NCBI GenBank assembly: GCA_045645405.1
Contig: JAZRIQ010000004.1
Coordinates: forward strand, 159,933 to 223,932
Length of the DNA: 64,000 nucleotides
Direction of reading: 5' to 3'
Source of the DNA: Eubacteriales bacterium
GTDB lineage: Bacteria; Bacillota; Clostridia; Oscillospirales; CAG-272
The notes beneath the pieces were generated by a model, which searched no databases, was not told the origin of the DNA, and saw only the letters and a list, made by a program, of their open reading frames with translations. Made by a program: the position numbers and the translations under genes. Below, piece by piece: positions 1-64,000 of this stretch; the stretch's first letter is position 1; each line of letters opens with the position of its first letter.

Positions 1-412
1 TACCAATCAATCTTGGAGCGGTATATTTAAGCTGTGCAAGCTCAACTTGAATTTTTCCGTCTGCACTTGTGGCGTGCAGCGCAAAGATATCGAGTATAAG
101 CATACTTCGATCAATTACCTCTGCCTCAACCTCGTTTTCAATATTTTTTATTTGTGCAGGTGAAAGCTCACAGTCAAAAATAACTACGTCAATAGAGTTG
201 TTTTTACAAAGCTCGGCTAACTCTTGAAGCTTTCCTTTGCCAATACAGGTAGAAACATCAGGCGTTGCTTTTTGTTGCGTTAAAACCGCAAATACACTTG
301 CTCCTGCCGTATATGCAAGTCTTTTCAATTCTTCAATAGAGCGAAGGCAGGCTTCCTCCCCACCTTGGGGAAAAATACCAACTAAAACAGCTTTATTCTC
401 TTTCGTTTCCAT
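1..412 (-). CDS. hflX: GTPase HflX, N-terminal part (gene continues past the window start)
   Basis: Absent from the ORF track because the stop lies outside the window. Manual minus-strand translation from the ATG at 412..410 gives METKENKAVLVGIFPQGGEEACLRSIEELKRLAYTAGA...GKGKLQELAELC...VIDRSMLILDIFALHATSADGKIQVELAQLKYTAPRL, the HflX N-domain signature. Confidence 0.8.
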   Translation of the reverse strand, partial: METKENKAVLVGIFPQGGEEACLRSIEELKRLAYTAGASVFAVLTQQKATPDVSTCIGKGKLQELAELCKNNSIDVVIFDCELSPAQIKNIENEVEAEVIDRSMLILDIFALHATSADGKIQVELAQLKYTAPRLIG

Positions 413-423
413 TTTTGCTCCTT

Positions 424-463
424 TAAAAATTAAAAGGGTAAGGAACTAAAAAGCTACTTACCC
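424..463 (-). terminator. Rho-independent terminator after rpmE
   Basis: Stem gggtaag (436-442) pairs with cttaccc (457-463). An A-run at 425-435 gives the U-tract on the minus strand. Confidence 0.6.
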
Positions 464-477
464 GTTTAAAGCATAAA

Positions 478-678
478 TTATTTGCCAGCCAATCTCTTCT
501 TGAACTTATCAACGCGTCCGCCTGCGTCAACAAACTTCTGCTTACCTGTGAAGAAAGGATGACACTTTGCACAAATTTCAACTGAGATATCTCCCTTTGT
601 TGACTTTGTTGCTACAGCGTTACCACAAGCACATTTAATTGTAGCTTCCTTATATTCTGGATGAATTCCTGCTTTCAT
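478..678 (-). CDS. rpmE: 50S ribosomal protein L31
   Basis: [20 protein letters not shown]...[13 protein letters not shown] is the L31 signature with the CxxC zinc motif. The start was trimmed to the conserved MKAGIHP. Confidence 0.95.
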
Positions 679-761
679 TCTTTTCACCTCTTTCAACTGA
701 TGTAAAATAATTTCGATTTATTATACAACATATCATATTCAAAAGTCAAGTCTTTTTTTGA

Positions 762-1472
762 TTATTTTTTAATTTTTGTTTCTATTTCTTTTTTTAAGCG
801 TTTCATAATCTTTTTTTCAAGTCTTGATATGTAAGATTGCGAAATTCCAAGTAAATCAGCTACTTCTTTTTGAGTTAGTTCTTCTTCCCCGTTCAAACCA
901 AATCTTAAATTGACAATGGTTTGCTCTCGTTCGCTTAATTTTTTCACTGCATCATAAATGATTTTACTTTCTTCAACTACTTCTATATTTTTGTAAACGG
1001 TATCATCTTCTGTACCTAAAACGTCAGACAACAATAGCTCGTTTCCATCCCAATCGGTATTTAAAGGTTCATCAATTGATATTTCCTTTAATCTGTTAGA
1101 ACTTTTCCTTATGAACATCAATATTTCATTTTCAATGCATCTTGAAGCATACGTTGCCAATTTTATATTTTTATCTGCCTTATATGTATTTATAGCTTTT
1201 ATTAAGCCTATAGTGCCGATAGACGTTAAATCATCTATCCCCACTCCTGTATTTTCAAATTTTTTTGCTATGTAAACGACTAATCTCAGGTTGTGCTCTA
1301 TAAGCTTTGAGGCTGCCATCGGATCCTTACCGAGCTTTTCTATCGCCTCTGATTCCTCATTTTGAGTTAACGGTGGAGGCAATAAATCCGGACCGTTAAC
1401 ATAATACACACAATTTTTATACTTGTTAAATAAAATTCCAAGTAAAAATTTTTTCACTTTTAAAAAAATCAT
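762..1472 (-). CDS. sigE: RNA polymerase sporulation sigma factor SigE (pro-sigma-E)
   Basis: [11 protein letters not shown] pro-sequence junction, [16 protein letters not shown], and [24 protein letters not shown] (SigE-specific). It lies directly downstream of spoIIGA. The start at 1472 has an AAGGAG Shine-Dalgarno 8 nt upstream; the alternative start at 1490 overlaps the spoIIGA stop. Confidence 0.9.
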
Positions 1473-1486
1473 ACAGTAAATCTCCT

Positions 1487-2281
1487 TCATATTAGGCTTG
1501 TTGGTACCAGCATCTCATATCCCGAAAAGGTTAAATTCTTAATTGGCGCCAAAATCGCACTTTTTTCAATATTATTTATCAATATTTTTTTCGGTACTAT
1601 TCCTTTTAAAATTCCGCTATTTTCCACGCCATTAAACGGGACGTATCTTTTTTTAAATTCCGGTTCTAAATCAATTGCTTTTGCTAAATCAGTGGTATCA
1701 CTTATCAAAATTACACTTCTTCCTGTTATTGGTTCTCTTAATAAATTTCCAGAGTCACAAAGCCCGTTCAGATTATAGATAATACCTTTAAATTCAATTT
1801 CCGCTTCTACTGTTTTTACATTTTTTTCTTTACTCCAAACCTTTAAAACCACCATAGATATAAGCATTGATAATGAAACGATGACAAAAAATCTTGCACC
1901 GTTATAAAGAGAATTATACGAATAATTTTTTATGTATTCACTTAAAATCTTGTTTAAAAAATTGTACAGTACGCTCATAATTCCGCTCAAAGAAGCAGAA
2001 ACGCCAAAGAAAACCAATACTGTGCTAACAACATTTCCCAATTTATGCTTTTTAAATGCAATAAGACACATTAACAATGAAACAAGCACGCTTAAAAGAA
2101 TACTTACCAAGGTTTTTTTTAGAAAAACAATATCAAAAACTCCATACATTCCACCAAATATTGCTGATAAAAGAATTCTTTCCTTAAAAATTTTTCTTCG
2201 AAGAATTATTGAAGTTAAAAACAAAGCAAAAAAATCCATACTAAAATTGATTGCAAATAATATATCCACATATAAAACCAT
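1487..2281 (-). CDS. spoIIGA: Sigma-E processing peptidase SpoIIGA
   Basis: Polytopic N-terminus ([22 protein letters not shown]) and a C-terminal aspartic protease motif ([15 protein letters not shown]). It is syntenic with sigE. Confidence 0.9.
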
Positions 2282-2298
2282 GCTATCACCTCAAAAAA

Positions 2299-2332
2299 AT
2301 TATACTTTTAGCTTGTCAAAAATTTTGTCACA
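2299..2332 (-). promoter_or_regulatory. Candidate spoIIG-type promoter region with two Spo0A-box-like repeats
   Basis: The minus strand reads TTTGTGACAAAATTTTTGACAAGCTAAAAGTATAAT. It contains two TTnGACA-like elements (5/7 and 6/7 matches to the 0A box TTCGACA) upstream of a TATAAT. That -10 lies only 18 nt from the ATG, so the assignment is weak. Confidence 0.25.
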
Positions 2333-2383
2333 AATTGAGAATAATAAATTTTTTCAAAATATTTCTCACGACAAATTTTTCAC

Positions 2384-2412
2384 TTGCAATTGGGTAAATA
2401 TTGTATTATAAT
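2384..2412 (+). promoter_or_regulatory. Sigma-A type promoter for the ABC exporter gene
   Basis: TTGCAA (2384-2389), a 17-nt spacer, then TATAAT (2407-2412). Confidence 0.45.
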
Positions 2413-2441
2413 AATGATATTAAAAGATAAGGAGAGATTTT

Positions 2442-4376
2442 ATGTACGGACCCCCGCGTATTCGCCAAGAAAACAAAAGCGACATTGAAAAGCCAAAGTC
2501 TTTGAAGGAAGTACCAAAATACATAAAAGAATTGACTTCAACCTTTTTTTCGCGATATATATATATTTTTAAATTAGTTTGGGAAACAAATCCATTTTAC
2601 TTATTTGCCATGGCTTTCGTGGCGTTGTGTTCCGGTTTATTGCCTATTTTAGGAGCGTACATTACAGCACAACTTCTGCAAAAAATAAGCGAAGCATACA
2701 ATATTGCAATTGAGTATAAAGATGTTTTGACCTCTTCTGATTTAATTGATAAAATTATGGGAGAGGTTGACGTTTTTCTTTGGATTGGATTGCAACTTGC
2801 ATATTCGGTTGGAAATTCTTTATTTTCTTCACTTAACTCAGCTGTTGTTTCTTTATCCGGTGAAAAGGTTGCTAACCACATTAAAGTTAAGATTATTACA
2901 AAATCAAAAACCATCGATATATCACAATTTGACTTACCTGAGTTTTATGAGAAATTAGAAAATGCTACTCGAGAGGCAACATTTAGACCTGTGCAAATTT
3001 TGAGTTCTACTTTCAATATGATAAGTAACCTTATAAGCATGGTATCGTTTATTATTGCCTTAATTGTGTTAAGCCCGTTTGCGCCGCTGATTATAATCGC
3101 ATTCGCACTCCCTGCCGCAATAGTTAAATTTGTTTACGGCAGAAAAAACTTTATGTATATGAGACGTCACTCTAAGGACAGACGACAAATGGACTATTAT
3201 TCTGTTCTTATGACCAACAAGGATATAGCAAAAGAAATCAGAGTATTCAATCTCTCAGATACCATTATTGGAAAATTTAAGCTCACCTTTGCAAAATATT
3301 TCAAAGGTCTTAAAAAACTGATTTTACGCGAAAATTTGTGGCACATTATCATTGCTATAACACACGCTTGTGTAAATGCAGGCCTTTTCGCGTTTGTTGC
3401 TATCCAAGTATTCCAAGGCAAAATGAATATAGGCGATTATTCGTTTTATTCAGGCTCATTAACTTCTGTTATCGGTTGTGTTTCTTCCCTTGTGGCAGCC
3501 ACAGCAACGATTTATCAAGGAACTTTATTTATTGATAACTTAATTGAGTTTAACAAACTGGAACCAAAAATAGTACCAAACACAACTACTCCCATTCCTG
3601 TTGAACGGCATATTGCACACACCATTGAATTTAAAGACGTTTGTTTTTCTTATCCAGGCAGTGACAAACAAGTAATAAACAACGTAAGCTTCAAGCTGGA
3701 TGGCGGTACTACAACCGTTTTAGTTGGTTTGAACGGAGCCGGCAAAACAACGCTTATTAAGCTTATGATGAGATTATATGATCCATCCAGCGGCATAATT
3801 TTATTAGACGGAAAGGATATAAGAAATTACGACCTTGATAAGCTATATGAAATATACGGAACTATTTTCCAAGATTTCGGTAAATACGCGTTAACAGTAG
3901 AAGAAAATATTGCGTTCGGTGATATCAACAGAGAAATTGTTGACGAAGAAATAAGGAAGGCTGCTTTTGAAAGCGGAGCCGCCGATTTTATCGAAAAGCT
4001 TCCTTTAAATTATAAGACGCCTCTTACGAAATTATTTGAATACAACGGTACCGAACTATCAATTGGTCAATGGCAAAAATTATCAGTTGCAAGAGCCTTT
4101 TATTCAGATTCGGATATAATGATTTTAGACGAGCCGACAGCTTCTCTCGATGCAATTGCGGAACAACAAATTTTCAATCAATTTGAAAAGCTCACTAAAG
4201 GTAAAACATCTATTTTCGTTTCACACCGCTTATCAAGTGCTACAACGGCAGATAAAATAATTGTGCTTGAATACGGCCGTGTAATCGAAGAAGGTTCCCA
4301 TAAAGAGCTTATGGAAGCTCAAGGAAAATATTTTGAGTTGTTTACAACTCAAGCTAAGAGATATATCGAAAATTAA
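2442..4376 (+). CDS. ABC transporter, fused permease/ATP-binding protein (exporter type)
   Basis: N-terminal six-TM domain. Walker A GLNGAGKTT, signature LSIGQWQK, Walker B IMILDEPT. GGAG Shine-Dalgarno upstream. Confidence 0.9.
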   Translation: MYGPPRIRQENKSDIEKPKSLKEVPKYIKELTSTFFSRYIYIFKLVWETNPFYLFAMAFVALCSGLLPILGAYITAQLLQKISEAYNIAIEYKDVLTSSDLIDKIMGEVDVFLWIGLQLAYSVGNSLFSSLNSAVVSLSGEKVANHIKVKIITKSKTIDISQFDLPEFYEKLENATREATFRPVQILSSTFNMISNLISMVSFIIALIVLSPFAPLIIIAFALPAAIVKFVYGRKNFMYMRRHSKDRRQMDYYSVLMTNKDIAKEIRVFNLSDTIIGKFKLTFAKYFKGLKKLILRENLWHIIIAITHACVNAGLFAFVAIQVFQGKMNIGDYSFYSGSLTSVIGCVSSLVAATATIYQGTLFIDNLIEFNKLEPKIVPNTTTPIPVERHIAHTIEFKDVCFSYPGSDKQVINNVSFKLDGGTTTVLVGLNGAGKTTLIKLMMRLYDPSSGIILLDGKDIRNYDLDKLYEIYGTIFQDFGKYALTVEENIAFGDINREIVDEEIRKAAFESGAADFIEKLPLNYKTPLTKLFEYNGTELSIGQWQKLSVARAFYSDSDIMILDEPTASLDAIAEQQIFNQFEKLTKGKTSIFVSHRLSSATTADKIIVLEYGRVIEEGSHKELMEAQGKYFELFTTQAKRYIEN

Positions 4377-4408
4377 AAAAGGTATAGCGTTAAGCTATAC
4401 CTTTTTTT
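4375..4408 (+). terminator. Rho-independent terminator
   Basis: Stem ggtatagc (4381-4388) pairs with gctatacc (4394-4401), followed by T7. Confidence 0.75.
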
Positions 4409-4487
4409 ATTTGAATTCTCTTTTTTGTAATATTTTCTTTTTAACGGCAATATTATTTAATACAAACTAAAATAAGAGAGGGATTAT

Positions 4488-4985
4488 ATGTTTATATATT
4501 CTGTTAAATCAACGACGTTAAAATTTTTTGGTATTGTTGGAGTTGCTATTGTAACGTTAATTGCGCTTGTTTTCCTGATTCCAAGCTATTCCGAAGCCAC
4601 TACAAAGGAGATTACAGCTATGAATGAAAGTATCTCATTTGATAACATCAAAAACAGCGATGACGGAGCTGATTTTTTAAATCAATACGGTTGGGAGATC
4701 GAAAAAGAACCGATTGAAGAATGCGAAATAACTATTCCAAAGGAATTTGATAAGGTTCTGACTACTTATAATGAAATTCAAAAGCAACAAGGATTGGATA
4801 TAACAAAATTTCAAAAGAAAACTGCGGTAAGATATACTTATAAGGTAACAAATTATCCTGAATACGATGGTACTGTTTATGCAAACATAATCGTATATCG
4901 TAACAGAGTTATTGCCGGAGATATTTGTTCTGCAGATTCAAGAGGATTTATTCATACGCTTTCAATGCCAAACTCATCAAAATAA
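4488..4985 (+). CDS. DUF4830-like membrane-anchored protein
   Basis: N-terminal TM helix, then FLNQYGWEIEKEPIE...YANIIVYRNRVIAGD, which resembles the DUF4830 family often found near spoIIIA in Clostridia. Recognised from memory only. Confidence 0.5.
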   Translation: MFIYSVKSTTLKFFGIVGVAIVTLIALVFLIPSYSEATTKEITAMNESISFDNIKNSDDGADFLNQYGWEIEKEPIEECEITIPKEFDKVLTTYNEIQKQQGLDITKFQKKTAVRYTYKVTNYPEYDGTVYANIIVYRNRVIAGDICSADSRGFIHTLSMPNSSK

Positions 4986-5008
4986 AGCAAGGTTTTACTT
5001 GCTTTTTT
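4985..5008 (+). terminator. Rho-independent terminator
   Basis: Stem aagcaag pairs with cttgctt, followed by a T-run. Confidence 0.55.
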
Positions 5009-5074
5009 GTTCTTTTTTAAAATGAGTATGCATAACATATATCAAATGGACAAGTTAAGGAGAAAATAAAAATT

Positions 5075-5992
5075 ATGAAATGCGATATAAGCTATAAAAT
5101 ATCACTCAATGAAATGCTAAGGTACTGTTTAGACCGTCTTCCCCATCATATAAAAGTACGTTTACTTGACTATTTAGAAAAAAATCCATATAAGGATGTA
5201 AATGAAATTCGATTACATAAGAACTCATACATTATGCTTATTGCAGACTCAAAAAACATAAAAACCGATATATATTTGACGGACAAGGATATTGAACAGA
5301 CCTATAATCAATTATGTGATATGTCATTATATGCGCATATTGACACAATAAAAGACGGTTATATAAGCGTTGGTAACGGAATCAGGGCGGGAATTTGCGG
5401 TAAGGCTCATTTAGAAAATAACCAGATTTGCGGCATAAGTGAGCTTTCCTCTATCAATTTAAGAATTCCTAATCACATTTATAATTCTTCAAGCTATTTA
5501 TTTAATTTATTGAAAGAAAAGGATTTCGATACTTCTGTAATTTTATACTCACCTCCGGGCGTGGGAAAAACGACAATTTTAAGAGACTTAGTTTATAAAA
5601 TTTCTAATAATACACATATAAGATATGCAATTATAGATTCTAAAAATGAAATAACATCTTGCCTTAACGATTTAGAAAACGCTGACGTTTACATATCATA
5701 TCCAAAAGGTTTAGCCATTGAATTAGCCACCAAAAGTATGTCTTCTCAACTTATAATTTGCGATGAAATTTCTTCTTATGAAGAATCAGCAGAAATTTTA
5801 AAAGCAGTAAATTCGGGAGTGAATTTAATAGCTACAACGCACGCAAGCAGCTTTGAAGAGCTATGTACCAGAGTAATATTGAAGGATTTAATAACAAATA
5901 ATGCTTTTGATTTTGCATTAGGCGTTGCTCGTGAATACGGAAAAAAGCAATATCAGTTTACGTTAAATAAGTTCAATGAAGATAATAGGTAG
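5075..5992 (+). CDS. spoIIIAA: Stage III sporulation protein AA (ATPase)
   Basis: Walker A SPPGVGKTTILRDL and Walker B-like LIICDEI. It is the first gene of an eight-gene spoIIIA-type operon. Confidence 0.88.
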   Translation: MKCDISYKISLNEMLRYCLDRLPHHIKVRLLDYLEKNPYKDVNEIRLHKNSYIMLIADSKNIKTDIYLTDKDIEQTYNQLCDMSLYAHIDTIKDGYISVGNGIRAGICGKAHLENNQICGISELSSINLRIPNHIYNSSSYLFNLLKEKDFDTSVILYSPPGVGKTTILRDLVYKISNNTHIRYAIIDSKNEITSCLNDLENADVYISYPKGLAIELATKSMSSQLIICDEISSYEESAEILKAVNSGVNLIATTHASSFEELCTRVILKDLITNNAFDFALGVAREYGKKQYQFTLNKFNEDNR

Positions 5993-6425
5993 TCTTTTAA
6001 TAATTTTTGGAGCGATAATTTCTTCATTTTTCTATGAAAAAAAGCTAAAACAAGAAATAAACTTTATGGAAAGTTTATACGATTTTGTCTTATTCACAAA
6101 AAGTAAAATCGAATATTTCGGTAAAACAAAAAAACAAATTATTTCTGAATATACAAGTAAAACAGGATTATTAAACAAAATTTTAATCGAAGGAAACAAT
6201 TGCGAGCTTAATTTTATTGATGACAATACTAAAAATGATATTTTAAGTTTTTTTGATTCTATCGGTAAAGGATTTAAAAAAGAAGAAATTGATTTATGCA
6301 ACTATACGTTGAAAATTATTGAAGCTTCAAAAGAAAAAATGAAATCGGAATATACAAAAAAAGCAAAGCTATTTCGTTCTCTATCACTATTTTTGTCTCT
6401 GGGGTGCGTTATTTTGCTTGTTTAG
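5976..6425 (+). CDS. spoIIIAB: Stage III sporulation protein AB
   Basis: About 150 aa with TM helices at both termini. Second position in the spoIIIA operon, overlapping the end of AA. Confidence 0.75.
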   Translation: MKIIGSLLIIFGAIISSFFYEKKLKQEINFMESLYDFVLFTKSKIEYFGKTKKQIISEYTSKTGLLNKILIEGNNCELNFIDDNTKNDILSFFDSIGKGFKKEEIDLCNYTLKIIEASKEKMKSEYTKKAKLFRSLSLFLSLGCVILLV

Positions 6426-6701
6426 CAAAGAGAGACTCGCTTGAATTGCGTCAAAAGTGTTTATTTTTAGCATTTTTAACGGAGTCCATCCTTGCAATAC
6501 TTAGCGTGACTACGTCAAGTCTCAGCCAAAATTATCTTAAAATAAGTGTTTATTGTACTTGCAATTTTAAACGAGTAAATCTTGGTTTAATCAAGGCACA
6601 AAAACGCAGACAATATAAAAAATTCAAGTTTTTTACACAGAGTAAGATGAGATTTACCCTGTAAAATCGCGGTTCAATCAAATCTCTCTGTTAGGAGAAA
6701 A

Positions 6702-6902
6702 ATGGACGTTTCTGTTATTTTAAAAATCACCGGCATAGGTCTTTTAATTTCCGTCGCCTGTCAAGTTCTATCAAAAAGCGGTCGTGATGAACAGGCAACT
6801 ATGTTATCAATTGCAGGAATTGTAATAGTAATGATTTTAGTCGTTTCGGAATTGGAAAATTTATTTGCTACACTTTCTAAAGTGTTCGGATTTCAATTAT
6901 GA
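6702..6902 (+). CDS. spoIIIAC: Stage III sporulation protein AC
   Basis: A 66-aa two-TM protein (ITGIGLLISVACQVLSKSGRDEQA) with a GGAG Shine-Dalgarno. Operon position fits. Confidence 0.85.
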   Translation: MDVSVILKITGIGLLISVACQVLSKSGRDEQATMLSIAGIVIVMILVVSELENLFATLSKVFGFQL

Positions 6903-7282
6903 ACGAATTAAAATTATGCGGAATTGCAATATGCGGAGTAATTCTCTGCTCTGTATTTAGAGAAATCAAAAGTGAATATTCTTTATTTATAAGACTTATT
7001 ATTACTGTTTTAGTAACTGTTTTATCATTATCATTGTTCATTCCTATTCTTACTTACATAGACAACGTAACTAAAAGTACTGCCATTTATAAATATATAC
7101 CTACTTTGATTAAAATTTTAGGAATCGCTGTTATTTCTGAGCTTACCTCCGATATATGCATTGATGCAAACGAAAAAAGTATCGCATCAAAAGTTTCTCT
7201 TTTTGCAAAAGCAGAAATACTTTTGCTTTCCTTACCGCTTATAAAAGCTCTTTTCGAAATGTGCCAAGGTATTTTAAAATGA
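6899..7282 (+). CDS. spoIIIAD: Stage III sporulation protein AD
   Basis: A 127-aa polytopic membrane protein with a start coupled to the AC stop. Operon position fits. Confidence 0.8.
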   Translation: MNELKLCGIAICGVILCSVFREIKSEYSLFIRLIITVLVTVLSLSLFIPILTYIDNVTKSTAIYKYIPTLIKILGIAVISELTSDICIDANEKSIASKVSLFAKAEILLLSLPLIKALFEMCQGILK

Positions 7283-8421
7283 TACGGAAATTCATTTTGG
7301 TTTTGTTCGTTATTTTATTATTTGCTCTTCCTTGCTATGCAACTGACGTAGAGTATGACATAGAAAAAGAAATATATTTTAATATAGAAAATAATTTAAA
7401 TGAATTTAAAAATTCTATACCGAAAGAAATATTAGAGTTGTTACCTGAGGATATATGGAACGGTAATTTTGACAGCTTGTTAGGGAAAGACTTTAGCGAA
7501 GCAAACATTTTAGAATTGTCTATTGACTTTTTGTTTGCAGGCATAAATAAAGGAATAGTTAACTTTGCATCAATACTTATAATAATTATTGTTTCCTCTA
7601 TATTTAACACGTTAAGCGTTTCTTTTTCGTCTAACTTTGTAAAAACTGCCTTTTCTTATGCTTCAACACTATGTATTGCTCTTGCAGTTTTTAATTTATG
7701 TAATGAAATTTCTGTTTCCGTAAGCAACTATTTATATGCATTATGCGGGGTTATGGAGGGTTTTTCTCCTCTTATGTGTACTCTCTATATTATGACAGGA
7801 AACCTAACCGGAGGAGGTATATCAAGCGCTTCCTTTGTATTATTTATTGCGGTAATTGAGCGATTTTTAATAACCTTTATGCTTCCTATATCAAATATTT
7901 GTATCTGCTTTTCTATAATGAAGGCTTTTGGAAATCAATATGATTTTAGCGGAATATCCAAAGTTTTAAAAAACACGTTTACCGGAATCACCGTATTTAT
8001 AATGTCCATATTTATGTTTGTACTTTCAAGTAAAAGTGTATTAACACAAGCTGCTGACAGCCTTTCTATAAAAACCGCAAGATTTGCAATCAGTAGCTTT
8101 ATCCCAATAGTAAGTTCAACCGTAAACGACGCTTTAAGAACTATAAGTGCCAGTTTATCAGCCATTAAAAGTTCCTGTGGAATAATAGCTATTGTTATAA
8201 TTGCTCTGATTATGCTTCCTGTAATTATTTCATTACTGATAAATAGATTGTTTTTTAATATAACAGCTTCAATTTCAAAGGCGCTTGGCTGCAACAGCGA
8301 ATGCTCGGTTCTGGAAGAAGCAGGTTCAATATGCGGTTTTTTATTAGCCTTGGTTCTTTGTACCTGCATTTTGTTTATATTTGCTTTAAATATATTCATT
8401 AAAGCAACGGTGGTGATATAA
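7279..8421 (+). CDS. spoIIIAE: Stage III sporulation protein AE
   Basis: Signal-peptide-like N-terminus (MIRKFILVLFVILLFALPCYA) followed by a polytopic domain. ATGA overlap with the AD stop. The ORF-track start at 7261 is an in-gene alternative. Confidence 0.8.
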   Translation: MIRKFILVLFVILLFALPCYATDVEYDIEKEIYFNIENNLNEFKNSIPKEILELLPEDIWNGNFDSLLGKDFSEANILELSIDFLFAGINKGIVNFASILIIIIVSSIFNTLSVSFSSNFVKTAFSYASTLCIALAVFNLCNEISVSVSNYLYALCGVMEGFSPLMCTLYIMTGNLTGGGISSASFVLFIAVIERFLITFMLPISNICICFSIMKAFGNQYDFSGISKVLKNTFTGITVFIMSIFMFVLSSKSVLTQAADSLSIKTARFAISSFIPIVSSTVNDALRTISASLSAIKSSCGIIAIVIIALIMLPVIISLLINRLFFNITASISKALGCNSECSVLEEAGSICGFLLALVLCTCILFIFALNIFIKATVVI

Positions 8422-8906
8422 TGAACGACTACGTCTATTCTCTTTTAATAATTTCTTTAATCGGTGGACTTTTAACATCATTTCTGTCTTCATTTGGTAC
8501 TGTAAAAAAATACGTTGAATATTTTATAGGTCTTCTTATTGTAATTTCTTTTCTTTTTCCGATTTTAGAGGTAGTTAAAAATACTCAAGAAACGAAAAAC
8601 AACATAACTGATTTTTTCAATTCAATAATTCAAAACGAACAAGCAAACGGCACTACTGACTTGATTATAAACTCAGGGAAAGACGCTATTATAAAAGGAA
8701 TAAAAAAAGAAATAATAAACGAGTTTCAATTAGAGGAACGTGATATTATTGTTGAAATAGAATTAGATGAAAATAACATAGAAGCAATTAAAATAACAAA
8801 AATCACGGTTACTTTAACCGGAAAAGCATCGTGGGCAGACGTTGATTCGGTTCAATATCATTTAAAGAAAATAATAGGAGGAAACATATACGTAACAAGA
8901 AAATAA
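8421..8906 (+). CDS. spoIIIAF: Stage III sporulation protein AF
   Basis: Two N-terminal TM helices plus a soluble domain. Start overlaps the AE stop. Operon position fits. Confidence 0.75.
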   Translation: MNDYVYSLLIISLIGGLLTSFLSSFGTVKKYVEYFIGLLIVISFLFPILEVVKNTQETKNNITDFFNSIIQNEQANGTTDLIINSGKDAIIKGIKKEIINEFQLEERDIIVEIELDENNIEAIKITKITVTLTGKASWADVDSVQYHLKKIIGGNIYVTRK

Positions 8907-8910
8907 AGCT

Positions 8911-9345
8911 ATGTTAAAAAAATATAAAAACAAAATAATTATTTTATCACTGGTAATAATCGGAATTCTTTTGATCTTATTAAGCACATTTGATTTTAAA
9001 GAAAATGAAAAAAACAAATATAATTCTACTTTATATACTGATGAGCTTGAAAAGAAAATTGAACATTTTTTAAAGAGCGTTGACGGAATTTATGAGGTTA
9101 ACGTAATATTGTCGCTTGATACCAAGGAAGAAACCGTTTACGCACAAAACAATACGGGACTTGATTATATTTTAACAAATGACGGAAGCCCGATAATAGT
9201 AACTGAAATTTATCCTACCGTAAGAGGCGTTGCAATTGCTTGCACAAACGGCGACAATGACAACGTAAAAATGAAAGTAACCGAATTGATTTGTGCATAT
9301 TTAGGAATTTCAAGCAATCGAGTTAAAATTGTTTCTATTAGATAG
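8911..9345 (+). CDS. spoIIIAG: Stage III sporulation protein AG
   Basis: N-terminal TM helix. The C-terminal ...TVRGVAIACTNGDN...YLGISSNRVKI is typical of the SpoIIIAG ring-forming domain. Confidence 0.8.
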   Translation: MLKKYKNKIIILSLVIIGILLILLSTFDFKENEKNKYNSTLYTDELEKKIEHFLKSVDGIYEVNVILSLDTKEETVYAQNNTGLDYILTNDGSPIIVTEIYPTVRGVAIACTNGDNDNVKMKVTELICAYLGISSNRVKIVSIR

Positions 9346-9405
9346 GTATATTATTTCATTGTGAAAATATAATTATAATGTAATCAATTTATTAGGAGAA
9401 AACTT

Positions 9406-9966
9406 ATGAACACAGAGAAAAAACAAAACAAATTTAAAAGCTTTTTTAAAAAAATCGGCTCAAAAAATTTAATTATAGTTTGCGCTGTTCTTTTAATCGG
9501 TACAGCGGTAGGTATGAATTACATACTCTATAATCAAGACAATGAGCCATCACAGGACGTAGATATCGACCTTGACGGAGTGGATATCAACAATTCATTA
9601 AATAACGATCCAAACACATCAAACTATTTTGCACAAACTATTCTTTCAAGAAAGCAAGCAAGGGATGAAGCCCTTGAGGTTTTACAATGCGTTGCCACAA
9701 GTGAAACAGCACTGCCCGAAGCTGTAGAATCCGCTCTTGCTGATATTGCTCAAATTGCTAAAGATATAGAAAGCGAATCAAACATTGAAACCTTGATAGA
9801 AGCTAAAGGCATTGAGGATTGTATAACCGTTATAAGTGACGGTAAAGCAACTGTAATCGTAAAAAGTGACGGATTACTGGCAAGTCAAGTAGCTCAAATA
9901 AACGAAATTGTATTTGAACAATCCGGAATTTTACCGGTTGATTTAAAAATAATTGAAAAAAATTAA
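9406..9966 (+). CDS. spoIIIAH: Stage III sporulation protein AH
   Basis: N-terminal TM helix, a linker, and a C-terminal domain (RKQARDEALEVLQ...ATVIVKSDG). It is the last gene of the operon. Confidence 0.75.
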   Translation: MNTEKKQNKFKSFFKKIGSKNLIIVCAVLLIGTAVGMNYILYNQDNEPSQDVDIDLDGVDINNSLNNDPNTSNYFAQTILSRKQARDEALEVLQCVATSETALPEAVESALADIAQIAKDIESESNIETLIEAKGIEDCITVISDGKATVIVKSDGLLASQVAQINEIVFEQSGILPVDLKIIEKN

Positions 9967-9979
9967 ATTATTATTCGCC

Positions 9980-10008
9980 TTGACAAAATGTAAAAAGTAT
10001 AGTAATAT
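9980..10008 (+). promoter_or_regulatory. Sigma-A type promoter
   Basis: TTGACA (9980-9985), a 17-nt spacer, then TAATAT (10003-10008). It lies 33 nt upstream of the ATG at 10041. Confidence 0.45.
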
Positions 10009-10040
10009 ATAATAGTAAATTTTAGAAAGGCGGAGCAATA

Positions 10041-10322
10041 ATGGAATTAAATAAAAATGAGTACGTTATGTACAAGGGACTTCCTCTTGTTCGCGAGGGA
10101 GATACAATATGCTACGGCGACCTTAATGAAAAATATTTGCTTATGCTAAATATATTGGGCAAAAAGGCAAATGGCGAACCTGATATGATTATGGTTTCTA
10201 TTTGTCACACAGATGATAAAACCAAACTGGTTAAAGGTAAACAGGCTTTCAAAAACGATCTATTTGAGGCACTTGATTTAGGCAGTATATGGTTGGAGCA
10301 TCTCAATAAAGAAGGCGAATAA
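10041..10322 (+). CDS. Hypothetical small protein (93 aa)
   Basis: ORF with a GGCGGAG Shine-Dalgarno, its own promoter and a strong terminator. No family recognised. Confidence 0.5.
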   Translation: MELNKNEYVMYKGLPLVREGDTICYGDLNEKYLLMLNILGKKANGEPDMIMVSICHTDDKTKLVKGKQAFKNDLFEALDLGSIWLEHLNKEGE

Positions 10323-10328
10323 AAAATA

Positions 10329-10369
10329 ACTGTTGCTGTGTTCGGTTTTACACCGAATACAACAACAGT
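10329..10369. terminator. Bidirectional Rho-independent terminator
   Basis: An 18-bp stem, actgttgctgtgttcggt pairing with accgaatacaacaacagt (one mismatch, one wobble), flanked by an A-run and a T-run. It sits between convergent genes. Confidence 0.8.
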
Positions 10370-10373
10370 ATTT

Positions 10374-11471
10374 TTATTTTTTATTGAAAAATTCTCTGTC
10401 AGCTAAATTGCAAAAACGCTTAATCAGCTCTGTTTCTTTTGGATTGTATGGGCGAAGGCTGGGACGATATAGGTCATGAAACCATTTAGTAAAATCAATA
10501 TTAGCATTTTTATCGTCATAATACCATTTCCAATGTGCTTCATAAGGCTCATAGGTTTGATATTTTCCTGCAACAAAACCCCAATTGTAGCAACCTATAT
10601 TTTCAAGATAAAAAACAGGAAAATTATCAAAAACATTATTTCCTGTGCATCTTGCAAGCCATTCGGTATTTATCAAAGGACGTCCAAATTTTTTCAAATG
10701 CTTTACTATCCTAATATGCTCTTCAAAGGTGTTATAGTTATGATAGGTTATAATATCAGAATTTTCAAGTGCGTATTCGTTTAGCTTACTTGTGTGGAAA
10801 TCGTTCAAATCAAACCACCACGCCGCAACGGTAAGAGGCTGGGAGGGATTGATAGCACGAACAGTTTCAAACATACGTACAAGATAAGGCATTGAAATTT
10901 CTTCACGATTACTATTTCCCGGTTCATTAAACAAATCCCACATAAGAATTCGTTTATCGTCCTTATATAGAGTAACAATTTCTTCTACCATTTTAAAGTA
11001 ATCGTCTCTTGATTCCTCGTCATCAAAATAATAATGAGGCGCAGGACAATTGTGACCACCGTGTTGAGAATGCTTTCTTCCGCCGTGATAGCCCCAATCA
11101 TAGCTTTGCTCACCTATATACGGCATCTTCCATAGTTCTGTTTTCGGAGGCATACAATCGTTAGCCAAAACAATCATACAGGATATTCCGTATTTATCGC
11201 AAAGTGAAACGTATCTTTCAAATCTTTCAAGAAAGCTGTCGTGTTCTTCCTTCCAAACAACGTACTCAAGAATAAGACGAACAGAATTAAAGCCAAGCTC
11301 GCTCATTACTTTAAGCTCTTCTTCGGTAGTCTGCATTCTCTCTTCAAAATGCAGCGCTTGCCATTGATCAACTCTATTTACACAGTCAGCGCTCATATAG
11401 TTGCAACCTCTTATCCAAGGACGAGAGTTATACCATTCCCACGCTTTTTCTTTACTCCATCTCATAAACAA
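10374..11471 (-). CDS. Cytoplasmic glycoside hydrolase, cellulase-superfamily (GH5-like)
   Basis: TIM-barrel hydrolase pattern: GFNSVRL, and MWDLFNEPGN (the NEP catalytic-acid motif). No signal peptide. Confidence 0.6.
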   Translation of the reverse strand: MFMRWSKEKAWEWYNSRPWIRGCNYMSADCVNRVDQWQALHFEERMQTTEEELKVMSELGFNSVRLILEYVVWKEEHDSFLERFERYVSLCDKYGISCMIVLANDCMPPKTELWKMPYIGEQSYDWGYHGGRKHSQHGGHNCPAPHYYFDDEESRDDYFKMVEEIVTLYKDDKRILMWDLFNEPGNSNREEISMPYLVRMFETVRAINPSQPLTVAAWWFDLNDFHTSKLNEYALENSDIITYHNYNTFEEHIRIVKHLKKFGRPLINTEWLARCTGNNVFDNFPVFYLENIGCYNWGFVAGKYQTYEPYEAHWKWYYDDKNANIDFTKWFHDLYRPSLRPYNPKETELIKRFCNLADREFFNKK

Positions 11472-11482
11472 ATCCTTCTTAC

Positions 11483-11917
11483 TTAAATTACGCCTTTTTG
11501 AAGCATAACGTTTGCATATATTGCTTTTTCACTTGTTGCAATAATTGCATAAGCTTTTTTCGCCTCATCATAGAAGCTAAAACGTTCAATTGTACCGACC
11601 GCCTCTGCTCCTCTATTATCATATTTTGCGATGATTTCCTTGTACGTATCCCATATAGGTGTCTTTGCATTATCACCCTTCATTACTTCCATAAGGGAAA
11701 CAGGCTTTTCAACATAGGTATCGAGAGGAAACAGCTGTAATATAGCGTCTAAAATTTCAGGCACACCGTGTCCGTCACATCTTATTACAATTGCTTCCTT
11801 TCCCATAGATTCCGCAGGAAAATTTCCGTCTGCAATTACTATACGATCGCTATGCCCCATTTCGCATAAAACCTTAAGTAGCTGGGGTGAAATAATTGGT
11901 GGAATTCCTTTTAACAT
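11483..11917 (-). CDS. fucU: RbsD/FucU family sugar mutarotase
   Basis: MLKGIPPIISPQLLKVLCEMGHSDRIVIADGNFP is the FucU signature. The start was trimmed to the conserved MLKGIP. Confidence 0.8.
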   Translation of the reverse strand: MLKGIPPIISPQLLKVLCEMGHSDRIVIADGNFPAESMGKEAIVIRCDGHGVPEILDAILQLFPLDTYVEKPVSLMEVMKGDNAKTPIWDTYKEIIAKYDNRGAEAVGTIERFSFYDEAKKAYAIIATSEKAIYANVMLQKGVI

Positions 11918-11918
11918 T

Positions 11919-12659
11919 TTATTCTTCTCCTTTAAATATATAATTATCTTTTGCATAAGTTACAGGTATTACTTCAGTTGCTCCCGCTGAATATAAAAGC
12001 CTTGAACAGTAAAGCAACGTAGAACCTGTTGTCATAATATCATCTACTAAAAAGTATCTCTTATGTTTATTTACGAAATCCTTTTTAAGAAAATATGATT
12101 CCTGTGCATTTCTGCGCCTTTCAAGTGAAGAAAGCTTCTTTTGTTCTGTATCTCCGTTATTTACGAAAGCTTCAACAAATTCAAGTCCTAAAAGCTCGGC
12201 TAAACGCTTTGCCAACTCTCTTGATTGGTCAAAAAAGTATTTTGTTTTGTTCCTTTTTCTTCTCGGAGAATAAGTTATCGCATAAGCTTTATAATCAATA
12301 TTATGCTTTTTACAAGTTTTAACAAGTGAGGATTTCATCAAATCAGCACAAAAGTTTATGACTTCTCTGTAACGCCAATATTTCAGCATAAACACAAGAG
12401 AGTTAGCTGCCGAATCACTTCCCGGGGTATAAAAAACACTCCAAGAATAAATAGGAAAATTCTTTTTAATAAGAATAGGCGCACACATACAATCATGCCT
12501 TGTACCTCCGCAACGGTTACATCTTATCTCCAAAAAATCGTCCCATTCAACTTCACAAAGACTACATATTGGAATTTCGTTTTCATAACTTATAGAATTG
12601 CTACAAAGTAGGCACTGACGGGTTATGAAAATTCTTTTTAACAATTCAAGAGCTTTCAT
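11919..12659 (-). CDS. comFC: ComF family protein (phosphoribosyltransferase-like, ComFC)
   Basis: N-terminal Cys-rich zinc finger (CLLCSN...CSLC...CNRCG) and the PRTase motif YFLVDDIMTTGSTL. Confidence 0.85.
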   Translation of the reverse strand: MKALELLKRIFITRQCLLCSNSISYENEIPICSLCEVEWDDFLEIRCNRCGGTRHDCMCAPILIKKNFPIYSWSVFYTPGSDSAANSLVFMLKYWRYREVINFCADLMKSSLVKTCKKHNIDYKAYAITYSPRRKRNKTKYFFDQSRELAKRLAELLGLEFVEAFVNNGDTEQKKLSSLERRRNAQESYFLKKDFVNKHKRYFLVDDIMTTGSTLLYCSRLLYSAGATEVIPVTYAKDNYIFKGEE

Positions 12660-14850
12660 TGATTTTTTTCAGTAGCCTTTCCAAGTAAGTATTTCTTTTT
12701 TGTTGCATATTATTATCAATCATATTATAGAAGGTACCTTTATCTCCAACTAAAATCACAATTCTGGACGCTCTGGTAATTGCTGTATAGATCAAATTCC
12801 TTGTTTTCAGGACATTAGGACAGCTATAACTGATAGGCACAATTACAATTGGATATTCACTGCCTTGACTCTTATGAACAGTTATGGCATACGAATGGTC
12901 AATTTCTTCAATAGATGAAAAAAGATATGTTACACTTCTGTCTCCATAATCAACTACCAGTCTCTTTTCATCATTATCAATATTTTTTATAATGCCAACA
13001 TCGCCATTGTATATTCCCATTCCGTTTTCTCCTGTTTTAGTGCACCATTCAGCTTCATAATTGTTTTTAATCTGCATAATTCTGTCACCAAGACGAATTT
13101 TTCTTTCTCTGGTTGCACTGCATTCCTGCTTTTGGGCGCCATTCGGATTTAAATTTTCCTGTAAAATCACATTTAAATTATAAGTTCCGTTAACACCCTT
13201 CTTTTGGGGAGAAATTACCTGTATTCCGTCAAAAACAGTTTCATTATACCTTTTCGGTAATCGGACTTTGCATAAATTAGCAATAAAATCAGGGATTTTA
13301 TCTTCATCAACCTGTATAAAAAAGAAATCATCAAATTTTTGTGTAAGATCCGGATATTCTCCCTTGTAAATCTTATGGGCGTTTATTACAATTCCGCTAT
13401 TTTTTGCCTGCCTGAATATTTCTGTAAGCTTAACAGTACAAAATACATTTGATTCAATTATATCATTTAGCACATTTCCTTCACCAACAGAGGGCAGCTG
13501 GTTTGTATCGCCTATCAAAATCAATCTTGCGCCAGGTTTGATCGCTAATAACAACGAATTCATAAGCGTGACGTCTATCATTGATGATTCATCAACTATA
13601 ATTACGTCTTCTTCTAAATGATTTTTATCATCTCGCTGAAATCTTGGCTCTGAAGAATATTCATTAACAGTTACCTCAAGCAATCTATGTATAGTTTTTG
13701 CATCATTAGAGGTAGCCTCGCTCATTCTTTTGGATGCTCTTCCGGTTGGTGCGCACAAAGCGCATTTTAATCCAAAATGAGAAAAAATTTGCATAACTGC
13801 TTTAATTACAGTTGTTTTTCCCGTTCCCGGACCGCCTGTAAGAACAGTAACACCGTTGGCAACACATTCAAAAATAGCTTTCTTCTGCATTTTTGCATAT
13901 TCTATACCATTTTCAAGTTCAATCCTATTTAATACGTGTTCTATATTGGCACCGTCCAAGTATATCGCTCTTCTATTTATTTCGGTAAGCTTTTTTGCAA
14001 TATAACATTCTGCTTGATATAAGCTTCTTAATGAGATTTCTTTTTCATTTTTCTCTACGTGTATAAAATCAAGAACAGAGCCGTCGTAAAGCATTTGAAA
14101 CACCTTGGTTTTATCAACTTCTAAAAGCTTGGAAACTCCATCACATAGCTTTTCTTCACTAACAAACGTATGTCCGTCTCTTGAAGCAAAAACATTCAGC
14201 GCATATCTGATTCCACTAATAATTCGCTCCCTGCTATCTGGGTTAAAGCCAAATCCCATTGCTATTTCATCAGCTCGCTTGAAGCCGATACCAAAATCGG
14301 TTTCACAAAGCATATAAGGATTTTCTCTTATTACGCCCAAAGCATTTCTTCCCCATTTTTTATACACCTTCACGGCAGTATTGGAAGAAATAGTACCGTT
14401 GCAAAAGGTCAATATTTCTCTTACGTCGGATTTTTCTTTAAAATCAATGCTGATTTCGTATGCCTTTTTACGAGAGATACCTTTTATATTTACTAGCCAA
14501 TCAGGATGATTTGCAATTACGTCAAAGCTATCATCACCATAAAGTTCAACGATTTTTTGTGCAATTTTTGCACCTATACCTTTGACTGCACCAGATGCTA
14601 AATATCTTAAAATTTCATTCTTTTTTTGAGGAAGAATTTTTTTATATTCCTGAACCTTAAATTGCTGTCCGTATTCCTTACTGGTTATCCAAGAACCGTT
14701 AGCTTCTATTCCTTCTCCAACTGAAATATACGGCATAACTCCAACAGCGGTAACAAGCTTGCCCGTATCAGCCTCAACGTCGCAAACGCTATACCAATTA
14801 TCTTCGTTTTGAAAAATCAGTTTAACAACAATTCCTTTTAGCTGCTCCAT
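12646..14850 (-). CDS. recD2: ATP-dependent RecD2-like SF1B DNA helicase
   Basis: OB-like N-terminus, HhH region, Walker A LTGGPGTGKTT, motifs IIVDESSM, GDTNQLPSVG and ITVHKSQGSEYP. Confidence 0.9.
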   Translation of the reverse strand: MEQLKGIVVKLIFQNEDNWYSVCDVEADTGKLVTAVGVMPYISVGEGIEANGSWITSKEYGQQFKVQEYKKILPQKKNEILRYLASGAVKGIGAKIAQKIVELYGDDSFDVIANHPDWLVNIKGISRKKAYEISIDFKEKSDVREILTFCNGTISSNTAVKVYKKWGRNALGVIRENPYMLCETDFGIGFKRADEIAMGFGFNPDSRERIISGIRYALNVFASRDGHTFVSEEKLCDGVSKLLEVDKTKVFQMLYDGSVLDFIHVEKNEKEISLRSLYQAECYIAKKLTEINRRAIYLDGANIEHVLNRIELENGIEYAKMQKKAIFECVANGVTVLTGGPGTGKTTVIKAVMQIFSHFGLKCALCAPTGRASKRMSEATSNDAKTIHRLLEVTVNEYSSEPRFQRDDKNHLEEDVIIVDESSMIDVTLMNSLLLAIKPGARLILIGDTNQLPSVGEGNVLNDIIESNVFCTVKLTEIFRQAKNSGIVINAHKIYKGEYPDLTQKFDDFFFIQVDEDKIPDFIANLCKVRLPKRYNETVFDGIQVISPQKKGVNGTYNLNVILQENLNPNGAQKQECSATRERKIRLGDRIMQIKNNYEAEWCTKTGENGMGIYNGDVGIIKNIDNDEKRLVVDYGDRSVTYLFSSIEEIDHSYAITVHKSQGSEYPIVIVPISYSCPNVLKTRNLIYTAITRASRIVILVGDKGTFYNMIDNNMQQKRNTYLERLLKKINESS

Positions 14851-14910
14851 AGTGCTGATACCTCCTCTCGCAAGTTATATTTTATCATAATAATATAATT
14901 AAATCAAGTA

Positions 14911-14936
14911 AAAAAGCACGCAAATTGCGTGCTTTT
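14911..14936 (-). terminator. Rho-independent terminator after metK
   Basis: Stem agcacgc pairs with gcgtgct (14915-14933). The adjacent A-run gives a U-tract on the minus strand. Confidence 0.7.
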
Positions 14937-14942
14937 AGTATG

Positions 14943-16115
14943 TCATAATAATTCCGATTTAATCTTTTCTACAAGATCAAGCTTTTCCCACGGAATGTCA
15001 AGATCCTCTCTGCCGATATGACCATAAGCGGCAAGCTGACGGTAAATAGGACGGCGAAGCTGGAACTTTTCAATAATAGCAGTTGGACGTAAATCAACGT
15101 TGTTATATACAAATTCAGAAATCTTATCTTCATCAATTTTTGCGGTTCCAAATGTATCAACAAGAACAGAAACAGGCTTTGCAACACCAATGGCATACGC
15201 AATCTGCACCTCGCATTTATCAGCTAAGCCTGCAGAAACGATATTTTTAGCAACGTATCTTGCTGCGTAGCAGGCGCTTCTGTCAACCTTTGTGGGGTCT
15301 TTTCCCGAAAAAGCTCCGCCACCGTGACGGGAATATCCACCGTATGTATCAACAATGATTTTTCTGCCTGTTAGACCTGTATCTCCGTGAGGACCACCAA
15401 TAACAAAGCGTCCTGTTGGATTTACAAAAATCTTTGTATTTTCATCAATCATATTGCTCGGGATAACGGGTTTTATTACGTGCTTGATTACATCTTCTCT
15501 GATAGTTTCAAGCTCAACGCTATCGCTATGTTGAGATGATACAACTATCGCATCTATTCTTGATGGCTTACCGTCATTATATTCAACTGTCACTTGAGTT
15601 TTTCCGTCCGGACGAAGATAGCTCAACAGTCCGTTTTTTCTCACCTCTGTAAGCTTCTTTGCAAGCTTATGAGCAAGAGATATTGGCAATGGCATAAGCT
15701 CCTCGGTTTCGTTACAAGCATAACCGAACATTAAGCCCTGGTCGCCTGCACCGTTATCATTTTCGTCACCGTTTGACTTTGCCTCTTGAGATTTATCAAC
15801 GCCTAATGCAATATCTGCTGATTGAGCGTGAACATTGATAATAACACCGCAAGAGTTGCAGTCAAAGCCATATTCGGCTTTATTGTATCCAATTTCATCA
15901 ATAGTTTTTCTAACTATTTCAGTATAGTCAATTTTAGCATTTGTTGTTATTTCTCCCATTACGTTAACAAGTCCCGTTGTGCAGAAGCTTTCGCAAGCTA
16001 CTCTTGAATATGGGTCCTGTTCAAGTAAGGCATCAAGTATTGCGTCGGAAATCTGGTCGCAAATTTTATCCGGATGTCCTTCAGTTACAGATTCTGATGT
16101 GAAAAATTTTCTCAT
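14943..16115 (-). CDS. metK: S-adenosylmethionine synthase
   Basis: [36 protein letters not shown] and DTYGG motifs. The start was trimmed to the conserved N-terminus. Confidence 0.95.
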
Positions 16116-16171
16116 AATTTGCTCCTTTTCTACGGAAGATAAATTTATCATTATGTTTAAAAACAAAAAAT

Positions 16172-16302
16172 AAAAGCCCACGGAATTCCGTGGGCTGATA
16201 CGCTTTCATAAGGTCTCATCTCTCGGAATTGGCACCTTGTCGCTCTCGATAGGTTGCCGTAACTTCTCAGGGCCTGTCCCTCCGTTACTCTTGATAAGAA
16301 TT
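16172..16302 (-). promoter_or_regulatory. SAM-I (S-box) riboswitch with terminator expression platform
   Basis: The minus strand reads UUCUUAUCAAGAGUAACGGAGGGACAGGCCCUGAGAAGUUACGGCAACC...GGUGCCAAUUCCGAGAGAUGAGA, matching the S-box core with P1 UCUUAUC/GAUGAGA. It is followed by the terminator AGCCCACGGAAUUCCGUGGGCUUUU (16175-16196) upstream of metK. Confidence 0.9.
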
Positions 16303-16314
16303 ATTTGCGTTGCA

Positions 16315-16343
16315 ATTATAGCACAATGTATTATAAATTGCAA
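16315..16343 (-). promoter_or_regulatory. Sigma-A promoter of the metK leader
   Basis: Minus strand: TTGCAA (16343-16338), a 17-nt spacer, then TATAAT (16320-15). It sits just upstream of the riboswitch. Confidence 0.55.
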
Positions 16344-16361
16344 TAGGTATTTTTAAATTTT

Positions 16362-16862
16362 TTAAAAAATTGCTATTGCACTATACGAAATAATCATCAT
16401 AATTATTCCGGAAATCATTACTCCAAACAAGCAAGATAAAAATGCCTTCCAAAATTTCATATCAATCATAGCAGAAACAAGAGAGCCTGTCCATGCACCC
16501 GTTATAGGCAAAGGGACAGCAACGTATAGGCAAACTCCCCAAAATGCATATTTTTCAATTCCCGCACGCTTTTTTTCAACCTTGCGTAGCAAAAAGCTTG
16601 CTACTTTATTGAAAAACTTGATTTTTGACAAAGACATCCATCTGATAACTTGCTTAATCAACAAAAGAATAAACGGTACAGGTACCATATTGCCAAGAAC
16701 GCTTAACAGATAAGTTTGCCACATTGGCATACCGAATGCAGCGCCCATAGGAACAGCACCTCTTAACTCAATAATAGGTATCATTGAGCAAAAAAACACG
16801 CAAAGCTCTTTTCCAACCGTTTCCAGAAAAAAGTTTTCTATAATTTCAGTAAATTCTGACAT
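16362..16862 (-). CDS. Small multidrug export-like membrane protein (COG2426-type)
   Basis: A 166-aa protein with 4-5 TM helices. The IPIIELRGAVPMG motif is typical of this family. Confidence 0.6.
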   Translation of the reverse strand: MSEFTEIIENFFLETVGKELCVFFCSMIPIIELRGAVPMGAAFGMPMWQTYLLSVLGNMVPVPFILLLIKQVIRWMSLSKIKFFNKVASFLLRKVEKKRAGIEKYAFWGVCLYVAVPLPITGAWTGSLVSAMIDMKFWKAFLSCLFGVMISGIIMMIISYSAIAIF

Positions 16863-16867
16863 TATAA

Positions 16868-18574
16868 CTATGCAAGATATTTGAGTGCAAGCTCATACAT
16901 AACCTTAATAAAGTCTTGTAGCTCGCCCTTCTTGCTCTCCTTTAAGTATAATTTAGAATACTCCTTAAGCCAAGCCTCAACATCACTTAAAATCACACCG
17001 CATTTTTCACCGCACTGTATTGAAACGAGCATAGATATCATATATTCAATACCCTGCGCAATTATTAAGAATGCTTCTCTTGCATCCTCATTTTCCCATT
17101 TAGCAGCCATCAAATAAGGAATAATTTCTTCACACTTATTAAAAGCTTCTTTTAGCGCATCAGTATCAGGGGTATTTGCACGCATTGCTTGATTATTGAA
17201 TTTTGTATTCGAATAATGAACGCATAAATTGTACCAGAAATTAGCTATATGTAAATTTGCTAATTTATTAATAATCTCGCCTGCACCCTCATAGCCGTAA
17301 TGTAAGAAATCAATAAGCTCATTGAAGTTGTCATATTTGCAGTTTACGTTCCATGCCTTTGCGCAAGCGTAAATTATACCGTACATACAGCTTTCAAGAG
17401 GTGAGGTATGGCCGTAATCTCCCCAGCAGGTAGTAAGCATACCGATAGCTTTAGCTTCATATCCGTATTCAGCCATTTTTGTAATATTTGGAATTGAACG
17501 CTGTGTTAGCTCCATAAGACTTGCCCAGTTGTTAAGTCCCGGACAAACGTATTGAGGCTTATTTGCGTTTTTAACCTTATTTATATTATTAGGTGACTCA
17601 TTAGGGCTATATCCCCAGCTTAAGAAGGTTAAGTCATTGTCAAGTTCATCTATAAATTCAGCATGTTGAGAAATAACGTCGCCCCACATCATTGGCTTTT
17701 TACCCTTTGATTTTACATGAGCTACGATTTTGTTAACGAAATTGATATATTCTCTTGCCTTGTCCTTACCGCTGTTTCTGCCATTACACAAATCAAATGT
17801 TTCATCACAGCAAATATTAAACTTATCACTTGTGAATAAAGGTGAATATTGATCAATAAGGCTTTTAATAAGCTCAATGCTTTCAGGATTCGATACGTCA
17901 ATAGTATGGTGACCCATTCTCTCAGCCCAATAAATCGCCTTAGGCTCATAGTCCTTGTATTCACATAAATCCTTGCGATTAAACTGTAAAAGCTCGTATA
18001 AATGTCCAAAGCAGGACAAAGAAGGAACCAACTCAATAAAGTTTTCTTTACAGTATTTATCCAGTTCAATAGTTTCTTCGGGAGTCATATAGCCTGTACG
18101 TTGATAAATTCCATCATATTCCTTAAATGGAAATACGTGTTCTACGTACAACTGAAGCATATTATGCTTATAATAAGCCAATGAATCAACAAGATTTTTT
18201 AACGTTTCAAGAGTAGGTACTCTACCTCTCGTTATGTCAAAATAAAAGCCTCTTACCTCAAAGTCAGGACAGTCAACGATTTCCTCGGCATCATAATATC
18301 CGTTTTTGATAATTTGGCGTAAGGTTTGAATAGCGTAGAAAGCACCCTGATAGCTTGGTGACCAAATTGAAATTTCATCATTCTTAAACGTAATTCTGTA
18401 GTTTTCCCCCTTACTGCCATTTACTGCGATCTTTACTACCGTTTCTCCTTCAGGTACTTTTTTTGCTAAGTTAATTACTCTTTTATCGCAGTTTTCAGGA
18501 AAAACAAACGTACAACCTTTGATTTCAGTTCTTGTTCCTTTTTTAATCTCTTTTACAGCCGGTATTAGTTTCAT
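16868..18574 (-). CDS. GH20-family beta-N-acetylhexosaminidase-like protein
   Basis: DCPDFEVRGFYFDITRG at the start of the catalytic TIM barrel, and a D-E pair in NICCDETF that corresponds to the GH20 HxGGDE motif. No signal peptide. Confidence 0.65.
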   Translation of the reverse strand: MKLIPAVKEIKKGTRTEIKGCTFVFPENCDKRVINLAKKVPEGETVVKIAVNGSKGENYRITFKNDEISIWSPSYQGAFYAIQTLRQIIKNGYYDAEEIVDCPDFEVRGFYFDITRGRVPTLETLKNLVDSLAYYKHNMLQLYVEHVFPFKEYDGIYQRTGYMTPEETIELDKYCKENFIELVPSLSCFGHLYELLQFNRKDLCEYKDYEPKAIYWAERMGHHTIDVSNPESIELIKSLIDQYSPLFTSDKFNICCDETFDLCNGRNSGKDKAREYINFVNKIVAHVKSKGKKPMMWGDVISQHAEFIDELDNDLTFLSWGYSPNESPNNINKVKNANKPQYVCPGLNNWASLMELTQRSIPNITKMAEYGYEAKAIGMLTTCWGDYGHTSPLESCMYGIIYACAKAWNVNCKYDNFNELIDFLHYGYEGAGEIINKLANLHIANFWYNLCVHYSNTKFNNQAMRANTPDTDALKEAFNKCEEIIPYLMAAKWENEDAREAFLIIAQGIEYMISMLVSIQCGEKCGVILSDVEAWLKEYSKLYLKESKKGELQDFIKVMYELALKYLA

Positions 18575-18583
18575 AATAAGTCC

Positions 18584-19429
18584 TCACTTAATTATTATTT
18601 CACGTCCTGCGCCTATTAAACCGCTCGACGTGGATATTTGCATTAAATTATCAGTAATTTTATACTCTTTTGCAGAGTGAATATGACCGCACAGCACAGC
18701 AATAAAGCGGTGGCTATTCTCTTTTACAAGATTTACAAATTCCATTGTATTATCATCGTCATTTTTTGTTCCCATAAAGAAATATGAACCGATTTTTTCA
18801 AGCATTATTTCACCGAACTCACCAAGCAAAAGCGGTTTATGCTCAATTAAAAGCAATTTTTTGTCAGAAAGAATTTTTTCTTTTAACAAATTTAATTGAC
18901 CATCAGTTATAGGAAGGTTGTTATCAACAGCAATTATTTCAAATTCTTCATAATCAAAGGCTTGAAAATAGGGGCTGGATGGGAATAAATCTTTTATTCT
19001 GTCATATTGATTTATATGCTCACCGTATTCATTCATACTGCAATGATTTCCGGGGCAATAAATTATTGGCAATGGAAACTTTTCAAAAAAGCGCTTTAAA
19101 TAACGAATATTACTCTCCGTTACTCTGTCCATTATATCACCGCTTAAAATAAGTGCATCAGCATTAAAATCGCAAGCATAATTACATAGCGCCTCAAAAA
19201 GCACATTTGCTTCAACATCATAGCGTTCATCACAAAACTCGTCGTTTTGATTAGCAAACTCAAGCTTCAATTTTTTCCACCCCTCAGAAGAACGCTTATG
19301 CTCGTTAACGTCAACTAAGGAGCTTTCGCTATCACAAAAAGAAAGGTGCAAATCGCTTATTTGAAAAAAACGGTATTCTCGTTTAAGACCTAAATTCAAT
19401 TCAGTTCTTTTAATTTGTAATAATCCCAT
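18584..19429 (-). CDS. Metallophosphoesterase
   Basis: Calcineurin-like motifs ISDLHLS, GDIMDR, GNHC and GHIHS. Confidence 0.75.
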   Translation of the reverse strand: MGLLQIKRTELNLGLKREYRFFQISDLHLSFCDSESSLVDVNEHKRSSEGWKKLKLEFANQNDEFCDERYDVEANVLFEALCNYACDFNADALILSGDIMDRVTESNIRYLKRFFEKFPLPIIYCPGNHCSMNEYGEHINQYDRIKDLFPSSPYFQAFDYEEFEIIAVDNNLPITDGQLNLLKEKILSDKKLLLIEHKPLLLGEFGEIMLEKIGSYFFMGTKNDDDNTMEFVNLVKENSHRFIAVLCGHIHSAKEYKITDNLMQISTSSGLIGAGREIIIK

Positions 19430-19590
19430 AGTGTCCTCTAAACAAAAAAATACACAATAATTATACTATAAAACGATACGTATGTCAATATTTATCGCTT
19501 TAAGTCGATGAAAATAATGTTTTTATAGCTGTTTTTCGACTATTTTTTCAGTTTTTTAATATTAAAATTTAAAAAAAGGACGGTGAAAAA

Positions 19591-19929
19591 ATGACAGGAT
19601 GTGAAAGCGTAGAGCTAATTTATGAAAAGCACGTGCTAAAGGTAAAAATCAGAGGCGATATTGACCATCACAGTGCTAAAGGAATACGAGACAAAATTGA
19701 CAACGCCATATTTACAAAAAAGCCGGCAATGATAGTGCTTGATTTAAGTGTTGTTGAATTTATGGATTCCTCGGGTCTTGGACTTATTATGGGCAGATAT
19801 ACTAATTCCTTGGAAATCGGTGCGAATTTTTTAATTTACAAACCTTGTGCTAAAGTTAAGAAGATACTTGAGCTTGCAGGAATTGAAAGAATTATGGAAA
19901 TTAAGGGAGATGACGACTATGAAGCGTAG
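19591..19929 (+). CDS. spoIIAA: Anti-sigma-F factor antagonist SpoIIAA
   Basis: STAS domain with the phosphorylatable-serine motif EFMDSSGLGLI. First gene of the spoIIA operon. Confidence 0.9.
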   Translation: MTGCESVELIYEKHVLKVKIRGDIDHHSAKGIRDKIDNAIFTKKPAMIVLDLSVVEFMDSSGLGLIMGRYTNSLEIGANFLIYKPCAKVKKILELAGIERIMEIKGDDDYEA

Positions 19930-20347
19930 TGAAAATTATATGAAGCTATATTTACCCTCAATATCAGTTAACGAGGGGCTCGCAAGGCAGGCGGTTTCTT
20001 CATTTATTGCGCAGTTAAATCCAACAATTGAGGAAATATCGGACATTAAATGTGCTGTCTCTGAAGCTGTTACAAATGCAATAGTACACGGATATAAATT
20101 CAGTGAAGGCATTATTTACATAAACGTTAAGTATTACAAGGATAGGACGGTAACCATTGAAATCAAGGATAACGGATGCGGTATTGAAGACGTAAGACTT
20201 GCTATGACACCTCTTTATACAACCGATACAACAGGCGAGCGAAGCGGTATGGGGTTTGCAGTTATGCAAACCTTTATGGATAAGCTTGACGTACGCTCTA
20301 TAAGCGGACAAGGTGTTCGCATTCTTATGAGTAAAAAACTAAGTTAA
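19919..20347 (+). CDS. spoIIAB: Anti-sigma-F factor / serine kinase SpoIIAB
   Basis: GHKL kinase boxes EAVTNAIVHGY, DNGCGI and GMGFAVM. The start at 19919 has a GGGAG Shine-Dalgarno and overlaps the spoIIAA stop; the ORF-track start at 19847 lies inside spoIIAA. Confidence 0.9.
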   Translation: MKRSENYMKLYLPSISVNEGLARQAVSSFIAQLNPTIEEISDIKCAVSEAVTNAIVHGYKFSEGIIYINVKYYKDRTVTIEIKDNGCGIEDVRLAMTPLYTTDTTGERSGMGFAVMQTFMDKLDVRSISGQGVRILMSKKLS

Positions 20348-20348
20348 A

Positions 20349-21071
20349 ATGGATTATAGTAATAAAAACAATGAGCTTTTAAGACTAGCCGTAAGCGGTA
20401 ATGAAGCGGCAACTGCAGAATTGATGGAAATAAATTTTGGTCTGGTAAGATCAATCGCGCTTCGATTTCGTGATAGGGGTGTTGAATACGAGGATTTAAT
20501 ACAAATCGGTTCGATAGGAATGTTGAAAGCAATTCGTAGCTTTGACCTTGAAAAAGGAACAGTTTTTTCGACCTATGCTGTTCCTCTTATAATCGGTGAA
20601 ATTAAACGGTTTATTCGTGACGACGGTCTTATAAAGGTTAGCCGAGTGTACAAACAGCAAGGCGCGATGCTTATGAGAGAAAGAGAAAAATTCACTAATG
20701 AAATGGGACGAGAGCCAAAAATTGAAGAGCTTGCTAAAAGATGCGGTTTAAGTGTTGAAGAAGCATCTGTTGCAATTGATGCTACGTCAACCGTAAATTC
20801 TCTGTCTGCATCTATAAACGGCGATGATGAAAGCTTTACACTTGAAAGCACTTTAAGTTCTCAAAAAAATGAAATAGATGCTAAAATTGAGCATATTGCT
20901 TTATCCCAGGCAATTTCTTCTCTTCCACCACTATGGCGACAGATTGTAACATTACGATATCTTAAGGAATATTCTCAACAAATTACGGCGGAGATACTTG
21001 GACTAACGCAAGTAAAGGTATCAAGAGAGGAAAAGAAAATTTTCGAGGCGTTGCGAAAGAAATTATCATAA
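20349..21071 (+). CDS. sigF: RNA polymerase sporulation sigma factor SigF
   Basis: Sigma-70 regions 2-4 (DLIQIGSIGMLKAIRSFD, YAVPLIIGEIKRFIRDDG). Third gene after spoIIAA and spoIIAB. Confidence 0.9.
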   Translation: MDYSNKNNELLRLAVSGNEAATAELMEINFGLVRSIALRFRDRGVEYEDLIQIGSIGMLKAIRSFDLEKGTVFSTYAVPLIIGEIKRFIRDDGLIKVSRVYKQQGAMLMREREKFTNEMGREPKIEELAKRCGLSVEEASVAIDATSTVNSLSASINGDDESFTLESTLSSQKNEIDAKIEHIALSQAISSLPPLWRQIVTLRYLKEYSQQITAEILGLTQVKVSREEKKIFEALRKKLS

Positions 21072-21076
21072 ACAAG

Positions 21077-21109
21077 AAGGAACTTTTGATTTTCAAAAGT
21101 TCCTTTTTT
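21077..21109. terminator. Bidirectional Rho-independent terminator
   Basis: Stem ggaacttttg pairs with caaaagttcc, followed by T6. It sits between convergent genes. Confidence 0.75.
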
Positions 21110-21623
21110 AGTTATGTTCTTTTTTACCTAATGTAATTTTTGATCGTTGTGAATAAACTATCGTTCCGTTATGAATTCCTTCATCAAATCCAAGACCACC
21201 AGTCAATTCTGTGCCATTTTCCAAAATTATGTACTTATGCCTATTACCTCTACAAACAGTAAACTCTCCATCATATATGAGATAATCTTTTATCACATAA
21301 TCTGTCCATCCCGGAATTACATAAAAAAACGACGGGACTATAATGGCAAATAGTAAAAGACAACAAATAAAAATTTCTAACCATATATCTTTTTTATCAA
21401 ATCTTTTTCGTTTCATCTTTTCAAATTTCTTTTTCGCATAAGGGTCGTTTTCTGCCTTGATTTTTAGCTTTTTATACACTTCTTTAGTTTTCTTATCTCT
21501 TTTATCAAAGAAAACAAAAAATCCCCAAACAGTAGCGGCTATGGCAATAGTTAGTATAAAAGTGAAACTTATGTTAGTAATCAGAAGATTTACTTCGTTT
21601 ATTTCAATTCCACTATATGTCAC
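21108..21623 (-). CDS. Hypothetical two-TM membrane protein
   Basis: A 171-aa ORF with two hydrophobic helices and a K-rich loop. No family recognised. Confidence 0.45.
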   Translation of the reverse strand: MTYSGIEINEVNLLITNISFTFILTIAIAATVWGFFVFFDKRDKKTKEVYKKLKIKAENDPYAKKKFEKMKRKRFDKKDIWLEIFICCLLLFAIIVPSFFYVIPGWTDYVIKDYLIYDGEFTVCRGNRHKYIILENGTELTGGLGFDEGIHNGTIVYSQRSKITLGKKEHN

Positions 21624-21743
21624 AAATACTTCACCTCTTCGAGGGTATTATACCACACCTTAGCAAACAAATCAAGATGAAACATAGCTGACTATACTTT
21701 GACTCACTTCTTATTGAAATAAACGGATTTTGACTCACTTTTT

Positions 21744-21852
21744 GACTATCTAAAGAGTAGGCAAAGAGTATGCAAAAAGTGGGTACTTTCCTTGTGGCAT
21801 AAGGAAAAAGACTACGTAAAGTACATACTCTTTGGGTACTCTTTACATAGTC
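21744..21852. repeat. Nested imperfect inverted repeat (about 109-nt extended hairpin) abutting tRNA-Leu
   Basis: Outer arms gactatctaaagagta (21744-59) and tactctttacatagtc (21837-52), 15/16 complementary. Inner arms caaagagtatg (21762-72) and catactctttg (21824-34), 11/11. Central arms ctttcctt and aaggaaaag. Confidence 0.65.
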
Positions 21853-21856
21853 TTTA

Positions 21857-21940
21857 TGGTGCAGGCGATGAGATTTGAACTCACAAGGTCAGACCATTGG
21901 CTTCTGAGACCAACGCGTATGCCAATTCCGCCACGCCTGC
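21857..21940 (-). tRNA. tRNA-Leu (anticodon CAG)
   Basis: The minus strand reads GCAGGCG-UG-GCGGAAUUGGCAUACGCG-U-UGGU CUCAGAA GCCAA-long variable arm-GAGUUCAAAUCUCAU-CGCCUGC-ACCA. It has a 7-bp acceptor stem, a U33-CAG-A37 anticodon loop, a class II variable arm and an encoded CCA. Confidence 0.9.
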
Positions 21941-21967
21941 GTATATGTAGCCCACTCTTGTAGGCTT

Positions 21968-22498
21968 TTATCTTATGAATACCTTTCGGTATGCATTTTT
22001 GCATTTAACAATAGTTGCAATTGCTTCTTCTCTACCGCAAATTTTATCTACTCTTGTTTCTTTATTTTCAAGGTATTTATAAATTTCAAAAAAGTGTTTA
22101 ATTTCTTGAAACTGGTGCTGCGGCAATTCTGAAATATCGGTATAATTATTTAAAAACGGATCATTCAAAGGAACTGCTATTATCTTTTCATCCTCATCAT
22201 TATCGTCAATCATTGTTATCATACCGATTGGATAGCATTCAAGTATAGAAAGAGGCGCTAACGTTTCTTGACAAAGGACTAAAACGTCAAGCGGGTCTCC
22301 ATCTTCAGAAAGTGTACGTGGAATGAACCCGTAGTTAGCGGGATAATGTGTTGAGGTATATAAAATCCTATCTAAACGAAGCATTCCGCTTTCTTTGTCT
22401 AATTCGTATTTATTCTTACTCCCCTTTGGGATTTCAATCACTGAAATAAAATTGTCAATTTTGATTCTTTCATCAGCAAAATCGTGCCATGGATTCAT
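21968..22498 (-). CDS. ppa: Inorganic pyrophosphatase (family I)
   Basis: IEIPKGSKNKYELD, YPANYGFIP and DGDPLDVLVL motifs. Confidence 0.93.
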   Translation of the reverse strand: MNPWHDFADERIKIDNFISVIEIPKGSKNKYELDKESGMLRLDRILYTSTHYPANYGFIPRTLSEDGDPLDVLVLCQETLAPLSILECYPIGMITMIDDNDEDEKIIAVPLNDPFLNNYTDISELPQHQFQEIKHFFEIYKYLENKETRVDKICGREEAIATIVKCKNAYRKVFIR

Positions 22499-22625
22499 AA
22501 AATCACTCCTACCACTCGATGTTTAATATTATATAACATTATTATTGTCGTGTCAATGAAAAAATTTGCAAAATAATAAAATTTATTTTTGTTTTTTTGG
22601 AAAGAATAATTTGCGAGGTGATAAT

Positions 22626-23921
22626 ATGGAATCAATTTGGCAAAATAACACAGATATACCGAAATTCAACTCGGTTTCTTCTGATTTTGACGTTGACGTT
22701 TTAATAATCGGCGGCGGACTTTGCGGCGTATTGTGCGCTTTTATGCTTAAAGAAGCGGGATTAAATTATGCTCTTGTTGAAAGTGATAAAATTTGCAATA
22801 AAACGACAGCGTACACAACTGCAAAAATAACCTCTCAGCATGGGTTTATTTATCACAAAATACTAAAAGCTCATGGAGTTGATTTTGCGAGATTGTATCT
22901 GGAATCAAATGAAAATGCAATTTCAAAATTCGAAAAGCTATCAAAAAGTTTCCAATGTGACTTTGAAAGAAAAGACAACTACGTTTATTCCCTAAATGAC
23001 AGGAATAAAATCGAAAAAGAGCTTGCAGCTCTTAATAAAATCGGATTTAACGATGCAAAATTTCACGAAAATCTTGATTTACCCTTCAAAAACTGCGGTG
23101 GAATATCATTTAAAAATCAAGCTCAATTCAACCCATTAAAATTCATATCACATATTGCAAAAGGATTAAATATATACGAAAATAGCCACGTTGGAGAGAT
23201 GATTGACAAAGTTGCGGTTATAAACGGTAAATATAAAATACGAGCAAAGAAAATCATAGTTACTACACACTTTCCGTTTATAAACAAGCATGGAGCTTTC
23301 TTTTTGAAAATGTTTCAGCACAGGTCATACGTTTTAGCCCTTAAAAATGCTCCTTTGGTTAATGGAATGTACGTAGATAACGATAAAAAAGGATTATCAT
23401 TCAGAAACTACGATAAATATTTGCTTTTGGGCGGAGGGAGTCATAGAACGGGCAAGGACGGAGGCGGCTTTTTAGAATTAGAGGAATTTGCAAAAAAATA
23501 TTTTCCAAAATCAACAGTAGAATATAAGTGGGCAACACAAGATTGTATAACACTTGACAACATGCCATATATTGGTAATTATTCAAAATCAACACCAAAT
23601 CTATATGTTGCAACAGGCTTTAATAAATGGGGCATGACAAGCAGTATGGTGGCTTCTGAAATTTTATGTGATTTGGTATCAGAAAAAGAAAATAAATACT
23701 CAAAAGTATTTTCTCCCTCAAGAAGCATTCTACACGTTCAGCTTGCTGTCAATACCTTTGAGTCATTAAAAGGTTTTCTAACATTAACTAAAAAACGCTG
23801 TCCTCACTTGGGGTGCGGTTTAACATGGAATAAATATGAGCATAGCTGGGATTGTAGCTGTCACGGTTCTCGTTTTGATGAGAACGGAAACGTTCTTGAT
23901 AATCCTGCAAATAAAAAATAG
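22626..23921 (+). CDS. FAD-dependent oxidoreductase with C-terminal Rieske [2Fe-2S] domain (YhfW-like)
   Basis: Dinucleotide-binding motif DVLIIGGGLCG and C-terminal Rieske ligands CPHLGC...CSCHGS. The start at 22626 has a GAGGTG Shine-Dalgarno. Confidence 0.8.
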   Translation: MESIWQNNTDIPKFNSVSSDFDVDVLIIGGGLCGVLCAFMLKEAGLNYALVESDKICNKTTAYTTAKITSQHGFIYHKILKAHGVDFARLYLESNENAISKFEKLSKSFQCDFERKDNYVYSLNDRNKIEKELAALNKIGFNDAKFHENLDLPFKNCGGISFKNQAQFNPLKFISHIAKGLNIYENSHVGEMIDKVAVINGKYKIRAKKIIVTTHFPFINKHGAFFLKMFQHRSYVLALKNAPLVNGMYVDNDKKGLSFRNYDKYLLLGGGSHRTGKDGGGFLELEEFAKKYFPKSTVEYKWATQDCITLDNMPYIGNYSKSTPNLYVATGFNKWGMTSSMVASEILCDLVSEKENKYSKVFSPSRSILHVQLAVNTFESLKGFLTLTKKRCPHLGCGLTWNKYEHSWDCSCHGSRFDENGNVLDNPANKK

Positions 23922-23940
23922 CCTAAACGGCTATTTTTTC
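23913..23940. terminator. Rho-independent terminator
   Basis: Stem atagcc pairs with ggctat, flanked by an A-run and T6. It sits between convergent genes. Confidence 0.6.
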
Positions 23941-23949
23941 TATTTAATT

Positions 23950-24420
23950 TTAACCGTTTTTTAAATTTTCAAGCAAATTATTTAAATAATTTTCTAAAAC
24001 GAAAATAGCATCCTTTATTTCTTTTGGAGTTAAATTTTTCTTACCGATTTCATCAATTTGCTTTAAAATATCATTCCTTTTCTCACATAGATCTTTTCCC
24101 TTTTCGGTCAGATAAACTCTTATGCATCTCATATCGTAGCTATCGGTTATACGGCTTACAATTCCTTTTTCTTCAAGCTTTGCCAAAGTTACGCTAATTG
24201 TAGAGCCTTTCAAATGTGTAACTCTTACAAGCTCATTTTGTGTTTGACCGTCCTGTTTTACTAAAACCTCTAAAATAAATCTGGAAGCTTTTTGATTCAA
24301 AAATTCATCTTTAGAAATTTTAGCAATTTGTTCCTCATATACCTTGGATAATAAATTCGTAAGCGAAATTATCGGAGTGCTTGAAACGGCTTCTTTATCA
24401 ACAAGTTCAAATTCATTCAT
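23950..24420 (-). CDS. MarR family transcriptional regulator
   Basis: Winged-helix core QTQNELVRVTHLKGSTISVTLAKLEEKGIVSR...D.R in a protein of about 150 aa. Confidence 0.85.
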   Translation of the reverse strand: MNEFELVDKEAVSSTPIISLTNLLSKVYEEQIAKISKDEFLNQKASRFILEVLVKQDGQTQNELVRVTHLKGSTISVTLAKLEEKGIVSRITDSYDMRCIRVYLTEKGKDLCEKRNDILKQIDEIGKKNLTPKEIKDAIFVLENYLNNLLENLKNG

Positions 24421-24599
24421 TAAAATAACCTCTTATTTCAAAGTCAGTTATGACATTATATATTATTTTTCAAATCTTGTCAACCTAAATTATATTTAAA
24501 AATTTGGCATTTAATTTCATACTCCTATGAAATTGTCAAACATAAATTTATAGTAATAACACAAATTAAATATGAACAAAGTTGAAAGGACTAAATAAA

Positions 24600-25652
24600 A
24601 TGAAATTTAATAAAAAAATTTTATGTCTTATCTCTTTTATTTTAGTTTTTCTTTGCTTCGCAAGTAGCGTTGGAGCAATAGACTACGTTTATAATAAAAA
24701 AGATAAGACAGAAACGGATTTATCAGATATTGAATTATACCCCGGCGGTATGCCCTTCGGCGTTAAAATTCAAATAAAAGGCTTGCAGGTGGTTAAATTC
24801 AATGAAGGAAATTCTCCGGCACGTTCAGCAGGTATAAAACCGGGTGACTTAATTACAAAAGTAAATAATATCGAGATTGAAAGTATTGAAAATTTTTCAA
24901 ATTTAATAAACAAATCAAACGGCAAAGATATCACAATAACCGTAGTAAGAAATGATAAAGAAATAAATTTTAAAGTTAAGCCAATATATGATAGCGATGA
25001 GGGAAAATATAAAACAGGCGTTTGGATTAAAGATTCTACGTCTGGAATCGGAACTGTTACATTTATAAATCCCGAAAATAACGCTTTTGGCGGCTTAGGA
25101 CACGGAATTTGCGACAGTTACACAGGAAAAGTAATAGAATTATCAAGAGGGACAGTTCTCGATGTTAAAATTAACGGAGTTTTAAAAGGACAAATAGGTA
25201 AGGCGGGGGAATTAAAAGGAACATTTAACACTAAAAAAATAGGTACTTTGAATAAAAATTCCGCCTGTGGCGTTTTTGGTTTTCTCTCTTCAATGCCAAC
25301 CGCTCCCGAAAACAAGCTTAAGCTTTGCCCTAAAAACGAAGTAAAAGCATCAAATGCATATATTTGGTGTACCTTAAGTGACGAAGCCCCACAAAAATAC
25401 TCCATTCAAATTTCTGATATTGACTTAAGTAACGGTGGATACAAAAATTTTAAAATTAAAATTACGGATAAAAGACTATTAGAGCGTTCGGGAGGAATTG
25501 TGCAGGGTATGAGCGGAAGTCCTATAATACAAGACGGCAGATTAGTCGGTGCAGTTACACACGTTTTAATAAACGACCCCACAGAGGGATATGGAATTTT
25601 TATTGAAAATATGCTGAACGCCGCACAAATGCCCTTGGCAAAGGCATCATAA
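24600..25652 (+). CDS. spoIVB: SpoIVB signalling serine peptidase (S55); the last 47 codons are supplied by repeat and cassette DNA
   Basis: Signal-anchor N-terminus, PDZ domain (GIKPGDLITKVNN), and protease domain with [24 protein letters not shown]. The ATG at 24600 is preferred over the TTG at 24582. Confidence 0.9.
   Translation: MKFNKKILCLISFILVFLCFASSVGAIDYVYNKKDKTETDLSDIELYPGGMPFGVKIQIKGLQVVKFNEGNSPARSAGIKPGDLITKVNNIEIESIENFSNLINKSNGKDITITVVRNDKEINFKVKPIYDSDEGKYKTGVWIKDSTSGIGTVTFINPENNAFGGLGHGICDSYTGKVIELSRGTVLDVKINGVLKGQIGKAGELKGTFNTKKIGTLNKNSACGVFGFLSSMPTAPENKLKLCPKNEVKASNAYIWCTLSDEAPQKYSIQISDIDLSNGGYKNFKIKITDKRLLERSGGIVQGMSGSPIIQDGRLVGAVTHVLINDPTEGYGIFIENMLNAAQMPLAKAS
25510..25620 (+). 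repeat. Left copy of the 111-bp direct repeat (spoIVB codons SGSPIIQ...ENMLN)
   Basis: Same sequence as 30007-30117. The first 85 nt or so are identical by eye, with 3 mismatches near the 3' end. Confidence 0.9.
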
Positions 25653-25682
25653 CGTGGTAAAACAGGAAAATATATGAAAAAA

Positions 25683-25738
25683 GTTGTCCCTTTTGTAACA
25701 CACCAAACGAGTGTGATATAATAGGGACAACAGTTTTT
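25683..25738 (+). terminator. Cassette-borne terminator now serving spoIVB
   Basis: Stem gttgtccct (25683-91) pairs with agggacaac (25723-31), with an inner cacac/gtgtg stem, followed by T6. Confidence 0.6.
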
Positions 25739-25784
25739 TGTCATGAGTTATTCAATTTTGTGTGTTGTCTCTGTTATAACCCAC

Positions 25785-26567
25785 TCACGGCAATGAACGA
25801 TGCCGTTTTACGATTTGACTCGGAGGAATCCCCACCCGTTTTGTGAATTCTCTTGAGAAATGGCAGGGTTCGGCATAACCGCATAGTGTGGCAATTTCAG
25901 CAATCGAAAAATCGTCTGACTTCAATAAATTTTTGGCATAATCCATTCTCTTTTGTATCATATATTCCTTTGGCGACACACCAAAGGAATTCAAAAATAT
26001 CTTTCTGAAATACACCTCGCTTATTCCGCAGAGCGAGGCAAGATAAGAAATGTTCAGAGAATTATCGGTAAACTGTTGATTAATCACATCAACGGCAGGA
26101 TCGATGATCAAACGTTGAGTTTTGGGCACATACTGCCTGTGTATTTCTTTTTGAGCCTTGTAAACGGCATCATAAACAGCTCGCATAGCAAGAGCAACAC
26201 GTAAGTTATCCTTAATTTTCCAAGAGTCAGCTGCCGCCTTGAAATTGTGTAATAGCTTTTCTGCATTTCTTAAGGATACGCAAAAGGGCTCGTCGGAAAT
26301 ATCCGCGGCAAAATTGATAGCATAACAACCGCCGTTTCGGATTTGTTCTACATGATAAGAAGAACCTTTTGGCAAATAAAACAAGCTATTCCCTTCGGTT
26401 CTCATAGCATATCCGTTGTCAAAGCAATAATCTCTGACAACCTCGGAATCGTTTAGTACAAATCCGTGAAACGGACGGTTTTTATGTATATGCCTTCCCG
26501 TGTTCGGTGCCACGTAAACGGCAACACTGATTTCGGTTATTACGGCGGACTCCCATAGCTTGTTCAT
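25785..26567 (-). CDS. AraC family transcriptional regulator
   Basis: Cupin-like N-terminal domain and a C-terminal double HTH (ISYLASLCGISEVYFRKIF...IAEIATLCGYAEPCHFSREF). The start at 26567 lies 6 nt after a GAGGTG Shine-Dalgarno. It is divergent from the GRE gene. Confidence 0.85.
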   Translation of the reverse strand: MNKLWESAVITEISVAVYVAPNTGRHIHKNRPFHGFVLNDSEVVRDYCFDNGYAMRTEGNSLFYLPKGSSYHVEQIRNGGCYAINFAADISDEPFCVSLRNAEKLLHNFKAAADSWKIKDNLRVALAMRAVYDAVYKAQKEIHRQYVPKTQRLIIDPAVDVINQQFTDNSLNISYLASLCGISEVYFRKIFLNSFGVSPKEYMIQKRMDYAKNLLKSDDFSIAEIATLCGYAEPCHFSREFTKRVGIPPSQIVKRHRSLP

Positions 26568-26631
26568 TCTCATCACCTCGATTGAATTATACAATACAGT
26601 TTCGATTTCGTCAAGTGTTTTCTTTTATTCA

Positions 26632-26659
26632 TTTACAATATCCAACAATATGATATAAT
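26632..26659 (+). promoter_or_regulatory. Candidate promoter of the GRE operon
   Basis: TTTACA (26632-37), a 16-nt spacer, then TATAAT (26654-59), in the AT-rich divergent intergenic region. Confidence 0.35.
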
Positions 26660-26695
26660 GTAAGATAATAAACAAACCATTTACGGAGGTTATTC

Positions 26696-28900
26696 ATGAA
26701 ATATATCCGTCAAGTCGATTTCGAATATATCATCAACAAATACCACGACACATCAAAGCCCTTTGACGGTTATGCGCGTTTTATACGCCGAGACGAGCTG
26801 TTTACGCCCGAAACGGGATCGGCTCCCGACGATATCATTTCGGGGATATTGAAAAACGACAAATCGTATCAAAGCCTGCCTCATTGCATACGCAAGGCTC
26901 GCGCACTCGAATACGTTTTGAAAAACACAAGAATTTCTTGTGATAAACGTGACATATTCCCCGCAATCAACATGGTAGACCGTCCCCTTTCCAAAGCTCT
27001 TATTTCCCATTGGAATCACGAGGTAACATGCGGCACCGTTCCAGAAATTGAGAAGCGCCGCGCACAGCTTGAAAAGGACGGTGCCGTTACAATTTGGCTT
27101 GATTACGACCACAGCGTTCCCGTTTGGGACAGACTTTTTGAGCTTGGATTTATCGGAATTTTAGAGGAAAGCGAAACGGTACGCAAAAACAGACAGCTTA
27201 CCGAAAAGGAAGATGCGTTTTTCGAGGGGATCAAAATAACGTATGAGGCTCTTCTTATATTTATAGAACGTCTTGAAAAAATGGCAACCACCGACAAAAT
27301 GAGAAACGCCCTTCATGCTCTCCGCTATGGAGCACCTCGGAGCTTTTACGAGGCACTGCTTCTTTCCTACATTTATTTTATGATCAGCGAACATATCGAC
27401 AATCTGCAGGTACGCTCGCTTTCGGGATTTGATACTTCTTTCTATCAATTTTATCGGAACGATATAAAAAATGGCATCTCCGCGGACGAGATCAAAAGCG
27501 ACCTTGCATACTATCTTATGCAATTCACGGCAATCGGCAATTATTGGAATCAGCCCGTGTATCTCGGCGGTGAAAACGCCGACGGTTCGAGCGTCATAAA
27601 TGAACTGTCTTATCTTTTCCTCGACGTTTACGACGAGATGAATATCTACAATCCAAAAATACAGATCAAGGTATGCGAGTCAACCCCGAAGGCTATTTTA
27701 CTCAAGGCACTTGATATGATCCGCCGAGGCAGAAACAGTATAGTATTTGTCTCGGACGCTACAATTCGAAAGGCACTTGAAGGAGTAGGCTGTACTGCCG
27801 ACGGGGCAAGAACCTGCAACATCACCGGCTGTTACGAATATTCGCCACAAGGATCCTACAACACGGGTATGAATTATCTGAATATGCTAAAGCCCCTGGA
27901 GTATACGCTTCACCGAGGGTGTGACGGCATAACAGGCGTGTTTTCAGGACTCGAAAGCCCCGATATTTCCCAATACACAACATTCGAGCATTTGTATGCA
28001 GAATACAAGAGACAATTACTTCGTATCATAGACGTCACTGTAGAAACTGCCAACGGACTTGAACGGTATCTCTCCGAAATCAACCCGTTGTCCCTGCTCT
28101 CGGCAACGTTTTCCTCTTGTCTTGATAAAGCCAAGGACGCGATCGGCGGCGGTAGCGGCAACAACGATTCGCTGCTCATGTTCGGCTTTCTCGGAGACAT
28201 TACCGATTCGCTTATGATGATAAAAAAACACGTATATGAAAATAACGACCTGACGCTTGACGAGCTTGTGTCGACTTTGGATAAAAACTTTGAGGGCAGC
28301 GAAATTCTTCGCAGAAAGCTTCTATCCGACCGCGAAAAGTGGGGTAACAACAAGGAGCGCCCCGATGCGATCGCGGTGGATCTTGTGAATTTTATAACGT
28401 CAAATCTTTGCGGCAGACCGAACACCCGTGACGGCGCGTGGAACTGTGGCTTCCACGTAGCGCGTATGTCCTACACGCAGGGTAAAAAAACTGCCGCAAG
28501 TGCAAATGGGAGAGCTTTTGGAGAAGAGCTATCCAAGAATATTTCGGCATCCATGGGGCAAAACAGAGAGGGTGCTACCGCCGCAATCCTCTCGGCAACT
28601 AAAATTGATGCCACCTCATTTACCTGTGACGCCGCGCTCGACCTCGGCTTGCTTCCTTCCGCTGTTAAAGGCGACGATGGACTCGAGGCTATGTACGGTC
28701 TGATTATGACCTTCTGCAAGCGAGGCGGTCACGCGCTTCACATCAATGTATTTGATGCCGACACCCTTCGCGATGCGCAAGCTCATCCCGAAAAGTATCA
28801 AGATCTTCAGATTCGCGTCTGCGGCTGGAACGTGCTTTGGAACAATATCAATAAAGAAGAACAGGACGGCTTTATCCGTCAGGCAGAGGCCTTGATTTAA
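26696..28900 (+). CDS. Glycyl radical enzyme (PFL2/dehydratase-like family), substrate unknown
   Basis: GRE fingerprints: PVYLGGENADGSSVINELSYL; Cys loop CNITGCYEYSP (C379 and E381, codons 27830-32 and 27836-38); ANGRAFGEELS; C-terminal GGHALHINVFDADTLRDAQAHPEKYQDLQIRVCGWN (G710, codon 28823-25). Confidence 0.88.
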   Translation: MKYIRQVDFEYIINKYHDTSKPFDGYARFIRRDELFTPETGSAPDDIISGILKNDKSYQSLPHCIRKARALEYVLKNTRISCDKRDIFPAINMVDRPLSKALISHWNHEVTCGTVPEIEKRRAQLEKDGAVTIWLDYDHSVPVWDRLFELGFIGILEESETVRKNRQLTEKEDAFFEGIKITYEALLIFIERLEKMATTDKMRNALHALRYGAPRSFYEALLLSYIYFMISEHIDNLQVRSLSGFDTSFYQFYRNDIKNGISADEIKSDLAYYLMQFTAIGNYWNQPVYLGGENADGSSVINELSYLFLDVYDEMNIYNPKIQIKVCESTPKAILLKALDMIRRGRNSIVFVSDATIRKALEGVGCTADGARTCNITGCYEYSPQGSYNTGMNYLNMLKPLEYTLHRGCDGITGVFSGLESPDISQYTTFEHLYAEYKRQLLRIIDVTVETANGLERYLSEINPLSLLSATFSSCLDKAKDAIGGGSGNNDSLLMFGFLGDITDSLMMIKKHVYENNDLTLDELVSTLDKNFEGSEILRRKLLSDREKWGNNKERPDAIAVDLVNFITSNLCGRPNTRDGAWNCGFHVARMSYTQGKKTAASANGRAFGEELSKNISASMGQNREGATAAILSATKIDATSFTCDAALDLGLLPSAVKGDDGLEAMYGLIMTFCKRGGHALHINVFDADTLRDAQAHPEKYQDLQIRVCGWNVLWNNINKEEQDGFIRQAEALI

Positions 28901-28939
28901 GAAAGGAAGGCTTTCGAAACGAAAGCCATGGTCATAATA

Positions 28940-29176
28940 ATGGAAAAGAAAAAGGTTTTACTTATTGGCGATTCTATAAGAATGGGATACGATAAATACG
29001 TAAAAAATTATCTTGCCGATTCTTGCGAAGTTTATTATCCCAAGGACAACTGCCGTTTTGCACAGTACACCCTAAGACACTTGAGCGATTGGAAAATTTG
29101 CGAGATGCTTGACATAGAATACAGAGAATTTACGTTAGCCGATTATGAAAGCGTCAAAGAGGTTATAGGTCTGTAA
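28940..29176 (+). pseudogene. SGNH/GDSL hydrolase N-terminal fragment (about 78 aa)
   Basis: KKVLLIGDSIRMGY is SGNH block I, but the ORF stops after about 80 aa, whereas family members are about 200 aa. G+C is locally lower than in the neighbouring GRE genes. Confidence 0.45.
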
Positions 29177-29997
29177 TGAAAGGCATCATTTTTGAAATCA
29201 AACGCTTTGCCGTTCACGACGGTGACGGTATCCGCACAACGGTATTCTTCAAGGGCTGTCCGCTGCGGTGTGTATGGTGTCACAACCCCGAGGGGCTTTC
29301 ACGGAAGCCGCAGGAGGCGTTTTACAAGCATAAATGCATCGGTTGCGGAGAATGCAAAAAGGAAGGCTTCGCTCCCGAGGATTGCCTTGGCGAGGCGCGC
29401 ATCCTTTACGGCAAGGCGGTCACCGTTGATGAATTATTACCTATGCTTTTGGAGGACAAGGATTTCTACGAGACTTCAGGCGGCGGTGTCACACTTTCGG
29501 GTGGCGAATGTCTGATGCAAGCCGACTTCTGCACGGAGCTTTTGATGCGATTGAAGGAAAACGGCATACACACCGCCGTTGACACGTGTGGATTTGTATC
29601 AAAAAACGCTTTGGATAATGTGATTCCATACACCGACGTATTTCTTTACGACGTGAAAGCATACGACGAGGACGTACATATCAAATGTACGGGGGTATCA
29701 AATAAGCAGATACTTGAAAATCTCATATATTTGGATTCCAAGGGGAAGGATATTGAAATCCGCATTCCCTACGTGCCCGATTATAACGACGGTCAGATTG
29801 AGAAAATTGCTTACTTCCTCGCACAGCTTAAAAGCATCGCAAAAATACGCGTGCTGCCGTATCACGATTATGCAGGCTCAAAATACGAGGCTCTTAGCAT
29901 AAAAAACACCTTGCCAGGCCGGTTACCCACAGATGAAGAACTCGAAGCAGCAAGATATTTGATAAAAAATATCACAAAATTTGTTGTCCCTTCTTGA
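29176..29997 (+). CDS. Glycyl-radical enzyme activating protein (radical SAM)
   Basis: [29 protein letters not shown] (CX3CX2C at C28, C32 and C35), an auxiliary CIGCGEC...C motif, and the GGEC SAM-binding motif. The start overlaps the upstream stop (TAATGA). Confidence 0.88.
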
Positions 29998-30006
29998 CCA
30001 CACTCG

Positions 30007-30117
30007 TGAGCGGAAGTCCTATAATACAAGACGGCAGATTAGTCGGTGCAGTTACACACGTTTTAATAAACGACCCCACAGAGGGATATGGAATTTTCAT
30101 AGAAAATATGCTTAACG
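30007..30117 (+). repeat. Right copy of the 111-bp direct repeat
   Basis: Matches 25510-25620 at an offset of 4,497 bp in the same orientation. Confidence 0.9.
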
Positions 30118-30194
30118 AAATGCCTGAAATTTTAAAACAAAGAAAATTTTGGAATTTAAAAACTTGTATAAATATGAGCATATTTTGTCAATAA
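30007..30194 (+). pseudogene. Displaced original 3' end of spoIVB (SGSPII...[30 protein letters not shown])
   Basis: The spoIVB reading frame stays open from the repeat to the stop at 30192-94 in AT-rich, host-like DNA. There is no Shine-Dalgarno or plausible start, and the rest of the protease is missing. Confidence 0.75.
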
Positions 30195-30219
30195 TCTTTT
30201 TAAAGATTAGGAGCAAAAT

Positions 30220-30993
30220 ATGCATTATAACAAGGTTGAAATTTGTGGAGTTAATACCTCCAATTTAAAGGTTTTAAAGGAAGAAGAAAAAAGACGTATG
30301 CTTGCTGAGGCAAAGTGCGGCAACTATAAATCACGTGAAGCTTTGATTGACGGAAATTTAAGGTTGGTGCTTTCAATAATTCAAAGATTTTCCTCAAGAA
30401 AAGAAAATATGGACGATTTATTTCAAGTTGGTTGCATCGGACTTATAAAAGCAATTGACAATTTTAATACAGAGCTGGACGTGAAGTTTTCCACTTATGC
30501 CGTCCCGATGATTATAGGCGAGGTAAGACGTTATTTGAGAGATAACAATTCTATAAGAGTTTCAAGATCGGTAAGAGATTTAGCATATAAAGCATTACAA
30601 GCACGAGAAGAATTAACAAGAGAAAGCTTTCAAGAGCCAACGGTTGAACAAATAGCAGAAAGATTAAACGAAAAAAAGGAAGCTATTGTTTCTGCACTGG
30701 AAGCAATTAGCGAGCCTGTTTCTCTCTATGAGCCTGTTTTTAATGACTCCGGTGACTCACTTTACATTATGGATCAATTAAAAGACGCAGGCTCAGATGA
30801 TGAATTATGGATTGAGGATATTGCTCTTAAGGAAGCAATAAAAACTCTTAACGAGCGCGAGAAGAAAATTATAGATATGCGCTTTTATGCAGGTAAAACT
30901 CAAAGTGAAATTGCAAATGAAATAGGCATTTCTCAAGCTCAGGTATCAAGACTTGAAAAATGCGCATTAGAAAGATTAAAAAAGCAAATTTAA
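30220..30993 (+). CDS. sigG: RNA polymerase sporulation sigma factor SigG
   Basis: N-terminal VEICGVNTSNLKVL, then GNLRLVLSIIQRF, FQVGCIGLIKAIDNF and YAVPMIIGEVRRYLRDN, which are SigG-type. AGGAG Shine-Dalgarno upstream. Confidence 0.9.
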   Translation: MHYNKVEICGVNTSNLKVLKEEEKRRMLAEAKCGNYKSREALIDGNLRLVLSIIQRFSSRKENMDDLFQVGCIGLIKAIDNFNTELDVKFSTYAVPMIIGEVRRYLRDNNSIRVSRSVRDLAYKALQAREELTRESFQEPTVEQIAERLNEKKEAIVSALEAISEPVSLYEPVFNDSGDSLYIMDQLKDAGSDDELWIEDIALKEAIKTLNEREKKIIDMRFYAGKTQSEIANEIGISQAQVSRLEKCALERLKKQI

Positions 30994-31020
30994 AAGCTGT
31001 TGCCACAAAGCAACAGCTTT
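30993..31020. terminator. Bidirectional Rho-independent terminator
   Basis: Stem aaagctgttg pairs with caacagcttt. It sits between the convergent sigG and HIT genes. Confidence 0.75.
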
Positions 31021-31023
31021 TAA

Positions 31024-31362
31024 TTATGCCATTTTTTCCGATAGCTTTTCGCCACCTAATACGTGATAATGAAGGTGTTTTACGCTTTGACAACCGTCTT
31101 CTCCGCAGTTGGTAATAACTCTGTACCCATTAGTTATGCCTGCCAATGAAGCGATTTGAGGGATTTTAACAAAAATATGAGCAATATCGCCGCAATTATC
31201 CTCATTTATTTCATCAGCGCAGGATATATGATTTTTAGGAATAACAAGAATATGTACCTTTGCCTGCGGATTTAAATCGTGAAACGCTAATATTTTGTCG
31301 TCCTCATACACCTTTTTAGATGGAATTTCTCCGTTTGCTATTTTACAAAAAATGCAATTCAT
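31024..31362 (-). CDS. HIT family protein (histidine triad nucleotide-binding)
   Basis: MNCIFCKIANGEIPSK and the histidine triad HLHYHVLGG. The start was trimmed to the conserved N-terminus. Confidence 0.9.
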   Translation of the reverse strand: MNCIFCKIANGEIPSKKVYEDDKILAFHDLNPQAKVHILVIPKNHISCADEINEDNCGDIAHIFVKIPQIASLAGITNGYRVITNCGEDGCQSVKHLHYHVLGGEKLSEKMA

Positions 31363-31442
31363 AGTTTTTCTCCTTGACCTATAAAGTTGTTTATTGTATA
31401 ATACAATTATACCAAATCTTTTAATAAAAATCAAGGAATGTT

Positions 31443-32537
31443 ATGGGGATTTATAAAAATATAATTTTTGATAACTTTAATTGCGATATTTGGTCTTTTT
31501 TAAAAACTGTTGATAAACCGATTTTAATATACGGTATGGGCAACGGCGCAGATAAAATCATTTCGATTTTTGAAAAATACGGAATTGAATATAAAGACGT
31601 TTTTGCCAGTGATGGCTTTGTAAGAGGTCATTCCTATAGAGGAAAAACCGTTATTTCTTATTCTCAAGCTTGTGAAAAGTACGGAAATAACTTTATTATT
31701 ATTGTTTCCTTCGGTTCTAAACTACCTGAGGTTATAGATAGAATTTTCGATTTAGAAAGTACTCATTTAGTTTTTTGTCCGGATGTGCCTGTTTGCGACG
31801 GCGAGATTTTTAATGAAGAGTTTTTTGACATTCACGAAAATGAGCTATACACCGCAAGAAATCTTTTATTTGATGAGATATCCAGACGCACTTATGATGA
31901 TATAGTAAGATTTAAACTAACCGGTATGCCACGATACTTGAAGTCAACTGCTTTTTCTGAAAGCGAGGTTGATAGTATTTTAAAGTTGGATACATACAGT
32001 TCCTATGCAGATTTAGGTGCATATAACGGTGACACTATAAAAAAATATTCTGAAATTTGTCCAAACATAAGTACAATTTATGCTTTTGAGCCCGATACAC
32101 GCAATTTTAAAAAGCTTTCTAAGTATTGTGAGGAACTACAAGGCATTGACACATATATCTTCAATTCTGCCGTGTGTGAGTGCGATAAAATGCTGGAGTT
32201 TGTTTCTTCAGGAAACAGAAACTCATCAGGAGCATCAAGCGGCTCTTTTAAGCATAAGACCGTACAAATTGAAGGGAAAGCAATTGACAACGTAATTGAG
32301 TCAGTTGATTTTGTAAAATACGACGTAGAAGGTCTTGAATATAAGGCTCTTTTAGGAAGCAAGGAGTTAATTAAGCGTTGTGAACCGGATTTACTGGTTT
32401 CTATGTATCATAAAAGCGAGGATATGTATGAATTACCAATTTTGGTAAACAAGCTAAGTCAGAATTACAAGCTGATTTTACGTAGATTGCCTTATATTCC
32501 TGCCTGGGATTTGAATTTATATGCGATAAAAAAATAG
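31443..32537 (+). CDS. FkbM family methyltransferase
   Basis: The C-terminal half (YADLGAYNGDT...YAFEPDTRNFKKL...KYDVEGLEYKAL) resembles the FkbM-type SAM methyltransferase domain. Confidence 0.6.
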   Translation: MGIYKNIIFDNFNCDIWSFLKTVDKPILIYGMGNGADKIISIFEKYGIEYKDVFASDGFVRGHSYRGKTVISYSQACEKYGNNFIIIVSFGSKLPEVIDRIFDLESTHLVFCPDVPVCDGEIFNEEFFDIHENELYTARNLLFDEISRRTYDDIVRFKLTGMPRYLKSTAFSESEVDSILKLDTYSSYADLGAYNGDTIKKYSEICPNISTIYAFEPDTRNFKKLSKYCEELQGIDTYIFNSAVCECDKMLEFVSSGNRNSSGASSGSFKHKTVQIEGKAIDNVIESVDFVKYDVEGLEYKALLGSKELIKRCEPDLLVSMYHKSEDMYELPILVNKLSQNYKLILRRLPYIPAWDLNLYAIKK

Positions 32538-32608
32538 AGCAATTTTGAAGTGAACCCAAAAGTTTAGACACTTTTGGAGGTGCATATCATTTTGCTCTAT
32601 TTTTATTT

Positions 32609-33367
32609 TCACGCGAATTTTATACTGCTTGAATTGTAAATTTCAGTTTCAATTGTATTGCATATAGTTAATACATCTTTCTCAATCAACTTGCATACGG
32701 GATTTTCTGTAAAAAAGTGACCTGCTTCCACAATATTTATGTTCATATCGTTAGCGTCAATTGTTACATTATAGCTTGCTCTGCCTGTAAGAATTGTATC
32801 TGCCTCAAATTCGATAGCGTTTTCTACCATATCTTTTCCATCGCCGCCAATAACGTACACCTTTTTAACAGGCCTTTTTCCGTTATAGAGTACAAAAGGC
32901 GATAATAATGCATTCTTTACATTTTCGGCAAATGTCGCAAGATCGGTTTCATTTTCCAGTTCACCGACTCTGCCCATTTTGTTGCTTTCATCTATTACTA
33001 CATCTTTTAATTTTAACAATTCTACTAAAGCATCATTAACACCTGGATTTGACGCATCTAATCTTGTGTGAAACGACATAACTTGAACATTATTTTTAAC
33101 TAATTTTATTAGTTTTTCTTGCGTATAGTTAAGGGGATTTAGGGATTTTTGCGAACGAAACACCAAAGGATGATGAGAAATTATTGTATCGTATCCGTTA
33201 TCTATTGCATAATCAATAGTATCCATAGTAACATCAAGAGCTATGAGCACCCTATTAACTTGACGCTCCAAATCGTCAGCACACATAATTCCGTCATTGT
33301 CCCATTCGCATCTGTATTTTTCAGGATATGTATCTGATAACTTATTATACAGTTCAATAAACGTCAT
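32609..33367 (-). CDS. Nif3-like dinuclear metal center protein
   Basis: DNDGIMC..., LDVTMDTIDYAIDNGYDTIISHHPLVF and a C-terminal EAGHF motif. Located downstream of trmK, as in many Firmicutes. Confidence 0.8.
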   Translation of the reverse strand: MTFIELYNKLSDTYPEKYRCEWDNDGIMCADDLERQVNRVLIALDVTMDTIDYAIDNGYDTIISHHPLVFRSQKSLNPLNYTQEKLIKLVKNNVQVMSFHTRLDASNPGVNDALVELLKLKDVVIDESNKMGRVGELENETDLATFAENVKNALLSPFVLYNGKRPVKKVYVIGGDGKDMVENAIEFEADTILTGRASYNVTIDANDMNINIVEAGHFFTENPVCKLIEKDVLTICNTIETEIYNSSSIKFA

Positions 33368-33368
33368 A

Positions 33369-34043
33369 CTATTTTCCTACATAGCTGTTTAGTTCAGCTA
33401 TTTCCTTTTCTATTTCTTTTGTATCGTATCCACCGGCTTTTAATCCCTTCAGCCTTTTCTCTTTTTTAGAAATAACGGAATTTAACAGCATTTTAAAGGA
33501 TTCGTTGCCATTTTCAATGTTTCTTATGCCTAACTCAAGTTCTGCGTTTGTGTATTCTCTTGAAATTCCATCATACTCAACACATATAATCTGATAAATC
33601 TTATCATCTTCATAAACAATATCTTCGATAAACGTAAAAAATCCATTTTGAAGATATTTCCTAAGCTCAAATACGGAGGTCATAGGCTGTAAAATAAGTC
33701 TTATTCCCTGTTTTTTTACATATTCGGACTTTTCAATTATTTGCGATATCAATTCTCCGCCCATACCACAGATAGCTATATCGGTAGGCTGATATTTTTC
33801 AATTCCGCAAAGACCGTCTGCCACGCAGGTATCTATGACGCTATCAAGCTCATATCTGCTTATATTTTCTCTCGCTTTTGATATCGGACCTTCGTTTATG
33901 TCTGATGCGACAGCCCTTGAAATTTTGCCTTCCAAAGCAAGATAGATAGGCAGATATGCGTGATCTGTTCCTATATCTGCAACTACTGCACCGTTACGCA
34001 CATACGAGGCAACGGTGCAGAGTCTTTTACTGATTTTAATCAT
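33369..34043 (-). CDS. trmK: tRNA (adenine22-N1)-methyltransferase
   Basis: ISKRLCTVASYVRNGAVVADIGTDHAYLPIYL and AICGMGGELI are TrmK signatures. Confidence 0.85.
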   Translation of the reverse strand: MIKISKRLCTVASYVRNGAVVADIGTDHAYLPIYLALEGKISRAVASDINEGPISKARENISRYELDSVIDTCVADGLCGIEKYQPTDIAICGMGGELISQIIEKSEYVKKQGIRLILQPMTSVFELRKYLQNGFFTFIEDIVYEDDKIYQIICVEYDGISREYTNAELELGIRNIENGNESFKMLLNSVISKKEKRLKGLKAGGYDTKEIEKEIAELNSYVGK

Positions 34044-34044
34044 A

Positions 34045-34242
34045 TTACTTGTTTAAAAAAGCGTTAATTTTTGCAATCAATGCATCAGCATCTGTTCCGT
34101 GTGCACGGCAAGCATCCTCAATAGCTTCGCCTCTTGAGTGAGGACAGCCTAAACAATGCATACCGATTTCAAAGAAAAATTGAGCTGTTTCCGGATTGTA
34201 ATCAAGTACATCACCAATTATAGTCTTTTTTGTTACTTCCAT
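34045..34242 (-). CDS. DUF1858 domain protein (hybrid-cluster-associated redox disulfide type)
   Basis: A 65-aa protein with GMHCLGCP and a conserved ...TIGDVL..P... N-terminus. Confidence 0.6.
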   Translation of the reverse strand: MEVTKKTIIGDVLDYNPETAQFFFEIGMHCLGCPHSRGEAIEDACRAHGTDADALIAKINAFLNK

Positions 34243-34256
34243 TTTATATTCTCCTT

Positions 34257-35510
34257 TTAATTGTTTAACAATTTTATTTTTCCACCGAGAGAGGATAGTT
34301 TTTCAACTAAATTTTCATAGCCTCTTACGATAAAATTAACGTTATTTATTTCACTTCTTCCCTCTGCTCCCAAAGAAGCAGCTACTAAAGATGCGCCCGC
34401 GCGTAAGTCTGTTGCATCAAGTGCTGTACCTTTCATTTCAGAGTTATTAACAAATGCAACATTTCCAATCAAGTCAATATTTGCGCCAAGCTTTTTTAGC
34501 TCATTTACGTAGGCGAAGCGAGTTGGGAAAATATCGTCCTTTACGCTGCCTCCGTTTTCACTATAACACAAAAGTGCCGAAAATTGAGGATGCATATCCG
34601 TAGGAAAAAGCGGGTACGGTGCGGTAACAACATCTGCTCCCTTCATATTTCCTATACGACTTACACATAAGCTTTTATCGTATACGGATAATTTTATGCC
34701 CATATTGTCAAATATGCTTATACAGTACTTTAAATGAGACGGCTCAATACTATGTAACGTAACACTTCCACCGGCTATTGCCGTAAAGCATACATAAGTT
34801 AATGCTTCAATCATATCCGGAAAAATTCTATATTCCGTACCGTTAAGCTTTTTTACTCCGCGAATACAAATAGTTCTTCCGCTACGAGCAATTTTTGCGC
34901 CGCATTTGTTTAAAAAACGGATTAGGTCATCAACGTGCGGCTCTATTGCACAATTTTCAATTAAAGTGATTCCGTCAAGAAAAACAGATGCAATCACCAT
35001 ATTTATTGTAGCACCTACAGAAATTTTGTCAAGAGTTAATTTATGGCTTTTTAATTTTTTTCTTGCTTTAATTTCGATTTTTCCTTCATTTTGAGTACAT
35101 TTAGCGCCCATTGTTTCAAAGCCTTTTAAGTGTTGCTCAATAGGTCTTTCTCCAAAATTACATCCTCCGGGCAAATTTATATTTACATAACCGAAACGAG
35201 CCAAAAGCGCCCCCATAAGGTAATAAGATGCCCTCATTTTAGAGACTAAGTCCGGATGCTTAATGATATTGGTAGCGTACTTAGCATTTATTCTGACTGT
35301 ATTTTTATCACAAAAAACAGCTTCTGCTCCTAACCCCCTCAATATTTCAAGAGTATTGATAATATCGCTAACTTCAGGTACATTTTTAATAATGCACTCG
35401 CCCTCTGTCAAAAGACAGGCATAAAGAACAGGTAATGCAGAATTTTTCATTCCGCCAATTGAAATTTCACCAAATAATTTATTTTTACCCTCGACTATGA
35501 TTTTTTCCAT
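34257..35510 (-). CDS. murA: UDP-N-acetylglucosamine 1-carboxyvinyltransferase
   Basis: GGMKNSALPVL, the active-site Cys loop PGGCNFGERPIEQH, and ATDLRAGASLV. Confidence 0.93.
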   Translation of the reverse strand: MEKIIVEGKNKLFGEISIGGMKNSALPVLYACLLTEGECIIKNVPEVSDIINTLEILRGLGAEAVFCDKNTVRINAKYATNIIKHPDLVSKMRASYYLMGALLARFGYVNINLPGGCNFGERPIEQHLKGFETMGAKCTQNEGKIEIKARKKLKSHKLTLDKISVGATINMVIASVFLDGITLIENCAIEPHVDDLIRFLNKCGAKIARSGRTICIRGVKKLNGTEYRIFPDMIEALTYVCFTAIAGGSVTLHSIEPSHLKYCISIFDNMGIKLSVYDKSLCVSRIGNMKGADVVTAPYPLFPTDMHPQFSALLCYSENGGSVKDDIFPTRFAYVNELKKLGANIDLIGNVAFVNNSEMKGTALDATDLRAGASLVAASLGAEGRSEINNVNFIVRGYENLVEKLSSLGGKIKLLNN

Positions 35511-35564
35511 AACGACCTCGAATAAAATAACATTCTAATTTCATTTTATTCGGTTATGAAAAAA

Positions 35565-36683
35565 TTAGTTCGTTTCTTTGCTTTTTAAAAATGCGCAGGT
35601 AAGATCTACTATCATACCGTAGCTCTTTATTCCGTCCTTTTGTCCGTTTGCCTGCAAATAAGAATTATTTATATTCCCCGATACCTCTGAAGCAACAGAA
35701 TCTCTATATTTATCAAAAAATTCAGAATAGCTCTTCAAATCTCCCTTGACTCTATCATCAAGTATGGAATAAACCTCGAAATAAAGGTCTTTATCTGCAG
35801 AATACAACGCATTCATAACGTCGCTATACACATTAAGATAAGCACTGTATTTTAAAAAGCTGTCATCAGATTCCGCTAAAACTACAAAAGCAACGAAATT
35901 AGCTTCATTCTCTCTTGCCACTCCACGCTGATGTGCCATTTCGTGTGCAGCAGATGAAGCAACAATAAAATCGGGATAATTTACATTCACGTTGCTTTCC
36001 CCTGTAAAAAAGGTATAAATTCCGGATATATGAGTATAAGTTAACGGCTCACTCAAAATAATCGGCTTGATTATTGATCTGAAGTTAATGATTGCTCCGT
36101 AATTTTTTTCGTAAAGGCTGTATGCCTCGTAGGTTTTAGCACTAAGCTTATAGTAGCCATAAGGCATAACTGATGCCCCCGTATTATCATACAGTACCTC
36201 GTCAGACAGTTCATTCAAGGTTTCAACAATTGTAACGGAAGCTTTGTATAAATCTTCTTTGCTTAATTTTTCTGTTTTAAGCCCAAGCTGCTTATCTATA
36301 GAAGAATTATGAAATCCGCTTGAATACGTCCAAACAAACGTAATGAATATAATTAAAACCAAGCTAAAAACCTTCAGAATAAACTTAACTGTATCCTTGC
36401 CGCTGATTTTAGCATTTTTTATGCCTCTTTTTACCAAAATAACCAAACACAGCGGTGACGCAAATAATAAAGATTCAGATATTGAAAACGGCACAATGCT
36501 TGAAGCTTGTGCTAAAGCTTGTCTTATAGGAGCAGTCATATACATATTAAAGAAATCCGCGAATTTAACGGAATTTAAAACGCTAATATAAAGAATTAAG
36601 CTAATAAGAGAGATTAAGAAAATTACAATTGAAAACAACGAAACATATTCTCTAATTTTTCGGTATAAATTCATCATTTCCAA
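35565..36683 (-). CDS. DUF3810-like membrane zinc metallopeptidase
   Basis: N-terminal TM helices and an HExxH motif (AAHEMAHQRG). The exact start among M1, M3 and M4 is uncertain. Confidence 0.6.
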   Translation of the reverse strand: MEMMNLYRKIREYVSLFSIVIFLISLISLILYISVLNSVKFADFFNMYMTAPIRQALAQASSIVPFSISESLLFASPLCLVILVKRGIKNAKISGKDTVKFILKVFSLVLIIFITFVWTYSSGFHNSSIDKQLGLKTEKLSKEDLYKASVTIVETLNELSDEVLYDNTGASVMPYGYYKLSAKTYEAYSLYEKNYGAIINFRSIIKPIILSEPLTYTHISGIYTFFTGESNVNVNYPDFIVASSAAHEMAHQRGVARENEANFVAFVVLAESDDSFLKYSAYLNVYSDVMNALYSADKDLYFEVYSILDDRVKGDLKSYSEFFDKYRDSVASEVSGNINNSYLQANGQKDGIKSYGMIVDLTCAFLKSKETN

Positions 36684-37542
36684 ACTGCCTCCTTACCATT
36701 TCCTTAATATCCTCTGCTAAAGGTGCGTAAAAGCTTCCTATACCACTTATATTCATTCTTAAACAATGCAAAGCCTGCCTTTGAATCTCATTATTTCTTC
36801 CGCCATATAACGTATCTCCCGCTAAAGGATATCCCAAATAAGCAAAATGTACTCTTATTTGATGTGTTCTTCCGGTTTTTGGTGTAACTAAAACTACGCT
36901 ACAATTTTCATTACAAACAAGAGACGTATATTCGGTAAGTGCATATTCTCCGTCGGTTCTTACCTCTCTTTTGATTATGCTTTCTCCTATTCTGCCAATT
37001 GGTGCTTCAATCTTACCGCTACCGCTAAGCTTTCCCTCAACCACAGCTATATATGCTTTTTCTATTAAGCCTTCTCTAATTTTGTTTGAAAGCAACGCCG
37101 AATAATATTTGTTGTTTGCGGTAATAACTATCCCGCTTGTATCCTTATCCAAACGATTTGTGGCTCTAAAAACATAAGGCTTATTCCTGTAACGGTATGC
37201 CAGTGCATTAGCAAGTGAATTTTTGCGATTGTTTATTGATTCGTGCGTTGGCATATTATAAGGTTTGTTTACAACTGTAATATCATCATTTTCAAAAACT
37301 ATGTCTATCGGAATATCAACGGGCTCTAAAAACACGTTTTCATCCTCTTTAGTATCATCAAAATTGAGTTCTAATATGTCATTCTCCTTTAAAACGTATA
37401 GAACGTTTTGATGTAAACCGTTAACTAAAATTCCGTTAGAAAATTTTTTGAGCTGTTTTATCAAAGATACAGACATTTCTATTGACTTTAAAAAATCTTT
37501 GATTTTTTGTCCTGATTGTTCTTTTTCAATTAAGTATCTCAT
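36652..37542 (-). CDS. RluA family pseudouridine synthase (RluD-like)
   Basis: S4-like N-terminus, the catalytic motif ATNRLDKDTSGIV, and GRTHQIRVH. Confidence 0.88.
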   Translation of the reverse strand: MRYLIEKEQSGQKIKDFLKSIEMSVSLIKQLKKFSNGILVNGLHQNVLYVLKENDILELNFDDTKEDENVFLEPVDIPIDIVFENDDITVVNKPYNMPTHESINNRKNSLANALAYRYRNKPYVFRATNRLDKDTSGIVITANNKYYSALLSNKIREGLIEKAYIAVVEGKLSGSGKIEAPIGRIGESIIKREVRTDGEYALTEYTSLVCNENCSVVLVTPKTGRTHQIRVHFAYLGYPLAGDTLYGGRNNEIQRQALHCLRMNISGIGSFYAPLAEDIKEMVRRQFGNDEFIPKN

Positions 37543-37688
37543 GGAGATATTTTATCATATCAACAGTAATTTTGCAACAATCATATTTCAACGTAAGATT
37601 TAAACTTACAAAAATTTCATTTTCCTATTGATAATTTGGAATATTTAGGATATAATATGAGAAATGAAATTTTTTAGGAGGTATTACT

Positions 37689-38063
37689 ATGGATCCGATT
37701 GTAGGTATTTTATGTGCCGCCGGTTTTGGATTGGTTATATTTTTATCATGGAGATCTAATAAAAAGCAAGAGAGAGAAACTCAACTTATGCGCGATTCTC
37801 TCGAGGTAGGAGATGAAATTACAACCATTGGCGGTATTATCGGAGAAATCGTTAGAATCAAAGAAGAAACCGTTACTATTGAAACCGGTAAGGACAGAAC
37901 CAAAATCAGAATTCTTCGCTCTGCTATCCGTTCAGTTGACGTATATGCTGCTGAAAAAAGAGGAGAAACTAAAAAAGTTGACGACTCTTCAAGCAGTAAA
38001 AAGCCAAAGCTTGAAAAGGCCGGCTTGAAACAAGACGATAAGGCTGATGCGGAAAATAAATAA
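37689..38063 (+). CDS. yajC: Preprotein translocase subunit YajC
   Basis: Single TM helix plus LEVGDEITTIGGIIGEIVRIKEETVTIE, the YajC core, with a K/D-rich tail. Confidence 0.85.
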   Translation: MDPIVGILCAAGFGLVIFLSWRSNKKQERETQLMRDSLEVGDEITTIGGIIGEIVRIKEETVTIETGKDRTKIRILRSAIRSVDVYAAEKRGETKKVDDSSSSKKPKLEKAGLKQDDKADAENK

Positions 38064-38126
38064 ATTTTCATAAAATAAAGTCCTCGCAAATATACTTTAG
38101 TACGAGTATGTTTGCGAGGTTTTAAT

Positions 38127-38555
38127 ATGATAAAAAGAAAAAATCGTTTAAAAAACAAAGAGTTATCCTATATGGATATTATAGTTCGTTCATTGAAATT
38201 TACCGTATTATTTTGTTTAATGGGAATTTTATTGTCGTTTGCAACATCTTTAATTTTGTATAGAACCGAAGATCCCTGCGCCTTTTTGGAAATTACAGGA
38301 ATCAGCTTACTTTTCTTCACTGTATCTGTAACATCGTTTATACAATCAAAGGTCAACAAGCAACGTTATTTTTTTGCTAGCCTGCTTCTCGGTATATTTA
38401 TATTTATTTTGACATTTTTAATAAGCATCATAACATCGAAATATGAATTTAATACGGTAAATTTCATTTGGAGACTTTTAATCCCCGTGTTTAGCGTATT
38501 AGGAGGAGCATTGGGAGTAAATAAAGAAAACAAAAAGCGAAAAAGGAACAGATAA
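38127..38555 (+). CDS. Hypothetical polytopic membrane protein
   Basis: Four predicted TM segments. The ATG at 38127 has a GAGG Shine-Dalgarno; the ORF-track start at 38112 is a TTG. Family not confidently recognised. Confidence 0.5.
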   Translation: MIKRKNRLKNKELSYMDIIVRSLKFTVLFCLMGILLSFATSLILYRTEDPCAFLEITGISLLFFTVSVTSFIQSKVNKQRYFFASLLLGIFIFILTFLISIITSKYEFNTVNFIWRLLIPVFSVLGGALGVNKENKKRKRNR

Positions 38556-38595
38556 AATAAAAATCTCCACAGTGTTGTGGAGATTTTTATTTGAA

Positions 38596-38937
38596 TTAGT
38601 TAAGTTCTTTAACCTTTGATGCCTTGCCGACTCTGTCACGAAGATAGTAAAGTTTAGAACGTCTAACCTTACCTTTTCTAACAACCTCAACATTAGCAAC
38701 TGATGGAGAGTGAATTGGGAATGTTTTTTCAACACCGCAACCGTAAGCAACTCTTCTTACAGTAAATGTTTCAGAAATTCCGCCGTTATGCTTTGCAATA
38801 ACAGTTCCTTCGAAAATCTGAATTCTCTCTCTTGTACCCTCTTTAATAAGGTTGTGTACCTTTACAGTATCACCAATGTTGAACTGTGGTACCTCTTTCT
38901 TTAACTGCTCGTTTACAAAAGCTTGAATCTTGTCCAT
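38596..38937 (-). CDS. rplS: 50S ribosomal protein L19
   Basis: [44 protein letters not shown] is the L19 signature. Confidence 0.95.
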
Positions 38938-39051
38938 AATAAGCCTCCATTAAATTCAGACGTTCATGCAGAGCTACGCAGAGGACCGTCCGTTTTATTA
39001 CGCACATTTTGCACGCGTTGGTATTATATCATATAGTTTTTGGTTTTGCAA
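38938..39051 (-). promoter_or_regulatory. rplS promoter plus a roughly 80-nt GC-enriched 5' leader (possible L19 autoregulatory leader)
   Basis: Minus strand: TTGCAA (39051-46), a 17-nt spacer, then TATAAT (39028-23). The leader reads CAACGCGUGCAAAAUGUGCGUAAUAAAACGGACGGUCCUCUGCGUAGCUCUGCAUGAACGUCUG. The promoter is well supported; the leader function is inferred. Confidence 0.4.
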
Positions 39052-39154
39052 GTGTTTTTTTTATTTTGTTAAAAATTTTTTATATGCCAATTTTTTATTG
39101 TTTATTTTAAAATTTTGTGTTATAATATATGTCGTAAAATTCTGGAGGTTCATT

Positions 39155-39826
39155 ATGCAAGAGGAATATATTGATTATACCATTAACAGAGAGAAAACAA
39201 ATAAGGCTTTTGCTAATTTTTTTGATATATTAGAATCGTTTGTGTATGCCATAGTTGCCGTTGTTTTGGTTTTCCTCTTTTTCGGTCGCCTTAGCATCGT
39301 AGATGGCCATTCTATGGACGACACACTTTCTCACGGTGAATATCTCGTTGTATCAAATCCGCTTTTTTTGTATAAACCCAATAACGGCGACATTGTAGTT
39401 ATTGATGGTGGTGACGCTTTTGGAAGCTACAATAAACCGATAGTTAAAAGGATAATTGCAACAGAAGGTCAAACAATTACAATCAATTTTAAAGAAGAGA
39501 CGGTTTATATAGATGGAAAATTGATTGACGAAGGCTATGCAAAATACGTTTATCCTTATGGTGATTCACCAAGTGATATTACTTACAGATATCACAATTC
39601 TCTTTTCTATAAAGGCGAGTTGTTTGGAGGGAAAGATTTCTATGATAACTCAACAGGTATTTTTACCGCAACAATTCCCGATAACCATGTTTTTGTAATG
39701 GGAGACAATCGACTTAATTCAGCAGACAGCCGTGCAAGCGATATCGGATTTGTTCACCAGGATTACATTGTCGGCAAAGCAATTTTCAGATTATTTCCAT
39801 TCTCTTCCATAGGAGGACTTTACTAA
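39155..39826 (+). CDS. lepB: Signal peptidase I
   Basis: TM anchor, catalytic Ser box VDGHSMDDTL, KRIIATEGQ, and VMGDNRLNSADSR. The start at 39155 has a GGAGG Shine-Dalgarno. Confidence 0.9.
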   Translation: MQEEYIDYTINREKTNKAFANFFDILESFVYAIVAVVLVFLFFGRLSIVDGHSMDDTLSHGEYLVVSNPLFLYKPNNGDIVVIDGGDAFGSYNKPIVKRIIATEGQTITINFKEETVYIDGKLIDEGYAKYVYPYGDSPSDITYRYHNSLFYKGELFGGKDFYDNSTGIFTATIPDNHVFVMGDNRLNSADSRASDIGFVHQDYIVGKAIFRLFPFSSIGGLY

Positions 39827-40695
39827 TGCAGTCAGAGATTATTCAATGGTTTCCCGGACACATGGCGAAAACTCGCCGACTGATTTCGGAAAATCTAAGG
39901 GAAGTTGACATAATTATTGAAATTTTAGACGCAAGAATTCCCTATAGCTCCAAAAATCCCGAAATTGCAAGACTTATCGGCGACAAGCCCTGCTTAACTA
40001 TTTTAAACAAGGCTTCTTTAGCGGACAAAGCAACTACAAAAAAATGGGTGGAATATTATTCAAGCATTGGCAAACATGCTATTGCTATTGACTGTATAAG
40101 CGGTGACGGTCTTTCTCTATTGGCACCAACTATCAAAAAAATTCTATCCGATAAAATAGAACGCTATGAGTCAAAAGGAATGAGCGGAAGAAAGCTGCGC
40201 GCTATGTTTGTTGGAATTCCTAACGTGGGAAAATCCTCTCTTATCAATAAGCTCTGCGGCACAAAAAAAGCGAAGGTTGAAAACAGACCAGGCGTTACGT
40301 TAAACAAGCAATGGATTCCTACAACCATTGGTCTCGATTTAATGGATATGCCCGGTGTATTGTGGCCAAAATTTGAAGAAAAAGAGGTAGGAGAAAATCT
40401 TGCTATTACCGGTGCTATAAAAGATGCAATTTTAGATATCGAATATATCGCTGTAATTCTTTGTAAGCGCCTTAAGGAAATCGCTCCCGAGCAATTTATG
40501 GCAAGATACAAGATTACTAAAGACGAGCTTGATAAATGTGAAATGGACTATGAAATTTTTGAGCTTGTAGGCAGAAAAAGAGGTTTTTTAATCTCCGGTG
40601 GTGAGATAAATACAGAAAGAACCGCCGCTACCTTGCTCGAGGAATTCAGAAACTCTAAAATAGGTACTATTTCACTGGAAATTCCTAAAAATTGA
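39826..40695 (+). CDS. rbgA: Ribosome biogenesis GTPase A (YlqF/RbgA)
   Basis: [13 protein letters not shown] and circularly permuted G motifs ([22 protein letters not shown]). Confidence 0.92.
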
Positions 40696-40703
40696 GGGAG
40701 ATT

Positions 40704-41303
40704 ATGGTAGATTATACATTTGATTTATTACAAAAAAGCGAAAAAGTACAGATTGTTTGCGGAGTTGATGAGGCAGGCAGAGGTCCTCTTGCCGGTCCTG
40801 TAGTTGCTGCTGCATGTATTTTGCCTGACGGATTTGAAATAGAGGGCTTAAACGATTCAAAAAAGTTGAGTGAAAAAAAGAGAGAAAAACTTTTCGACAT
40901 AATTATAAATAACGCCGTTTGTTATTCTATTGCCTCCGCTTCAGTTGAAGAAATCGAAGATTTAAACATACTTAACGCAGCAGTGCTTGCTATGAACAGA
41001 GCCGTTGACGGCTTGGAAATTAAACCTGATTTAGCTTTGATAGACGGAAATACTTCAAGAGGCTTTTCTATCGAAACAAAAACAGTAGTAGGGGGAGATG
41101 CAATTTCTCCATCTATTGCAGCAGCCTCTATTTTAGCGAAGGTTACAAGAGACCGTATGTGTTACGATTTCGACAAAACATATCCTCAATATGGCTTTGC
41201 AAAGCATAAAGGCTACGGAACCAAGATGCACATTGATGCGTTGAAGCAATATGGAGTTACTCCTATTCACCGCCCATCTTTTTTGAAATTTTTAAATAAG
41301 TAG
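40704..41303 (+). CDS. rnhB: Ribonuclease HII
   Basis: [24 protein letters not shown] and HKGYGT motifs. The ATG at 40704 follows a GAGGGAG Shine-Dalgarno. Confidence 0.92.
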
Positions 41304-41305
41304 TT

Positions 41306-41698
41306 ATGAATGAATTCAGCACCCGTGACGTAGGCAAATTCGGTGAAAATGTTTGCGCAAAATACATAAAAAAAGTAAAAAAACTAAAAATTTTAGGTAG
41401 AAACGTTACTGTTGGTCATTTGGAAGCGGATATAGTCGCTTACGATAAAGACTATATAGTTATCATCGAAGTAAAAACACGTCGCGCAGACAAAAATAAT
41501 ATCTACCGTCCTGCCGATGCTGTTAACTATGAAAAAAGAACAAATCTTATAAAGTTTGCATATACTTTTTGTCAGACGCTACCTCTAAAGCATAGAAAAA
41601 AATCTTTAAGAATTGACGTGTGCGAGGTTATGTGTGTAGCAGAAAAAAAGCTAAAGGTTACTTCTCTTAATTATATAGAAGATGCTGTTTCGAGGTAA
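41306..41698 (+). CDS. YraN family (UPF0102) endonuclease-like protein
   Basis: G.FGE..CAKYI...GEADIVAYD...IVIIEVKTR core. It follows rnhB, as is typical. Confidence 0.75.
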   Translation: MNEFSTRDVGKFGENVCAKYIKKVKKLKILGRNVTVGHLEADIVAYDKDYIVIIEVKTRRADKNNIYRPADAVNYEKRTNLIKFAYTFCQTLPLKHRKKSLRIDVCEVMCVAEKKLKVTSLNYIEDAVSR

Positions 41699-41699
41699 T

Positions 41700-42593
41700 A
41701 TGCTTCCTTTATTTGATTTACATTGTGATACTTTTTCCGAGCTTTACATTACTAAACAAAATTTCACTAACAATTCTCTCCACATATCATTAAAAAACGC
41801 TGCAAATTTTAACCCTTACGTACAAATATGCGCAATCTGGAGTGATTACCGTCTGGATAATGATGATGCTTTCTTAAAATGTTTAGATACTGTTAAATAC
41901 GTTAAAGAACACAATATTTACACTAGCACAAGCCTTAACGAAGGCATAGACAAAAATTTTATTTTATCAGTTGAAGACGCTCGTATTTTAAACAATGATT
42001 TATCCAGACTGGATACTCTTTATTCTCTCGGTGTTAGAGTCATCACTTTAAATTGGAAGGATACCAGTTGCATTGGCGGAGGTTGGAATACTCATATCGG
42101 TCTTACAGACTTTGGCAAAAGCTTAATTAAACGCGCTCTTGAATTAAAGATGGTCATAGATTTATCCCACTCCTCTATTGAGGTGTTCAATGAGGCCTTA
42201 AATTTAACAAAAAACTCATATTATCCGCCTATTGCCTCACACTCTAACTCTTATGCTATTTGTAATAACAAACGCAATTTGAACGACGAACAATTTACAG
42301 AACTGTGTAAACGTAAGTCGATAGTAGGGATTTCTTTGGTTCCCGAGCATTTAGGTGAAAACGCAACCATATACAGTATTTTAAAGCACATATATCATTT
42401 TTTATCTATCGGCGGTGAAAACATTCTTTGTTTAGGCTGTGACTTTGACGGCACTCATTCCCTTCCTGTAGGTATATATAACATTTCAGATTTATCAACA
42501 GTTTTCTCAGCTCTGAATAAAGAGTTTGGAGAAAAAATTACTAAAAAAATATTTTTTGAAAATGCACATTCATATTTCAATAAAATTCTTTGA
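41700..42593 (+). CDS. Membrane dipeptidase (peptidase M19) family protein
   Basis: N-terminal FDLHCDT, ITLNW, DLSH and ASHSN metal-ligand-like blocks. Confidence 0.65.
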   Translation: MLPLFDLHCDTFSELYITKQNFTNNSLHISLKNAANFNPYVQICAIWSDYRLDNDDAFLKCLDTVKYVKEHNIYTSTSLNEGIDKNFILSVEDARILNNDLSRLDTLYSLGVRVITLNWKDTSCIGGGWNTHIGLTDFGKSLIKRALELKMVIDLSHSSIEVFNEALNLTKNSYYPPIASHSNSYAICNNKRNLNDEQFTELCKRKSIVGISLVPEHLGENATIYSILKHIYHFLSIGGENILCLGCDFDGTHSLPVGIYNISDLSTVFSALNKEFGEKITKKIFFENAHSYFNKIL

Positions 42594-42604
42594 AAGGAGC
42601 TTTT

Positions 42605-43330
42605 ATGTCTTTATTTTCAATGGCTGATTTGCACTTATCACTGTCGGTAGATAAGCCAATGGATATTTTTGGTGCAAGATGGACCGACCACATTGAAAAA
42701 ATCAGAAAAAATTGGTGTGCTGTGGTTACAGACAATGATACGGTAATTGTTCCCGGTGATATTTCTTGGGCAATTGACTACAATGAAGCCATAAAAGATT
42801 TTGAGTTCATTGAATCTCTGCCCGGTAAAAAGCTTTTGGGTAAAGGCAATCATGACTACTGGTGGGGAACAATGGCAAAAAACAGAGCCTTTTGTAAAGA
42901 TTTAGGCTTTCAGACTATTGATTTTTTGTTTAACAATGCATTTAAAGTGGAGGAATACATAATTTGCGGTACTCGCGGATGGTACGTAGATGAAAAGTTG
43001 CAAAACACCACTAATGACGTTGAATATCAAAAAATTGTCAATCGAGAATCGGCAAGATTAAAAATGAGCCTTGAAGAAGCAAAGAAACTTCAAGAAAATA
43101 ATGAGCAAATTCTTGTTTTCTTTCATTTTCCACCGGTTTTCAATAATTTTGTTTGCGAAGAAATAGTTAATATTTTATTAGAATATGAAATAAAGCAATG
43201 TTATTTCGGACATATTCACGGTTCTTATTGCATTCCAAAAACTACTGAATACAAAGGGATATCTTTTTCCTTGGTTTCGGCAGATTATTTAAACTTTATA
43301 CCAATGATACTTATGCCTTATGAGTATTAA
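42605..43330 (+). CDS. Metallophosphoesterase
   Basis: MADLHLS, PGDISW, GNHDYWW and GHIHG motifs. Confidence 0.75.
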   Translation: MSLFSMADLHLSLSVDKPMDIFGARWTDHIEKIRKNWCAVVTDNDTVIVPGDISWAIDYNEAIKDFEFIESLPGKKLLGKGNHDYWWGTMAKNRAFCKDLGFQTIDFLFNNAFKVEEYIICGTRGWYVDEKLQNTTNDVEYQKIVNRESARLKMSLEEAKKLQENNEQILVFFHFPPVFNNFVCEEIVNILLEYEIKQCYFGHIHGSYCIPKTTEYKGISFSLVSADYLNFIPMILMPYEY

Positions 43331-43434
43331 CGGAATAATTTCTTTATATTTTTTAAAATTTATATTGACTTTTTAAAATGTTTTATATATAATAGATGAG
43401 AATAAATTACCAAAGCATTTGGAGGAATATTAAA

Positions 43435-44718
43435 ATGGCTTTAAAAAATACAACTAAGGTAGAAACAAATCTTTACGAAATTGAGTTTGACGCAGACAAA
43501 GCAACTTTTGATGCGGCTATTGAAAAGGTATACCGTAAGGAAGTTAAGAAAATTTCAATTCCAGGTTTCAGAAAAGGCAAAGCTCCTCGCTCAATTATCG
43601 AAAAAATGTACGGCAAGGGCGTTTTCTATGAAGATGCAGTTAATGAAATTATCCCTGATGCTTACGAAAGTGCAATAAAGGAATCCGGTCTTACTGTCGT
43701 TAGCCGTCCTGAATTTGACATTGTTACCATTGACGAAAACGGCGTTGTTCTCAAAGCTAAATTTTACGTAAAGCCTGAAGTTTCTTTAAAGGAATACAAA
43801 GGAATCAAGGCTACAAAAACAGTTGAAGCTGTAACAGAAGAAAATATAAACAGCGAAATCGAAATGGTTCGTGCTCGTAACGGCAGAATAGTTGAGATTA
43901 CTGACAGAGCTGTTGAAGACGGTGACATAGCGGTTATTGACTATGAAGGTTTTTGCGACGGCGTAGCATTCGACGGTGGCAAGGGCGAAAAATACGAGCT
44001 TGCTATTGGCTCACACAGCTTTATTCCAGGCTTTGAAGAGCAAATTATCGGTCACAATATCGGCGAAAGCTTCGATATCAACGTTAAATTTCCTGAAGAG
44101 TACCACTCTAACGATTTAGCGGGCAAGGATGCAATCTTCAAGATTGTTCTTCACGGTATTAAGAAGAATGAGCTTCCAGAGCTTGATGATGAATTTGCAA
44201 AGGACGTAAGCGAATTTGATACATTTGATGAATACAAGGCTGATATAAAGGCAAAACTTGAAAAGAAAAATGAAAAAGCGGCTGAAAATGCAGTTGAAGA
44301 ACAAATCATCAACGCTTTAATTGAAAACCTTGAGGCTGAAATTCCTGCTCCAATGTTTGAAAATGAGGCTGAAAACTTTGTTCGTGATTATGACTCCAGA
44401 CTTCGTATGCAGGGACTTGACCTTCAAACATATTGCAAATACACAGGTCAAACTCTTGAAACACTCCGTGAGCAATTCAAGCCTATGGCTGAAAGACAAG
44501 TAAAAACACGTCTTGCCCTTGAAAAAATAGTAGAGCTTGAAGCTATCGCTGCATCTGATGAAGAGGTTGAAGCTGAATATGAAAACCTTGCTAATGCATA
44601 CGGCATGAAGGCAGAAGAAGTAAAGAAATACGTTGAGGCTGATGCAGTAAGAGCTGACCTTTGCGTTAAAAAGGCTGTTGACTTTATCAAAGAGAATGCC
44701 GATATCACAAACGCTTAA
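43435..44718 (+). CDS. tig: Trigger factor
   Basis: Ribosome-binding motif IPGFRKGKAPR and an FKBP-type PPIase core (DYEGFCDGVAFDGGKG). GGAGG Shine-Dalgarno before 43435. Confidence 0.93.
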   Translation: MALKNTTKVETNLYEIEFDADKATFDAAIEKVYRKEVKKISIPGFRKGKAPRSIIEKMYGKGVFYEDAVNEIIPDAYESAIKESGLTVVSRPEFDIVTIDENGVVLKAKFYVKPEVSLKEYKGIKATKTVEAVTEENINSEIEMVRARNGRIVEITDRAVEDGDIAVIDYEGFCDGVAFDGGKGEKYELAIGSHSFIPGFEEQIIGHNIGESFDINVKFPEEYHSNDLAGKDAIFKIVLHGIKKNELPELDDEFAKDVSEFDTFDEYKADIKAKLEKKNEKAAENAVEEQIINALIENLEAEIPAPMFENEAENFVRDYDSRLRMQGLDLQTYCKYTGQTLETLREQFKPMAERQVKTRLALEKIVELEAIAASDEEVEAEYENLANAYGMKAEEVKKYVEADAVRADLCVKKAVDFIKENADITNA

Positions 44719-44816
44719 TTAAAGCGGCTATGTTAATTTGACAAATATTATCATCATTACCGCTACAAATATTGTGGCGGTAATTTTGACTAAACTTAAA
44801 TTTTAGGAGGAATATT

Positions 44817-45401
44817 ATGGCTTACATTCCAATGGTAGTTGAACAAACCAACAGAGGTGAACGTTCTTACGACATTTATTCAAGACTTTTAGAGGATAGA
44901 ATTGTATTTTTATGCGACGAAGTAAATGATGCAACAGCTTCATTGGTTGTCGCACAGCTTCTTTTTCTTGAAGCTCAAGACCCCGACAAGGATATAAATT
45001 TATATATCAACAGCCCCGGTGGAAGCGTTAGCGCGGGTCTTGCTATTTATGACACAATGAATTTTATTAAATGTGACGTATCTACTACTTGTATCGGTAT
45101 GGCAGCAAGTATGGGAGCATTTTTACTTTCAAGTGGTGCAAAAGGTAAGAGATATGCTCTTCCGAACAGTGAAATTATGATTCACCAGCCTTTAGGTGGT
45201 ACTCGCGGTCAAGCTACTGATATAAAAATTCATGCAGATCACATTTTAAAAACAAGAAGCAGACTTAACGCTATTTTGTCCAAAAATACCGGCAAAACTC
45301 TTGAGGAAATCGAAAGAGATACAGAACGCGATAATTTCTTAAGTGCCGACGAAGCAGCTGAATACGGTCTTGTTGACAAAGTAATTGATAAGAGAGTATA
45401 A
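44817..45401 (+). CDS. clpP: ATP-dependent Clp protease proteolytic subunit
   Basis: [11 protein letters not shown], catalytic Ser in [11 protein letters not shown], and MIHQPLGG. Confidence 0.96.
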
Positions 45402-45404
45402 TAA

Positions 45405-46643
45405 ATGAACGAAATGAGAAAATGTTCTTTCTGCGGAAGGCAAGAAAGTGACGTTGAATTTATGATTCCTTCCCCTGACGGAAAAGCTAATATTTGCGAT
45501 TTTTGCATTGAGTTATGCCAGCAAGTACTTGAAGAATACGATTCAAATCTTGAGCCGTCAAAGGAAGATATTAAGCTCGACCTCTCTACTCTTCCGACCC
45601 CAATGAAGATGAAAGAAAAGCTTGACGAATACGTTATCGGTCAAGATAAAGCAAAGATAGCTCTTTCTGTGGCGGTTTACAACCATTACAAAAGACTGAT
45701 ATACAACGAAAACAAGTCGTCTGATGAAGAAGAAAATTACGTTGATATTCAAAAAAGCAACGTGCTTTTAATAGGTCCTACCGGTGTTGGAAAAACCTAT
45801 CTTGCTCAAACACTTGCGCGCACCTTAAACGTACCTTTTGCTATTGCTGATGCAACTACACTCACAGAAGCCGGCTACGTAGGCGAAGATGTAGAAAACA
45901 TTCTGCTTCGTTTGATTCAAGCTGCAGATTTTGACATTGCAAAAGCCGAAAAAGGTATTATTTATATTGATGAAATTGATAAAATTTCCAGAAAAAGCGA
46001 AAATCGCTCAATTACACGCGACGTTTCGGGCGAAGGTGTACAGCAAGCCCTTTTAAAAATTCTTGAGGGAACGGTTGCTAACGTTCCACCACAAGGCGGC
46101 AGAAAGCATCCTAACCAAGAATTTTTAAAAATTGATACCAAAAATATACTGTTTATCTGTGGCGGTGCCTTTGATGGCTTACAAGCAATCATACAAGGCC
46201 GTAAAGGAAAACAGCTTATGGGCTTTGGCGGTGAAATTAAAAGTAAACAAACTGTTCTTGATACCAAAATTTACGAAGACGTCACCGCACACGACATTGT
46301 TAAATACGGCTTAATACCTGAGCTTGTTGGACGTTTACCGGTGATTGTAGGTCTTGAAGAATTAGATGACGATGCTTTAGTACAAATTCTTTCAAAACCT
46401 AAAAATTCCATAACAAAGCAATATATTAAATTGCTTGAAATTGATGGTGTTAAATTAGAATTTACCGATGATGCTCTTCTTGCAGTTGCCAAAAAAGCAA
46501 TTGAAAGAAAAACCGGTGCAAGAGGCTTACGTTCAATTATGGAAGAAACAATGACGGAAATTATGTATGAAATCCCTTCCAAAAAGGATATCAAACATCT
46601 CGTAATAAACGCCGATTACATCAATAATAAATCTAAAGACTAA
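45405..46643 (+). CDS. clpX: ATP-dependent Clp protease ATP-binding subunit ClpX
   Basis: Zinc finger CSFCGR...CDFC, Walker [21 protein letters not shown], and GARGLRSI. Confidence 0.96.
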
Positions 46644-46648
46644 TAAAA

Positions 46649-46688
46649 AACAGGAAAAGATTAAATTTCTTTTCCTGTTTTATTTTTT
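46649..46688. terminator. Bidirectional Rho-independent terminator
   Basis: Stem aacaggaaaag pairs with cttttcctgtt, flanked by an A-run and a T-run. It sits between convergent genes. Confidence 0.8.
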
Positions 46689-47500
46689 TAGTATTTAATG
46701 TTTTTCATATATTCAATGCTCATTTTTGCGCATTCCAAACGAGACTTGCCCATTGATGGCTCATCCTGTTCAGCTATAATCCACGATGCTCCTGCTTCTT
46801 TAGCGGCATCAACAATCTCCTGCACGTTTTGCTTGCCATAGCCTAACGGTCTATATTCAAACGTATTTTTCACTTCTTGTTCAGCACTGTCAATGCCTAT
46901 AAGCTTATACATATTATCGTTTTTCGCGCCAACAAAGTCTTTTAAGTGAACAACCGGTGCTCTGCCGGTATATTTTAGCACGTATTGAGACGGATTTTCG
47001 CCTGCAACGTTTACCCAGCAGGTATCAATTTCTGTTTTTAACAAATCAGCTGAAACCTCGTTATAAAGAGCGTCTAAAGCATACTCGCCGTCTTCTGTCT
47101 TAACAAACTCAAAGTCGTGATTATGATACAATAAAGTAATCCCGTATTTGTTGCAAACCTCACCAATTTTTTTGATGTTAGAAACTACCTCGGAATATTT
47201 ATCTGTGCCGTATCTTAATTCGTTAGGTAAATATGGAATAGCTATGTATTTGCAACCAATTTCGTTATATGTTTTTACAGTTGCTTCAATATCAACCATT
47301 AAATCCTGATATGCAACGTGCGCTGAAATTGGAATCAAGTTTGCCTCATCAAACATTTCCTTTACTTCTTTACCGCTTTTGCCGTAAAGACCTGCAAGCT
47401 CGCCACCCTCGTATCCCATTGCTTTTACTTCTTTAAGAGTTCCTAAAAAATCCTTTTCCAAATTTTCTCTTACCGAGTATAATTGTAATCCTAATTTCAT
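46688..47500 (-). CDS. Sugar phosphate isomerase/epimerase (xylose isomerase-like TIM barrel)
   Basis: MKLGLQLYSVRE..., a YHNHDFEF metal-ligand block, and IAEQD near the C-terminus. Confidence 0.7.
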   Translation of the reverse strand: MKLGLQLYSVRENLEKDFLGTLKEVKAMGYEGGELAGLYGKSGKEVKEMFDEANLIPISAHVAYQDLMVDIEATVKTYNEIGCKYIAIPYLPNELRYGTDKYSEVVSNIKKIGEVCNKYGITLLYHNHDFEFVKTEDGEYALDALYNEVSADLLKTEIDTCWVNVAGENPSQYVLKYTGRAPVVHLKDFVGAKNDNMYKLIGIDSAEQEVKNTFEYRPLGYGKQNVQEIVDAAKEAGASWIIAEQDEPSMGKSRLECAKMSIEYMKNIKY

Positions 47501-47501
47501 T

Positions 47502-48200
47502 TTACACCTCATTATAAATTTTCACAAAATTTTTCACTATTTTAATTGATTGATTTGCCGCTTTTTCAGCAAACGTAGCATAATCCATTTCCGCTCCGTG
47601 TCCGTCTGAAATTGATCTTAATATACCAAACGGAATATTGTTAACGTAACAGGTGTGACCAACTGCTCCGCCTTCCATTTCACATGCAATAGCTCCAAAG
47701 TCTTTGTTTAAAGACTTTTTTTCTTCTGAATTTGACATGAACTTATCGCCTGTGGCAATAGTGCCACACAAGCTCTTGCAAAAAGCCATATCAGCCGATT
47801 TTACAAGTGTTTCCACAACGCCTTGGTTTGCCTCGAAGTATATGACGTTAATGCCAGAAATAAGCCCTTTGGGGTCTCCTAAGGGAGAGGTATCCATATC
47901 GTGTTGCACAACGTTATTAGCGATTGCAACGTTTAAAATTTCCAGATCTTCACACAAAGACCCTGCAACACCCGAATTTATAATAACGTCTGGGTGATAC
48001 TCTAATATCATAGTTTGAGCGCATATAGCGGCAAAAACCTTTCCTATTCCGCATTTTGCAACTACGATTTCTTTATCGTATAAGCTTCCTCTATAAAATC
48101 TTATACCACTAATTGTTTTTTCAGTAACATTCTCCATTGAGGAAACAATACCGTTTACCTCTATATCCATAGCTCCGATAATTCCAATTATATTACTCAT
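47502..48200 (-). CDS. mtnN: 5'-methylthioadenosine/S-adenosylhomocysteine nucleosidase
   Basis: IGIIGAMDIEV, GIGKV, ACEMEGGAVGH and SISD motifs. Confidence 0.9.
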   Translation of the reverse strand: MSNIIGIIGAMDIEVNGIVSSMENVTEKTISGIRFYRGSLYDKEIVVAKCGIGKVFAAICAQTMILEYHPDVIINSGVAGSLCEDLEILNVAIANNVVQHDMDTSPLGDPKGLISGINVIYFEANQGVVETLVKSADMAFCKSLCGTIATGDKFMSNSEEKKSLNKDFGAIACEMEGGAVGHTCYVNNIPFGILRSISDGHGAEMDYATFAEKAANQSIKIVKNFVKIYNEV

Positions 48201-48645
48201 ATTTGAACGTAACCTCCTTGGAGTTTAGAACCTTAAGATATCTTTGAGCTTCTATCTGAGCGGCTTCAAGATTTAAATTTCTGTAATTTCCGCATTCTTC
48301 TCTGGTGTTACCGAAAATTTCACCATTATGCTCTATGATTTTTAAAAGAACCGATTTAACAACATCTAAAACATTTTCATTAGACTCGTCTCTTACAAGC
48401 AAATAAAATCCGGTCTGACAACCCATTGGACCAAAATATATGATTTTGTTTCCGATTTCAGAGTTTCGTACATAGGTTGCAAACATGTGCTCTAAAGAGT
48501 GCATTGTCAAGTTATCAATATAATCACCCATATTAGGTTTTCTCATTCTCATATCATAAGTGGTTATATCTTTGTCTATTCTTGATACGTAGATGCCTTC
48601 TTGAATTTTATCGTGATTTACTGTAAAGCTAGCTATTTTATTCAT
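48193..48645 (-). CDS. luxS: S-ribosylhomocysteine lyase
   Basis: Metal-binding motif HSLEHMFATY and GPMGCQTGFY. Confidence 0.92.
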   Translation of the reverse strand: MNKIASFTVNHDKIQEGIYVSRIDKDITTYDMRMRKPNMGDYIDNLTMHSLEHMFATYVRNSEIGNKIIYFGPMGCQTGFYLLVRDESNENVLDVVKSVLLKIIEHNGEIFGNTREECGNYRNLNLEAAQIEAQRYLKVLNSKEVTFKYE

Positions 48646-48654
48646 AAAAACCTC

Positions 48655-49824
48655 TTACTTTTTATTTCCTAACAAAAAGCTCTTTATTGCATCATACTGT
48701 TCTTTTAATTCTTTTTGTTTTTCTTTGTTAACGCTACGTTTTTTTATAGCTCTTAACATAATATTTTTAGGAGTATCCTCCGGATCGATTAGTTCCAACG
48801 CATCAACGTGGTAGCCTTCGCCTTCTAACTTTAAAAGTCGTAACGAATCCGTTAACGCATCACACATTTTTTGTCGAAGCATTGAGTGCTTAGTAACGAA
48901 TGATAATGCCTCGCAGTTTATCGTGTGATTGAGTTCGTGATGACAGCAAGGCGTTGACAAGATCACATCCGCTCCATTTTCACTCGCTTTATTCAAAACA
49001 ATATCAGTTGCGATATCGCAAGCGTGCAAAGAAATAACAAGATGAGGCTTTAAAACCATATCGAATTTATTGATATCTCCGCAAACGAACTGCATTTCAT
49101 CAAATCCAAGGCGAGAAGCTACGTTTGTGCAATACTCTATAACATCACTCTTTAAATCAACGCAAATCATTCGGATATTCATACCGAGAACGTATTTAAA
49201 GTAATGAAATACTGCAAAGCTCAAATAACTTTTTCCGCAACATAAATCATAAACGTTTATATCATTTTGTGGCAGTTTATCCTTTATCGCTTCGATATGT
49301 TCAACGAATTTATTGATTTGACGGAATTTAGCCTGCATTTTATCTCTGATTCTTCCAGATTCGTCACTGATACCGAGCTTCTTTAAAAAGTCCTCGTTTC
49401 CGCTAAGAATATAGTTTTTAGATTTATTATTTCCGTCTTCACAAACTTCTTCAAAAGCAGCATTTTTTAGTGTGGCTTTTACTTTTTTATCCCCTATCAA
49501 CGTTTCCTTTCCGCTTTTTGAACGCATATATTGGCAATCACCTGCGGTGGAAATCACATTTAATTGAGCATAATTTTCAAATACCGCTCTTAATTCTTTT
49601 TCGAAATTTTCCCTTATATTTCTGTGGTACGCTTTGTTGTCCTTTGAGAAGGTTTCAATCTGTACTGCATAGTCACCTGAAATAAATTTAGGGGTTATAA
49701 CACTTTTTATTTCATCTACGGAATCGGGCTTTGAAAGAATGATTTTCTTAAGCGCTCTGTTTTTTATTAAAAGTGATACAAGATTGCTTAAATCATCAAG
49801 TGCTTCACTTTTTACATTTATCAT
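48655..49824 (-). CDS. Class I SAM-dependent methyltransferase-like protein
   Basis: VYDLCCGKSYLSF (motif I-like) and ...VISLHACD.... Specific function unknown. Confidence 0.6.
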   Translation of the reverse strand: MINVKSEALDDLSNLVSLLIKNRALKKIILSKPDSVDEIKSVITPKFISGDYAVQIETFSKDNKAYHRNIRENFEKELRAVFENYAQLNVISTAGDCQYMRSKSGKETLIGDKKVKATLKNAAFEEVCEDGNNKSKNYILSGNEDFLKKLGISDESGRIRDKMQAKFRQINKFVEHIEAIKDKLPQNDINVYDLCCGKSYLSFAVFHYFKYVLGMNIRMICVDLKSDVIEYCTNVASRLGFDEMQFVCGDINKFDMVLKPHLVISLHACDIATDIVLNKASENGADVILSTPCCHHELNHTINCEALSFVTKHSMLRQKMCDALTDSLRLLKLEGEGYHVDALELIDPEDTPKNIMLRAIKKRSVNKEKQKELKEQYDAIKSFLLGNKK

Positions 49825-50555
49825 TATTCATCCTCATCCTTATAAGATTTTCTCTCTTTTTTCTTTTTTCCAAGATTAACCTTTGATTCAGTATGGTTAT
49901 AAATACGTACAATGTTGCTTCTATGAAGAAAAATAATCAGCATTGACGTCATAGCTGCTAACAGAATGTGCGGACCGTACGGAATAGTTCTACCTGCCAC
50001 GGAAAGCACCATCGGATAAGTTAAGCAAATCATAATAGATGCAAGGGAAACCATTTTATAGCCATAAAGGATAATTATGAAAATTACCAACATTATTAAA
50101 AAAACAAAGGGCTCGGTTAAAAGACACATTGTAGAAATTGCCACTACGCCTTTTCCGCCTTTAAACTTGAAAAATATCGGATAAGCATGTCCTACAACTC
50201 CAAATAAGCCGGTTAAGTAAGCCCCCCAATATCCCAACAAAGCATATCCAAGACATACAGCCAAAGCTGTTTTAAACATATCGCCTAAAAACGTCAGTAC
50301 AGATGCCTTCTTGCCGTACGTTCTCATCATATTGGTAGCTCCTGCGTTTCCGCTACCCTTTGTTCTGATGTCAGCTCCATACATAAACTTTGAAATCATA
50401 ACGCCAAAATTCAAGCTTCCAAGTAAATATGCACCAATGATACAAGCTAAAGCAACAAGAATAACCTTGCTTGTGTTATCATAAAACGTTTCATCCTTAA
50501 ATGAAAAATAACCAGACATTAAGAATTTTTTGAAATCATCAAAGCTTTTTATCAT
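49824..50555 (-). CDS. plsY: Glycerol-3-phosphate acyltransferase PlsY
   Basis: GSGNAGATNMMR, FKFKGGKGVV, and a polytopic topology. The K/E-rich C-terminal tail is unusual but in frame. Confidence 0.88.
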   Translation of the reverse strand: MIKSFDDFKKFLMSGYFSFKDETFYDNTSKVILVALACIIGAYLLGSLNFGVMISKFMYGADIRTKGSGNAGATNMMRTYGKKASVLTFLGDMFKTALAVCLGYALLGYWGAYLTGLFGVVGHAYPIFFKFKGGKGVVAISTMCLLTEPFVFLIMLVIFIIILYGYKMVSLASIMICLTYPMVLSVAGRTIPYGPHILLAAMTSMLIIFLHRSNIVRIYNHTESKVNLGKKKKERKSYKDEDE

Positions 50556-51892
50556 AGTTTAGTTTCATCCTCCTCAGAACGTTGTCTTATAATCAATTTT
50601 ATAGGAGTTCCTTTAAAGCCAAACGTATCTCTTAAACAATTTTCAATATATCTTTGATAAGAGAAATGAAATAGCGCTGCACTATTGCAGAAGAGAACGA
50701 AGGTTGGCGGCGCTACGCTTGTTTGAGTCATATAGTAAACCTTTAGCCTTCTTCCTTTATCTGACGGTGGCTGCACTCTTGTAATAGCTTCATTAAGTAC
50801 GTCATTAAGCATACCTGTTGATATGCGCATTTTAGATTGATTATAAACATAGTTAATTTGTTCAAATAGCTTTACTATTCTTTGACCAGTTAGCGCAGAT
50901 ACGTAAATTACAGGAGCATACGTCATATAAGACAGCGCTTCTTGTACTTTTTTCGTGTATTTTACAGTATCTTTGTCCTCTGTTTCGGGTAAATCCCACT
51001 TATTAACTACGATGATTACTGCTTTTCCTGCCTCATGAGCAATACCTGCAATTTTTTCATCCTGTTCAGTAACGCCCTCGGTAGCATCAATAACGAGCAA
51101 GCAAACGTCTGCTCTTTCAACAGCCATGTGAGCTCTTAAAACACTGAATTTTTCAATTCTGTCATCTACCTTGCTTTGACGTCTTATTCCGGCGGTATCT
51201 ATAAAATTATACTTGCCGTATTCATTTTCAAAACGCGTATCAATAGCGTCACGCGTTGTTCCCGCCATTGAGGACACTATCAAACGGTCAGTACCGAGAA
51301 TTTTATTTATAATTGATGATTTACCTGCGTTTGGCTTCCCAATAACACAAACGTTGATTAAATCCTCTTCCTCTTCCTCATATTCACTTTCAGAAATGCA
51401 ACTAAATACTGCATCAAGCAAATCTCCGCTTCCTGTTCCGTGAATCGAAGATACAGGTATAGGATCAATATCAAAACCCAATTCATAAAATTCATAGAAA
51501 GTAGGATCAACCTGACCTACTCTGTCCGATTTATTTACACATACAACAACAGGCTTTCCGCTTTTCTTAAGCATAATAGCTATATCTCTATCGTCTGCAA
51601 CAAGTCCTGCGTTTATGTCACACATAAAAATTATGACATCGGCAGTATCAATAGCAATTTGAGCCTGCGCTCTCATTTTCTGTAAAATCATACTGTCTGT
51701 TTTAGGTTCTATACCGCCTGTATCGATAAGAACAAATTTACGTCCGCACCATTCGCTTTCTCCGTAAATTCTATCTCTTGTAACGCCCGGTGTGTCTTCA
51801 ACGATAGAACGTCTTTCTCCAATAAGCTTATTGAACAAAGTACTCTTTCCAACATTAGGGCGTCCTACTATTGCAACTATGGGTTTAGCCAT
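50552..51892 (-). CDS. der: Ribosome-associated GTPase Der (EngA)
   Basis: Two tandem G domains (GRPNVGKSTLFN and GKPNAGKSSIIN) plus a KH-like C-terminus. Confidence 0.95.
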   Translation of the reverse strand: MAKPIVAIVGRPNVGKSTLFNKLIGERRSIVEDTPGVTRDRIYGESEWCGRKFVLIDTGGIEPKTDSMILQKMRAQAQIAIDTADVIIFMCDINAGLVADDRDIAIMLKKSGKPVVVCVNKSDRVGQVDPTFYEFYELGFDIDPIPVSSIHGTGSGDLLDAVFSCISESEYEEEEEDLINVCVIGKPNAGKSSIINKILGTDRLIVSSMAGTTRDAIDTRFENEYGKYNFIDTAGIRRQSKVDDRIEKFSVLRAHMAVERADVCLLVIDATEGVTEQDEKIAGIAHEAGKAVIIVVNKWDLPETEDKDTVKYTKKVQEALSYMTYAPVIYVSALTGQRIVKLFEQINYVYNQSKMRISTGMLNDVLNEAITRVQPPSDKGRRLKVYYMTQTSVAPPTFVLFCNSAALFHFSYQRYIENCLRDTFGFKGTPIKLIIRQRSEEDETKL

Positions 51893-51917
51893 TTTTATAC
51901 CTCCTTCAATTAGAGCC

Positions 51918-53222
51918 TCATTCTTTCAATAAAGATGCAACAAATTCGGCCCCATCCTGTTCATCAGGTATTATTCTTACGTTTAATTTAGTTTCGAGCT
52001 CTTGAACAGACATTCCACACAAAAACAAGTCCCCGTCCGCTCTTAACATACTTCTTGAAATATGTAGCTCCGTTCCAAGAGGATTGCCTGATAACTGATT
52101 TAACAAATCTTTACCTGTAATAAGTCCGGAAACAGTTACAGTATGACCGAAAAAGTCATTTATCACCTCATAAACCCTACATTCAAGATTCTTGCATTTC
52201 TTCTGTATTTTTTTGACAAGCCTGCATATAAAAGGATATGATGCAGTACCCGTAGCGATTGAAATACTCTTTTTAACAGATTTTTCTTCATTCGTTACGG
52301 TTTTAAGATAATGATAAGCTTCCTCTTCAAAGCAAGTTATCATTCCTACACCGTTATCAAGTTGACTATATCCCTCATAGTAGCTTTCAGTGTGCATCTT
52401 CTTTCCTGCAATCAAATAAAATTCATCAGAACAGAAAAACAAATTCTTGCCAAGTTTTTTAGCGAATGCAGCGTTAATTTTTTCAACCTGTCTGATAACT
52501 GCCTTACTCGAATTTTTATCAAATGACTTTAAAGGATAAAGTCCTTCTCTGAATTTAGTAAGCCCGGATGGCACTATTGCAACGCTTGAAATTCTTGGAT
52601 ATAGCTTGGCTAAATCCTCAAGCGATCTTTTTAACTCATCACCATCATTGATACCGCGACATAATACAATTTGTGCGCAGATATCAATACCGTTATTAGC
52701 AAGCATTTCCATATATTCAAGCACATCGCCTGCCCTTTTGTTATGCATCATTTTGCATCTCAAATCAGGATTTGTGGTGTGAACAGAAATGTTAATAGGA
52801 GAAATATGCATTTCTATAATACGCTCAATATCACGTTTTTCCAAATTTGTAAGAGTAATATAATTGCCGTGTAGGAAAGAAAGACGAGAGTCGTCATCCT
52901 TAAAATAAAGTGATTCACGAAGTCCTTTTGGAAGTTGATCAATAAAACAGAAAATACACTTATTTTCGCATCTGTGCTTTTTATCCATAAGGGGGGTTTC
53001 AAATTCAAGTCCAATATCCTCGTAGCATTCCTTGTTAATAGAAAAGCTAATCTCTTGTGAGTCCCTTTTAATTTTTAAATCTATATTTTCTTCAGCAAGA
53101 TAAAATCTGTAATCTAAAACATCGTTGATTTCTTTGCCGTTTATACTAACTAATATATCCTTTTCTTTTATTCCACATAAATCCGCATGGGTTTGGGGAA
53201 TAATTTTTTCAATTCTAACCAT
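51918..53222 (-). CDS. DUF512 radical SAM protein with N-terminal PDZ domain
   Basis: PDZ-like N-terminus and the radical SAM motif CENKCIFC. It lies upstream of der, as in many Firmicutes. The start at 53222 has a GGAG Shine-Dalgarno. Confidence 0.8.
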   Translation of the reverse strand: MVRIEKIIPQTHADLCGIKEKDILVSINGKEINDVLDYRFYLAEENIDLKIKRDSQEISFSINKECYEDIGLEFETPLMDKKHRCENKCIFCFIDQLPKGLRESLYFKDDDSRLSFLHGNYITLTNLEKRDIERIIEMHISPINISVHTTNPDLRCKMMHNKRAGDVLEYMEMLANNGIDICAQIVLCRGINDGDELKRSLEDLAKLYPRISSVAIVPSGLTKFREGLYPLKSFDKNSSKAVIRQVEKINAAFAKKLGKNLFFCSDEFYLIAGKKMHTESYYEGYSQLDNGVGMITCFEEEAYHYLKTVTNEEKSVKKSISIATGTASYPFICRLVKKIQKKCKNLECRVYEVINDFFGHTVTVSGLITGKDLLNQLSGNPLGTELHISRSMLRADGDLFLCGMSVQELETKLNVRIIPDEQDGAEFVASLLKE

Positions 53223-53280
53223 TTTTAACTCCATTGCAGTACTTGCCAATTATATATTATATACTATATCGACATAAAAA

Positions 53281-53964
53281 TCAACTGTCACAGGTTAAAT
53301 ATTTATTTATTTTTTCAAGAATTGATTTCTCTATTCTCGAAACATAAGAACGTGAAATTTTTAATTTATCCGCCACCTCTCTTTGGGTATAGGCTTTAGT
53401 ATTTCCAAGCCCGTATCTCATTACTATAATCTGCTTTTCGCGGTCATCTAAATTGTTTTTAATATAATCCAACGCTTTTGTAATTTTGATTTTTTTATCA
53501 AGATCCTCTGCAATAGTATCCTCAACACAAACGATATCAATATATGTAAGAGGATTTCCGTCTTTATCTATATCAATGGTATCATTTAGTGAAACCTCAT
53601 AACCAAGTTTTTTCTGACTTCTGAAAAGCATCAATATTTCATTTTGTATACATTTAGCAGCATAGGTTGCAAATTTAGCACCGTTTGTTGTATTAAATGA
53701 ATCTATAGCTTTAATTAAACCAATTGTTCCTACCGAAATTAAATCGTCTTGATTTTTATAAGAAACGTAGTATTTTCTGACAATATGCGCTACAAGTCTT
53801 AGATTATGCTCTATCAGTTTATTTCTCGCATTCATATCGCCGTTTCTTGTTCTTTTAAAAAATTCTTCCTCTTCTTCTTTTGATAAAGCCCGCGGAAACT
53901 TATGATTTGGTTCTACACCTAAAATCATAAATACCGCATTTAAAATCATTGAAAAAAATCCCAT
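53281..53964 (-). CDS. sigK: RNA polymerase sporulation sigma factor SigK (pro-sigma-K), uninterrupted
   Basis: Short hydrophobic pro-sequence, then [30 protein letters not shown], and VSLNDTIDIDKDGNPLTYIDIV, which are SigK-like. It is a single continuous ORF. Confidence 0.88.
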   Translation of the reverse strand: MGFFSMILNAVFMILGVEPNHKFPRALSKEEEEEFFKRTRNGDMNARNKLIEHNLRLVAHIVRKYYVSYKNQDDLISVGTIGLIKAIDSFNTTNGAKFATYAAKCIQNEILMLFRSQKKLGYEVSLNDTIDIDKDGNPLTYIDIVCVEDTIAEDLDKKIKITKALDYIKNNLDDREKQIIVMRYGLGNTKAYTQREVADKLKISRSYVSRIEKSILEKINKYLTCDS

Positions 53965-54106
53965 ATTATCACCTCAACAAAACTATATTTAAAAAATTCT
54001 AAAATTTGCTTGTCAGACTAAAATTTGTTACCTTTTGTTTGCATATAACACTTTAAATTGTAAAGAATATCTATGAACAACAGTTCAAATAATGGAGGAA
54101 GCAATA

Positions 54107-54331
54107 ATGATGATGATAATTGATAGAATTTCTTTAGCACTTTTGATTGTAGGCGGATTAAACTGGGGAAGTGTCGGTCTTTTTGATTTTGACATAGTTG
54201 CCTGGATTTTTGGAAGCTCTACCGCTATTGGTGCAAGAATAATCTACGTTGTAATCGCCCTATGTGCTTTGTGGTGTGTTTCTCTTTTATTCAGAGAAAA
54301 CGTTACCACGGAAGAATATCAAAGACATTAA
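54107..54331 (+). CDS. DUF378 domain membrane protein
   Basis: LIVGGLNWGSVGLFDFDIV is the DUF378 signature. The start was placed after the GGAGGA Shine-Dalgarno. Confidence 0.75.
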   Translation: MMMIIDRISLALLIVGGLNWGSVGLFDFDIVAWIFGSSTAIGARIIYVVIALCALWCVSLLFRENVTTEEYQRH

Positions 54332-54337
54332 CAAAAA

Positions 54338-54361
54338 AATGCTTCGGTTTTCCGAAGCATT
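54338..54361. terminator. Bidirectional Rho-independent terminator
   Basis: Stem aatgcttcgg pairs with ccgaagcatt, flanked by an A-run and a T-run. Confidence 0.8.
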
Positions 54362-54362
54362 T

Positions 54363-55532
54363 TTATTCAATATACGGTACTTTCTTATACGCCAAAGATG
54401 GTTGAGAGGGGGTTATCATTAACAAAGCATACATACTGTCAACTTTAAGCATTTTTTCATAAATTTCTAAATCCTGTTGATTTAACTTTTTTGCATCAGA
54501 ATGCTTTGTTATAATGGTAATGCTTTCCTTTTTTCTGTTTTGGCTTATTATTTTTTTACCATTATTGTTAGCACCAAGCAACACAGTAAATCCTGGTGTT
54601 TTGTCAATTCTTGTAACATTAAAAAGCGAGTAAATAGTTGCTCTTTTTAATCTTGAAGTAGTATAATTTTTCGAAGATAGATTTTCGGTGAAGCTCTCCG
54701 GGGATTGACATTTTCTGGCACATTCTGCTATATAATTCCCCATACCGTTTGCAACGTCAAAAAGATTTTCAAGCTCATTTGAAGAGCACAAAATAACATT
54801 AGAAAGTAAAACTATATTGCTTAGATTAACGTTGTTGATATTTCCGTTTACAACTGCCAAATCAAGCACTTTTTTTGCCTTTTGAGGTATTGATAACAAT
54901 TCTTTATTTTCATAAAAGTACTTTCTTATAGCACTTGCTGACATTACATTACAAATTTGATTATCTTTATATCTGGCACCAACACGCTTAATCGCCTTAT
55001 ATTGAATTCTCAGGTTATTTTCCTTTATTGCACGAACATACTCTATTGCTAAAATATCGTTTGAGCATTTTGACAAGCTTAAACCAAACGTTAATAAAGC
55101 TTTTTCTCTTGCTAGCGGATAGCTTATTTTTTCTTTAGAAAGAATCTTTGTTATTTCTTCATTAAATTCTGAAGAGTTAATTGTATCGGCAATTTTTTCG
55201 ATATTTTGAATACTATCTTCTTCTATACCAAAATATAGATAATCAGCGCCTAGCTTATCAGCGATTTTTACACCTACTGTCGCAAAAATTTCAGCAGTTG
55301 AGCAGGCGTACGGAAACGGAAGTTCGAAAACCGCATCAACACCGCAATTTATTGCCATCTCTGCCCTTGTATATTTATCGGTAAACGCAAAATCCCCGCG
55401 TTGCACAACGTTTCCGGACATAATTGAAATTATAGTAGCATCAGGCATTTCCTGTCTTATTTTATCAATTTGATATTTATGTCCATTATGAAACGGATTA
55501 TATTCCGTTATTATTGCAACAATTTTTGACAT
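54363..55532 (-). CDS. tmcAL: tRNA(Met) cytidine acetate ligase (UPF0348 nucleotidyltransferase)
   Basis: IITEYNPFHNGHKYQI is an HxGH nucleotidyltransferase motif, and overall size fits the family. Confidence 0.8.
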   Translation of the reverse strand: MSKIVAIITEYNPFHNGHKYQIDKIRQEMPDATIISIMSGNVVQRGDFAFTDKYTRAEMAINCGVDAVFELPFPYACSTAEIFATVGVKIADKLGADYLYFGIEEDSIQNIEKIADTINSSEFNEEITKILSKEKISYPLAREKALLTFGLSLSKCSNDILAIEYVRAIKENNLRIQYKAIKRVGARYKDNQICNVMSASAIRKYFYENKELLSIPQKAKKVLDLAVVNGNINNVNLSNIVLLSNVILCSSNELENLFDVANGMGNYIAECARKCQSPESFTENLSSKNYTTSRLKRATIYSLFNVTRIDKTPGFTVLLGANNNGKKIISQNRKKESITIITKHSDAKKLNQQDLEIYEKMLKVDSMYALLMITPSQPSLAYKKVPYIE

Positions 55533-55650
55533 TTCGCGCTCCTCTCATAAAAAAATTACATTATTTCACTTTAGCACTTGAAAAAAGTAGATTTATCATA
55601 TATAATATATACGAAAAAATTTTAATTGTCAAGATAATTGGAGGATTATT

Positions 55651-56904
55651 ATGAAAGTACTTGTTGTAAACGCAGGAAGCTCATCTTTAAAGTATCAGCT
55701 TATGGACACCGCGACCAAGGATGTTCTTGGTAAGGGTATCTGTGAAAGAATCGGTATGGAAGGAAGCTTAATTACTCACAAGGTTGGCGACAAAAAGGTT
55801 GAAAAGGAAATTGCAATGCCTGACCACGCTGTTGCTACTGAAATTGTAGTTAGCTATCTTACAGATAAGGACTACGGTTGTATTTCCAGTATGGACGAAA
55901 TCGAAGCTATCGGTCACAGAGTTGTTCACGGTGGATCATACTTCTTTGATAGCTGTCTTGTAACTGACGAGGTTTTTAACATTATTGATAAATGCAGTGA
56001 ATTTGCACCTCTTCATAACCCTGCACACTTAATGGGCATTAAGGGCTGTACAAAGGTTATGCCAAATGTTCCACAGGTTGCAGTATTTGATACAGCTTTC
56101 CATCAGACAATGCCTGCTGAAGCATACACTTATGCTCTTCCTATGGAAATCATTGAAAAGGACGGCGTAAGAAGATACGGTGCTCACGGAACCTCACACA
56201 AATTTGTTTCTATCGAAATGAACAAAATTCTTGGAAGAAACGATACTAAAATCGTAACCTGCCACATAGGTAACGGTTCCTCTATTTCTGCTGTTAAAAA
56301 CGGCAAGTGTGTTGATACGAGTATGGGATTTACACCACTTGCAGGTGTTGAGATGGGCACACGTTGCGGTTCAATTGACCCTGCTATTGTTCCTTACATT
56401 ATGAAAAAACACAATATCAGTGTTGATGAAATATCCGATTTTATGAACAAAAAATGCGGTTTTCTTGGCGTTTCTGAATACTCATCTGATAGCCGTGATA
56501 TTGAGGCTGCTATTCTTGGTAAGTTCAACAAGGATTTGAAGACTTGTCCTACTACAGAAGAAGGAAAAGCAAGAGTTTCCAAAAACTCAAAGCTTGCTGC
56601 TGAAATCCTTGCATATCAAATTAAGCAATATATCGGTTCTTACGCTGCTGCTATGAACGGACTTGACGCGGTTGTGTTTACTGCAGGTATGGGTGAAAAC
56701 AACACAGAGCTTCGTGAAAGAGTATGTACCGATATGGAGTATTTTGGAATCAAGCTTGACAATGAAAAAAATGCAAAAACATTCCGTCAGTCTGATATTG
56801 TAGAAATATCAGCACCTGATTCAAAGGTTAAGGTTTACGTTCTTCCTACAAACGAAGAGCTTATGATTGCTATGGATACTGAAGCAGTTGTAAACAACAA
56901 ATAA
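55651..56904 (+). CDS. ackA: Acetate kinase
   Basis: MKVLVVNAGSSSLKYQL, HRVVHGG and GTSH motifs. TTGAAA-N17-TATAAT promoter and GGAGG Shine-Dalgarno upstream. Confidence 0.95.
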   Translation: MKVLVVNAGSSSLKYQLMDTATKDVLGKGICERIGMEGSLITHKVGDKKVEKEIAMPDHAVATEIVVSYLTDKDYGCISSMDEIEAIGHRVVHGGSYFFDSCLVTDEVFNIIDKCSEFAPLHNPAHLMGIKGCTKVMPNVPQVAVFDTAFHQTMPAEAYTYALPMEIIEKDGVRRYGAHGTSHKFVSIEMNKILGRNDTKIVTCHIGNGSSISAVKNGKCVDTSMGFTPLAGVEMGTRCGSIDPAIVPYIMKKHNISVDEISDFMNKKCGFLGVSEYSSDSRDIEAAILGKFNKDLKTCPTTEEGKARVSKNSKLAAEILAYQIKQYIGSYAAAMNGLDAVVFTAGMGENNTELRERVCTDMEYFGIKLDNEKNAKTFRQSDIVEISAPDSKVKVYVLPTNEELMIAMDTEAVVNNK

Positions 56905-56910
56905 TATTAA

Positions 56911-56940
56911 AAGAGGCTTTATTACAAAGCCTCTTTTGTT
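56911..56940 (+). terminator. Rho-independent terminator after ackA
   Basis: Stem aagaggcttt pairs with aaagcctctt, followed by a T-run. Confidence 0.75.
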
Positions 56941-57033
56941 TTTTATCAATGATACCAAAAAACAGGAAAAGGCAATTTCTCTATTCCTGTTTTTTGTTTA
57001 TAATTTTTGTTAATTTATTTGTTTAAGTTTTTA

Positions 57034-59676
57034 TCATTTGTTTTTTATAGATAGTTTGGTAAAAAGTTTAACTAACTCAACGATTGGAATGACAGAAAAA
57101 GCAATTGCAATCGCTATTCCGTATTGAACAAACGTTAATGGAGTTAGTGAAAATACGCTTGAGATTGGTTCGACCGTAACTAACAACGTTGAAAGAATAA
57201 ATGATACTGCGCCAGCCACCCAAAGTATTTTATTTTGATTTTTAATTGTGAAAATCGAGCGTCTGAGTGAACGCATATTAAATGCGTGAAAAACCTCAGC
57301 CATAGACAACGTCATAAATGCCATAGTGGTAGCCAGTAATGCGTTATTATTTGACAAAACGTAGTATCCAAGCGCGTAAGAGATTAAGGTAATAATTGCT
57401 ACTAAAATCCCCTGGTATATCACATTTATTCCAAGACCACCAGCAAATATACTTTCCTTCGGGTTTCTCGGAGGACGCTTCATAATATCATTTTCAGGTT
57501 TTTCCATGCCCAAAGCAATAGCAGGTAAGCAGTCAGTAATTAAGTTGATAAATAATAGGTGTACTGCCTCGAAAACGCGTCCTGTTCCTATTGCAAACAG
57601 TGTTGCGATGAATATTGTAAACACCTCGGATAGATTTGATGCAAGAAGGAATTGAATTGCTTTTCTTATGTTATCATATATTCTTCTTCCTTCACCAACA
57701 GCTGAAACAATTGTCGCAAAGTTGTCATCTGCCAAAATCATATCAGCAACGTTCTTGGTTACGTCGGTGCCTGTAATTCCCATTCCTACGCCTATATCCG
57801 CATTTTTTATTGACGGAGCGTCGTTTACACCATCTCCTGTCATAGCAGTTATTTTACCCTTCTTTTGCCAAGCCTTAACAATTCTTGTTTTGTGTTCAGG
57901 CTGTACTCGTGCATATACGGAATATTTTTCTACAGCTAATTCAAATTCCTCGTCGGAAATCATATCAAGCTCGCTTCCTGTAATTGCTTGATCTGAACTT
58001 GAAATAATTCCTAACTGCATAGCAATAGCAACTGCTGTATCCTTATGGTCACCGGTTATCATAATTGGTCGAATTCCAGCGTTACGGCACTCGTCAATAG
58101 CAGGCTTAACCTCAGGTCTGACAGGATCTATCATACCGACTAAGCCAACAAAACATAATTCGTTTTCAAGCGATTCAGATGAATAATCACTTGGTACACT
58201 ATTTAATACCTTAATACCAACAGCAAGAACTCGTAGTGCTCTATCTGCCATATTTTTATTCGTTTCAAGAGCTTCTTTACGCTTTTGTTCGGTTATTTCA
58301 ATGATTTCACCGTTTTCATAGATTTTTGTACAACGCTTAATTATTTCATCAGGTGCGCCCTTAGTAAACTGTATAATTTCACCGTTTTCGTTCTTATGAA
58401 CGGTAGTCATCATTTTTCGCATTGAGTCAAATGGCACTTCGCCAATTCGAACATAAATATTCTTTTGCTGATTTTTGGACACTCCTACTTTTTCGGCATA
58501 ATTCACAAGCGCACACTCGGTTGGCTCTCCAATTGCTGTATTGGACTCTATATCAAACTCCGCATCAGAGCAAAGTGACATAGCGTTTGCAAGCATTTTT
58601 TCATCATTTGCAAAATGCTCAACAACAGTCATTTTATTTTGAGTAAGTGTTCCAGTTTTATCTGAACATATAATTTGCGCGCAACCTAAAGTTTCTACTG
58701 CTGTCAGCTTTCTTATAATTGCATTTCTATCTGACATTTTTGTAACTCCGATTGATAGCACAATTGTTACAACGGTTGCAAGCCCCTCAGGAATTGCAGC
58801 TACCGCTAACGAAACCGCAAGCATAAACGGATCAATTAACCCGGAGAACGTAATGCTATTCTCCATTTTTATAAGTTCGACAGCAAAAATCACTATCGAA
58901 ATGCCTATAACGATATACGTCAAAATTTTACTTAATTGAGCAAGTTTTATCTGAAGAGGGGTTTTTCCTTCCTTGGCCTGAGATAGTGCATCGGCAATTT
59001 TTCCCATTTCTGTGTCCATACCAGTAGCAACAATTACCGCCTTACCTCTGCCATATACAACCGTACTGCCCATAAAAACCATATTTTTACGGTCACCGAG
59101 AGGAACATCTCCGTTTACACTTGGTGATAATGTATCAGTATGTTTATTGGAAGGAACACTTTCGCCGGTAAGAGCCGCTTCCTCAACCTGCATACTTGCG
59201 CACTCAATAATTCTTGCATCAGCCGGAACTGCGTCGCCTGCTTCTAAAATAATTATATCTCCTACGACAAGATCCTCACTTTTTACAGTAACTTGTTTTC
59301 CGTCACGAATTACTTTTGACATAGCAGAGGATATTTCTTGCAAAGCCTCAATAGCTTTTTCTGCTTTGCTTTCTTGAAGCACACCAAGCGTTGCATTTAT
59401 AATAACAACTGCTAAAATAATTATAGCGTCAACCGGAAAAGCGCCTTCTGAAATTTCCAAAATTCCCGAAACTATCGATGCTATCAAAAGCACAATCGTC
59501 ATAGGCTCGCTAAACTGTTTGAAAAATTTCACTATCAATGATTCTTTTTTGCCTTCTGTAAGCTTATTTTTTCCGTTTTGTTCAAGGCGTGAATATGCTT
59601 CTTTTTCCGAAAGACCGTTAAAAGAGGTTTTTTGTTTATTTAATACCTCTTCGGAACTAATTAAATATTCTTTCAT
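57034..59676 (-). CDS. P-type IIA cation-transporting ATPase (Ca2+-ATPase-like, possibly a Mn2+/Ca2+ exporter)
   Basis: Phosphorylation site CSDKTGTLTQN, TGES, MITGDH, MTGDGVNDAPS, and 10 TM helices. The start at 59676 has an AAAGGAG Shine-Dalgarno. Confidence 0.92.
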   Translation of the reverse strand: MKEYLISSEEVLNKQKTSFNGLSEKEAYSRLEQNGKNKLTEGKKESLIVKFFKQFSEPMTIVLLIASIVSGILEISEGAFPVDAIIILAVVIINATLGVLQESKAEKAIEALQEISSAMSKVIRDGKQVTVKSEDLVVGDIIILEAGDAVPADARIIECASMQVEEAALTGESVPSNKHTDTLSPSVNGDVPLGDRKNMVFMGSTVVYGRGKAVIVATGMDTEMGKIADALSQAKEGKTPLQIKLAQLSKILTYIVIGISIVIFAVELIKMENSITFSGLIDPFMLAVSLAVAAIPEGLATVVTIVLSIGVTKMSDRNAIIRKLTAVETLGCAQIICSDKTGTLTQNKMTVVEHFANDEKMLANAMSLCSDAEFDIESNTAIGEPTECALVNYAEKVGVSKNQQKNIYVRIGEVPFDSMRKMMTTVHKNENGEIIQFTKGAPDEIIKRCTKIYENGEIIEITEQKRKEALETNKNMADRALRVLAVGIKVLNSVPSDYSSESLENELCFVGLVGMIDPVRPEVKPAIDECRNAGIRPIMITGDHKDTAVAIAMQLGIISSSDQAITGSELDMISDEEFELAVEKYSVYARVQPEHKTRIVKAWQKKGKITAMTGDGVNDAPSIKNADIGVGMGITGTDVTKNVADMILADDNFATIVSAVGEGRRIYDNIRKAIQFLLASNLSEVFTIFIATLFAIGTGRVFEAVHLLFINLITDCLPAIALGMEKPENDIMKRPPRNPKESIFAGGLGINVIYQGILVAIITLISYALGYYVLSNNNALLATTMAFMTLSMAEVFHAFNMRSLRRSIFTIKNQNKILWVAGAVSFILSTLLVTVEPISSVFSLTPLTFVQYGIAIAIAFSVIPIVELVKLFTKLSIKNK

Positions 59677-59705
59677 TAAATTTCTCCTTTTGCTTATTAG
59701 AGTAA

Positions 59706-59815
59706 TAAAAAACGACCTATCTGTATTAAACAGATAAGTCTCATCATTTAAAATAAAGCCAGGCAATGCCCTTATGTTGACTTTATTACGAAAACCGTTG
59801 ATTACTCCCTTACAA
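59706..59815 (-). promoter_or_regulatory. yybP-ykoY-like (Mn2+) riboswitch with intrinsic terminator
   Basis: The minus-strand RNA reads UUUGUAAGGGAGUAAUCAACGGUUUUCGUAAUAAAGUCAACAUAAGGGCAUUGCCUGGCUUUAUUUUAAAUGAUGAGACUUAUCUGUUUAAUACAGAUAGGUCGUUUUUU. It has the GGGAGUA and GAGAC conserved loops, the P1 pairing GUAAG/CUUAU and an AAAGUC...GGCUUU helix. The P1 3' strand overlaps the terminator stem (59714-59740). Confidence 0.55.
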
Positions 59816-59819
59816 AATC

Positions 59820-59848
59820 ATATTATCACTTATCCGTTTATTTGTCAA
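59820..59848 (-). promoter_or_regulatory. Sigma-A promoter of the ATPase leader
   Basis: Minus strand: TTGACA (59848-43), a 17-nt spacer, then TAATAT (59825-20). Confidence 0.5.
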
Positions 59849-59885
59849 TAGTTTTGCCAAAAAATTCAAGCTTTATAAATAAAAA

Positions 59886-59911
59886 CTACTTAGCAATTAC
59901 TTGCTAAGTAG
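59886..59911 (-). terminator. Rho-independent terminator after serA
   Basis: Stem ctacttagcaa pairs with ttgctaagtag. The adjacent A-run gives a U-tract on the minus strand. Confidence 0.75.
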
Positions 59912-59986
59912 CTTTTATAAAGAGAGAGAATTTATATCAAAAGCCAATTTTATCACCCTATTGGGCAATTTGACTTTGATAGCATA

Positions 59987-61150
59987 TTAGTAACACTTTA
60001 CTTTAAATACCCCTTCAATAGCCATTACAGTTTTAACGGTATTTTCAGTAATTGGATCGTTCGTTTCAACGATAGTATAAGCAATTTCGCCCTTTGAAGC
60101 GTTTGCCATATTCTCAATATTGGTATTGATTGAAGCAAAAGCGCCTGTTATTCTTGAAAGAACATTTGGTATATTCTTGTGCATTACACAAATTCTATGT
60201 TCAGCAGACACCTCAAGCGCAACATTTGGGAAATTTACGCTATTATGAATATTACCGGTTGAAAGGTAAGCGTCAAGCTGTTTTGCAGCCATAATTGCGC
60301 AGTTATCTTCGCTTTCGTTAGTTGAAGCGCCAAGGTGAGGAATATTTATAATTCCTTCAAAACCTACAGTTTCTTCAGTTGGGAAATCTGTTACATATAC
60401 TGAAACCTTTTTTTCTGCAATAGCATTTTTGATATCAGTTGCATTCACAAGATCCGCTCTTGCAAGATTTATAATCTTAACTCCATCCTTCATTAGCTGA
60501 ATTGAGCTACGACAGATCATATTTTTAGTTTGCGGTGTAGCTGGTACGTGAATTGAAATGTAATCACAGGACTTAAAAATCTCATCATAGCTTGTTGCCT
60601 GCTTGATTGATGGATTTAAGCTCCAAGCAGCTTTAGGTGAAAGATATGGGTCATATCCCATTACATTCATTCCAAGTGCATTAGCAGCATTAGCTACCAT
60701 ACCGCCGATAGCACCTAAGCCTACTACACCAAGAGTTTTTCCTACCAATTCGTTACCGACATAAGCACCCTTGCCCTTTTCGACAAGCTTGGCAACGTTT
60801 TCTTCACCCTTAAGAGTTTCAGCCCATTTAATACCACCAACTACATTTCTCGCTGCTAAAACCAATGCACAAACCGCTAATTCCTTTACACCGTTTGCGT
60901 TTGCACCTGGAGTATTAAATACCACTATTCCTTTTTCAGTACATTTATCAACCGGAATATTATTTACACCTGCTCCGCATCTTGCAATTGCGGATACAGA
61001 TTCTGCAAACTCTATATCGTGTAAAGCAGCGGAACGAACCATAATTGCATCTTCGTTAGTTACTTCGTCTGATACCTCATATTTGCTGCGGTCAAATACA
61101 TCTGTTCCTACCGAAGCAATTTTATTCATCAACTTAATTTTTTTCATCAT
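59987..61150 (-). CDS. serA: D-3-phosphoglycerate dehydrogenase (short form with ACT domain)
   Basis: NAD-binding motif GVVGLGAIGGMVA, catalytic R/E/H blocks (HLGAST), and an ACT-like C-terminus. The start is M1 or M2. Confidence 0.88.
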   Translation of the reverse strand: MMKKIKLMNKIASVGTDVFDRSKYEVSDEVTNEDAIMVRSAALHDIEFAESVSAIARCGAGVNNIPVDKCTEKGIVVFNTPGANANGVKELAVCALVLAARNVVGGIKWAETLKGEENVAKLVEKGKGAYVGNELVGKTLGVVGLGAIGGMVANAANALGMNVMGYDPYLSPKAAWSLNPSIKQATSYDEIFKSCDYISIHVPATPQTKNMICRSSIQLMKDGVKIINLARADLVNATDIKNAIAEKKVSVYVTDFPTEETVGFEGIINIPHLGASTNESEDNCAIMAAKQLDAYLSTGNIHNSVNFPNVALEVSAEHRICVMHKNIPNVLSRITGAFASINTNIENMANASKGEIAYTIVETNDPITENTVKTVMAIEGVFKVKCY

Positions 61151-61157
61151 ACGCCTC

Positions 61158-62243
61158 TTATGCTTTTGGATTATTTTTTGCGAATTCCTTCATAAATTCA
61201 ACTAGCTTTTCAACGCCTTCATACGGCATAGCGTTATAAATTGAAGCTCTCATACCGCCAACTGAACGGTGACCCTTCAAATTCTTCAAGCCATTAGCGT
61301 CTGCTTCTTTTGCAAACTTTTTGTCAAGCTCTGCATCACCTGTTACGAAAGTAACGTTCATCATAGAACGGCTTTCCTTTTCAACAGGAGCAACATAGTA
61401 GCTTTGACTGTCAAGATAATTGTAAAGAAGATTAGCCTTCTTTTCATTCATCTTCTTCATTTCCTCAAGTCCACCAAGACCTAAAATCCACTCATAAACC
61501 AATTTTGCTACGTAAATACAATAGCATGGTGGAGTATTGTACATTGAATCATTATCTGCCATCAATTTATAATCAAGCATTGAAGGAGTGTTTTCTCTCG
61601 CGTTACCTATAAGATCTTCTCTTACAATAACAACGGTAAGACCGGCTGGGGCCATATTTTTCTGCGCACCCGCATAAATCATTCCGAACTTTGAAACATC
61701 AACAGGCTCACTAATTATGCAAGATGACATATCCGCTACTAACGGAATATCACCTGTATCCGGAATGTATGGGAATTTTGTTCCATAGATTGTATTATTA
61801 AAGCAAATATGAACATAGTCTGCATCAGCGCTAAAAGATGATTTATCTGTTTTTGGAACAAAAGAGAAATTAGCGTCTTTACTTGAAGCAACGATTTTTG
61901 CTTCACCATATTTCATAGCTTCCTTCTGTGCTTTGCCGGAAAACTGACCTGATACAATATAGTCAGCCTTTCCTGTTTTCATTAAATTCAACGGAACTGC
62001 AGCAAACTGAGTTGAAGCACCGCCTTGAAGAAAAAGCACCTTATAATTTTCAGGAATATTCATAAGCTTACGAAGTAACGCTTCTGCTTCCTTAATAATT
62101 TCTTCGTAAACAGGGGAACGGTGGCTCATTTCCATAACCGACATACCACTTCCCTTGTAATTAAGCATTTCGCTAGCAGCTGTCTCTAAAACTTGTAAAG
62201 GCAACATTGATGGACCAGCTGAAAAATTGTAAACTCTTTCCAT
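61158..62243 (-). CDS. serC: Phosphoserine aminotransferase
   Basis: YNFSAGPSMLP, and YAGAQKNMAPAG containing the PLP lysine. The start at 62243 has an AAGGAG Shine-Dalgarno. Confidence 0.93.
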   Translation of the reverse strand: MERVYNFSAGPSMLPLQVLETAASEMLNYKGSGMSVMEMSHRSPVYEEIIKEAEALLRKLMNIPENYKVLFLQGGASTQFAAVPLNLMKTGKADYIVSGQFSGKAQKEAMKYGEAKIVASSKDANFSFVPKTDKSSFSADADYVHICFNNTIYGTKFPYIPDTGDIPLVADMSSCIISEPVDVSKFGMIYAGAQKNMAPAGLTVVIVREDLIGNARENTPSMLDYKLMADNDSMYNTPPCYCIYVAKLVYEWILGLGGLEEMKKMNEKKANLLYNYLDSQSYYVAPVEKESRSMMNVTFVTGDAELDKKFAKEADANGLKNLKGHRSVGGMRASIYNAMPYEGVEKLVEFMKEFAKNNPKA

Positions 62244-62496
62244 TTTAAATTTCTCCTTATTAAGCAATTTCTAATATTTTTCAGAGTTTTATTTAAAGTC
62301 AAATTATACTCCAAAAAATAAATATGCACCTATTATACTACTATGATTTTCAAATTTCAAGTGTTTTTTCATATTTTTTGAATAAAATTCAATTATATTT
62401 ATTTTTATTCATCATGCAATGACAAATATGAATATTTGTACGCAATTCGCGAACACATGTATTTGTATTTTGGATTTTAGCAGTGCAAAATTTAAT

Positions 62497-62523
62497 AAAT
62501 CTCCTGCTGCTTGCAGGAGATTT
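62497..62523 (-). terminator. Hairpin terminator after purL
   Basis: Stem aaatctcctgc pairs with gcaggagattt, immediately downstream of the purL stop on the minus strand. The U-tract is weak. Confidence 0.55.
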
Positions 62524-62532
62524 ATGTAGTGA

Positions 62533-64000
62533 TTATTTAAAGAATTTCACAGCGGATTTGAACATCTTGATGTCGTATTCGCCATAAACGTTCTTATAGA
62601 GTCCACCGTCAATACGTTCGGAGTGACCCATCTTACCAAACACACGACCATCAGGAGACGTAATACCCTCAATAGCAAGAGTAGAGCCGTTTGGATTGTA
62701 TTGGATATCGTAGGTAGCTTCTCCGTTTTCATCAACGTATTGAGTTGCAATTTGTCCATTTTCAATAAGCATTCTTATTGTTTCATCATTTGCCAGGAAT
62801 TTTCCTTCTCCGTGCGAAATTGGAACGTTGATAATATCGCCAACGTTACATTCATAGAGCCATGGAGACATATTAGAAGCAATTCTTGTTCTAACTATCT
62901 TGGATTGGTGTCTTGAAATATTATTAAAGGTAAGTGTTGGACAATTTTCATCAGTATCAATAATCTTGCCAAAAGGTACAAGTCCTAATTTAACAAGTGC
63001 TTGGAATCCGTTACAAATACCGCACATTAAGCCACCGCGATTATCAAGAAGGTCTGTAACTGCATCTTTAACCTGCGCGCCACGGAAGAATGCCGTAATA
63101 AATTTACCGGAACCGTCCGGCTCATCTCCGCCGCTAAATCCGCCCGGAATAAATACCATTTGTGATTCCTTAAGCTTTCTCGTAAACTCCTCTGCACTTC
63201 TCTTAATACCTTCAGCACTTAAATTATTGATAACAAAGATTTCACTATCTGCACCCGCATCGTTTACTGCCTTTGCGGAGTCAAACTCACAGTTAGTACC
63301 GGGGAATACAGGAATCAATACCTTTGGCTTTGCTACCTTGATATTTGCACCGAAGCGCTTTTCCGTGTTATAAGAAATCGTCTTTGGCTTTTCATTGTTG
63401 TAAGCAATATTGCATGAAAATACGCTTTCAAGCTTATTTTCATAAGCATCATTAACCTTACAAGCACAAACCGTTTTATTGCCGTATACAAACTCAGTTT
63501 TATCAGTTGTATAACCAAGAGTTGTACCGATATCACAGGTGCAATCAAGCTCGATGATAAATGAGCCATAATTGTAGCCGAATATATCGTTAAGTGACAA
63601 TTCTTCATTAAACTCAAAGCCGTAGCCGTTACCCATAGCCATTTTGCAAATTGCTTCTGCAACGCCACCTATCGTAGGTGTATAGATAGCAAGCGCCTTG
63701 CCTTTTCTTACAATACCTGCAACCTTGTCAAACACCTCAAGAAGCGACTCGATTTTGGGAAGATTATTCTCATCATATTCAGGCTTTAGAAGAACAACCT
63801 TACTTCCTGCTTTCTTAAATTCAGGTGAAGTAATAACATCTATTTTTTCTGTTGTAACTGCAAATGAGATAAGTGTTGGCGGGACATCAAGTTTTTCGAA
63901 AGAACCACTCATTGAGTCCTTACCACCGATTGAACCGATACCCAAATCCTTTTGAGCCTTGAATGCACCAAGTAAAGCAGACATTGGCTTACCCCAACGA
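62533..64000 (-). CDS. purL: Phosphoribosylformylglycinamidine synthase, large single-chain form, C-terminal part (gene continues past the window end)
   Basis: C-terminal glutaminase domain (VLIPVFPGTNCE, GICNGFQALVKLGL, ISHGEGKF) preceded by an AIR-synthase-like domain. The frame is open to the window edge. Confidence 0.9.
   Translation of the reverse strand, partial: RWGKPMSALLGAFKAQKDLGIGSIGGKDSMSGSFEKLDVPPTLISFAVTTEKIDVITSPEFKKAGSKVVLLKPEYDENNLPKIESLLEVFDKVAGIVRKGKALAIYTPTIGGVAEAICKMAMGNGYGFEFNEELSLNDIFGYNYGSFIIELDCTCDIGTTLGYTTDKTEFVYGNKTVCACKVNDAYENKLESVFSCNIAYNNEKPKTISYNTEKRFGANIKVAKPKVLIPVFPGTNCEFDSAKAVNDAGADSEIFVINNLSAEGIKRSAEEFTRKLKESQMVFIPGGFSGGDEPDGSGKFITAFFRGAQVKDAVTDLLDNRGGLMCGICNGFQALVKLGLVPFGKIIDTDENCPTLTFNNISRHQSKIVRTRIASNMSPWLYECNVGDIINVPISHGEGKFLANDETIRMLIENGQIATQYVDENGEATYDIQYNPNGSTLAIEGITSPDGRVFGKMGHSERIDGGLYKNVYGEYDIKMFKSAVKFFK

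Follow-up and report, generated by a model that had tools for sequence, protein, structure and literature searches.

Background

Several sporulation genes are split by intervening elements, namely skin, SPbeta, gin and yin, each of which carries its own serine or tyrosine recombinase, the gene being rebuilt upon excision in the mother cell. Their respective targets are sigK, spsM, gerE and yabG (PMC5595907, PMC10747680). The cassette considered here lies within a 64-kb stretch of DNA (hereafter, the window) and likewise sits in a sporulation gene, spoIVB, its host being an endospore former; unlike those elements, it leaves its target intact and has no recombinase.

The e14 element in icd is similar in another respect: as at spoIVB, it is a Campbell-type insertion into a coding gene that provides an alternative 3' end and leaves the original end as a pseudogene fragment (icdC, 165 nt); at both loci the target's 3' end is present twice, and the copy brought in by the element is the one that completes the gene. 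However, e14 is a single prophage-sized element with its own intE and xisE, whereas the spoIVB cassettes have none and form arrays.

In CIMEs and in ICE/IME accretion (Streptococcus), att-flanked elements lie at a conserved gene's 3' end, where one integration after another generates arrays with repeated partial gene ends, and some units devoid of recombination genes rely on the integrase of a neighbour. The spoIVB cassettes share with these arrays the position at a conserved gene's 3' end, the repeated partial ends and the lack of a recombinase of their own. They differ in that accretion systems have an integrase-bearing relative in the array or in the species, none being seen in ~1 Mb of spoIVB arrays, and in that the spoIVB units are far smaller and bear one 28-nt motif whatever the cargo. 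Accretion-type arrays have also been described for the tandem ssrA islands of Dehalococcoides (PMC3146451).

With integrons, the spoIVB cassettes have in common small units without a recombinase, one fixed chromosomal site, arrays growing proximally, a conserved recombination-associated motif at the end of each unit, decay of the older units, and cargo with toxin-antitoxin pairs and many unknown genes. Unlike in integrons, where the tyrosine recombinase IntI is encoded beside attI, no intI lies beside the spoIVB site (205 cluster representatives, 48 window ORFs), the end motif is a conserved linear sequence and not a folded hairpin as is attC, an imperfect palindrome folding in single-stranded form, the cassettes usually carry their own regulators and promoters, those of integrons being mostly promoterless, insertion takes place inside a protein-coding gene, with every cassette supplying a replacement 3' end, and the hosts are Clostridia, which sets them apart from the integrons of Proteobacteria. 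IMEXs (CTXphi, VGJ, TLC and the gonococcal island, acting through host XerC/XerD at dif, the chromosome dimer resolution site) also lack a recombinase of their own and form tandem arrays at one site, and they depend on a trans-encoded enzyme, as the spoIVB cassettes may; their target is dif, unlike the catalytic-Ser codon of spoIVB, and the spoIVB motif is not known to resemble Firmicute dif. By analogy, the spoIVB cassettes appear akin to integron-, IMEX- or CIME-like cassette accretion.

The cassette in the window

The features of the locus are as follows (coordinates, strand, feature and evidence).

24582-25652, +, functional spoIVB (SpoIVB peptidase, PDZ and S55); TIGR02860 332 bits (cutoff 305), PF05580 E = 4e-78
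25510-25620, +, left repeat copy (F); repeat search and alignment
25621-25676, +, imported spoIVB tail and spacer; alignment to L067
25677-25740, no strand, hairpin H, made of an A-run, M1 (25683-25703), loop, inverted M2 (25711-25737) and T-run; -27.8 kcal/mol, z = -6.3
25764-25784, +, third motif copy M3 (GTTGTCTCTGTTATAACCCAC); abuts the AraC stop, conserved in other H modules
25785-26594, -, AraC-family regulator; PF12833 E = 2e-19
26696-28900, +, glycyl-radical enzyme, 734 aa, of an uncharacterised clade; PF02901 and PF01228
28928-29176, +, SGNH/GDSL hydrolase gene remnant, 82 aa; comparison with L001 and L136
29176-29997, +, glycyl-radical enzyme activase (radical SAM); TIGR02494 292 bits
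29982-30008, +, motif M of the window (TGTTGTCCCTTCTTGACCACACTCGTG); includes the stop of the activase gene and leads without a gap into the displaced fragment's Ser codon
30007-30117, +, right repeat copy (F), the native, displaced spoIVB 3' end; repeat search and alignments
30118-30194, +, native spoIVB tail (EMPEILK...); comparison with empty-site relatives
30220-30993, +, sigG, the ancestral 3' neighbour of spoIVB in the lineage; NF006071 SigG E = 6e-124

A repeat search recovered the two 111-nt direct repeats of the preliminary description (97% identity, three mismatches near the 3' end, 4497 nt spacing) as the sole two-copy 111-nt family that it reported, and a chance origin of such a pair within 64 kb is far excluded. 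Identity begins at TG (25510-11 and 30007-08), immediately 5' of the catalytic Ser codon AGC (25512-14 and 30009-11). On direct reading, the first 91 nt of the 111 run without mismatch, and the three mismatches (25601/30098, 25604/30101 and 25616/30113) are all synonymous, both copies encoding an identical 36-residue peptide. The left copy is followed by ten codons (AAQMPLAKAS*, stop at 25650-52), and past the right copy the frame stays open to 30194, 25 nt short of the sigG start. The other features first described by eye fared equally well: the gene is spoIVB and is intact (356 aa, full S55 domain); the insert is richer in GC, with 0.40-0.53 against 0.26-0.37 in the flanks by windowed composition, and 0.446 over the cassette (25677-30008) against 0.349 over the remainder of the window; and the hairpin terminator after the left copy corresponds to the strong fold of H. 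With this layout present in over 70 independent assemblies, local misassembly is excluded and an artefact of assembly very improbable.

Origin of the parts

In three genus-level relatives (L129, L130 and L131) the site is empty, the gene order being MarR-spoIVB-80 nt-sigG-HIT-FkbM with no cassette. The window sigG is 92% identical (aa) to that of L129, synteny is kept, and the region upstream of sigG is conserved between the window and the empty-site relatives. SpoIVB of these relatives ends in MPEILK*, the same tail being found on the right copy of the window, where the ancestral stop TAA has become CAA (30138-40) and the frame therefore extends by 18 codons. An insertion, with the right copy continuing into host-like DNA, is what had been supposed at the outset, and the comparisons firmly indicate that the window insert is an insertion at a formerly empty spoIVB-sigG site.

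On the left side, the stretch 25595-25682 matches the native spoIVB 3' end of L067 at 97.7% identity, and tails of the AAQMPLAKAS* type occur also in L007, L008, L016, L038 and numerous others. When aligned to L129 and L067, the left copy switches from host to donor at ~25590-25615. The functional spoIVB is a mosaic whose 5' part and first ~80 nt past the Ser codon are of the host, the imported part being the tail together with ~20 nt at the end of the repeat; over 91 nt both repeat copies are of host type. The earlier proposal that a crossover preserves spoIVB through the repeat stands, except that the host/donor switch was then placed at the Ser codon. Since the switch lies inside the repeat, homologous recombination or gene conversion certainly acted there. 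As for the cargo, it is 95.5% identical to the cassette of L136, which has a different host context (44% GC), and 87% identical to that of L001. Judging from these alignments, both tail and cargo are clearly foreign to the host.

In the related host L074, which has an 81% identical sigG and shares the HIT-FkbM synteny, a different cassette occupies the same site and ends in M|F, namely motif M joined to F; at its junction a donor-type F is followed by the host tail. More generally, the median identity of F copies is 0.85 within a locus vs 0.71 between loci, and copies of the same genome are mosaic or homogenised. Because the fragments are mosaic, homologous recombination and gene conversion between spoIVB fragments are demonstrable.

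A family of cassettes

The window insert had been regarded as a single case; it is indeed without a recombinase, yet the recurrence of M|F reveals a widespread family. At least 69 other species-level genomes harbour one or more cassettes after spoIVB, the very varied cargo comprising metabolic, toxin-antitoxin, surface-protein, ATPase and many unknown genes. At least 119 stretches of motif M are found in a one-genome-per-species collection, 82 M|F junctions occur in 73 loci, the full spoIVB together with its cassette(s) is visible in 32 loci, and a metagenome scan yielded 34 further junctions. M is joined, at a nucleotide that is constant despite unrelated cargo, to an older spoIVB 3' fragment beginning at the catalytic-Ser codon, and insertion is, without exception, at the spoIVB codons for GMSGSP. 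That M appears universal is in part a consequence of the retrieval, most loci having come from a search with it; L001, L003, L007, L008 and L136 were retrieved via the glycyl-radical enzyme protein, and all five carry M.

The units range from 0.27 to 5.7 kb, have intact and regulated cargo, usually bring their own regulator and a divergent promoter, and form arrays at a single site, the upstream neighbours of which vary by host lineage (MarR-ABC, U366-HprK-SipL or U314). In L007 and L001 the gene-proximal fragments are intact and the distal ones decayed, and truncated fragments retain 12-18 nt of F past M. High-identity blocks between genomes end, in several pairs, at +0 to +14 of M|F, with the other edge inside the M-derived hairpin; nine loci of the AAA_14 cassette family, L074 among them, have inherited ~104 nt of F downstream of M together with the cargo. 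This large family, without a recombinase gene of its own and present at the spoIVB 3' end in many uncultured gut Clostridia, is apparently undescribed.

The cassette ends

The conserved motif M at the cassette end is ~28 nt long (TGTTGTCCYTNNTTGAMCACACTCGTG). In the junction alignment, information content is about maximal across the ~28 nt before M|F and about zero farther upstream; M has no consistent coding frame and, unlike the adjacent DNA, is conserved across 33-60% GC and unrelated cargo. Folded as DNA, M|F gives -4.9 kcal/mol (z = +1.2), i.e. no fold, as does M alone. The chromosomal left arm and M have only TG in common, and the Ser codon can differ between fragment and resident gene (AGC vs TCG); junction homology is therefore just 2 nt.

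At the opposite end of the cargo from M|F, M1 and M2 are the inverted pair forming H, a structure resembling a terminator for both directions. A recombination event joining L067-like to L136-like sequence has its breakpoint in M1 or in the loop (~25692-25705). Many cassettes are without H, and many have another terminator (AAAAGGCAATATC...GATATTGCC) and no left inverted M, still ending in M|F. In the window, a 32-nt inverted repeat of 78% identity (25707-25738 vs 29976-30007) links the two cassette ends, so that of the earlier statement on the 4.5 kb, which denied both an integrase or transposase and terminal inverted repeats, the former part agrees with the Pfam results and the latter has to be given up.

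Searches for a recombinase

In ~1 Mb around the sites and in the 64-kb window, Pfam scans with spiked controls gave no hits to recombinases of the tyrosine or serine type, nor to DDE transposases, which extends to all window ORFs what had been noted for the 4.5 kb. Phage_integrase, Resolvase, Recombinase, rve, DDE_Tnp_1 and DDE_Tnp_IS1 matched the spiked controls only, among 205 cluster representatives (~120 loci) and 48 window ORFs, the screen covering ~8 kb per locus, with HUH, IS110 and some other transposase families outside it. Likewise, no recombinase was detected by Pfam among the common protein clusters of the loci or in the precomputed Pfam annotation of the five loci retrieved via the glycyl-radical enzyme, and no integrase near ~82 junctions and ~59 spoIVB 3' ends. 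The cassette encodes no recombinase in cis.

Along the same line, an integrase-bearing relative for the same site was found neither at genome loci nor at metagenome loci (motif and seed screens), M is absent from 2.9 million viral contigs, and the phage and plasmid collections hold complete spoIVB genes only, with no attP-like fragment (query 25500-25810, i.e. repeat, tail and hairpin). Direct reading at 25706/30008 shows no target-site duplication.

How the cassettes may accrete

A cassette unit would consist of a replacement spoIVB 3' end from the catalytic-Ser codon (F) with tail and terminator, then the cargo, usually with its own regulator, and M at the end; in a circular form, M would adjoin F. 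A single reciprocal exchange with the chromosomal spoIVB would insert the unit, so that the gene would read on through the newly acquired F with its tail, the earlier 3' end being left as a fragment directly after M; repeated entry would build an array with the newest cassette beside the gene. The structure observed in the window is as expected from the Campbell-type entry of a circle with its own spoIVB 3' end, as first proposed. A dedicated site is suggested by the drop in information content upstream of M, by the mere 2 nt of homology at the junction, by shared blocks that end at or close to M|F, by the 12-18 nt of F that truncated fragments retain, and by the gradient from intact proximal to decayed distal fragments. 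Since M is conserved and the junction fixed, an additional site-specific step, catalysed in trans, is suggested: M|F may be regarded as a candidate recombination site for a recombinase encoded elsewhere, by the host or by a helper element, while RecA-type recombination between F copies probably adds homogenisation, cassette loss and some integrations. No single reciprocal exchange predicts 91 nt of host type in both copies of the window without a further conversion step; the initial ~80-90 nt of the left copy may later have been converted to the host type, or else the crossover heteroduplex may have reached the homology border.

Whether 25590-30008 is one horizontally acquired cassette, of a family accreting at the spoIVB 3' end with a trans-acting site-specific step, is in my estimate an evenly balanced matter. 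Against it are the variable breakpoints, the left-copy switch inside F being a case in point, the co-inherited F of the AAA_14 family, which is the expectation from homologous crossovers in F, the host type of both window copies over 91 nt, the lack of a recombinase in the Pfam screens, the families and the ~8 kb per locus to which those screens extended, and the retrieval of most loci through M itself.

Homologous recombination only is a rather unlikely alternative. RecA acting on two F copies in a donor array would release F-tail-terminator-cargo-M circles; transformation, transduction or the conjugation of adjacent DNA would bring these into a recipient, where a single homologous crossover between the donor F and the host spoIVB would integrate them. 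The M|Ser junction would have been made once in an ancestor and inherited, M being kept for another reason, e.g. as a terminator or insulator half-site. This would be in keeping with no recombinase being found anywhere searched, with breakpoints in F at +0-14, +50, ~+80-105, +104/105 and +134, with a window switch that falls where F is most conserved at the nucleotide level (GGAATTTTTATTGA.AATATGCT), with the mosaic or homogenised F copies within genomes and with the L074 junction; branch migration to the homology border would also account for tracts ending at the Ser codon. However, F is just 111-140 nt long and 70-80% identical between hosts, with identical runs of at most 17 nt between L067 and the host lineage, which should serve RecA very poorly; nevertheless, hosts of 33% and 44% GC have cargo in common at 95% identity. 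Also difficult to reconcile with homologous recombination only are the conservation of ~28 nt of non-coding, unstructured M across 33-60% GC, the shared blocks ending 0-14 nt from M in several pairs, and a breakpoint inside the 21-nt M1, below homologous-recombination length; nor does it offer a route for dozens of unrelated cargos to lie between terminator and M.

The 32-nt inverted repeat lends itself to another reading, by which 25707-30007 would be a non-autonomous, transposon-like unit with imperfect inverted M ends, 5'-(A)CGAGTGTG...CACACTCG(T)-3', mobilised in trans by a transposase, either DDE (TG...CA ends, Tn7-like targeting at a conserved gene end) or HUH acting at the hairpin. The 95.5% block shared with L136 indeed starts in the hairpin loop and M2 and not at F, the block edges of other pairs lie at the hairpin loop, and one end has several M-like sites against a single one at the opposite end. 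Such a unit is nonetheless improbable, for a target-site duplication is absent, the many cassettes with another terminator and no left inverted M still end in M|F, M3 is in the wrong orientation for a Tn7-like end, the Pfam screens gave no transposase matches, and the constant succession of M and F is not accounted for.

A decayed remnant of an integrase-carrying prophage or ICE at spoIVB that later lost its integrase, or else an assembly artefact, is the least probable reading of all: gene-inserting elements that restore a 3' end are classical, as e14 in icd with its icdC remnant, but the ~82 junctions and ~59 spoIVB 3' ends are without a nearby integrase, the units are cassette-sized with intact, regulated cargo, M is missing from the viral contigs, and phage and plasmid collections lack attP-like fragments.

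If accretion with a trans-acting step is retained, spoIVB might be the docking site of a hitherto unrecognised, integron-like gene-capture platform, in which a remote recombinase joins the ~28-nt motif to the Ser codon, rebuilding the protease gene each time, a proposal that I hold tentatively and at somewhat less than even chances. If true, cassettes with their own regulation, for metabolic functions, toxin-antitoxin pairs, surface proteins and ATPases, would be piled up by the platform at spoIVB in a clade of uncultured gut Clostridia.

The cargo of the window cassette

Besides the AraC regulator, the insert encodes the glycyl-radical enzyme and its activase, with the truncated SGNH gene between them. 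Promoter-like sites suggest a divergent promoter region of the AraC gene at ~26586-26659, and the SGNH/GDSL remnant misses ~408 nt at ~29096 compared with L001 and L136. The RVCGW and GCYE motifs are both present in translation, a PFL-like fold with a C-terminal glycine-radical motif being accompanied by a radical-SAM activase, and the cargo qualifies, by its sequence, as a glycyl-radical enzyme system with its cognate activase. The 734-aa enzyme scores under all NCBIfam subfamily cutoffs, and the solved structures nearest to it are HypD and the B12-independent glycerol dehydratase; its homologues number more than 1000, almost all in uncultured Clostridia.

Insertion at spoIVB and the origin of its two 3' ends

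The interval between spoIVB and sigG is occupied as follows, and the genes named in the preliminary description, or the expected partners of those genes, are supported.

Features of the spoIVB-sigG interval, in order
spoIVB (TIGR02860)
25510-25620, left copy of the direct repeat, with the catalytic Ser codon AGC at 25512-25514
25677-25740, hairpin H, 3' of the spoIVB stop
AraC-family regulator, minus strand, intact
glycyl-radical enzyme (GRE), 734 aa, no known subfamily cutoff reached
28928-29176, SGNH hydrolase remnant, 82 aa
GRE activase, intact
30007-30117, right copy of the direct repeat, with the catalytic Ser codon AGC at 30009-30011
sigG, 3' of the displaced spoIVB fragment

Repeat search and direct reading both return the 111-nt repeat described earlier, the single long direct repeat of the region, with 97% identity and a spacing of 4497 nt. 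Its three mismatches (25601/30098, 25604/30101 and 25616/30113), all synonymous, had been counted correctly, whereas the identical run, put at about 85 nt, in fact covers 91 nt from the repeat start. Identity opens with the TG that closes the Met codon of GMSGSP, immediately 5' of the catalytic Ser codon, and its last codon is that for Asn in ...ENMLN. The left copy reads on into the tail AAQMPLAKAS-stop and then into H, placed between an A-run and a T-run (-27.8 kcal/mol, z = -6.3), and the frame of the right copy stops 25 nt 5' of sigG, both as first read. The GC contrast also holds on calculation (0.446 in 25677-30008 vs 0.349 in the remaining window). Rfam detected no known RNA in 24.4-30.4 kb.

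That the 4.5 kb was inserted had been proposed from the sequence alone, and empty sites now bear it out: three contigs from relatives (L129, L130 and L131) have the window's synteny minus the 4.5 kb, namely MarR (minus strand), spoIVB, 80 nt, sigG, NUDIX/HIT (minus strand) and FkbM. In the closest SpoIVB relatives (70-73% identity) the C-terminus reads ...ENMLS(A/E)MPEILK-stop. Alignment to the empty sites identifies the right copy as the native 3' end, with a conserved sigG leader and with the ancestral stop TAA changed to CAA at 30138-30140. The left tail is foreign, as had been suspected, since 25595-25682 matches L067, a locus from a GC-richer genome, at 97.7% identity across the native spoIVB 3' end and spacer of that locus. 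Over their first ~80 nt, the two copies have their best matches in the empty-site relatives (83.5% to L129); the left copy, being host-like to ~25590 and L067-like from within 25590-25615 to ~25692, is thus a mosaic. From ~25705 on, the best relative switches to another locus, L136 (95.5% over 3.4 kb), the breakpoint between the two donor types lying inside the first arm or the loop of the hairpin. A target-site duplication of ~100-200 nt was rejected because, in the window, the two copies have different tails, and recombination between H and the gene was rejected because it would split spoIVB.

Up to three changes are private to the displaced right copy, all within the ~45 nt that follow position 91: the lost stop and the substitutions at 30098 and 30101, the latter two differing from the left copy and from L129/L130, with an ambiguous ancestral state. 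Its first 91 nt are free of private changes and identical to the functional copy, a distribution that suggests ongoing gene conversion of the displaced copy by the functional one, bounded by the first mismatch.

A further relative of the window host, L074 (sigG 81% identical, same HIT-FkbM neighbours), has at the site before sigG an AAA_14 cassette that ends in a ~28-nt motif, M, joined to the Ser codon of an older spoIVB 3' fragment, F (the M-F junction). Within one host family the site is therefore either empty (L129-L131) or filled by one of at least two occupants, as in the window and L074.

The spoIIIA operon adjoins MarR-spoIVB upstream in the empty-site relatives (L129, 4400-5900). In the window, ~14 kb (9400-24000) lie between spoIIIAH and MarR, a second rearrangement in the spoIVB neighbourhood, containing GH5, phosphoribosyltransferase, RecD2, MetK, GH20, metallophosphatase, spoIIAB-sigF, pyrophosphatase and FAD/Rieske protein genes. 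A second 734-aa ORF (12646-14850, minus strand) was rejected as kin of the GRE; it encodes a RecD2-type helicase, the equal length being coincidental.

Both the glycine-radical motif RVCGW and the GCYE motif are preserved in the GRE. Among solved structures, HypD and B12-independent glycerol dehydratase come closest to it, and the stretch separating its gene from the AraC gene contains divergent promoter-like sites. A ~408-nt deletion at ~29096 cuts the SGNH/GDSL gene (214 aa in L001, a related array) to the 82-aa ORF, so that the GRE operon of the window may have lost one function present in its relatives.

A family of cassette arrays at spoIVB

Since no proteins identical to the GRE and SpoIVB of the window are on record, homologues were used instead; those of the GRE number more than 1000, nearly all from uncultured Clostridia. 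Five GRE-homologue contexts, fetched via the protein and without any DNA motif, all have the same plan.

Layout of spoIVB arrays in other genomes
L003/L004: spoIVB, AraC-GRE-activase, S55 fragment, IclR-GRE-activase, S55 fragment, Fic/Phd
L008: spoIVB, two AraC-GRE-activase cassettes (an S55 fragment 3' of the first, none detected 3' of the second), fucosidase and sugar kinase, spo0A
L007: four different cassettes separated by five spoIVB fragments
L001: three decayed spoIVB fragments
L136: spoIVB, Fic cassette, nearest relative of the window cassette

Maps of ~120 loci place spoIVB in at least three host neighbourhoods (ABC-ABC-MarR; SipL-HprK-lipoprotein; a 314-aa unknown), in each of which array units of 0.27-5.7 kb lie 3' of the gene. 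The cargo comprises AraC-GRE-activase, AraC-enzyme-EamA, Fic/Phd, an AAA_14/DUF4143 ATPase with a small ORF, BspA-type LRR proteins, XRE-SIS-unknown, SDR/GFO sugar genes and FAD oxidoreductases; a nearly empty unit of 266 nt (F, tail, REP hairpin, M-F junction) is found in L032. Monoglobus (L141, Monoglobus pectinilyticus NZ_OY725742.1) has a plain spoIVB-spo0A arrangement.

Motif M and the junctions

Intact or mildly decayed spoIVB fragments all begin at one codon, and directly 5' of each lies M, TGTTGTCC(C/T)T..TTGA(C/A)CACAC...TG. A scan of one genome per species gave at least 119 stretches with M, and the hosts among the matches listed are all uncultured Clostridia, Eubacteriales or Oscillospiraceae of animal or human guts; metagenomes added 66 stretches. 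M occurs in two contexts. In one, at 82 junctions in 73 loci, it runs into NNNTG, the Ser codon and then the spoIVB 3' end, with the reading frame uninterrupted at 63 of the junctions; in the other, two convergent copies form H just 3' of the spoIVB stop, as in the window. Across 81 distinct junctions, the ~28 nt leading up to the Ser codon hardly vary, and the sequence 5' of them is uninformative. M has only TG in common with the chromosomal left arm (...GGNGGNATHGTNCARGGNATG), and the M-F junction does not fold.

A role as DNA-uptake sequence was set aside, M being confined to spoIVB arrays; in the window, its 8-mer core occurs four times, each time within the cassette. The sole resemblance to dif/Xer sites comes from the AT-rich Pro-Ile-Ile codons of the window host, and M and the beginning of F show no significant dyad symmetry (5/27 positions). 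In metagenomes from outside the gut, the search pattern also matches an unrelated sequence that recurs (...CACAC attcc TTGTCAGGGACGATAGCAATATGATAGCG) and has no spoIVB after it (L102, L143, L145, L180, L189, L203; JGI Ga0308407, Ga0124918, Ga0068705, Ga0308310, Ga0272449).

The fragment after M can differ throughout from the F of the resident gene, even in the Ser codon (AGC vs TCG). In several genome pairs sharing a cassette (for example L003/L068 and L007/L010) the shared block ends 0-14 nt from M, and the fragment that follows M in L010 matches the genome's own spoIVB at every one of the ~36 comparable nt; on the other side, shared blocks start in H, either in its loop or in its second arm. 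These block edges and the divergent F, along with the conservation of M, the TG-only overlap and the lack of a fold, favour M as a probable site of precise DNA joining.

Identity of F within a locus ranges from 0.51 to 0.98 (median 0.85; between loci, 0.71), with patchy mismatches, and ~104 nt of F after M are common to nine loci with AAA_14 cassettes, followed by host-specific tails. Given also that the host-to-donor switch of the left copy in the window lies inside F, and given the changes in the right copy, homologous recombination in F is real. Heteroduplex migration to the homology border would account for tracts ending exactly at the Ser codon.

Search for a recombinase

The absence of a recombinase from the 4.5 kb, as first noticed, is borne out by Pfam scans of the cassette genes and of the other ORFs of the window with spiked controls. 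Neither the cassette genes nor the 25 protein clusters most often met around the arrays had a recombinase or transposase domain. When the 205 remaining cluster representatives and 48 ORFs from the rest of the window were pooled with spiked recombinases and transposases, the counts were those of the controls for Phage_integrase (6), Resolvase (6), rve (6), DDE_Tnp_1 (3) and DDE_Tnp_IS1 (3), and likewise for Recombinase (3) in the two batches where this family ranked in the displayed top 25; the screen covered ~8 kb per locus, with HUH, IS110 and some other transposase families outside it. Such scans were adopted because phmmer with single seeds (lambda Int, phiC31 Int, IntE, IntF, PinE, YagL, YagA, IS1, IS5, IS30), which gave no match, had low sensitivity in a seed-versus-seed control. 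Regular-expression motifs of Ser/Tyr recombinases had no match, and PHROG scans of the pooled array proteins listed too many families to discriminate.

A set of 2.9 million viral contigs contains no M, no circular contigs occur among the short contigs, and phage and plasmid collections hold complete spoIVB genes only, on misfiled chromosomal contigs. The PLSDB/INPHARED records concerned (MT835715, MT835614, MT838563, MT837510, OY725880), filed as plasmid or 'Bacteriophage sp.', carry, like L141, a complete chromosomal spoIVB (and spo0A, dipicolinate synthase) and look like misclassified chromosomal contigs.

Possible mechanisms

I favour, at about an even chance, a two-layer process, in which site-specific joining in trans at the M-F junction is combined with homologous recombination and gene conversion among F repeats. 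A cassette circle (F, tail, terminator, cargo, M) would be joined to spoIVB by a recombinase encoded elsewhere, a step that may be likened to those of integrons, IMEXs or CIMEs, and the F repeats would then recombine and convert on top of it. A serine recombinase would, speculatively, fit a common core of 2 nt.

A life cycle of homologous recombination only, which is possible and yet rather doubtful, accounts for the missing recombinase and for the scattered breakpoints, but it leaves unexplained the conservation of M, a breakpoint within a 21-nt copy of M, and the ease with which cassettes pass between hosts that have no more than 17 nt of unbroken identity in F. A transposon-like element bounded by imperfect inverted copies of M is improbable, for target duplications are lacking and H is replaced by a different terminator in many cassettes; a decayed ordinary prophage or an artefact is more improbable still.

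Relation to known systems

Recombinase-less cassettes accreting at a conserved gene end are of a known kind, of which the spoIVB arrays are a variant. They resemble integrons in having cassettes and proximal array growth, but lack an adjacent integrase and a folded attC, and their cargo is self-regulated. With IMEXs and CIMEs they have in common tandem accretion and, putatively, a recombinase in trans, yet neither dif nor a parent element is seen. As with e14 in icd, the 3' end of the gene is restored (icdC), albeit without an integrase, and as with skin, SPbeta and gin the target is a sporulation gene, which here is left unsplit. In line with the preliminary description, which knew of no such arrangement, a full-text literature search found no paper tying spoIVB to an integration site and no account of such arrays.

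Both the enzyme and the site stand a substantial chance of being new. Should the site-specific step be real, these would be chromosomal cassette arrays without a cis-encoded recombinase, with an undescribed recombination site and enzyme; to my knowledge, no cassette-array system of this kind has been described in Firmicutes. It would account for the spread of accessory genes among abundant uncultured gut Clostridia of 33% to 60% GC, namely glycyl-radical enzymes (anaerobic catabolism), Fic/Phd toxin-antitoxin, BspA-type surface proteins and sugar-utilisation genes, and M would serve as a simple search key for their variable gene pool. If homologous recombination acts alone, a short conserved coding segment would be a portable homology arm for gene exchange between genera, with concerted evolution of the repeats.

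Terminators and small repeats in the arrays

Many cassettes (L001, L003, L027, L112) have a second conserved terminator (AAAAAGGCAATATC-loop-GATATTGCCTTTT) instead of the M-derived hairpin, common to genomes of very different GC content; the tail-plus-terminator modules of spoIVB thus form at least two exchangeable families. Displaced spoIVB fragments after M in L027 (for example its F2 copy), L022, L095, L107, L109 and L042 contain a ~50-nt palindromic insert (ACGCAATGTTTGCAAAGCAAACTTGCCACGGAGCAAAGCGGAATTGCGT and variants), always between ...LVG and AVTHV, which looks like a tiny site-specific or MITE-like repeat. GC-rich REP-like hairpins (GTAGGG...CCCTAC, translated ...ILLASFAAQAAALRA...) recur in spacers and decayed spoIVB fragments (L032 2925-3005; L001 3740-3990; L136 8925-8950; also L013, L015, L048, L078, L106, L117, L030, L146 and L188), often directly 3' of SGSPII or GYGIFI.
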